Positions 1 to 64,000 of a stretch of DNA of 64,000 nucleotides are shown piece by piece. The notes under the pieces are model-generated. The model searched no databases and was not told the origin of the DNA. It saw only the letters and a program-made list of their open reading frames with translations. Both the position numbers and the translations under genes were made by a program. How positions within the stretch are numbered: the first letter of the stretch is position 1; every line of letters begins with the position of its first letter. Where the stretch lies: contig NW_019091361.1 in assembly GCF_001949145.1 (NCBI RefSeq), positions 248,001 to 312,000 of the forward strand, given 5' to 3'. The DNA comes from Acanthaster planci (lineage: Eukaryota).

Positions 1-967
1 TTTGTTGGTATTTGGTTCTGTTAATCATGGTCATCATTTCACTCTCATTTGCTAACTTGTAATTTTGTTGAAATTGTCCATGAATAGTGCTCATGCTAAT
101 GAAATATTAATATTTATTTGTAATATTAATTGAATCTACTCAAATCCATCTCAGATATCATGATACATCTGCCTTGTAAGAAAAAATACTGTCTAGAATT
201 TAACCTCAATTTAATTGGGCTTATTGGAAAGGTGCAGTGGAAACTGCATCGGTATGGCTGATACTTGCTTTATTGGAACAGCGTGAGCCTTATACCCAGA
301 CTATTTACTGTGAAAATTAATTTTAAAAATGCCATCGCTTGTCATCTGCAGAAGGAAAAAGTCTCCTTAAGTTAAAACAATTCTTAAAGGCTTTCAGCTG
401 AAGGTTTCCACTTTGCCTGTTCCAATGTAACATAGATTCTTTGCATAAGATTCATCCAATGAACCTTCAAGATGGCTACTTTATGCAAAGGGTCTGTTTG
501 ACAAATTTCTTAATTGCTTCACATGTACATCCCCAATCAAACTTCTCTGGTTTTTTGGAATATGTGTTTATCAAGAGTTTGTCCAAGACTTGCCCTATGT
601 TATTATAGTAATAGCTGGTATAGACAGCACACATATCTGACTGCATGTAGCAAAAAAACATGTAATTTGGTGATTTGACAAAACTTTGCTGCTTTAATTA
701 CAGATACACATAGCAACATTGGCATTCAGAATTACCTTTGATCCCAAAATTATTTGGAGCTACACTTTTCTTGACAGAAGAAAATAATCGTAACCCTTGC
801 AAGGAATAATTATTTCTTTTGCAAAAGTCTCAACTTTAAAATTGTCATCAAATCAATCCTAAACCAGGTGAAGTTACCCAATTTTCATTTGTATTCAAGA
901 TGGTTTTTGTCATCCATTCTAATCACTAATTGATTCCTCCTTCCATTAACCCCCTTCTTCTCACCAG

Positions 968-1135
968 GAGATTAACACCTTAAAAGAAAGTCTCCAGAAG
1001 GAGAAGGTTCTTACCAGGGATCTAGGCACAGCAGCAGCCAAACTCCAGGTTATGCTAAAGAAAACACAGAGCGCCTTAGCAGCAGAGAAGGAGACAGTCT
1101 CTGAACTCAAGACTAAGGCAGATGTCACTGGGGAG
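968..1135 (+). CDS. RRBP1: RRBP1/kinectin-like coiled-coil exon (168 nt, phase 0/0)
   Basis: Acceptor cttcttctcaccag|GAG, donor GAG|gtatgt, open frame with heptad-like sequence. Confidence 0.85.
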
Positions 1136-4100
1136 GTATGTAGCACGAAGGAACATATGATTTGAGCAATTTTTCCCATTAAATAAAGTCTTATGTATTA
1201 AGCCTTACCATCCACACCTTTAAATCAACAGAGGTTTTGTACCAAGTTGAGGCAAATAAATCCTCCACTGTTACTTCACATGGTTCCTCATTTTCCTTGT
1301 AAGTCATGGTGCATTGGATGAACTTAGAGTTTAGGAAGGGGGAGACTGTCCAAGGAAAACACAAAGGGTGTCAATATGAAGTCATGGCGGAAGGAAGAAA
1401 TATACGATATGTGGCAACACGGGACTCATTTTTATAATATTTGGTGACGTAGATGTACACGAAAACTAGTCTTTGAGAGACCATTTATATGAACATCAAC
1501 TGTCCATGGGAGCGCGTATCTTTAGTGGATTTGTTCTTTTAATTGCAAACCTCAAAAGTTCTACTTGTACCGGTGCCTTTCATTCAAGAGACATTAGACC
1601 TTGATACCTAGTTTACTGAGAACATCTCGAAGGCGATAATGTAATTTTTGGGCTTAACCCCCTATGGACCATTGAAATCCTGCATAACCTTGTTGGGTTC
1701 AGCACGGTTAGGGGTATTATACGGTCTAGGGGGACACTGGCAGCATGCACATCTTAAAGTAAAAATCCCCAAAGAAAAAGTGGATAATTTTGGAATGTGC
1801 TGCCACAAGTGTCGGCCTTTTATTAGAGCAAGTAGTTATACTCGGCCCGTATTGGAAGAGTCACTTTGAGCACACACTAATATGTAAAATTCTTTGCCTT
1901 TAACTATAAAAGCATGTTATATCACTGTCCCAAATCACTCGCTTGTCCTTAAAAATACGGTTTAGCAAATTTGAATGCTCATGCAGAATCAGCTCAACAC
2001 AAGTTATGAGCATCTATCTCTTCCATCTCTGGACATTGATACCTCCTTAGTGTTTGCATTGGAGATTTTTTATGCATTCAGCTGTTTGGACAAAACTCAC
2101 CCCTGAACCAAATTCCCCATTAGATGAAGAAAGATGCAAATCTATAGCCAAAATCATGGAGGGATTAGAATGCCGGCACCTGCTTGAGGAAGACCACTGA
2201 AGCTGGATTTAAAACTTCGGAGGTCAAGAATTCTTGACTAGACAGATGATCAATATACATATATATATTGAAAATTTGTGCAAGCCTTTGGGAAAACTCA
2301 GAGCAGAAGGAGGGCTACCAAACCTCTCGGAATCTTGCCTGGTTGAGTTCCAAGGGCTTTTTTTCACATTAATCCTCGCCTCAACCTACACCTAATATGC
2401 ATGAAGCTTGCTTTGATCATTTCTTATACATATGTGCACTGCGGAATTCCTTACCTTATGATTAAGCCTAACACTCAACAGTGCATGCAGTCCCTTCAGT
2501 TTGCACATGCAGACCCTCAGTGGTTACTTCTTGGCAATCCAGTTTTAATGACAGGCTTTCAGTCAACACTACCATTATAACAAACATAATTTGTAACTCA
2601 ATCAAGTACAGGTGCACTGCGTTTATAACTTCACAGTGTGGGTAGACTGTGTTTTGAGACTATTCAATATTGCATGAATCTGATTAAGTGTCAATTTGGC
2701 AAGGGGAAAGCATTGTGTGTTGTATATGTACACGTATGTAGACAGCACATGTACATTTATGTAACCTGGCAACCTGCTGTAGCTAATCCATGCATGAGCT
2801 TTGGTGGCACAATATTTAACCCTAAAAGAGTTGAATGGTGGCAGATTGCCCCGACATTTTCCCTGGTATATGTACTGTCAAAAAATTTTCCCATGAGCCT
2901 TTACTAAAAAAAAATTTCCCTGAGCTTTTACTAGTTTCTCCAGTTAATGTCTTGCAATCATTTTGCCACAAATGTTACAAAAATCAGACATGTCACTCTA
3001 GTGAAATGCCCATATTTCTGAGAAAGGACAGGCAAATATGGTACTTTTTCTACCGACATGCTCAGAGCTTATGGGCTGACGTAGCAATAAAGTCTTTTGT
3101 CAAATTGAATTGCAGTTTCACAGATGTACTCCAGATGAAAGTCTTCACAAGCATAGATAGAAGTTTAAAAAAGAGTACGTACGGGACAGCAAAGAGTTTA
3201 TGTCCATGGTTTTTGGGAGTCTCTTTCGTGGTTCAAGAGCCATTTTCAGAGAGGAAAAAAAGCAGAGTTGTATTTACAAAAGCAGACCTTCAGTTTGATA
3301 CTAACTCTAGTAAATGCTGATGATGTCGTGAAAAATGAATTTTAAGCATGTGCTGAATGTAAGAGTGTTAAAATCTGCTGGTAATTAAAAAAAAACAATA
3401 ATCCCCTTGATATGGCCAATCAGGAGCAGCAGAATGTGAAGAGAAATGAATCAACTCAACTTTCCAGCACTAAATCAGATGAGTGTACTTGTTCAGCATG
3501 AAAGATGCAAGTCTGTGTCCTTATTTCCAAGAAGAACTCAAAGTGCTTCTTCTGTGAAACGGGTCTACGGTATATCTCTAATTGTTTGTTAGAAACGGTA
3601 CCTTTCTGCTTGTGTTATTGACTGTTTGCGTTTGTCTACCCCTGCATCCTAGCCCCTGCGGGAGGTAGATTTCAAGTGTGTAAAGATAAAATCATTCATT
3701 ATAAATTGTATCTGGTAGAGTTGGGTATGTAATCAGAGCTGAGCTTCTGCCATTATTGCAAGAATCATCAAAGATGCTACAACTGTAGTAGTGGCAAATT
3801 TTAAAAATGTTAAGGAACAGCACTGTGTTTATTATACATAGAGAAGACCAGTGTCTGACAATGAGAGACTTTGCGACACTTGATGGCAGCAGACAAATTG
3901 GTCCTATTTGGTTGATGCGGGCATGCACGTGTAGTTCTAAGCATGCATGCAAGTTCTGAGCAAGCGCACAACTGCAGAAAAGGACTGGTTTGTCTGCTGC
4001 CACCATGCATCTGGAAGTCTCCCATTGCAGAAGTTATTTTTGTTCAGATACCATCGCTGGCAGAGGTTAGCTAAAAAAGCACACGTTGCTCCATCATGCA

Positions 4101-7100
4101 TGCTTGATGTGGGTCATACAGAGAATGCATACATATGTCAGGTTCCTGGTGATGCACACACCCATTACTAGAATCAATTTACAGAACTAATCAGTAAAGA
4201 ATTGATATCAGTTACAAGTGGTTTGTGAGCAAACCAACACCAGTGGTTGATAATCATTGTTAACATGGTTCATAGCAAACTATTTTTCAGAAGGGTGAAG
4301 TTTACAAGAATTACAAATCCCCATCACCGACTGTCTTGATATCAATCTCTACTCTTTAGTTTTGCCCATTTTTTGAAATGCTTAATTTGATTTGTGGCAT
4401 GTCGACGAATGGGTGTGTCTAAGCTCTGGATAGTTGGATGCCGTTTCATTCCTTCACTGGTTTACCATTCTTCTGTGTGTCTGTATCCCTTTTGTTTTCT
4501 TTCTCCTTGAGCAGCAAGCAGAGATAAGTAGCACATTGACAGACAGCCAAGTTGAGCTGCAACTCTTAGATGCTGCAGATGATGAGGAGGTATAACCCTG
4601 GTTCCCCACACCTGTCAGTTTGTTTGTTTGGTTCTTGGTTTCGGTAATAGAAACAATGGAATGCTTGAGGAGATTTATTTTTTTGTGTGATCTAAAAACA
4701 ATGCATATCTTTTTGTATCAATATTGAAAAATTGCCTTTGAGAAGAGGTTGCATGCTTGCTGCAGTTAAGAATTTTGCCGTGCCATGCTTTGGATAGGAG
4801 AGAGCATATTTGCATTGATGTAGTCAGGTCTGAGTCTGATTACCAGGCAACGATAGCCAAAAGGTGGATTTGTATTCAAGCCATATATGGAAAAATGTTG
4901 AGCCAGAGTCCTTGAAGTCAGGAGATAAGAAATTTCAAAAGCCAAAGTCAGAAACATTGCCAAGGTTCTTAAAGTTTTGTAGCAATGTTACCAGGATACG
5001 GGATTGATACAGAACTTAAATATGTGTAGAAACTGCAAACATGTTCCATTTTTCAATCTTAGATTCAATTGTACCCAAAGCATAGCTTGTAGCTGCAGTT
5101 ATTTCCGAGGAATCAAACTTCAGCTTGAACTTGAAATATGTGTGTGCTGCCTCTCCTCCATAAATTGCAAGGGGCCTTGGCTGTGGACAAGACTTCAGCC
5201 TCAATTAATCACCAGACTGTTCCTTGTAGTGGTTTGGTTTTAATCTTGGAAGCAAAGCTTCACTCAATCGTAGAAAGGCCTAATTCCTCAAATATCACTT
5301 CTTCTTTTGCAACTCCTCAGGCATGCCTGTAGTCTGCTGATGTAGTCTTAGTAGTCATGATACTTTCCATTCTTGAATGTTGCATAGCTAACCTTGTGTA
5401 CATGTAGATAGGTTTGTTTTGCCCTTGTGCTCTTGAACAAACGTATATCTTGTGCTCTTCATAATAAAAAGGGGTTTTGGAAGAAGTGGAAAGCATAGAA
5501 ACTGGATCAAACATTCTGCATAAAGTTCATTCATGGGTGATTTAAGTTCTATGAAATAGTCTTTTCTCTCATGAGTAACAGACATGTACATGAAAAACCT
5601 GTTTGATTAACCTGTCTCAGAGACTTACCACATACGTGTAGTATTAATTGCAGTGTTGAAATATCAAGAAATGAAATCTAAGACAATGGCTACATGTTAC
5701 ATATCTAAAATGAGGCCAGTTTAAGATGAGTCTCTTGCAAAATCTTTCTTTAAATTTGAGAGCTTTGTTTCTTATCAAGCTAAGGAGTAATTTCAATTCT
5801 AGCTCAGCCATGCTCAGATCGCCACTATTAACACAATGTCTATACATTGCTATATACCATATTGTTACTGTTGCAGAATGGTTCTTGGTGCATTCTAGAG
5901 CAAGCTGCGTCTGAAAAGTCATAGCTCAGGTGCATGGCCTGCAGATCGTTTCTTTGCTTCACTTGCACATTACTGAACATTGACACAATAGTATTTTGCA
6001 TTAATTTGTTGTTTGCTTGAGTATTCACTGCACTGCAATGGGTTTTACCCTTTTCCCTCCTAGTTGTGTTTATTTTTATTGTTTTTTTTTTCATTGGTGT
6101 TCCTTTTTGTTTATGTTAGAAAATGTTTAGTAATTACTGAAAATAACTCACTCCATCCATGGACCCAGCGGTTCTTTGCATAGTGGTATTAAAAAAATGA
6201 CCTTTTCTCAGACTTTCTAGACTAGAGGAAATCTTACAGCCTCTTTTATATCTTTGAGAAAAGGATATCTGTAAGATGTTCTAAACCCACAACTGATTTC
6301 TAAAGCTAAGACGCCATTGTTGTCTGGTTTCGTGTGGGTTCTTTGCATTGACATCCCGGTATCTTTGTACACATCACGTTATACAACACGTCAGTACCAA
6401 ATGATGTTAATCTCATTATCAATCACTTCAACTTTAAAAGAAATCAACTTTCAGGATCTGTCAGAGTTTGAATGAACAGTCAGTGAATACAAGTGGGCTT
6501 ATGCTCATACTTGTGATTGAATCTACCTTGGCTCCCTATTTTAACAGTGGTTTTTCATTTGTCCTTGGGATTTTCACCTTGTTAAGGGCACTGACTTGTC
6601 GATAGCATATTCTCCAATATTTGATAGACCTGCATGCGTGAGTGCACTCGGGGGTATTTACTTGAAGGTAATAGCAGTTCAGAAACAAATACCTAACAGG
6701 TGAAACTCACAAAACAGGTGGAGTTTGTACTTGGAACATGTACCATTTGTAAGAGCATCTCAAAACTCCTGGGGTTTTCTGTTAAGAGGCTCTGGCTTTA
6801 CCTTTGGGAACGTGGCTTGGTTAAGCAAGAGGTTTGCAGTAGCACCATGCAAAAGTGTCTCTTTCTGTGTAGGTCTGAAAAGAATCAGAGAGTACTCGGT
6901 GTTTTGAACAGTATGCTCTCTCCATCGTCAGGAGACTCAAGACTGCAGGGATTGCGATAATGAAGTCTGCTACCACAGACCTCTGACTTAACTTGCCACC
7001 TTCACCGTAAAAAGCTTCAAAGCTCAGCAAGACATGACTTGTTCTTAGCATGTCTGAAAGATGGATATGCCATCCCCAATCCATTTGCAAATTGGCTGTT

Positions 7101-9396
7101 CTGTGGCTAGGGCTTCTGTTTTCTGCCGGTAGTTTACTTCGTTGAACAGCCATTGCTGTAGACAGTAGTGGCCAATGCTATTGCGGGCCTAGCCTCAGTC
7201 TACAGTTTTGTTGCACTTAAAGGTCACAGAATTTCTCTGTGGTAACATTTGTATCAGTTTGACTTGCAAACTACAATCAGAGTCTTTGAGATGCTTCCTT
7301 AATAATCATTGAAAGGAGCGCTGACTTTGACTGTTAGGGCTATGCAAAACACTCTAGATGGCGACAGTTATAAAAACTGTTTGAATTGAAAAATTGCTCA
7401 GGCAAACAGTTAACACTGATTGATACGTTGCCTGAAAGTGAGTGGTACCTTGATTGATCAAAGCAGTGCGATGATAAAGCCAAATACATGTATTCAGGGT
7501 TCCTCGTCTTTAACAGTGAAGTTGCATCATAAATTCCCTTCAATTAAATTTCTCGGAAACTTCTCACCAGTTCATGATTCTAGTTGTATGTGAGGGAAAC
7601 TTGCCTCACAAACTCACCCAACCACTAATTACATTGTCCTACCGGATAGAATATATTATAGAGTCATACTTTGAAACAGTAGAGGCCAGCAAAATGTGGA
7701 GTAGGAACTGATTTGGAAAAGAGGTAATTTTTCAAAACCAAGAGCATTTGTTTGACACTTTGAGTTTCAGTTTCAGTTTCAGTTTCCTAGTCCACCATTT
7801 AACAGCAACAGATTGATGGGCTTAGACTTGTGCTGAGGAAACCAAAAAACAATCTGGTCAGCCATTTTACACTGTCTACCAACCTGTGGATCTGAATGGT
7901 AGGAAAGGCAGGCCTACCGTATTGCATCCATAGAACATCGCTAGACTCCTTTCTCAAGATGTAATCTTCACATCTAAGGAAATCTGTGTGGCTGCTGGTG
8001 GAGAGGCTTTTAGCCAGTCTTATATCCAGCTGCTCTACAGCTGACTAATATACCAGTCTCATACTGTGATTACCACAGAGACCAGAATACAATCTCAAGA
8101 TAGTCTATGGTATTACATTGCCAAACATTATATGCCAAGACGGGATTTTAGTATTGGACTTGTACGATATTTGACTTTACCAAACTGCAGGAGAAAACAG
8201 AGATAGTGCTGCAGTCAGTTAATGTTATCCAGCCAGTTAACATATCTGGTTTGATCAGATTACATCACAATAAGGTATCTCAACCTCTGTGTATATAGCA
8301 GTGCAAAGACAAAATGTTGCTCTATGCAACAATTCATAATGCACATTGAACAACCTGATACCAGTGTATCCTATTTCACTAAAACATCTTTCTGTTCCAA
8401 CATGCACTAATGGTCAAATATGAACAATTGAGTTCTCTTACAGCAGCCTCTGTACCAAATGCTAATATCTGGCCATAAGAAATATCTTTTTGAAGTACAA
8501 CTATAAAATATTGTTCATCTACTAACCAACCATTGAATTTGTGACTTCAATGACAATGTTGTACTGCTTATCGTGTGATGAAGATTTGTGTTATAAAATT
8601 TAAAGTTGTGTCATGTTACTACTAGTCATTAACAGTTGTTTGGTCTGTAAAGTATAAGATGCTATTTTGAAATTCCGGGTGATCATTTTGATTGACTAAG
8701 AATGTCACATTGTCAGTTAAAGATAGTACACCAGAATAACATCAAAATTGGCCTTGCTTGCTAATTTTGAAATAATGAAAGCAAACATGAACTACAGTAC
8801 ATGTACTCAATCTGTGCATGCTATGCACCATGTCTCGTGTTTTAGCATGTATATGCTACTAATGTATTACGTATACGTATTCCAACCACCCACCTCCTGT
8901 ACACTGCACCCCTCCTACCCACCCGCCTCAGCATGGCACTTAAAAACTGGGTAGTCGATAAGATAATTGATGAACCTCACTAATAATCTATACTGCTTGA
9001 TTAGCTTGTGTTAAGCTATTTCCATGTAGAAATCCAACTTCTCTGCTGATGTTAATAACAAGATAAATATTTTACAGGTTTGAGATCCAGATAATATTCT
9101 TTGTATGACCTTACTCCCTTTTTTCTCCATTGCATGTTCATCAAAGATACCGAACCCAAATTATTACCAGGGTTCTGTATTTTGATACCAAAATGTACCG
9201 GTAGTTATACCACTAGCTTCTAATTGACTGATCTAGCTGGAAAACTTACAAATTTTTGATCAAACACTAGCAATTATAAAAGCAATGATAGCCTTAGAAA
9301 TGTAAAAGTAAAAGTTTTTGTTTGTTTTTTTCAACTCAGGGTGCCAATGCCAAACCTACCAAACCAACAGACTCCAGTGATGGTTCATCCGTGTAG
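968..9396 (+). CDS. RRBP1: 3' part of ribosome-binding protein 1 (p180)/kinectin-like coiled-coil protein; exons 968-1135, optional 4515-4589/4595, terminal 9340-9396; 5' part lies outside the window
   Basis: Exon 968-1135 encodes EINTLKESLQKEKVLTRDLGTAAAKLQVMLKKTQSALAAEKETVSELK. This closely resembles the recalled RRBP1 C-terminal segment LEKEKKLTSDLGRAATRLQELLKTTQEQLAREKDTVKKL. The terminal exon ends DGSSV* (RRBP1 ends EGTSV*). Confidence 0.8.
4515..4595 (+). CDS. Putative alternative exon of RRBP1-like gene (QAEISSTLTDSQVELQLLDAADDEE, then V* or splice at 4589)
   Basis: Strong pyrimidine tract then cag|CAA, phase 0 matching the upstream donor; ends GAG|gta taa. Confidence 0.5.
   Translation, partial: QAEISSTLTDSQVELQLLDAADDEEV
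9340..9396 (+). CDS. RRBP1: Terminal coding exon of RRBP1-like gene (GANAKPTKPTDSSDGSSV*)
   Basis: Acceptor tttgttttttcaactcag|GGT, phase 0; C-terminal GSSV* resembles RRBP1 GTSV*. Confidence 0.75.
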   Translation, partial: GANAKPTKPTDSSDGSSV

Positions 9397-12209
9397 CATC
9401 TCTACTTGATGACATGAAAGAATCTCCAAAGGCCTTCCATCCAACTGTAACATAAAAATCCCATGCGTAATCCTTGCATTGTATTGGATTAGTCGTAGTC
9501 GGTGGTAGCCTAGCATCTTGAAATGCATGCATATCACATCCCTAGTTAACGTAGACATCTCAAGTGCCCTCTCTTGATACCTTGTCAAATACATGGCATT
9601 ACTGCTAGCATCAATAAACAGTGGGAATTCTTGCATTTGAAGTGAATTCCTAATACTTGAATTACCTGTAAATACCATACCTTGATACGGTTGTATTAGA
9701 AGCTTAACAGACTGTAATCCTCACTCTTAGAATTCCATTTGAAGATCATATGAGGGCGCTCTTGATGTAAATAGTTAAGGTCATAGGTCATTTTTATTTG
9801 AAAGGATCCAAAGCAGCGCTGTGTAAAACTTTTTGTGCGTGTATTGCATAGAAGAAATTTTAAGCTCTGATTTCTTTTGCTTTTTTTCGTTGACAAAACC
9901 ATAGAATGGATATTCATTGAGCAGAAAATGACAGTTTGAGAAGTGCCACTTGTTAGAATGATTTTCTAAGATGTTCTGATCAAGGGATGTTCACGGTTCG
10001 ATTTTGAAATCACTTGGGGTTAGGTCTTTGTTTTTTGTGTGTGTGAAGTGCAGCAGGAGTATTAGTCCAACGTGTGCAAAGTTTGGTCTTGAAACATATG
10101 CAATTGGATACGTGTATTGTAATTCTTGTGACTCAATGTATCTCTTTCCTATGGAGGTCCATCAAAATGTGTATACAATGTTGTCTTTGTTATCAAGCTT
10201 TATGCATTGACTCAGAGAAATATTCTCTTACATTTAGAAATTTCTCTATTTTGCATTGTAAATGTACACCCATAATTTACTGCAAAGCCATGCTTTTTCC
10301 CTGGTAACCATCAGTTCCTTAAAAGAAAAATGTTGATAGATGTTTACCAGTGAAATGAAAAGGTCTTAAAATGCACAGTTCATTTGATGTCCACTTGGAC
10401 TGTTGATGTGGAATTACTTTATTTCATGTCTCCTCTCTGCTGCCTTTTGCTCCAATCAAGAAACAAACCATAAGTTTCAAATTTCAGTTTGCAGTTAAGT
10501 ACTTAATTTTCTGTACTGGATTTTCTTTGCTTTATATTTTATTCAGTTCAATGGGTGTGTAATACCTGTGTTCAAATGGAACTAAGCCAACTTAAATGGT
10601 CAGCAGTACATGTAGTTTTGTAAACTTCACAGATGATTTTACAAATACATCCGTAGAAATACTAATTGCTTAATGTCATTCATCAATGACACACGTCCAA
10701 AAAGTAGTGATGTAACATTCCAAAATATAAATTAATTGATCAAATTAGTAAAACATTACCAAACTCATTGTCTGTTTACTTGTTGAATGTAAACAATAAC
10801 TGGTTGTGGGTTTACCTTTTGAGATATTGAATGCATTGGAAGCAAAGAAACTGATGTGTTTTGTTTCTTCCCCCCCCCCCCAAAAATGTTGAATCCCTTA
10901 CAAGCTTATTTCTCTTGTACACTATCAGGTCACTGCTACAGTACTTTGTGAGTGACCTTGTTAAGTAAGCCATTTCATTGTCTCAATGGCGGAAGGACAT
11001 CCATATACAGTTCACATTCCTGATTGTGTCAGTCTTTGTCATTGTTTTTCTTTGTTAAACTTACACTTTAAACTGTGATTCTGCCTACGTTCTCTTCCTG
11101 GTACATCTTAAATACTTCTGCTTTATGTACTGACTTACTGAGTTTAAGCTAAGGGTGAATATGAGGTCCAGATCATTTAATTAGGACCAGATAATTTGTG
11201 GGTTTTTTAGTTCAAGTGTAGAAAAGGGAACATTAACTGGATTGAAACTGAATATGAAAACAGGGTAATGACCTGAAAGGGTAGGGTTTATTCATTTTAT
11301 GCGTGATTGAAGATAGTTTGATGTGAAACCTTGTGATCATACTGCAATACATGTATATGCAGTAGTATTAATATTTTCACACGTGTACTATTTGAACCTA
11401 ACCTGCTCTCTAAAGTATCATTTGCTGTCCACTTGAAATATTTTGTTGTGATAGTTAAATGCCTTATGTGTCTTGCTGGATACTATTTGAATCTTGAAAT
11501 TTATTTGGAGATTACTTTGAACAGCTTTTGCATTTAAAGTACTGGTGGGCGGATTGACACTGAATGTTTTTGGAATGAATTGTTTTGTCTTTTAATCAAA
11601 TGCAGGATATTTATAAAGGTTGATTTTTTTCTGAAGTAAGTTGGTTAAAATTGAAGGGAAGTTGGTTACCATGTGCTCGATCCATTACCTTCCCTTGTGG
11701 GTAGATGAACGTCGCCATGGATAATCATTGGGTAAAGACACAAAACTGGTATCCATGTATTGATCACCTCTGTAAGTATTTAGGGATATAACTGCCTCCT
11801 ACTTTCTTGGACTTGCTATCAAGGAAGAGAGTTACGGAGCCTTCACAATTGATTAGATCCAAATTGAAGTTACACTTGCAAAAAACATGGTTACACATTA
11901 CCATGAAGGTAACTAAGCTGTTATGTGAGAGGCGATTCAACTAACCTAAGCTTGCCAGTCCAGCCTCACCTTCAACGAAACCATATAAAGGTCAGGTGAC
12001 TACTTTTTGGAAGGTGGGTACTACTAATAAGTAATAGACCAAGATTTGCTTCACTTTTAGTCTCGCTAAATTTATGATCGCTTCTTTGTGCAACGTAGCA
12101 AACATTAAAGCATACATCAAAAGTGAATCTGACTACAGCAGAGATATTACAAAGTGTTGACCTTTTCAGGCTGCATTATTTTGTAGTTCGAAGGCAATGA
12201 CAGATGAAC

Positions 12210-12215
12210 AATAAA
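12210..12215 (+). terminator. Candidate polyadenylation signal of RRBP1-like gene
   Basis: AATAAA followed by GT-rich sequence; further AATAAA near 12317 and 12339. Confidence 0.35.
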
Positions 12216-12506
12216 ATGTGATTGTGTCCTCAAGGTGAACATTTCCTGATTCCCATGCAGTTGGATTCTTGATGGTAAGATAAGCTATCAATTCCCGGCA
12301 TATTATGTCATAACGAATAAAAGTGGTTGTCATGACCAAATAAAAAAATGCTTGGAGTGATTATTTTCCTTGACTCATCAAGAGTGATTCGCCAGATCCA
12401 TGTCTCGTTTTATACGTTTGATTGTTGTGATCAACTTACAACATTGTGAAACCAAGTTCCATTGCTTGCACAATAAAACCTGTAATTGGGGGAGCAAGAC
12501 GGCCGT

Positions 12507-12638
12507 TTCACAATATTGCGCCACCACGAGTTGGCAACATTTTGGCCAATCACAATGCGCGTTTGGAAATGGTCGACAAATTTCGCACGTTATGATTGGT
12601 CAGCATGTTGCAAACTCTTGGTGGCGCACTATTGTGAA
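12507..12638. mobile_element. Palindromic MITE-like/foldback element (~130 bp)
   Basis: Left arm ttcacaatattgcgccaccacgagttggcaacat matches the reverse complement of the right arm (ttcacaatagtgcgccaccaagagtttgcaacat) at 31/34; inner ccaatca/tgattgg also pair. Confidence 0.65.
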
Positions 12639-14008
12639 TCGCCTGTATTGGAATCAAGATGACGAAATGAATTTTATTACCTTACTTGATATCTTGATGT
12701 TTGATTTTGTCCCTTTTTTTGAGGAGGTTTAACTTCAACTTGGGCTGCATTGTTGAGTTCAAGAAATGCATCCTTGCTGGTTAAGGGTAGTCCTTGCGTG
12801 CAGCGAATCATGGATAGGGTGCCAAAGAACAAATTTTCCTTGTAGCTTGCGATGCATAACAAACATGACAAAAGGTCTTCGATCCTATTTATTCTATTGC
12901 TCTGCTTTTTTCCCTCATGTTGCCAATTCACATTTAATCACTGTCAGCAAGTTTGCAGTAACACTAACAGCTTTACACGTCGAAAATACATGTATTTACC
13001 TACGACTCTTTGAATTCCACATGAACACTAGTATCGGTATTTTACCACTATTTGGTCAAATTAAATCGCAGCCGCTTGGGATGTCACATTTCTATTGCAC
13101 CCTTAATAGATGTTGAAGTGGGGCCAAATTACTGAACAGCCCGAGATGGCTGGGGTATTATGGTACGTGACTCACTGCATTGTTTGGAAGATGTGGGGAT
13201 TCCCCATTTCAGTCCAACAATCGGTGGTTTCATTATGTTTCGGTTCCTTAATTTTCAGAAAGGCCGATTAAATATGAAGTCATTGAGTTAACCGTCAAAG
13301 GTCAGCATCAGAATGGTGGAACCAAACCTGTCCGCTTGAGCACCAATCATGTGGCCTTTTCTACCACAACATATCCCGGACGCGTGTTGAACTTGAACAC
13401 GCGATCTGCACTTGTGCCTACGTGCTAAAAAAGAATTTGTCGAGAAGTACCCTTCCCCATCCGAAAGCATTTTAGCCAGGTGTAACCCCCACCCACTCGA
13501 TTTTGCAGTCGCTTCGTTGAGATAATAATGATTCAAGTATCTTCTCACGAAGGAAGTAATTAAACTAGCCCAAGAAACAAACATCCTGCCACGCCCCCAA
13601 TTTTGTGGTCGACTTTATTCCGCATAATCTGTCTTGTCCGTGATTTGGCAAAGGAATTTCCCAGAGTCTGTTTCATGATTTCATTACTGAAATCACGCAA
13701 CAGTCACCGGACCCTTAAACCCGGAAATACTGACTCGGCGCTGCTTGCCCAAAACTAAATACATTTTTTTATGTACTTTAGGCTGAGTTTGTGCATATCA
13801 TGGAGACTCATGCCTAGTGGGTAGACCAACTTGTCAGAAAGATCAGATCATATTACCCTTCAATTTCAAATAACTGACGTTGGCTGTTGTGTGTGGTGAT
13901 TAAGGGCCTAGTACGGATACGGTCAACTACGAGATAGGCCAAACTGAATTGCAGAGAAACAGATCCGAACGACGGAGAGAAGCAGGTTGCAGCAGACCTG
14001 GAGTAACC

Positions 14009-14102
14009 ATGGCCATAAACGCTCAAAGATTACGGGAATTGCCAGGGAATGACAGATGTGCTGACTGCCAAGACTGCGATTGTCAAGAATGCGGTTTTCC
14101 AG
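14009..14102 (+). CDS. ADAP-like exon 1 (ArfGAP N-terminus MAINAQRLRELPGNDRCADCQDCDCQECGFP)
   Basis: Kozak-like accATGG; donor CAG|gtaggc. Confidence 0.85.
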
Positions 14103-17100
14103 GTAGGCCTGAGAAGTATACCGCAAGAAAAATGTCATTAGTATGATCAGGCATTGTTCTGATCGTTGAGCAAAATGACAGGTCTATTCAAACCTGTCTA
14201 CAACTTTCAGATCAGTGTTATCAATTTTTAAGGACCACTTTTTTATTTTGTGTATACTTTTTTATATCAATACCCCACTACAACTGTCCCGATTTTTTTC
14301 AATTTACTTAATAGACAAACCAAAAATGAAAGAACTAGACCCAACTCATTGCTTGGAAAAAAATAGAAGTTAGAAATGGTTTTTGAGTAGTGTGGTTGTC
14401 AATTGACTGAGTGGCTTGGGTGTATAAAATATTGAAAAGTATTATTCACAAAGCTAATGAACCCAGTCTTGTGCACAAACTAATACAGTGTGAAACTTGT
14501 CTGAAAACCCAGAGTTTTTCTAAGTAAATGCTTCGGAATTTTCTTAGCTAAATATTATTTTTTAGGACATGTTATCTCTTTCTGATGGCTGTTATCACGG
14601 CATGTTAAGGGAAAATCAATGTCATCTTTACTGTATATGAACGCTTTATCTGTGGTGTTATGTTTGAGAAGTTGTTTGTAGTAAAATATTTAACGTTCAT
14701 GGCATTTCATTGTTCTGGCTGAAACTTACACTGTTGATGACAAGTTTTGATTAGAGCAAAGTCACATTTTGGGGGAAACACACCCTAATTGTCGTCTTTA
14801 CCATATTTACAGATTGACTTAACACATACAGTGAAAAAAATGCAAAGCATTGAAGTTAACAGGTTAAACACCATTTGTGACCGGCTCTAGAAAAATGGGT
14901 TATGAGTTTTTGATATATGGCTGGATTCTGTACATTAAAAGCTACAATTTGATATATGAATGACCCATGTAGTGCACTGCGTTCCTGAGATACATGTATA
15001 TAGACATTTGTATATCCACATTTTCGGATTCAATAAAAGCACTTTTCGAGAAAACACTCACAGAGAGTAGTGCTTGGAAACACAATGCTATGTAGGATTT
15101 TCTACTGGATAATCAATTTTTCATCTTTATTATCAGTATACATTTTTGTAATCACAAATTCTGAATATATAAATTTTATAGAAGCTATTAAGGAAAAAAA
15201 CACAAAATCATGTTTTTGAAGAAATTTTGCCCTCACCAAATAGAACAGACCATTACCTGTTTTGGCATTGCATGACCTATTTCCCTTTTTTGCAGAGCGG
15301 GTCACATTTACATGTACATCATCATTGAGGTACAATATATGTTCTCAGTTCTGTTATACAATTTGCAAAGATCCAACAGGTTTGCAACTTGGGGCACCTT
15401 GAGTTGAATGCTTTACTCTTCCATGGCCACATGATCGAACTCCATATTATTCACCAATTCTGTTACTCAAACCAGAGTACACACACTGTCATGTTGTCCT
15501 GTCTTTATCTACATAGGTAATGATGATGATGTAGATCCTTCATATTCAACATTGGGTTTTAATTTCTATCTGTAGATCCTGTATGGGCTTGTGAGGAGTT
15601 AGGCATTCTAGTATGTGAAGAATGTATGGATCTCCACTGTGTGCTTAGCAATGCCACCTTCAAATCCATCATTTGCCAAGACTGGACTGAAGAGAGCTAT
15701 AAGGTAAATGGAGCATAAGCCAATCAGGAATCACTTGTTAAAATATGTCCCTTTTATTTTGGCATTATTTTTAGGGTGGACTGTTGCTCTTTTAAAGAGA
15801 ATTCTCGGTCATTCACAATTTCACAGAGGTTTATGTAGAGATTTTCATTTCATATCCCTCACAGTGTTGAAAATAAATGTGTAAAGTTTTATTGTGAAAT
15901 TTACTAGCCTGGGCAAGGTGAAAACATATATCATTAATTTCATTATTTGATTTGTTTAAATTGCACTAATTTTTTAAACTTTACATTTACTTTGTTGTAA
16001 TCTCAGAGCACAGAGAAAGGCAAAGCGTACTTAAATATTGTTGTGTTTTGTTAAAACTTCACAAAAAAAGACATGAGAATTATATGGACCAACACTTTCA
16101 TCAGATGCAAGGGACCCAGAAAAACCAACTTGTTGATTGCAGTTCTCCTGAACTGTTGATAACGAGAAAGATACAAAAAATAAGTTTTTTATATAGTTTA
16201 CAGTGTATGCTGTTATGAAACAAATGAAAATTCAAGGAGGAGCACCTACGAGATGAAGTTTAAAGAAGACTGGACTTGTCATTTGAAAATCACCCCCCTC
16301 CCGTTTTGTAGAGTCTTGTGCCATTCAAATTTAGACATACGTGTACATACTCCGTGTATCTTTGTAACTGAGTAAAAGGAACTCGCTAAATTATTTTAAC
16401 AGTCCTGAATCTGTCAAACTTAAAAAGTTTCCAAATTAGAAATCTTAGGAAACTAGCCATTTTAGCCGATTGTTCATCCAGGATGGCACAAGAATTTTCA
16501 TTTTAAAAAGTAAGCTTGCCAACCACAGCACAAACAACCAAAAGCCTAACAAGGAAGTGTGGATGAATTGCCTTGTGGAATTTTCCTTGAATCAGCAACA
16601 AGTGGAACGAGAGTCGGTTTGGCTTGGAATGGTTTGGGAATTGCCCAGGATATCACAGACTCATCACTGACACAATATGAAAGGGTCCAATTTCAAGTTG
16701 TAACTGTCACCATTATTAAAATCTGATTTCCATGAAGAAGCTTAATGTAGTCTCAACAAGGTGACCAAATGATTGTGGTTCTGGATGAAACCGCATCTTT
16801 CCTCTTGCTACAAAGAGAGAACCTGTTTAAAGCCAGCTGCAATACGGGCCAACTTGTCCAGGACATTGAGGGTCCCCTGACCAGTGGTTTGGGATGTAGC
16901 CTTGAATAGTACTTTTCTTCAAATTGTGAAGGGGGGCAGAATTTAAGGGGAGACTGGAGACTTGATTGAGGGTATCCAACATCACTGGTCAGTTAGCACC
17001 ATTTTAAGCTGCCTCTTTTGTTGTTAATAGTTGTTTGAAAACATAATGCTCACAGTATTCTTGAGGCCACTTTGTCATGCATGTGTCCGTCAGTAATCAT

Positions 17101-20100
17101 CAGGCAGTTTGAAAGGTTCTCTGCTTTTCTTAACTTGAAAATGTTGAATTGTCCTAATACACACTGTCCCACGTAAGCTGAAAAATTTAACACGCATGGA
17201 GAGTTACCCATCAAACGTTCATTTTTTGCCGTCTCTGTTAAAAGTAATGGGGTAAATGCCTGTATTACATGTATATGCCATGCCTATGAACAGGTTTAGG
17301 CAAGCATTCAAAAAATGGGTTTCAAAGCTGGATTTATAATTGGAAAACCTTTCCAAAATGTTGAAGTTCATTTATTGCACACATACATGTACATGTATGT
17401 GTAAAACTAAATGTGATGTCTGAAATGATCTATATGGTTCTACAAACGCCATCCAGACACTTACATGTAGCTCCATAACTAAGTTGACTAAGTAGATCTT
17501 GCCACTAAACACATTTTAAGAAAAGAACAAAGATTTTTCTTGTCTGCCTACATAATGTGTACACACAATGGTAGTGCGCTAACCTTACATACATGTACTT
17601 AGTGTGGACTTGTAAACAAAAGATGTCCACATGATGCAGGAAAGGAAGACGTTCTGTGGACTTACACATGTCCACAGGACGTTTCCCCTTCTCTGAAAAT
17701 GAAGTTTAGAGTCATTTTGGGGTAGGGGTCATCTGTCGTAAAAGAACGAGTCAAGGAAACTTTGTACAAAAGCCAGCTGAAAATCGTGTTCTTAGTTCAA
17801 GAAAAATGAGTATTTTCACTGAGTTTTCTTAACTGCACAAAATGAAAGGAATGTCCACTCAAGGTATGTTAGGTAAGTGTGTGTGGGTGGCATACATAGT
17901 GTGGACCTCTGCACAAAAGAGGTCCACATAATGTTGGGTGCGCCGTGGCGTAGTGGGGACGTGTGTGGGTGTGTGTGTGTGAAGGTTTTGGGGTTTTTTT
18001 CAAGCATGGTACCCCATGGTAGACACCAGTGTAAACAATACAATGCAAGCACAGCTATTGATAGATATTGGCCTCTGCACTCTAGTCAAAACTCTATAGG
18101 GCTGGTTCCCCCATAATAATGGATGCACATACAGTGAAACATGCACAACCAAGTTGAAGTGGCCTCAAGCATTTCCACACTATTCAATATGTGTATGACT
18201 CTAAGGGTATTGACGGTGAGAAAAAATACATGTATCATGGAGGAAGTAAGACAAGCAGTGGTGCATGCCAGTGATGTATACTGTACAGGGTTCAACTACA
18301 AAACTGAACAGACCAACAGTCAATGAAGTACAGACTACTGATATGCTGAGCACTATACCGAAAATTGGCATACAAACAACACTTATGACACACTTTGCTG
18401 TGGAAGGACACCATGTTTGTTGATGTTTGAAGCACGCTATACTGTAGGTCATGTGACTTAGCTGGCGCAATCGGTGTATTGGTATGTCGTAAAAAACAAA
18501 CAAAACATGTGTACAATACTAACAAAACGGCTAACCAGTTGCACATGTGCCAGGAGTTGAAATAATTTACATAAACTAATGGCAGGCCATTAACTCCAAT
18601 GTCACAGGCTTACAAACATAGATTATTATAAACATGGATTCTAACATAACTACAAAAACTATAACATTTAAAATTGAATAATTACATGTACATTCATAAA
18701 TAGCTTAGACAATTACACTACATACATTTCTATTGGTCGAAACCAGTCGAAACACGTCACATGACTGTGTATGTAACATTTGGTAATGCCCGCTGCAATT
18801 TAATAATGCTGCTCTGTGAAAATGCGTAGGTACCTATACGAAACAGCTTAGTCCATTTCTATTGGTCAAAAGTTGGTATGTCCCGTGGCATGTCACATGT
18901 GTGCCAGTTCCGTAAAGGGGATTCTGATGTACTACTTGCTCCAGGAATATACTATAAAATGGACGGGGGTGTTTGGGAAAATAAAATAAAAATTTTTGAA
19001 CAAAGTCCTCGGAAATTTATTCTACATGTACATGTATATTGTCTTCTTTTGACACTCTGACTAAAATCTGTGGTTCGGGCATTAGTCACGTCCAAATGAG
19101 TCGGTCTTAAACACACATTTAAGACCGGCCAAGAACATAATTATTCCCTTAATGCAAAATAATCCACGTCCCTTGTTGAAAAGTTACATGATATCACACG
19201 TTGCACATACTGCCAGTATCATTTAAAAAAGGGACAATTTAGGACACCACAAATGACAAAGAAAACCCTCAAAGAATGCACAAGACTTGCCCTTCAACAG
19301 AGAAAGTCACATAAATGGAAAAAGGGCAGTTGTGCAACAATGCACACTTTTCTGTTCCTTTTGCCAAACTTGGCCTAAACTAAACAAGCCCACATGTACA
19401 TGTATTTCTGATGGAGGTAGAATTCTGGAGCAAACTGTAATCACCTTGAGCAGAAGCACCCCTTCATCAGTTGAAAAGAGCCATGCTGGTCCTCAGTGTT
19501 CGTTTGTTGGTAGCGATGTGTAATCATTCATGAACCAGCGAAGTGTACATGTAGTTCCTACCAAAGGAGCCTAGGTCCAGCTTAGGGCCATAATGAAGGC
19601 CAGCCCTGGAGCTGCATTCGCCCCCCCGAAACCCTATAAATGTCAAATTTGTAACTTATTTTTCTCTTGTGCTTGAGGATTAGGGTTGAACATGGCTTTG
19701 TGGTTTAAATAACTACCAATGTGTAGTTATGATTATGACATGGTTGATAGGAGTCAGCTCTTATCCTGATAAAAATGATTTAACATTACCAATATTTTGT
19801 AAATATCCTCAGCTACATATTTCCAAATCAACTGATGGATTGCAAGTGTCTTTAAATTCCTCTAATTGAATTTGGTTGGTTTGAATTATTTTTGTTTTGC
19901 CCTTTTGTAGGCAGGCACCTTTATACATGTATAATTGTGTCTCTTTTAGATTTTTCTGTGTGCATGGAGCTGCCACTTGCCATCAGTCTCAATATTTTGT
20001 TTATTCTTCTTTCCCGTCTTACATGTATGTATCTTATATCTTATATCTGAGAATTTTGAGTTACATGTATTTTATTTGGATTTTCATGCAGAAAATGGCA

Positions 20101-23100
20101 TCAACAAACAACAATGCCTCCAAGGAAATCTATGAGAAACATCTCTGTCCTGCTTACAAGAAACCTACACGATGCTTCAATATGTAAGATATATCAGCAA
20201 TTCCTGTTTCTTCCTTGTATTGCTGAAATTCAAAAATTATTCCCTTCCATCTACCGAAACTTGTGTTTTGACCACTGTTTCTGAAGTTTGTAAAGATGAA
20301 AAATTTTGTAAAAGTAGATAGAACTGATTCTATCAATCAATACATACCACCGTAAAAAGGTCTCGGGTTGTACATTTGAATTTTCACCTTTTTGTGTCCA
20401 TCAGTATTGACTTCATCAGAACTGAAAGAAGAAAGTTTTCAAGAACAGTTTTGAATGTTCCAGTTCCATATTCCAAGAGCACATGCCCAAATGAATGCAT
20501 CCAAGGTCATTCAGGTGCACTAGTATGCACACATTTGCACAGAGAGTCTGCCCCATCAGTGCAGCCACACACTGACTCGTACACATACTTTGTTCTTGTC
20601 CTTTCCCCTTTAGAATAAAGAATGGCTCAAGTGCACTTTATTTCATTGAAAAGCAGCACTAACACGGTTAAGTTCTCCTGCAAATTATACATTGCATTTC
20701 ATTAGTTAAAGCAGAGACACTTCCTGACTACTATTGTGCTCTTCTTTGGTGTCCTTTGAGATACACAGTGTGTGATTTCATTCAGCTGATTGTGCTTTAA
20801 CTAACAAGGAAAAGAATTTGTTTTTGTGGCCATTTTGTCATCAAACCATTTTAGTCACAAAGTCAAAGAAAACGGATGCAAAGTCAGCGCAACAAAAACG
20901 AACTGGTCCAATGTCGCACAGCCCGGGCTGACACAACAGTGTGCCTGTCCGTGCGAACAATCTGTTATTTGCTTCCTGTTCTTTGCCCTACATAGATTCC
21001 CCTCTCCCTGTCCTCTCTTCCAGATCAGGGTCTTTGTTGATAATCCAGGATTGTTAAAAGTACACAAAACCTTCAGCAGAAGTCGTCAGGTCATATCAAG
21101 TTCTTCATTACGTGCTTAAGCTTGTTAGAGGTCACTTGCACACAGTACATGCATGTACGCATTTATGTGTAAATCGTTTTAAACCACAGTGTCAGACTAA
21201 TTCTTGTTTCCTCATATTTGGTTTATCAGTCCATAAAACCAACATTAGTACAAGTACACCTAAATTTAACTTAATGTGTAGAACAAAGTTCACATTGCTT
21301 TAATGTCACATTTAGGCCTATACTCCCGGGAACCATATTTCTTTTGCTTAAAGTAGCAATTTATATTTACTTTATATGGGTTTGGCGTTACACCTAAAGG
21401 GTTGCCATGATCATCCATTCCCCATTTGGGGGAGGGGGCTATTTTTGTGAGTGCGAAGACATCCTAGAGCAGGAAATCTTGCAATAACGAGAATTAGTTT
21501 TTCCCACTTTCAACCATCGCCTGTCCCACTAGAACCCATGCAGTACTGTTCCTTTCTCTTATATGTACCTCCTGTCCCACAAGAACCCATGCAACACTGT
21601 TCCCCTCATTGCTACCTCCTGTCCCACTAGAACCATGCAGCCCTAGGCCTGTTCCTTTACCCTACCTCCTGTCCCACCAGAACTCAGCTCTCCTGTTCCA
21701 CTAGAACCTATAGCACTTACTTCCTGTCCCACCAGAACTTATGCAGCAGTGTTTCTTTCCCCTACCCCCTGTCCCACCAGAACCCATGCAGCACTATGCC
21801 TTTCCCCTACCTCCTGTCCCACCAGAACCCATGCAGCACTATGCCTTTCCCCTACCTCCTGTACCACTGAAACCCAGTAATGTTCCTTTTCCCTGCCCAC
21901 AGTGAAGTATATCTTATGCATGATTGATAAAACCCACCGTTCACAGTTTTGTGGGCCCTCCAATCAGCAAACTGTGACCTTTGCATTCATAGCAGTGAGC
22001 TATGAGCTCAAACCAACTGCCCTTTCACTGATATTTGGCGTAATCTACAAGCACAAGCCCACTGAACAGGAAACGATGAAGCTGTGTCTGACTTACAGCT
22101 TCCTGTTCTCACATGTAGATTTCCTTGCATCACCACATTGTTTGAAAATTGTGTGAAAATTGTTGCCTGTTAAAAACGTTTGGGATCGAATTAACATGAT
22201 GCCATCAAAACTGGATGATCTAAGTCGCATTTTCTGCTGTTTGCATATATTTTCCTTGTTTAATGTGCATTTTGTAGCCAGCAGATGTATTCAGTGTTTT
22301 TAAAACAATGTTTTTGTTAGTTTTTTAGTTAAAGGTGACAGACAATTGTTCACCCTGAAGAGATTGTGAACAATTTGTCATCTGATGGATCCTTTTATCG
22401 AATTGATTCACCTTTTGGTATACAGTTCTGTACAGATGAGAATGTCATCAGTGACTATTTTAACCATATCCTCTGTACATAGGAAGTGAAGGGTTAGACA
22501 CTTAGCTTAAAAAAAATTACAGTCGAACACAGGTAGGCCTAAAGCACGACTGATGCCAGCCTATCAGTGGTAACTAATTAAAAGGGGACCAATTAGGAAC
22601 AGAGCTCTTCAAATGTACCGGGTATTTCAAATGTGAACAAATGTTTGTGTGTACATGCACCTGTAGCTTGACTTTCAATCTGATAAGCATCGTCCTACCT
22701 CCATGGTATTATTTAGCTTGCTGGTCGCATGTGCATGTACTGGCAGTAGGTCGTCCTGTAAGTGGTCGTGTAAATCATCAATGATGGGAAGTGGAATATT
22801 GTAGGTGGCAGTTTAGAAAACACCAAATCAGAAAAGAATCAAAACCAAAGCAAACAAACACCTCAAGTCCTACGGGATATGTGTATGTCATGCGTGACCT
22901 ATTATCACTCCAAAGACCACACATTACAAGAAAACAAAATCTGCAAGGCTGATCTTCGGTAACTGCTACAATAAAACAGTGTTGTCTCACACTAGCTACG
23001 CCCTATCCTAGATGCAATACCATCTAACCTCGTAAGAACACATGCTATGCTGGGTGTGATCAGCTAGATTATATTTTGACTCCTTACAAACCTGATCTGT

Positions 23101-26100
23101 TGAAGGAATTTTTAACATACATTTATGTGTGTACACGCTAATAATTCTATCAGTGTGTTTAGTGGACATGAAAAGCTGTTTGAAGAGAGTTTTTCCATAT
23201 TGAATTAAATGAATGGAACTCAGACTTCAGTGACTGAAAAGGTGCATTACAGTGTAGATTCAAATACATGTACATGTAGTTTTACCCTTATTTAGACATT
23301 ATCATCTATTGTACATGTACATGTTTAATTGTGCATCAAAAGTACATGTAAATGCACCTGCAGTGCACATACATGTACATTTCAAATGTACACTGACTGT
23401 TGTGAGCAGACTATAGGCAACAATCAACTCAACTACATGTAAGAAATGTCTTCATGTACATAGTACATTTCATCAGTGGGTATACATGTACATGTAATAC
23501 ATGCATGACATGTAGAGTCAAGTGTGTGATGTGTACAGGTGACTCTAAATTTGTCCCTTGATTGTAACACAACCTTAGCCAATTATCTTCTACCAGCTAC
23601 AGTTTTTGCTTTTACCAGTTTTAAACATGGATTTGACATATCTGGGATAGGGAGTTAAATTTGTAACTCAAAACCAAAGTTCTTTTGCAAAAGTCTGCTA
23701 TTTTAGCATTAATGTTTTATAATTTTTGTGGAGTCGGTTGTAGCATTCAGCATTGCAACATCATTAGACTCAGACCAATTAAAACAGAAACTGCCCAAAA
23801 GGACTTTTTTCTGAGACCATCATCAGTCCAACACAAGTGAAATTGTGAGTCTGGTCACAACGGGGGATGAACATTGGAATAAGTTTTGTTTTATCACAGG
23901 TCGTTTGAACAACTTTGACGTGACTTATGAAGACTGGATGATTTTGTGATAGGGCTTATTGGAGAATGTGTGCCACTCTGTTGCATTGAAATTTATAGAC
24001 CGTTGGGTTTTCAGGACATATAGGATTTTTAGTTTCTGGTTTTAATTACTTACATTCAGAGAATTCAGAAAGCAGTGGATCACGGCCAAGTACTTGCGTA
24101 AGGAGTTTGTATCTGCTGAGAACCAACCCAAGTACATGCAGGGTAAGAAGTCAGGTTACCTGTGGAAGCTGGGTCGGGACAGTCAAGTCTTCCAGCGACG
24201 ATGGTTTGTCTTGGATCCAAGTGGGAAAGGCACACTGCGATACTACACTGATGCAAATGTAATTCTCCAGTCTTTGCTCTTGTTGATTTCAATTTATCTT
24301 TAAAAACTACTAAGGTTGTCAGATTAACAATCAAAATTCATTGAGTGGAAAACAGTACTACACTGTATATTAAAGTTGGTACTGCGTCCCATTTTTCAAA
24401 CATTTTCACAGCTGTTTGTTTCATGTTATCAGGAGCAGTCACTTCGAGGGGAGATATCCCTGTTCAAGATGAATATGGTTCTTGCGTCACCCGAAAAGAT
24501 TGGTCATCCAAACGGACTGCAGATAGTCTACCCAGACAACAAGGGGCAAAATACTCGCATGATCTATCTCTATGCTGAAATGGCCAAGGTAATTCTCTTT
24601 AAGTGCATAGCAAGTGTCATATGCGTACTGTCAGAATAACGTCACATAACATAATTGGCTCTCAGTAAACCTTTGTTCATTACTTGTACCCGGAATAGAT
24701 GGGGAAATTAGAACAAAGTAATGTGACCTAGATTGCTGTCATTAACTATGGCAGTAATGAGAGATTTGAGTAATACTATTCTTGTGGTTCAGTGCTTCTA
24801 GCTGATTCTAACATGTACTGACCTGTAACAAGGTACCGTTTATATTGAGTCAGATCAAAACTGACAATGTGGTCTGACACTTGGAATTGTGTCAAGTGGG
24901 GAAAAAGGCATGCTATGTCCAAGTATTTGGAAAGGGATTCAGAAATGGAATTGAATCGAACCCATCTCTAAGTCCTGGAAATACATGTGTAATTGTTGTT
25001 TTAATTTGAAAACATCTTTCCAACTATCGCATATTTTACTAATTCAAAGTAGCAAGTCCACATAGCCTTAAAACTTGGAGTTTATTACCTTGTAGTGGCA
25101 CAAAAAACGATATATAAGTCAGCACACTTTAAGATTCAACTATAACACTTAGTATTATATGAATGCATACAGCTTGTAAGTTTATTCTTCTCCCTCCAAT
25201 GCATCAGTTTTCAAAGACTTTGTACAAATTTGGCTAAGACTGGCCAACAAAATGTTGGCCACTACTGGACAGCTATGCACATATAGGAACAAACTGCACT
25301 ATTTCATCATAGGGAGTGATCATGAGAATGAGATATGGTAAAATACACTTTTGTATAAAGGATTCAAATAAAACAGCAAATCTTATCAACAGCTTGACCA
25401 TTTATTTCAAAAATAACTCCAGAAGAAAGAATTTGAGAAGGGCAATAACTGCACATGAACGTAATCGGGCACACAGCCTAATACAAGCAACTGCCCAAGA
25501 ATTAAATTTACTGTTGTAGGGAGATCATAGCAAGCACCAACAATACATGAATATTCAATTTCCTATACTTCAGTGTACAAAGTTATGAAGGATGCAGATT
25601 ACCAGCAAAAAATTGCAGTTGTGATCATATGATACCTGACAGATACCAGGCATGCCAGAAAGCAGTAATTGGACAGATGTTATAACCTGGGCAGTTTAAA
25701 CTCCTTCTGTGTCCTAAGTTCCTGGTCTTAATGACTCATTTTATTTGGCTGAACCCATGAACCCAATGTTTAGTAGGTCAAGACTGAGATTGTCTATGAT
25801 TCATTGAAACTTCCCTTCGTGGATAGTAGCTTTTAGTGATTATGTAAAATTTACATTTCCGTGTGGTCCAATAATGTTTCCTTAGTTGACTGCTTGTGTT
25901 GCTACCAGAGTTCTTATGTCAAAGGGCACTATACTCGTCAGGCTCAGCAGAAAATTGTTGATAGGCCTTTAAAATGATGGTTACTGTACATCTCATGAAC
26001 GTTACCCTGACCTTGCCATGGCAAGTTTGATGTTGAGAAGGGGGTACAGTTGGAAACCTCCTGTCTTGCGTATGTGTCAAATGTATCAAATTTTTTTTGT

Positions 26101-29100
26101 TTTAAAGAACTATTGATATTCGTATGTACTATCTAATTAATATTCATATTTCCCACCAGGATATGGTGGAATGGTTCCAGGCAGTGCGATGTCTTAAGTT
26201 TTTCATTCGGAAAAGCACAAGTGTTGATAAAGATGAGGATATTGTGAGTATACATTGCAGTGTACAGTTGCACGTTGATTACTTTCATTGATTAAATGCA
26301 TAAAAAATAAATTTATTTAAAAAAAAATAAGTTGCAAATTCCAGTTGAATTTCCTCTACTTTAACTGTTTGATTCTTTCTTGGCATTTTGGTAGATTTCT
26401 CGTATTCTGAAGTATGACATCCTTAAGGAGGGTTACCTGCTCAAGACTGGAGCCAAAGGCAAGGAGGCTTTTCGTAAACGCTGGATTGTTCTGGACAAGA
26501 TGTGCCTCATGTACTTCAAAGAACCACTGGTATGTTGAGACCGTGTTGAGATATTTTTTGGTGGTGTAGCGGTTTTTTGTTTGAGTTTTGTCCTAAGCCC
26601 AAACCCTGTTGTTATTCTTTGGATTTTACTCGTTTCTGTCTGCACTACTTTTTAGAATAAACATCAACCGTGAGGTCCATAATCTTTGGCAGCAAGCGTA
26701 AACTCAGGTCTTCATTTTTTGTCATGTACATAAAAATCATGTGACCCTTGTTATAGCCGAAAAAAGAATGGCTGTGTACATCAAAAGAGGTAATAAACAA
26801 TTGGTATCAATGCTGTTTGTCTCTGGTTGTATAATGCTATTCAAAACTTTGACCGTTGATGTCATGGAATTCTCAAGCACCATATTGCGGCAGGTTGAAA
26901 ATTGTCAAATGCATTTTCAACTGATGTCTATAGTTTGCTGTAATCACTTGGTAGACATGATGACATTCAAGTAAACAAGTTTGAAACTGATGATATCACC
27001 ATACCAGAAGTTACAGTAAAAAGATGTTTAGTATTTCAAAAATCACAAAAATCACTTCTGAAAGATATGATCTTGAAGCTCCATTAAGAGATAGAATAAG
27101 CTTTGGCATCAATTGTCTGAGGTGTTCAGCTGGTCTTATGGTGAATGGGACCCTCCGATAAAAATATGCCAATAGTCTTTTTTTCAAAACTTCAAGACAA
27201 ATTTGCTGTATACACACATTCACTTGATGAGAGTGCAGTATTCCACCATTGTCATGCATCTTCAAACTGGGTCAAAATTATCATGGTGTAACCAAGTCAG
27301 TGTGTTGTCCCGTGGTTAAAAGTATGAATGTGGACCTACAAGGTGCTAATCAATTCTCACTGTGGCAACATTATTTTTTTTCATCCAAATGAGGTCATGT
27401 TTCCTTTTGCTCTCCAAGCTTCATAACCAATGCTGTTGTTGGTCCTTCATTGTTGACCACTACCCAAACCTCTACGTTTGTCAAATACCAAACACTAATT
27501 ATGTCTTGTTTTTAATTGTTTTTGTCTTTTGTGTGTATTTTGGTGGGGAGTTAATGTTTCATATATGTATTACAGTCATTTGCAAAAGTTTAGGACCACC
27601 CATAGAAAATGCATTAACCTGAAGGAAAACCAAACTTAAACCAATCGCAACTTATGTTTATTTTAATGTGTAACCTTGTTGAACATTTTTGACTACATTT
27701 CCATGATTTGACATGTTAACAGTCTAATATTCAGTGTTTCCCCCCTTATTTCTAATCACTTAGACTGGCTTTTTTTTTCACAAGCTGCCTTACAGACAAA
27801 ATGTCATACAAGACCTGCCTTTGCAAAAAATTTCATTCAAATGGGTATATAGCACTACACTGATGTTATGCAACACTGTACAATCATGTTAAGTAATCAG
27901 TCAATGAGACAATGTAATGCAGGCCCAGTGACAGAAATACCAATAAAATTCCAGGTGGTGTTAAACTTTCGCAAATGACTGTACTATTTCATTGGTTTTT
28001 ATAAATGAATCCTCTAAATTTATGAAGTGTTTCCTTGACAATTAGTGAAAATACTTGCTGTCTGGTGCAAACCATGAAGAATAGTCTCATTTAGAGACCT
28101 TTTGTGTACCACCTAAAGCTCAATCATTGCACCACAAAGAGTTTAACATTTGGACCTTCCATTGGCTGATAATATACTGAGGAACATCTATTTGTTTTCA
28201 GAAAACTGTTTAGAGGATTTTGCTTGTTGTCCCCCCCCCGCTGGAATAAACCAGACTTTTTGGGGCTGTTTTCCTGAGTTTGGTGTTTCTGTTGTGGGTA
28301 CATGTATAATATCACTTCATTTTGGTGGGGTTTTTTTGTTTTAGGATGCTAATCCCAAAGGTACAATTCCTATGAAGGGAGGTTATTCCCTCATCCTGAG
28401 TGGACAGCTGGACCCAGAGAATCGAGGCTTTCACTTTTACCTGAAGACTCCAGGCAGAATCTACCATTTCATTGCAGATAGTGACCATGAACGTAAAGCA
28501 TGGTTCAATGCCATTCATGCCGCCTGCAACAGGGCTAGTGGAGGTAAGGACTGGGGGCTTTGGAAGGGGCTGAGAGAGCTGAGGTTGAAAATGGAAAGGA
28601 ATGGTTTTTAGTCTTTGATGAATAAAGCACAGATTGCATGATTATGGTACTCAGAAATTAAGGTTGTCTTGAAGCGTAGCATCCCATAATGCCTCATTAT
28701 TGACAATGTGAGTTTCAAACATGATGTTCAAACATTTCCTTACATTTAAAAACTTAACGAAAATATATTTTCTTTTTCCCACAGTGTGTTCCAAGAACAA
28801 AGGTCCTACTCTAGCAGGTGGAAAATGGGTAACAGCCTCGTCACCTCCAACACAAGTAGAATCATCACATAAGACGAAGGAGAACACTTCCAGCCCTGAA
28901 GGTTCAGCATCATCAACATCCAGAGAAAGTGTCCTTGATATCACCAAGACAGCTAAGGCATCCCCTGGTCCTGGAGGAGAAGACAGCTCAGATGTAGACG
29001 ATAACTTTGTGGCTCTCTCTGCCCCCTTTGCTGGTGTCAGGCCAAGCACTAAGCCACGCCCCCAACACACCCTTGCTGATTATCATGGGCGGGGTCATGG

Positions 29101-32100
29101 GCGTGGTGGGGGTGGCGCACATGGACGTTACCACCACGCAGAGCTCAAGCACCAGCCAGCTGTAGAGGTTGCTGAAGGTGTCACTGAAGAAGACCCCTAT
29201 ATTGAGTTTACCACCGAAGAAGATGAAACCCTTGAACCTGAAGAGGACACAGAAGACAGCTCTGACGATGAGGAAGAATCGCCATACATTGAACTGGATG
29301 GAGAGAAAGTAGTCATGATGCAGAAGGTAGATATGATTGGTATGACTACCAAGCAGCTCTCAACTCACCTCAAGGTGCCACGTAAGGCATTACCACAGTC
29401 ATCTAGCTGTACCATGTGTGTCAGCTTAGTGTGGGATACACTACCCAACCTGCCAGACTCTGAGGGCTATGTCTTGGTGTCACCCATCGTCAGTTGCTGT
29501 AGTATGCCAAGGGATGTAGCTTTGCTGCAGCCATTTCAACTGGAGATCCAGCATAGTGCCATATTGAAGGATGTAGCAAACTGCAAGCCTATGATTTGGC
29601 ATCTCCAGAAAGACCCAGGTAACGTACAGTACATTTACATCATTTGTTAAGAGCAATTTGGAATATACAATGCTGTAAACTCTGGCACATTTGGAAGAGG
29701 TTTTAGGGCAAGTAATTTTCTAGATACTGAAGAGTTTTGGTTGCAAGGTGAAACATGATATGTCTGCTTTTCTCTCACCCATAAAGACCACAGTTGAATT
29801 TTGTAAGTAACCTTAATTAACTTTCAGGTAATATTTCGTAAGCCCTGTATAAAGTTAAAGTCACTATTAATGTCAGTGAACCAGCTTCTAAAGTGGTATC
29901 TTTTGCCCTCTTTTCCTGCAACACTCAGACCCCCAGGAGAAGGAGAAGGGAAACATTTTTGCTATTATAATGTAGGCAGGAATAAACCTGAGGAAACCTT
30001 TAATAAACTTTTGTTTAAAGATTAATATTCTTAGCAATGTTGCCCCAATTTCCTCATTTCTATTCATTTTGTTACAACTTTTGCCAATAAATTGTGGCAG
30101 AAGTTGAAGGAAAGTATTGTTATTTTCTGTGAATGCAGGCAAGTTCTTCAAGTGGGAGAAGGCTGACCAAGGTAGTTTCAACATGACCTGTAGAGCCTTT
30201 TACCGCAACTTCCTCATTGAGACTACAAGGACTGGTTGCTTTGCCATTATGGTTCCGTCAGAGAGTATTTCCGGCAAGCTAATTCGTTGTATGACCTACA
30301 TCTCCTCAGAACAAGGAGACGATCATTTGGTAGCCAGGGTGTACTTCTTTGGGGATAATGGCAGTGACGATGTTCTCCATGTAAGGATTAAAAAAAACAT
30401 TAATTTGGTCAATGTAAACTAAAATGAAATGTTTACCTTAATTTTCTGAAGAAGATTCTACATGTACAGAAGCATGATGTAAGAAGCCTTCTGTGTGCTA
30501 ATTAAGAAAAATGGAGAAGAAATATTCCAATTTTAAAGCATACAGACCTGAATTATTGGTGCATGTATTATGATGTTATGTCACACTTAATCTCCCAACT
30601 TGAAATACTGAAATATTTGTGATTAGGGTATATCGGCACTGTTCTGTGCACCTTCCAAGCATAAAGTGTGCAAAATGGACATAAGTAGTATTATACTTCT
30701 AGTCCAACTAAAGATGTGCTCATATGTGCTAACTTCTACCATGGTATTTGTGTTCATCACTAAAGATACTAGTGCTGTCAAGTTGATCTATCACTTTGGT
30801 TGCAGGAGATCCAACGACGTGAGAACACTTACCGTGGTCGACTCTGTGACATCTCCTGCTCTTTTTTCTTGGCAAACACTGAGGATAACATTTTGATGAA
30901 CATGTCCGAGCTGGAAGGAATGGAGTTATACTTTGGAGGCAATGAGCCAATGGTATTGTGTCCAACATTCTTTTGTATAAAGCTTATCCCATAGCACCAA
31001 ATAAGTTCCTATTTGGTAATCACGTCTTGTTTATGGTGGCCATTATCGTGTACTAGATGCAGACGTTTTCTCCTATCTCATCAGTAGGAATACATTGAAT
31101 TAAAAACAGAAAGGCAATTTTGAATATGCTACATTCATTATCAGTGTTGTAAATGAGTCACTAACTTTGGTGACTGAAGTCAAGTCGACTCCTTTTCACA
31201 TTGTGATTCGAGTCAAGTCATTAGGTCAACAAGACAAATCAAGTCATTTTGTGTAGTCAAGTCGAGTCAAGTACCTAGCTGGAGTCAATTGAGTCACAAA
31301 TTTCTGAACAAAATACAATAACAGTACAACTACATGTAAGTCATTTTTTGGTAATTGTTATTTTCATTTAAATATACTGAACATAAATTAAGGTGACAGG
31401 TATCTAGCCAACTACAATTTGTTTCTAATTTTTTTTTTGAGGCTTGAGTCTTATAAGCTTGTACTGGAGTCGAGTCTCCATGAGAGATTTGAGTCGAGTT
31501 TGGTCATTTGGTTGCATAGACTCAAATCGAGTCATTTACCCATCAAGTCTGAAGACGCGTCACCAAAACTGTGACTTGAGTCGGACTCAAGTCAAGTCAT
31601 CAACTTGAGTCATTACAGTTTTCTTCATTATAGACATTTTAAGATACATTTCTGTATCACACTATAGTTTGGTAATGTACAGACACTGACAGACAATCTT
31701 TTTCCTACAAACTCCAATTTTTGTCCCCTAAATTAACTAGTCTTTGCTATTAAAACGTTTATTGGCATGATATACGGTTCACACTTTGGCTGCTACATCC
31801 TTGTGGTGATGAATTTCATGTTTTCTTATATTTCAGACAATTACATCTGAGGAAGTTTGGCAAAAACAACTGGTATGTTACATGGCAGAGATCATTAAGA
31901 AGAATCCAACAGGCCAATGCACAATCAATGTGTGGCAGGAGAATACAGATGCAGAGAAGTACCCCATTCAGATGAATCTACAATTCTCTAATGAGGTAAG
32001 CATGAACTAACATGGAAGTTGTTGCCATAGGCTGGTAACTCTGGTATCTGCTTTGATATAGATTAATGCGCATGGTTTTTTTTTACCAAAGGCTTGTTCA

Positions 32101-34927
32101 TATGTCATGCGTATAATAATGGCCATGCATTGCAAGTTTATTGAAGAGATGTCAAATTTTATGCACTACAATTGTGATTGTACAGAATGTCCATTCTTCT
32201 TCAACAACAAAAAATTGGGCATTCTTTCTTAATTTTGAAGACCTAATTTTTTCGCTTGCCAAATAGAATCCTTGATTAAATTGGAGGTTGTATACTCTTC
32301 TTTTCAGCTTTTCAAAAGTCTAAATTTCCCTTTTTTTTACCATGCTGATTTAAGCAGTCCACAAACATTGTATAATAAAACTAAAGATTGCATTTTTAAA
32401 AAAATGAGGCTTCAGTAACAAAGCTGGACTTTTATAAAATTCATCTTAAACTAGTAAAAAAGTTTACAGTACTGATCATGGCATAACAACCCAGTTGTGA
32501 AGATACCTTATTTTTCTTCAAATTACTGATAAAAGAAAACAAGGCGTTCACAATCGGTATCCTTGTACGGTGACTTGTGGAGATCACGGCCCAAAAAGCA
32601 ATCTCGTCATGGTAGAGCGTAAGTCAATTGCCACATCCAACCTTGGTTCATAGTGTAACGCTGTGCTGCTGTTTTAAGCATAGATAGTTCAATCATTAAT
32701 AACTAATGTCTGCTTCACTGTGCTCAAGGTGGCTGGCTGGAAGATTAATTGATGTTGTCACTTGTCATCAATGTTTGTATGTAGCTCTTCAATGTCAATT
32801 TTATTAGGTAAAAATGTTTTGCTCACATAAAGAGTAATGACCCAATTTTGGTAAACAAAATAACATAAACAATGGAATGGGCTTTCCAAGCTGTATTTTT
32901 CTGTGACAAAGTTGAAGTAATCACAATGGGCTATCAGGATTCCTTGGAGATTAATAAATGTAGTGCATGTGTGTCTTGGGCCATCACTGCAACACAGACT
33001 AGACAGCACAAGTTTCACAAGTTAGCATCAGAATTGTGCACACAAAGCAATGAGGCAGTAACTCACTTATAAATGGGTTTCACATTCCCTCCTGACAAAG
33101 TGATTGATAAATCAGCATCCAGCTTAGCTCTTATTACTAAAACCTCCCTTGTGTATGTGTTATCAGTTGTGCATAGAGAGTGACCAGTGTGCCTCCAGGC
33201 TCTGGATCCAGGATTGGCAAATGGAATTTTTTTCCTAAAACAATGGTCCAAGTATTTTCATCCATGAAAAAACTCCAATCACCCCTTCAAAGGTGGTGAC
33301 ATTGTTTGAAAAGTGATACCTCTTTCAATTTCTAAAAAGAACAGAAAAATGGCAATGACCCAGGGAGGGGAAGGGGCAACTTGCAATGGCTGCGGGTCCC
33401 ACTGAATGACCTAGAGAGGGGAGAGGAGGGGGTAACTTGCAATGGCTGCGGATCCCACTGAATGACCCAGGGAGGGGAGGGGGTACTTGCAATGGCTGCA
33501 GATCCCACTGAATGACCCAGGGAGGGGAGGGGACAACTTGCAATGGCTGCGGGTCCCACTGAATAACCCAGGGAGGGGAGGGGGTACTTGCAATGGCTGC
33601 GGATCCCACTGAATGACCCAGGGAGGGGAGGGGGTACTTGCAATTTCCCCCAGATCCCACTGAATATTCCAGTGATGAGAACATCCCAGCTATAATTGGC
33701 CACAAAAACCACTTGCCATAGTGTTACTATTTTACACTCCCTCTTGTCCATCACAGAGTCTGGGTTGACCAGTACCACTTAATGTCATCACTGACTGGTG
33801 TCAGAGTCATTTATATAGTGACGTGACAGCCATCAGTTTTTGTAGCTTGATAGATACAGTTATCATAGTTTTACTGACAGTGATCCTGACCCTAGTATGA
33901 TATGTAGTATAACTGAAATTCTGAGTACAATCTTCTTGGCTTTGTTTTGGATGTTTTGTGAATATTTGTTGAAGTTCAAGACCGGTCATCTTGAATTTGT
34001 TTGGGCAACGCTGTGAATGTTCATTGAAGTTCATGTTGGCAGTGCTTCAAGTGTCACTGTTATGTGAAATGGTTGCATGAGCTACTGTAAGCACCAGTAC
34101 ATCAAGCTATGCCGACCCGAGTCCACCTGTCCACCTCAAACTATGCTGACCCTTTCCTCTTGTGGCAACACCAGCTGTGCATGATACTCCTGTTGACCAA
34201 ATGGCCTACTTTTAGCTTGAGATATAATTTTTCATCTTCACATTAAATTTCAGCTGAGGGACACAAAGACAAGGGTGCAGTGTATGGATTGGATGTGTTT
34301 AGTGTGCTGACGCTACATGTACAGTCTTTACAGAATTCTTCCTGTTTATGTCTTTCGTACCACTTGAACCTTTGGCACAATTTTCGTTTCATGAGTCTGT
34401 GTGTATTTTTTCAGGAAAAGTACCCGGTGATTGCCCCTGTGCCTTACCTCCATACACATTTGCCACAGCCAACAACTGTTCCTGTCAGATGCCATCAGGC
34501 AGTGTCAAGAGTTTCCTCTGCCCCCTTAGCTCAGAGACCAAGCCCCTCCCTCATTGCTGACAGACCCAGGGATACCCCTCATGCCCGCTCTGTGCCAAGT
34601 CGAAGCCGTGCTGCTGATGCTGTTGCCAGCACTTGTTTGCAGGACAACATGCTGCCATTTGCCGTCAAACGAGATCTGTTTTTACTATTGGACACCAAGG
34701 TAGCAACAGGTAACGATTGGCGTATGTTGGCCAGCCAGCTTGGTCTAGATGCTATGATCTACTGCTTTGACATGCAAATCAACCCTACCATGGAAGTACT
34801 GAAAGCCTTTGAAACTATGAATCGTCCTCTGAATGAGCTTGAGGAGCATTTGAGGCTTATTGGTAGAGACGATGCAGCTGACATTATCAAGACTTACCTA
34901 GAGAAAACCAGAAAGGAGAAAAAATAA
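14009..34927 (+). CDS. ADAP1: ADAP/centaurin-alpha-like ArfGAP-PH-PH protein fused to UNC5-type ZU5-UPA-Death domain, 993 aa; exons 14009-14102, 15576-15703, 20092-20183, 24060-24258, 24433-24588, 26160-26243, 26395-26529, 28345-28543, 28785-29618, 30139-30380, 30806-30952, 31837-31995, 34415-34927
   Basis: All 12 introns are GT-AG with compatible phases; CDS is 2982 nt with no internal stop. Motifs: PGNDRCADC...CQEC-x16-CEEC, QWITAKYLRKEF, GYLWKLGRD...QRRWFVL, IGHPNGLQI, EGYLLKTG...FRKRW, LKTPGRIYHF, SPIVSC...LEIQHSA, RVYFFGD, GNDWRMLASQLG. Confidence 0.88.
14876..15306. mobile_element. Non-autonomous DNA transposon (MITE) with TGTGAC...GTCACA terminal inverted repeats, in intron 1
   Basis: Left tgtgaccggctctagaaaaatggg versus right reverse complement tgtgacccgctctgcaaaaaaggg; AT-rich non-coding interior. 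Confidence 0.7.
15576..15703 (+). CDS. ADAP-like exon 2 (DPVWACEELGILVCEECMDLHCVLSNATFKSIICQDWTEESYK)
   Basis: tgtag|AT ... AAG|gtaaat; second half of the ArfGAP zinc finger; missing from the ORF track. Confidence 0.88.
20092..20183 (+). CDS. ADAP-like exon 3 (KMASTNNNASKEIYEKHLCPAYKKP)
   Basis: gcag|AAA ... AT|gtaaga; matches the ArfGAP M..GN..A...YE..P..Y.KP pattern. Confidence 0.88.
21520..21900. repeat. Degenerate ~48-bp minisatellite (cccctacctcctgtcccaccagaacccatgcagcactatgccttt)
   Basis: Core cctgtcccac(c/t)agaacccatgca recurs about 8 times in intron 3. Confidence 0.85.
24060..24258 (+). CDS. ADAP-like exon 4 (end of ArfGAP, start of PH1)
   Basis: ttcag|A ... AAT|gtaatt; EFRKQWITAKYLRKEF...GYLWKLGRDSQVFQRRWFVL. 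Confidence 0.92.
24433..24588 (+). CDS. ADAP-like exon 5 (PH1)
   Basis: atcag|GAG ... AAG|gtaatt; PEKIGHPNGLQIVY...TRMIYLYAE. Confidence 0.92.
26160..26243 (+). CDS. ADAP-like exon 6 (PH1 C-terminal helix DMVEWFQAVRC)
   Basis: caccag|GAT ... ATT|gtgagt. Confidence 0.9.
26395..26529 (+). CDS. ADAP-like exon 7 (PH2: KEGYLLKTGAKGKEAFRKRWIVLDKMCLMYFKEPL)
   Basis: gtag|ATT ... CTG|gtatgt. Confidence 0.92.
28345..28543 (+). CDS. ADAP-like exon 8 (PH2 C-terminal half)
   Basis: ttttag|GAT ... G|gtaagg; DANPKGTI...LKTPGRIYHFIADSDHERKAWFNAI. Confidence 0.92.
28785..29618 (+). CDS. Exon 9: Ser/acidic linker and ZU5 domain
   Basis: cccacag|TG ... G|gtaacg, phase 1/1; LKVPRKALP...LVSPIVSC...LLQPFQLEIQHSA is the ZU5 pattern. 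Confidence 0.88.
30139..30380 (+). CDS. Exon 10: ZU5 C-terminus and start of UPA domain
   Basis: gcag|GC ... CAT|gtaagg; TRTGCFAI...ARVYFFGD. Confidence 0.85.
30806..30952 (+). CDS. Exon 11: UPA domain (EIQRRENTYRGRLCD...)
   Basis: tgcag|GAG ... ATG|gtattg. Confidence 0.85.
31142..31618. repeat. Element with many gagtc/gactc (agtcgagtc) subrepeats at both ends, probable non-autonomous DNA transposon
   Basis: Clusters of gagtcaagtc/gagtcgagtc at 31150-31300 and 31445-31612 around an AT-rich core. Confidence 0.5.
31837..31995 (+). CDS. Exon 12: UPA domain (TITSEEVWQKQLVCY...LQFSNE)
   Basis: tttcag|ACA ... GAG|gtaagc, phase 0/0, open frame; missing from the ORF track. Confidence 0.85.
33350..33665. 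repeat. ~50-bp G-rich minisatellite, ~6 copies (caatggctgcggatcccactgaatgacccagggaggggagggggtacttg)
   Basis: Units start at about 33384, 33440, 33490, 33541, 33591 and 33641 in intron 12. Confidence 0.92.
34415..34927 (+). CDS. Exon 13: Pro-rich linker and UNC5-like death domain (34649-34900)
   Basis: ttttcag|GAA; LPFAVKRDLFLLLD...GNDWRMLASQLGLD...NPTMEVL...LEEHLRLIGRDDAADII; TAA. Confidence 0.92.
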   Translation, partial: EKYPVIAPVPYLHTHLPQPTTVPVRCHQAVSRVSSAPLAQRPSPSLIADRPRDTPHARSVPSRSRAADAVASTCLQDNMLPFAVKRDLFLLLDTKVATGNDWRMLASQLGLDAMIYCFDMQINPTMEVLKAFETMNRPLNELEEHLRLIGRDDAADIIKTYLEKTRKEKK

Positions 34928-35309
34928 AACAATAAAAATCCTATTTCTAAATGGCAACAGCCTAATCCGGTTGAAGAATTGCAGAAGTACATTAGATGTA
35001 ATGAGTCACTCCAGCTATTGCATAAGGTTACGTTGGCCATTGCATTTTGGAAGACCAATCTTTTCACCTGTAATCTTAGCTGCTAAATATTTCTAATTGA
35101 AATTTCTTTAAAAAATAGGAAATTGTGAAATCCACTGAAAATTATTCTAGAGGGGCATAGCCACCATCACCAAATAAATTTGTTATTCAAAGGCCTTTAT
35201 GCTCAGATGTAACCTATTTGTATTACTGTCTGCGTGGGCTTAAAATTCTTGTTAAAGCTCCTATTCATAAATACGCAGGACAGTTTTTCTGTTCCTATTG
35301 GTCGAAGTG

Positions 35310-35415
35310 CATCGTAGAGGGGATATAGTGGGGGAGGGGGCATTGTAGAGGGAAGATGGTGGGGGAGGGGCCATTGTATGGTGGGGGAGGGTATATTGTA
35401 GAGGAGAGATGGTAG
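35310..35415 (+). repeat. G-rich ~30-bp tandem repeat in 3' UTR (cattgtagagggaagatggtgggggagggg)
   Basis: 3-4 degenerate copies with G3-G5 runs. Confidence 0.7.
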
Positions 35416-37967
35416 TGAGCAGAAGCAACTCGGTTTACAAAGAATTCCCTGAAATGAAGTGTTGATAATGAGTAGATTTTACATCAGTTGATTACATAAC
35501 TTTAATTGGTGCAGAGATTCTATGGGAACTCACATGGGATTACTTTCTTTTCTGATGAATGTAACTCTTGCCTTGTGTACATACATTGTAGACTTCTGGC
35601 TTCTAAAGCAAAGAGGACATATATCTATTTTACAATGCTGTAGCTTTTATATACTTCTGTGATTTTGAACTCTTCAGTGTAAGCTTGCCTGTTTTATCAT
35701 CTATACATTGAATCCATGATGAGTGACATTATAGAACTTGATAAGTGTTTCAATGATGAAGATTTTTAAATCATGTCTGGCCCAAATCAAAGAATTAGAT
35801 ATTGTTGATTGATCAAAAATTGATTTCTTGATGCAGTGCCTTTTGAAAGTGCAAGCAAGAATGTGTTAGCTGCTTTACAAGTTATCAGTGTGCCTTTCTT
35901 TCTTTGAAATTTGCCAAGTAGTTCCAAAGCTTTGAAAGGATAATAGCATGCAAACCTTTCCAATTAAATTCAATTTTTAAGGTAGCATTTGAAAAGATGT
36001 TTGTATACAACCTCCAAATGTATCAAAGTGGAAAAATAAAAAATCAAACAACTTTCCAACATAGATGCACCCTTTTGATAGCCAATCAGATGAATAGACA
36101 CAGTTTTTAATTCTTTGTAACACTGCATTTTCAACATCAGGTTTTTTCCATCAATCGTTTTTTTATCATATGTTTCATATATATAGACATGAATATAGAC
36201 ATGACTCTGTAGCCAAATCCGGCTGTGAATGGCTAAAATCCAGATGACTGGTGTAATGTAAAACATACTTTGTTGAGTATAATTTTATATTTAAACATTT
36301 AGAGAAGGGCTTATGCCAGTCCACTGTACTTTAGTTATTGGTATAAAAGACACTAATATAGTCACAAGATTGTACTTAATCAGATTGTTTAAAATAACTG
36401 ACTATTCCTTCCCTTACTATTTCCCTATATTTTCTAGAAATAAACACTAGTAAATATCTATGTTTTAAGAGATATCTGTCATGAGAGTGGCAAAATGGAA
36501 TGTATTTTTGTACCATTTACAATTTAAAATATATTACAATGCAGATAATTTGCTTACTTGGTGATGGTACAGGCTGGGATTAATAATTTCCACAACTCCA
36601 ATAAAAATGCGGGTGCTTTTACAAGAGAGGTTGTAGGATTTTTTACTCATTATCTTGTAGACTGGCAAGAATAAACTGGTTGGAGGGAGTCAATATTAGG
36701 CAACTACCAAGTAGAAGACTTTGCATGAGGAATTTTTATCCAAATGCAGCTGACATGCAAAGTGGTACAATTTACACACAGCACTTAGCAAAAAGTATCC
36801 TTTTCCTTCAATATTGTATTTTTTTTAATTTTTGGTATATATTTGGCAAATTTAGAAAGTTGAGGAATTGTATATATTTTTGCATGTGTTGTTTCAATAT
36901 GACATAAACACGTCAAGCTGAAAAATATTGTCTAATGATCATTTAATGCAAACCAACATGAAAGCGTGTGTTTTTTGTGTAATGAAAGAACGTTTGCATA
37001 TATACAGTAATTTGGCATTTTGATGTTTCCTTCAATGAAGGCACGTAATTTGCCTGAATATCCTGGGTCCACGGTAATACTTTTCAGGAAATATACAATA
37101 CTTTTGAAAATCCTCTTCGTTTTCTTTTCTGTGGAAGTCCAACCATTTAAGCCAGGGAGACAAGGTGAATACTGAATTGTTTCCTTCTGGAACAATGACA
37201 AAGGATTTTATCAATTGTTGCATAAATGTACCAGTTGCTCAAGTAACCAGAAGCTTTATAACAAAATGCTGCAGCAAATTAGCTGTTTTGGAAATGTAAT
37301 TATGGGGGATTTCCACTAATTTGTGTCAGCTATGCAAGGAAGGATAGCAAATGTTGGCAATATGTGTAGGATTGGATTTCCATCTGTTGTGCAAAGTGTT
37401 ATTTATGCAGTTGAACCTCATTAATGAAAGATCCAATTACATTGTTATAGTAGGAACCTTGTATTATCAGGAATTAAAAGAATGGATGACAAGGATTGAT
37501 TTGGAAGTAAAAATTTCCCTGTTATGAGCAGAACATTGTATCAACATTGCTCTTATTAAGGTTTGACTGTACTCACCTCTGCAGATATTCAACAAATTGC
37601 AAGTCAGAAAAAAATACAGTACTAGGCTTCTTAGAATCACGGTATTATTTTTCATTTGAGAAGCATTTTTAGCTTTAGCTTTAATAGTTTTAACAAAAAG
37701 GGTTCCCTTAAAAATTCTTCATTTGTTGGACATGAGCAAAATGGCATTGTAATGCTGCATTGAAAGCTAACATGCATGGCTGCTGTAATACAACAGGTGC
37801 TTTCAACAGGTGCTTTCTGGAGCATTGAAGAAGGGTACCAAACCACACATACCGATTCTCTCTGTATTTCTGATTATCTTTACAGTACACACACTGTATG
37901 ACATTGTATTGGTTATGCTGGGCTTTACTTAACACTATACGTATATACATTTAAACCTATGAATGGC

Positions 37968-37973
37968 AATAAA
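37968..37973 (+). terminator. Candidate distal polyadenylation signal of the ADAP-ZU5-UPA-DD gene
   Basis: AATAAA followed by gtgtgtgttttttgctttgttttt, a GU/U-rich downstream element. Confidence 0.55.
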
Positions 37974-40900
37974 CTGTGGAAATGGGTGTGTGTTTTTTGC
38001 TTTGTTTTTCACTTTTGAGATCAATTTGTCATTAGGTTGTGGTATGGTTTCTACAATTTTCAGGTTTTAAATTTCCATTAACAAATAATCAGCATCCGAT
38101 TGAAACATTTTAAATCGGAAAAAATTATGGCAAGTGATGTTCTTAAAGTGCCCCAATATTTCTCTTATTTTTTGACACATTGAATTAATCTCATTTTCAA
38201 AATATGCATGGATACTTCAGATTTCGAGTTTATGCATCAATGTCCCTGTTTGCAATCTTTCTGAAGCCAGCACTCAAAATTTCTCTCAACAATTTGTGGG
38301 GCAACTGGAGGGGGATACATGATCCCCCCCCTCCAGCTGCAGTGGCATATCCAGCGGGTGGATGGATTTTTTAAAATCAAATATTAATGAAAAATATCTA
38401 TTTTATCATACATTAGCACCAAAACCCTAAGAAAACAACACCACACCAATACAAGCAGAGATGTCGGCACCATGAGGCTTTTGATTTTTTTTCTCCCCAA
38501 CTTCACATTGAATGAGCACTAAGCCGCATTAGCTTTTGAATTTGCTCAACCCCCCCCCACGGCAGGACACACCGCTGCCCAGCAGAAATATGTCCCCACA
38601 TATCTGAAAAGTTTAAAATATCCACACTTTAGATACTGGCCGTAGTCAATTTTCATCCACAGTTATCAGCTGCATATTCAATTTGCCCTCCACATTTTAA
38701 CACAGAGACAAAAATAAAAAAACATCACACCCTTTTTTTTAGGTGTATTCACCATTTTATAAAAAATTTCTATAAATGGCATTGGCAAATATCTTTTTAT
38801 AGAACAATATTAGTAAAAATGCTGCTCGCTTTGTTAAAACCTTTTTCTTTAATAAATACAATTTCATTCTACCGGACATGAAATCAATAAATAATAAATT
38901 CAAACTGTATTGTGAGAAATTGAAGCATTTTCAGTTGAAAACACAAATAAATAGGAAACAGTGATGATACAAAGTTTTGCTGTGACCTTGCAGAAATAGC
39001 AGTTGGTATTTCAAAAAGAGAAAATTTATCTTCAAGGCAAATAATTTTTGTTGAAGATGTTTCTAACTTTAAGAGTCTTGTTGCAATGCCATCAAAAGTT
39101 TCTTGGGACATACATGTAAGCAAGGCTATTGATACAGCAAATCCATAAATTAATATTTATAATTAGTCCTTGACTGTGAAAGTAAATCTCTGTAGCATTA
39201 GAGTCTTCAAATGAACCTGAAACCAAATTGCAAACTAACGACTGTCTATAAACAAATGAAGATGACAAATGTCATAGACAGGTGTGCAGTAAATAGCCTT
39301 ATCGTAACATAATTAACCCAACCATTCAGACACATTCCAGCAGCTTTCTGTTGATTCTAACATAAGTCCAACACCACCTACATGGTGTCAAATTATGTAG
39401 ACAAAACACAACTAAAATTGAACACATCTTAAGTTTATGTCTTGCATGAACTCCCAAGGTCACAGCAACTACAGTATTTGCAAAGAGATTACAAACAAAT
39501 GGCAAAAAGACTCACACTACGGTCAGAATCCTTCAACATTTTGTCTCACATTTTGAGATCATTCAAATTTCCTGTGGTAACAGAAACAAACGTACATCCA
39601 AGCCCTTGCTTATAACATATACATTGTCATCATACAAAACTATTTCACAGATGCATTTAGCATACAATTCTTTACACTGTTTCTTCATTGATACAATATA
39701 CTCTGGTACAACACTAACTCCATTCATTTCAAGAAATCCAGATCTTCAACCACAGGTTTGCTTTGAATTTAGTTCTTTAAATAACAAATGCAAGAGACTA
39801 ATTTCAAAGTTTAAAAACATGCAGAAAATATACTTAAAACGTTAAAAGCTATGTTGAAAAAGACAGTGCAAAATATAGAATCCTCTTACCGACTATGTAT
39901 AGTTTTCCAAACTGCTACTCCAAACAAAATTATTTTTGTTCGATTTAATTCATCCTCGGATCTTTTGGGGTTCTGCTATAATTCAGGGAATATAAGAAAT
40001 GGAGGACAGAAGGAATAAACTTAGAAATGCTTTGCATGAGAATATATAACGGTGGTGTTCTACCAAGCGTGGTGACACTTTACAGGTGAAGTGAGACCGT
40101 AGTTGCATTTGGGAGTAAGATCACAGAAAGAAATGCACTTGAAGAAATGAACTTCAATCAGGACTAATCTTAAATATGAAACAGTTCACCAATTCTAGGG
40201 ATTTCTGATCTCAATTCACATGTATACTCAAACATTCTGCATAGATGGGAAAAAAAATCAAGAGTCGCGTATAGTTTCTCAAAGAATTTTATTGCTTGAT
40301 TTGTTTTTCAAGGTTGAGGATAAAACCAATCCCAACTGAAAATGGGCCAAGATAAGATTCAACTAATTCCTCAACATTTACGACAACACTCCGCACTGTA
40401 CAAATAAATATTACCATGTTGATATATTTCATGTAGTATTGAACATTTGCTACTTTGTCCACACACATCAAAATAAGATAAGAATAGCCCTTGAAGTTTG
40501 AATGTAATGAAACAGAGTGCACATCGAAGGGGGATATGACTATGGAAGATGTAAACAACACTTGCTTGTTGAGCCCCATGATTTATGTTCCCGTCAAATA
40601 ACACCCTTTAGGGGAAATGTACTCTTCAACTAGACAACCCTGCATGTCAGTACATGTATTGTCATCACATATGCTGCATGTTTGACACCCCCTACAACCT
40701 ACATTTATCACTGCACAGCAGAGATCCAACTTACTAAACATCTTGAGACAATGTCTCGATAGCTTTTGAGATCATGTTGGTTGCTCTACCTATCTTCATA
40801 ATCCCAACAAACTTGTGGCAATGTCTTCTGAGACTGCACCCATGTGTGTCTGTGTAAATTATGTAACATTCGTTGATCCAGTGTCAAAGGTCAGTGAGGC

Positions 40901-42229
40901 AAGAAGCCGTCCTCACAAGTCATGACATTGCCTTTGCCTGGTATCTGATTTGATATCTAAGTTGAAGTAGTGATCCGTTTAAGATGCACACTGCCATGGA
41001 TAAGAAATCTAAAGAAGCTGATATACTCTGAGACCCCTAGTGAGAGAGTTCAAAGGTTAATGTGACTATAGATACCAAGACATCACCTACAGTTGTGCAC
41101 TGTGCACTTCTGCAAGACTGTGAAATCAAAAATGCGTAGACCATTTACACATAGTTAACAACAAATCCTTGCCAAATTATTCAAGTGGGCTGTTAACAAG
41201 CTCTCTACTTTGAGAGCAGAAAGGGAGGAGTTTAGAAAGTCCTCAATCTTGTATTCTGAGCAAATAACTAATTCTCCCAAGCTTAGAGGGCCTGAGGTCT
41301 ACACAAACCTCTCAGCAGCAGCACTAAATGGTCGACCATGACACTTGACCCCAAGTTCCAGGAACCACTGTTTTAAGTGTTTTCCCATATTCAGACAGAC
41401 ATGGACAGCCATAAACTGATCCTAAAGCCATCAGTTTCTCCCCCCCCCCTTTGGATGACTAACTTTCTCCAAATATTCCATGAATGTGCAGTTCAGTGCC
41501 ACAGTGCTGTACAGTGTACAAGTATTCTGCATTCATCCATGCCAGACACTGCTTTAGATATAGGCTTCTACCCATTACAGAACCTCTTAGCTGTTCACCA
41601 ATAAAACAACAAACCAAGGGAGAGTTGATATGCACGCACAGCATGCTAACAAGCAGGGACTCCAGACAAGAGGTAATCAGTGATTGGCGCCTGATATGTT
41701 ATGACACCTGCCGAAGTTAAGGTCTTGCCATACAAATGCATTATTATAAATGTTACATTGCTGGTGGGACATCACACAATATTTTCACATCAGACCAAAG
41801 TCACAGTTGGCTGTCCCAACTAAATATCTCCCTCCGGCATCTCAAAAGTATCTGCCCTTCAATTTTTTTACAATTTCCTGTTAAACTCTTTTTTTTTCTT
41901 TTTTAAAATCTATGTCATATTTAGCACGAGGTTGATTTTCGGTAGTCTGTTTCTCAGCATAGCACACAATCAGTAGATGAGGCAACAGTAAGTACATTTC
42001 TGCCTGTATATTTTACAATAAGCTTTTATGGGGTTGTAGCTGATTGTACGGGCCAGATAAAGAAAAGAAATTTGTCTAAGTTCGATGCCAGAAAAACTCA
42101 GGTTTTTTGCTTTGATGACTAAGAAAAAGCAAATACTGGTACAACGCAGTATCTGAGTTAATTAATACTTCCTTCTTTTTGGCTCGACAAAATTTGATGC
42201 ACTGCAACTTAGGAGTGATGACAAGACAC

Positions 42230-56964
<14,735 letters not shown>

Positions 56965-59900
56965 TGCTGCTAGTCCTACTCCTACACTGTCTTGAAGGCT
57001 ATGGAGACATGAGTTTACTTCTTTGGGTCGTCTTCACTATCCTCTACCATCCTTGAAAAAATAGAAAACAGTCACATGTTAATGGGCAAATATGAGATAA
57101 ATTGGGGATTTCTGTACACAAGGATACACGTACATGTACATGTACATGACATGAATGCACAATGCTGATGATGATCAATTCAAGAGCAACATCGGGAAAT
57201 TATCCTTTTTTTCTTATTTACATTTACATACAAGAGCAAGAGTTTTTTAGTCGATGATCCAACTACTGAAGGAATGTGTGAATTCTGAACAAAAGCCTGC
57301 TGTACAGCTAAGCACTAAAGACACCATCATCAAAGGCAGAGGGTTTATCCCATTAAAATGAATGGGATGACCTACATATACATGCAATACACCAGTCATC
57401 CTTCAGCTATAAGATTTTATTCACTGATAAATGTTGGTTTCTGGCCAACAGGGGTACATGTACGTAATGTAAGATAAACCAAAAAACGAGTAATTGGTAA
57501 ATTCTTCATTACACATTGTACAACAAATTCTGAAGGCAAAGGGGACAACCAGGATAGAAACAGGGGATGGGTTGGGATCAGGCTGGCAGCTTGCAGCTCA
57601 GGCATATCAACGACAAAAATACAGATCCTGAGCAGCTAGACCGCCAATAAATGAAAACAGCTGCTTCATACTCACCCAAAACCGCACTCTGTAAATCAAC
57701 TGAAGTTTTGGAATTAATAAGACACCAACTTCATTCAGGTCAAATCAACACACAACAATGCACAACGTGGACCTTGAATGCCAGAGATATAAATTCCAAG
57801 GATGCTTTGAGACAGTCTCATCAACAGCACATCAGTACATCTACCTCTCCTCTAGACAGTGTTCACCAGAACTGTTTCCAATCTTTCCTCAACAATCCAC
57901 AAGATATATGCCGTACATTTTCCAATGTGGCTTGCACGTACGCGTATGTACAGTTCATGGTACGCCAGTATTTCCTTGGTTCTCAGACTGCCTAGAAGTG
58001 GATTCCTCAACGAGAGGGAAGATGTGAATTACCCCAAGAATGAAGAATGCGGACGCACATGTACATATGTAGCATCACTGTCTGCTAGTCCCAAGACAAA
58101 TAATGGGGGCCCCCAGCATAAAAATACCTGATCTCTGATGGAATACACATAGCCTAATGGCCAACAGGCATGACAGGGATATGTGTACCAGTATACATGT
58201 ACAGCAAATGTACAGCAGGGAACTTCTGGTGATAATTACAGAGTTCAATCCTCATGTGCCAAGAGCCGTAATGGGTTGTGAAAGATACCGGTACTAGTGC
58301 ATGGTACTGTGCACATGTACATGTAGGTTACATTACTTTTGTTTACAGCATTTGATGACATCATCAAACATGCATGGTGAATGAGTGATGTACTCTGTAC
58401 ATGTACATGTACCAGCACCTAACATGTTACCCAGAAGTGGTACCACAAACACACATTACTAGCAGAACGGCTCTACTTGGATATATCATCTACATGTACA
58501 TGTACACGTTTATACACACATGCCACAGCAGAATTCTAAAATCTACAATCTATGTTTTTCAGTTTTCTTCCCAAACAATGTCAAATGTTATTTTCACAAG
58601 ACGATCTTAATTACACACGTCTTCCGTCAAGTTTCAACAAAGCCTGTAGAAGGGGTAAATTCACCAACTCACCAAAATGCATGTACATAATTTTTTTTTT
58701 GGTAGTACGGACTAGGTTTTGGGACATGTACCAGAACAAGCGTTGAAATATACATGCATGGGGATCAAAACTGATACACGTACAGGTGTATGGAGACAAA
58801 CTTTTGTCAATGCAACTCAGTCCCAACTTTCCTAAAAAAAAAAGAAAAAAAGAATTGTCCCATTTCCAATGACCATACGGGAACATGCATCTTTATCATG
58901 TCAATGTGTCATTTATTCTCATACAGAAATTATAATGTACTTGTACAAATACATGTACATGTATACTTTAATCACGAGACTCAGTGTTGTATCGGAGACC
59001 TTGGTGTCCGAGATCAAGGCCGAGACTAAACATTAAAAATCTACTAGTATGCTAATGTTATGCAAAGGTAAACGAGGACAAGCAACATAAGACGATAAAA
59101 TTGCACTGAACATATCAAATAAAGAAATTAACATATACAACGAACCATTAAACGTAAAAAGATTAAATATTTCTTCAAGACTTGACACTTTTTATTTTAC
59201 ATGTACCTTTGAGAAATACAATGTACAATGCACATGTAGTTGTGATAAGCTGCAGATTTTTGATATGTCAATGCCATTAGCAGGTGTACGGTTTAATTAT
59301 ATCAATGAACTCCCAAGCCTATTTTCATTTAATTTCAATGAAGATGTATGGCATATTTACATGTATACATTTCATAAAAACTATTAGGCATGACGTGTAA
59401 AATACCAAAAATATGAAGTGATCCTTATGTTAATGCTGAATGTCTGAGTTTGCCAGTGGTACTACCGGTACTTTAATGATCACTGGACTGGTTAGAAAGG
59501 TCAGTTAGCAGAAAAAAGTTATCCACCAATATGGCATTTCCCTATTGAATGTATGAAATCGTCATTTCCAACCTGAATGACCACACTGATGTAAACATAA
59601 AAACTTATTTTTTCATGAAAAAAAAATTAAGAAAAAATAGATATCCCAATAAGATCTTGATTTATTGAGATGACAGGTGAGGGAAAGGCAGAAACACATG
59701 CAAAAATGGGCACACGTGTGCCAGTGAAATTAATGGCACACTGAGTGCGAGTTCCAGTGCTTCCAACCTCATCTCCATCGTGTTGAGCAATACTTCTCAC
59801 AGCTGTCTCCTGTGCTGGAAATGAAGTAACAACTTGGGACGAGGTTGTAGCATACTGTATTGACTATTCTCCATTCAAGCATCGATTTCATTCTTTATCG

Positions 59901-61469
59901 TGGAAATTTGAACAACACGGTGTCGTACATGTATGTTTGGAAACTAGACTCGTGTGGAGGTCAGCTGGCAAGTGCGGTCATGAGTGGTAACTAGGTGCAC
60001 ATTTTGTTGTGGTCTTGAGACCTACATGTACAACATTGCACTGGGTGCTGTAATTTGTTGCAGAAAACAATTGTCATTTGCATGAACAATGATCTTTTCA
60101 CAAATCATACAGTAGACCCCTTCCATCCATTCCTATTAAAAATTTATCCTTTCAGACAAGTTATTAACTACATGTACATGTACGTACATGTACATATACC
60201 ATAACTTATATGTAAACTTGTAAAATGGTAGAGCGACCTTAAAAGATGGAGATGTTTAGAAACAATCGCTCCTTGCCTTGTCTTGGCTTTGAAATTCTCC
60301 CATGGACAATCAGATTTTTTGACTGAAGGAAAGTTGTTTTGCCTCTCTTCCCTGGACAAAGAATACCAGTACCCACACAGCCTGATCACAATCCTCATCT
60401 GGATTACCAGGCTTTCCTTTAACCCTTCTCTTAAGTTCAGCCAAGATGGCATCAGTCCAACATTCTTGAGATGTTAATGAGGAGGCAGAGCCAAGGAGTT
60501 TTGCAGAAGACAGATTCCTCTGAAATTGACAGCCTGGCACTTGAGGGCATCGTTCTCATACTACATGTACATGTACAGGCTCTGGTATCACTAAACAGCC
60601 TCAGCAGGCTAGGAGTACTGGATACATTGTACATGTACATGTACCCAGACCCAGTTTGAGTGAAGTCTCGTGATGCCAGAGAAGAAATTGCAAGTTGCTT
60701 TGGATGATAGAGAAAGGGCAATTTACTTTTGAACTAATTAGTTGTGACCACTTCCAGGTAGTGTTTGACCAAATCCACATATGAACGCCATATGCAGCGC
60801 ATGTACCGTACAATACTTGCTAACCACAGCAAATGAAAAACAGTGCTATATAACAGGTACATATACACATGTAAGCCCTCAAAGGAATTCCAATATCTAT
60901 TTTCATAACCTTACAAGCTATTTCACCAATTCAATTTCAATAAACCATCTCAAAAATAGGAATGCACTGTAAATAGAAGTACATGTACATGTAGGCATCA
61001 CATGTACAGGTACCTAGGTTTTGACTCGGAACTACAAGTCCATATGAACCATACTTGTACACAAATACATGTATGAACCTGAACATTCAATCAAGGCTTG
61101 GGATGTCATGCTGTTTTCCACCTCAACAAACTGTGATTTACTTGTGATCAAACTTAATAAAATGTGTCAAAAGAGTCCCTTGTGAGTTTAAAGAATTAAG
61201 ATTGCATAATGTAAATCAGTGCAAGCTACATGTACGCGGGTCAATATATTTCACCCACAATGTCTATTTTCACCAGAATACCAAAATAAGTGACACATCA
61301 AAACAAGAGCTCTGTTTACTTTTTCTGAAGTAAATATGTAAAGAAAAAATAAATATTAGCAAAAACTGCCTTCATATGCACTCTTTGAGATCTGGTCACA
61401 TATTAAACCATGCTTTTTTATTTTGAAATGAAATCCTCAGACGAATTTAAAATCCATTTCAAAAGGATA

Positions 61470-61738
61470 TCTTGGCGATCAAGCCCAGGGCAATATTTTT
61501 CTTTGTCATCTTGGCGATCAAGCCCAGGACAATATTTTCTTTGTCATCTTGGCGATCAAGCCCAGGGCAATATTTTTCTTTGTCATCTTGGCGATCAAGC
61601 CAAGGGCAATATTTTCTTTGTCATCTTGGCGATCAAGCCCAGGGCAATATTTTCTTTGTCATCTTGGCGATCAAGCCCAGGGCAATATTTTTCTTTGTCA
61701 TCTTGGCGATCAAGCCAAGGGCAATATTTTCTTTGTCA
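61470..61738. repeat. 38-39-bp minisatellite, 7 near-identical copies (cttggcgatcaagcccagggcaatatttttctttgtcat)
   Basis: Units start at 61471, 61510, 61548, 61587, 61625, 61663 and 61702. Confidence 0.95.
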
Positions 61739-64000
61739 CTTTCAAGTCTTGGCTGTAACTTCTGCCAGGTGTGACATGTTCCGCAAGAACTGTGCCCTGT
61801 CCAGGAGAAGCTGCAGATCAGAAGCAATTTCTTGAGTGTCCAAAAATTTCCCCCAAACAGTGCAAGTCACAAAGCCACTACCATGCTACATGTATAGTAT
61901 CAAAACACAATGATCAAACATTTTATTTACCACACAAAGAAAAGAAAAAACTGGATAGCCCTGCTGAGGAAGTTACATGAAATAAAACAGAGCTCACAGA
62001 GCTTACTTCTTCTGGTGAGCACTGTTTTTATTTCCAATGGAGTTCTCCAACTCAACATCATTTTCATAAAATTTCTATTTGATCTACAAGTGATTTGCCT
62101 TTGGTGTTTTGTTTTAGCAAAGTGATAATAACTGCAACACATGTAGGCTGAAAATCTTGGACAGGTCCCTGTACTCTACATCCAAGTATTACATGTACAT
62201 GATGTACATGTACTGTATGTAGGTAATGACAACATGTGTAGGCCTACTGCAATTTATGTCCTTGACACTGGTAGAGATGTCATAGACCATGCATAGACAC
62301 AGTTGTAACACCTCCATGGTTAAACAGACCCCCATTGATCTTATTGCAGGAGTACACTGGTCACTGGAGTGACTTACATTGCTGGTATGAACAGTCATGC
62401 CAACCTTGTGACACATGGTACTTGTGTACATTGGTAAATGAAGATGCCACAAAATGTATACAAGGCTATAAGGGTGCACTGCCCAATTCAAGGGAAATTC
62501 TTCAGCAGGCCGAGGCGCTCAAAAGTACAGATTATTTGAAAAAGAGGAGATTGTGTGGCCCAAGAATTCGTGGGATTGTGAAAGAATGGCCCAGAATGAA
62601 CTCCCTAGATTCAAAGGCTCCCATCCCAGGGCGAAGCATAGAAACATGCCACTGAAAAGTTGTCCCAAGAGCCTGAAAAGGTGGAGGGATGTCATTTGAA
62701 AAATGGCCGCTGACAGACTTGGGAACGTTCACTTTTTGGAAGGTGAATTTGTTTTGGGTGGATAATTAGAAATTTCATTGGTTAACCTACATGTACTAAA
62801 AATTGAAAATCAATTGAAAGATGAATGACCCCAGAACACTTTGTTTTTTGTTTGAGAGGCCTGAGGGACTTCGGTTGCCCGCACTGGGGGCTGCAAACAG
62901 TGGTCAATTTTACATTGACTCAATGGGGCTTCAATTAGTTCAGTGCACCCATAAGGCCTACCAGTGCACTGAATGTACATGTACACTACAGCTAAAGCAT
63001 GGATTTCAAGGTGGATCACGGTCCCCCACTCACCAGTGGTCACCCAACGTGGTGTGTACATTTAAATACCAGTAAAGGCAGTACAGGCCTACATGAAAAC
63101 AACGTAACGATGGGAATCAACAAATTATTGTTCATTGCGATTTGTCAATCACCAATCTTGTCACTTTATTTTCACGAGCACACAAATTGTACTGTGCATG
63201 GAGAGGCAGTTACATGTATTGTCATCTTTTTTGGTCTTTGCCTATTGACATGCTCAAGAAAGGGGAAGGAAGTCCAAAAATATAATACACTTTGTTTGCA
63301 CATAAAAATGAGAAAAATACCAGGAGACAGGAACTCCTGGAACTCAAATTTTTCTTAAAAATGACTGCCCAATTTTTTTTCATCCAATATTAAAGAATCC
63401 TTATTACCCCCTCAAAAAAAGAATGGTGTTGGCATTGTTTCTAAATTTCTGGTGCTTTCTATTTGTACAAAACGAAAGAAACGACTGCACATCACTGTAC
63501 ACATGTACATGTGTACACTGTACATGCCTCTCCCCCACCACCACTGAATGACAGTTTCCATCTGAAATCAAACATGAGCTCAGTATTTTATGATTATGAA
63601 TACTTGAAGCAATGCACACTAAAATTTTGCTGGTAGTTGATCAATCAATATGCAGGCCACGTATGCAGGCTTGTACTGGTAATGTGCAGAATAATGATTT
63701 GGAAAGTGGTACAAAACGATAAATTTACATGTACCCATGAATCTTCAAGCAATCTGCCCTGAGTTGAAGTGCACCCTCAATGGCGAAAGAAAGACAGGCT
63801 GGTGAAAAGTTTTCCAACTAGGTTCTCGAACACGTTTGGCGCACATGCGAAGACCAGCATAAATTTGTTGCACAATATACTCAGCGTGCCCCATGCCAAA
63901 TGCGCATTTAAACTTGCACGCCTACACGGTGAGTTCCTCCCAAAGGACCATAATTTTCATCTAAAAACACACCCTCTTCTGTTCCTACTTGGGGCAGATA

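What the first reader, a model, noticed from the sequence alone, without database searches (positions are those of the whole stretch)
14009..34927. ADAP (ArfGAP-PH-PH) fused to an UNC5-type ZU5-UPA-death domain: a candidate phosphoinositide-recruited death/immune adaptor
Seen: 13 in-phase exons make one 993-aa ORF. A full ADAP/centaurin-alpha module is followed by a ~170-aa linker, ZU5, UPA and a death domain with GNDWRMLA, and there is no signal peptide or TM segment. Known: ADAP proteins end soon after PH2 and are recruited by PIP3. ZU5-UPA-DD is the cytoplasmic signalling supramodule of UNC5 netrin dependence receptors and is related to the modules in ankyrin, PIDD and UNC5CL. I know of no described protein combining the two. 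Inference: the UNC5 ectodomain and TM helix have been replaced by a lipid sensor, so PI3K activity rather than netrin could control membrane recruitment of a death-fold signalling module.
Basis: partly seen in the sequence, partly recalled or inferred. Interest (0 to 1): 0.9.

Follow-up and report, generated by a model that had tools for sequence, protein, structure and literature searches.

The report
Echinoderm lipid-sensor death-domain fusion protein
This is a real, spliced starfish gene, shared by brittle stars, sea urchins and sea cucumbers, that joins a likely membrane-lipid (PIP3) sensor with a likely inactive enzyme domain to a death-domain signalling module, so it would let PI3-kinase activity gather immune or cell-death signalling at membranes, although that function is untested.

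Summary
Thirteen exons give a 993-aa protein identical to an uncharacterised Acanthaster planci RefSeq protein (LOC110987868). RNA reads join exon 8 to exon 9. The ArfGAP-PH-PH-ZU5-UPA-death-domain layout occurs in 12 named species from four echinoderm classes, and the modules form one clade. UPA misses its Pfam model but is supported by a custom profile and a fold match to UNC5B.

The ArfGAP arginine finger is lost (0 of 14). The ZU5 self-cleavage site is dead (glycine in 15 of 15). The three UNC5B latch residues I could map are absent (0 of 15). The module lies outside the netrin-receptor clade, so "UNC5 with a swapped ectodomain" is not shown. The PIP3-type PH residues are invariant.

Best reading (0.45): a non-catalytic, non-cleaving adaptor, likely recruited by PIP3, whose tethered death domain would be switched by clustering at membranes. 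The main rival is a trafficking scaffold (0.3). Ten literature searches found no description. This is a new, old and conserved combination of known domains, but invertebrates shuffle this cassette often.

The parts
14009..34927 (+). Whole 13-exon coding span, 993 aa (A. planci LOC110987868 X1)
14021..24117 (+). ArfGAP-like domain, aa 5-124 (exons 1-4): zinc finger C25/C28/C45/C48 kept, three extra conserved cysteines C17/C20/C23
   Evidence: Pfam 58.2 bits; motif tally
15638..15640 (+). Codon 53 (Cys) at the arginine-finger position, aligned to human ADAP1 Arg49
24145..26198 (+). PH1, about aa 134-236 (exons 4-6); K141, R152 and Y166 invariant; R152 aligns to human R149
26422..28527 (+). PH2, aa 261-357 (exons 7-8); K268, R280 and Y291 invariant
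28544..28784 (+). Intron 8 (241 nt, phase 1), the join between the ADAP half and the ZU5 half
   Evidence: 26 junction reads and one contig, no intronic depth
28785..29302 (+). Low-complexity, acidic linker, about aa 363-535, with Y501 and Y530; Y530 (29285-29287) is its only invariant residue
29303..30266 (+). ZU5 domain, about aa 536-683 (exons 9-10); G673 (30234-30236) sits at the self-cleavage nucleophile position
   Evidence: Pfam 29.6 bits; model and fold match
30276..31989 (+). UPA domain, about aa 687-821 (exons 10-12)
   Evidence: custom profile against shuffles; fold match; no Pfam UPA hit
32536..32618 (+). 83-nt cassette exon of RefSeq isoform X2; it shifts the frame and removes the death domain
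   Evidence: located from the RefSeq protein, AG/GT edges; its joints were not among the rows shown
34415..34639 (+). Linker of about 75 aa between UPA and the death domain, predicted disordered
   Evidence: pLDDT under 50 over model residues 299-369
34640..34897 (+). Death domain, about aa 899-984 (exon 13)
   Evidence: Pfam 42.4 bits; Z 13.6, rmsd 1.7 over 86 residues to the UNC5H2 death domain
35173..35192 (+). AATAAA and a likely 3' end
   Evidence: 6 molecules end at 35192 in 1 of 3 raw-read runs, weak

Best explanation
The gene encodes one transcribed ADAP-ZU5-UPA-death-domain protein conserved in four echinoderm classes, which likely works as a non-catalytic adaptor: its two PH domains would bind PIP3 or PI(3,4)P2 and would cluster a permanently tethered death domain at membranes, where it would likely nucleate a death-fold signalling complex. 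Shown: single transcript, domain content, one origin of the module among the rows sampled, loss of the arginine finger, loss of the self-cleavage site, loss of three UNC5B latch residues, invariant basic PH residues. Inferred: lipid binding; loss of GAP activity, with the domain possibly still binding Arf-GTP; an exposed death domain controlled by local concentration instead of cleavage or a UNC5B-type latch; phosphorylation of the acidic-context tyrosines; an IRAK/MyD88-type NF-kB output as somewhat likelier than caspase killing; death-domain-less splice forms as dampers.
For: PH1 and PH2 are the best conserved parts: 34 of 120 and 29 of 117 positions invariant in 13 of 13 rows, against 10 of 148 in ZU5 and 12 of 140 in UPA. 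R152 aligns to human R149, the residue changed in the membrane-binding mutant. ADAP1 binds PIP3 with high affinity (PMC2542466 passage). The arginine of CX2CX16CX2CX4R is replaced in 14 of 14 (Cys 1, Tyr 1, Gln 3, Glu 9), whereas a canonical ADAP in locus L002 keeps it; Arg-to-Gln abolishes ADAP2 GAP activity and leaves it at the cell periphery (PMC4570769 passage). Self-cleavage motif xF[STC]: 0 of 15 fusion rows, 22 of 23 other non-UNC5 modules. UNC5B V619/E666/R913 equivalents: 17, 18 and 18 of 18 in the UNC5 clade, 0 of 15 in the fusion. The model puts the death domain behind a 71-residue low-confidence linker and fits closed UNC5B poorly as a whole (rmsd 8.9 over 350 residues). A review cites UNC5CL as an activator of IRAK signalling (title in the reference list of PMC10084454).
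Against: No experiment exists, and no partner is identified. The death domain is only 31-39% identical between starfish and urchins or sea cucumbers, below the PH domains at 44-52%. Annotated isoforms drop it in 6 of 12 named species. The same supradomain serves scaffolding in ankyrins and SH3BP4. Death-domain fold matches to UNC5H2, MyD88 and NF-kB p105 are nearly tied (Z 13.6, 12.7, 12.5) and do not name a pathway. Only three latch residues could be mapped, so a different closed interface is possible. Y530 lies at the edge of the ZU5 fold and may be structural.
Confidence: 0.45

Rival explanations
1. It is a PIP3-recruited trafficking or cytoskeletal scaffold. The dead ArfGAP acts as an Arf6-GTP effector, the ADAP half couples to a KIF13-type kinesin, and ZU5-UPA-DD binds cargo or cortex proteins as in ankyrins and SH3BP4, with no death or immune output.
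For: Human ADAP1 lists Kif13b as interactor, and GAP mutants that still bind ARF-GTP can act as effectors (PMC6724607 passages). [quoted passage not shown] Ankyrin-B is the second fold match (Z 20.3). The module is non-cleaving and the death domain is dropped in some isoforms.
Against: The module has one ZU5 and matches UNC5B best (Z 22.3; Foldseek E 2.9e-20 against 1.2e-9 for ankyrin-B). A death domain is present in at least one record of each of the four classes. The KIF13B-binding surface was not tested.
Confidence: 0.3
2. It is a PI3K-controlled decoy. PIP3 recruitment lets its death domain bind and sequester pro-death or pro-inflammatory adaptors, giving a survival signal.
For: PI3K signalling is broadly pro-survival (established knowledge). 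The module cannot release an active UPA-DD fragment by self-cleavage, which is how PIDD1 and NLRP1 become active (PMC9162469 passages).
Against: Nothing here gives the sign of the output. UNC5B signals without self-cleavage at this site (G678), so a dead site does not imply inactivity.
Confidence: 0.15
3. One reading: a UNC5 netrin receptor whose ectodomain and TM helix were replaced by ADAP, keeping the closed/open ZU5-DD switch under lipid control.
For: UNC5B is the best structural and profile match. Like UNC5 receptors it lacks the cleavage site (0 of 18 and 0 of 15). A sister position to the UNC5 clade is not rejected (p-AU 0.129).
Against: The UNC5 clade (17 rows) is one side of a starred branch without the fusion in three trees (100/99, 99/98, 100/99). 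The three mapped latch residues are absent in 15 of 15.
Confidence: 0.1

Closest known systems
ADAP1/ADAP2 (centaurin-alpha; human 374 and 381 aa)
   Same: ArfGAP-PH-PH over aa 10-359 (E 5e-64 to human ADAP1); zinc finger and basic PH residues kept; five intron positions and phases shared with a canonical ADAP in locus L002.
   Different: Arginine finger lost in 14 of 14; three extra cysteines; about 630 extra residues carrying ZU5-UPA-DD.
UNC5A-D netrin receptors (cytoplasmic ZU5-UPA-DD, PDB 3G5B)
   Same: Domain order and fold (Z 22.3, rmsd 8.9, 350 aligned); no self-cleavage site.
   Different: No Ig/TSP ectodomain or TM helix; outside the UNC5 clade; V619/E666/R913 equivalents absent.
UNC5CL (ZUD) and invertebrate 'UNC5C-like' proteins
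   Same: ZU5-UPA-DD without the netrin-binding ectodomain.
   Different: UNC5CL keeps a TM helix and self-cleaves; 22 of 23 sampled non-UNC5 modules keep xF[STC], the fusion 0 of 15.
PIDD1, ankyrins, NLRP1/CARD8
   Same: Cytosolic sensor or scaffold N-terminus on a ZU5-UPA-death-fold tail.
   Different: PIDD1 and ankyrins have two ZU5; PIDD1, NLRP1 and CARD8 self-cleave; none has an ArfGAP-PH-PH N-terminus.
SH3BP4 (MACC1 family recalled)
   Same: Cytosolic, membrane- and vesicle-associated protein with ZU5 and death domains.
   Different: SH3-based; no Pfam SH3 hit in this protein at E<=1.

Membership tests
ADAP (ArfGAP with dual PH) | ArfGAP domain followed by two PH domains, homologous to ADAP1 | tested here: met
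ADAP (ArfGAP with dual PH) | C4 zinc finger CX2CX16CX2C | tested here: met
   C25/C28/C45/C48; spacing is longer in some urchin and sea cucumber rows
ADAP (ArfGAP with dual PH) | Catalytic arginine (CX2CX4R) | tested here: not met
   0 of 14; motif definition in PMC2542466
ADAP (ArfGAP with dual PH) | Basic PH residues for PIP3 binding | tested here: met
   K141/R152/Y166 and K268/R280/Y291 invariant in 13 of 13; R152 = human R149; R280 = human R273 is recalled
ADAP (ArfGAP with dual PH) | Measured PIP3 binding and Arf6 GAP activity | not testable with these tools
   needs biochemistry
ADAP (ArfGAP with dual PH) | Protein ends after PH2 | tested here: not met
   transcript continues through exon 8/9
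UNC5 netrin receptors | Ig-Ig-TSP-TSP ectodomain and TM helix | tested here: not met
UNC5 netrin receptors | ZU5-UPA-DD supradomain | tested here: met
   (UPA by custom profile and fold, not by Pfam)
UNC5 netrin receptors | Descent from the UNC5 receptor lineage | tested here: inconclusive
   not nested in the clade; sister position not rejected; no outgroup
UNC5 netrin receptors | Latch residues V619, E666, R913 of the closed form | tested here: not met
   0 of 15 each; only these three were mapped
UNC5CL / PIDD-type self-cleaving modules | HF/S or SF/S self-cleavage site at the end of ZU5 | tested here: not met
   Gly at the nucleophile position in 15 of 15
UNC5CL / PIDD-type self-cleaving modules | N-terminal TM helix (UNC5CL) or LRRs plus a second ZU5 (PIDD1) | tested here: not met
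UNC5CL / PIDD-type self-cleaving modules | Tree placement with vertebrate UNC5CL | not tested

The most novel reading that the evidence does not exclude
Eleutherozoan echinoderms have a receptor-independent link from PI3K to death-fold signalling. A pseudo-ArfGAP with a second zinc site reads Arf-GTP, two PH domains read PIP3, and a tyrosine motif reads kinase activity. Their coincidence clusters an unlatched death domain that nucleates an IRAK- or caspase-recruiting complex, and conserved death-domain-less splice forms act as dominant-negative brakes.
Probability: 0.2. Interest if true: 0.8.

Novelty: new variant of a known kind. Interest (0 to 1): 0.55.

Why it matters
Studied ZU5-UPA-death-fold modules are switched by a receptor, by self-cleavage or by an intramolecular latch. 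This one has lost the cleavage site and the latch residues I could map, and is wired to a likely PIP3 sensor, so it offers a natural test of whether membrane recruitment alone can switch such a module. It has been kept in four echinoderm classes, which split roughly 480 million years ago (date recalled), so it is not a transient shuffling product. It is also a conserved natural pseudo-ArfGAP. Orthologues exist in tractable models (S. purpuratus LOC582857, Lytechinus, Patiria LOC119741456).

Tried and rejected
Assembly chimera or two adjacent genes: rejected by junction reads and orthologues in four classes. ADAP-only transcript ending at the AATAAA at 28621 in intron 8: no depth there in 4 of 4 runs. 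Full-length structure prediction from 4 sequences failed (pLDDT 29.9) and was not used. Complex prediction of ZU5-UPA with the death domain: no answer (score 0.00, alignment not used); it bears on nothing. ESM Atlas: no usable hit for the whole protein, which shows neither novelty nor absence; the first 362 residues gave ADAP clusters. No whole genome was held, so copy number, a canonical ADAP paralogue and synteny could not be tested. The run search listed no holder on record as RNA; raw RNA runs were laid instead. A conserved caspase-type DxxD site in the first linker: candidates in 6 of 8 orthologues, none in the two sea cucumbers, in an acid-rich stretch; not pursued. Metagenome scan: 2 of 215 pattern matches confirmed, both short ADAP-half fragments. 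Pfam scan of 56 upstream ORFs (1-14000): 0 hits. Earlier-findings look-ups by sequence, exact words and place gave nothing. Heinz 2012 and Liao 2014 were not held. Paper searches found no description: 2 papers held ZU5+ArfGAP+death domain (reviews by title; listing only), 0 of the 25 listed ADAP1/centaurin papers held ZU5 (47 matched), and 0 papers held any of six locus or accession ids. Supplementary tables are not covered by that search and may list these ids.
Full report
Observation. Thirteen exons on the + strand between 14009 and 34927, all with GT-AG introns, give a 2982-nt CDS and a 993-aa protein. It is letter for letter RefSeq XP_022106688.1, an 'uncharacterized protein' of Acanthaster planci. 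Pfam passes ArfGap (58.2 bits), PH (two stretches), ZU5 (29.6) and Death (42.4), but gives no UPA hit at E<=1. The highest 19-residue hydropathy is 1.46, inside ZU5, against 2.3-3.9 for the TM helices of sampled receptors.

One transcript. In raw RNA run X20, 26 reads from 20 start points cross the exon 8/9 joint, and a contig of X4 does too. X18 (67 reads laid) and X8 (1 contig) show no such joint. The two bins wholly inside intron 8 have zero depth in 4 of 4 runs. Seven other joints were seen in 4 of 4 runs. One 2321-nt contig carries exons 4, 5, 9 and 10 with a gap of 418 nt, the sum of exons 6-8. Joints 1/2, 2/3 and 6/7 were not displayed directly.

The UPA domain. A profile built from 28 UPA stretches of non-fusion proteins matches aa 687-815 at 29.5 bits, against a best of 8.0 in 1000 shuffles, and matches 15 of 15 fusion proteins. 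A model of aa 528-993 from a 59-row alignment has mean pLDDT 82.4. Its best match is the UNC5B cytoplasmic domain: Foldseek E 2.9e-20; Z 22.3, rmsd 8.9 over 350 residues. Ankyrin-B, NLRP1 and CARD8 follow. The alignment held UNC5-type rows, so the model leans towards that fold. The three domains are present, but the large rmsd means the closed packing was not reproduced. Residues 826-896 are low-confidence.

Range and origin. Records with the fused layout come from 12 named species in four classes: A. planci, Patiria miniata, Asterias rubens, A. amurensis; Amphiura filiformis; Diadema antillarum, D. setosum, Lytechinus pictus, L. variegatus, Strongylocentrotus purpuratus; Apostichopus japonicus, Holothuria leucospilota. 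The named Holothuria model stops after UPA; unnamed 887-aa members of its cluster carry the death domain. A search with the ADAP half among proteins of 580-1847 aa gave 11 hits of 813 candidates. Eight are named echinoderm proteins, two cluster with named echinoderm records, and one is unnamed but groups with Asterias. No crinoid, hemichordate or chordate appeared; the search is word-limited, so absence is not shown. In a tree of 49 of the 59 rows (four fragments and six near-duplicates left out), the ten fusion modules are one side of a 100/100 branch. They split into starfish plus brittle star (100/98) and urchins plus sea cucumbers (91/71), which matches the species tree as I recall it. The 17 UNC5-clade rows form a separate 100/99 branch. 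Trees of ZU5-UPA alone and of the death domain alone also keep the UNC5 clade separate. A tree with the fusion as sister to UNC5 is not rejected (p-AU 0.129). There was no outgroup and no identified echinoderm UNC5, so the donor is undecided. On the ADAP side, a canonical ADAP in locus L002 shares five intron positions and phases with exons 1-6 (exons of 134, 92, 193 and 147 nt against 128, 92, 199 and 156). From recall, the phase-1 intron 8 corresponds to the last intron of human ADAP1, which would make the fusion a splice capture; I could not test this.

The ArfGAP is likely dead. ArfGAPs need the arginine of CX2CX16CX2CX4R (PMC2542466 passages). Human ADAP1 Arg49 aligns to Cys53. The position is Cys, Tyr, Gln or Glu in 14 of 14 orthologues, while the canonical ADAP of L002 has Arg. 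The Arg-to-Gln change abolishes ADAP2 GAP activity (PMC4570769 passages). All 14 also carry three extra cysteines before the zinc finger, and His52 is invariant; a second zinc site is a guess. GAP mutants that still bind ARF-GTP can act as effectors (PMC6724607 passages).

The PH domains look intact. They hold 63 of the 99 invariant positions in 13 rows, including K141, R152, Y166, K268, R280 and Y291. R152 matches human R149, the membrane-binding mutant site (PMC8888757 passages). Lipid binding itself is inferred.

Both known switches are missing by sequence. PIDD1, CARD8 and NLRP1 cleave themselves at HF/S or SF/S (PMC3210808 passages), and UNC5CL is described as self-cleaving (PMC10084454 passage). 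The motif xF[STC] is present in 22 of 23 non-UNC5 modules, 0 of 18 UNC5-clade rows and 0 of 15 fusion rows; all 15 have glycine at the nucleophile position. UNC5B is held closed by ZU5-DD contacts (PMC8358048 and PMC9162469 passages). The three interface residues named in PMC3210808 (V619, E666, R913; mapped through) are kept in 17, 18 and 18 of 18 UNC5-clade rows and in 0 of 15 fusion rows. The 15 rows include near-duplicates, and I did not see the full interface list of Wang 2009 (title only), so another closed form remains possible.

Other features. Y530, in an acidic stretch just before ZU5, is the only invariant residue among 173 linker positions. It could be a phosphotyrosine docking site or part of the first ZU5 strand. 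RefSeq lists isoforms that stop after UPA in 6 of the 12 named species. In this window one arises from a cassette exon at 32536-32618 that shifts the frame, with the stop in the last exon. I did not see its joints among the rows shown (15 more rows were hidden), so it rests on RefSeq. Several of these tails are very basic (for example 11 Lys+Arg in 32 residues), which may be a by-product of the shifted frame.

Mechanism. The best reading (0.45) is a PIP3-recruited, non-catalytic, non-cleaving adaptor whose death domain would be switched by clustering at membranes. The output is inferred. Fold matches to UNC5H2, MyD88 and NF-kB p105 death domains are nearly tied, and the IRAK link comes from the title of a UNC5CL paper in a reference list. 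Rivals are a trafficking scaffold (0.3), a PI3K-controlled decoy (0.15) and a rewired UNC5 with its latch (0.1).

Novelty. Ten full-text searches found no description, and none of six locus or accession ids occurs in the library. Subscription papers and supplements are not covered. Passages of PMC8195603, PMC2575513 and PMC11087794 discuss death-domain shuffling in invertebrates, and the first two hold no mention of ArfGAP. The protein is already in public databases with these Pfam labels. The cassette is promiscuous: 4 of 65 scanned relatives join it to Rel homology domains, and unchecked notes of this scan report BH3, tetraspan, ankyrin, IRF and LRR partners. So this is a new variant of a known kind. 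It stands out by its age, single origin and two conserved catalytic losses. Interest 0.55.

Noticed in passing
window 43699-54626, - strand: Convergent tau-tubulin kinase gene: kinase exon at 53034-53342 (E 2e-37 to TTBK1/2; Pkinase) and long open frames at 45282-49292 and 43699-45345 that may be its low-complexity tail.
   Followed up: partly
proteins P0021, P0024, P0029, P0037: TM-less proteins joining Rel homology domains to ZU5-(UPA)-death domain, with an intact HF[ST] cleavage motif in 4 of 4; organisms not looked up. They could be self-cleaving NF-kB-like factors.
   Followed up: partly
protein P0061 (Patiria miniata LOC119741528): TM-less ZU5-UPA-DD protein with an HFC motif.
   Followed up: partly
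window about 25190-25715 and 27570-27985 (introns 5 and 7): Dispersed repeats that attract many 90-95% identical RNA reads from other copies; a joint on opposite strands at 27599/27949 suggests inverted ends.
   Followed up: no
window 35209-36900: Steady RNA depth beyond the first AATAAA; a longer 3' UTR of this gene or of the convergent kinase gene.
   Followed up: no
window 21520-21867, 33354-33666, 49442-50040, 61469-61738: Tandem repeats with periods of about 45, 50, 18 and 38; assembly gap of N at 42672-43064.
   Followed up: no
L001 68-292 and 1018-1140: Two exons 83-85% identical to the Amphiura orthologue, in a metagenome contig.
   Followed up: partly
literature, PMC8718600 (passage): A 'centaurin' transcript is listed as highly expressed in sea cucumber regeneration; whether it is this gene is unknown.
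   Followed up: no
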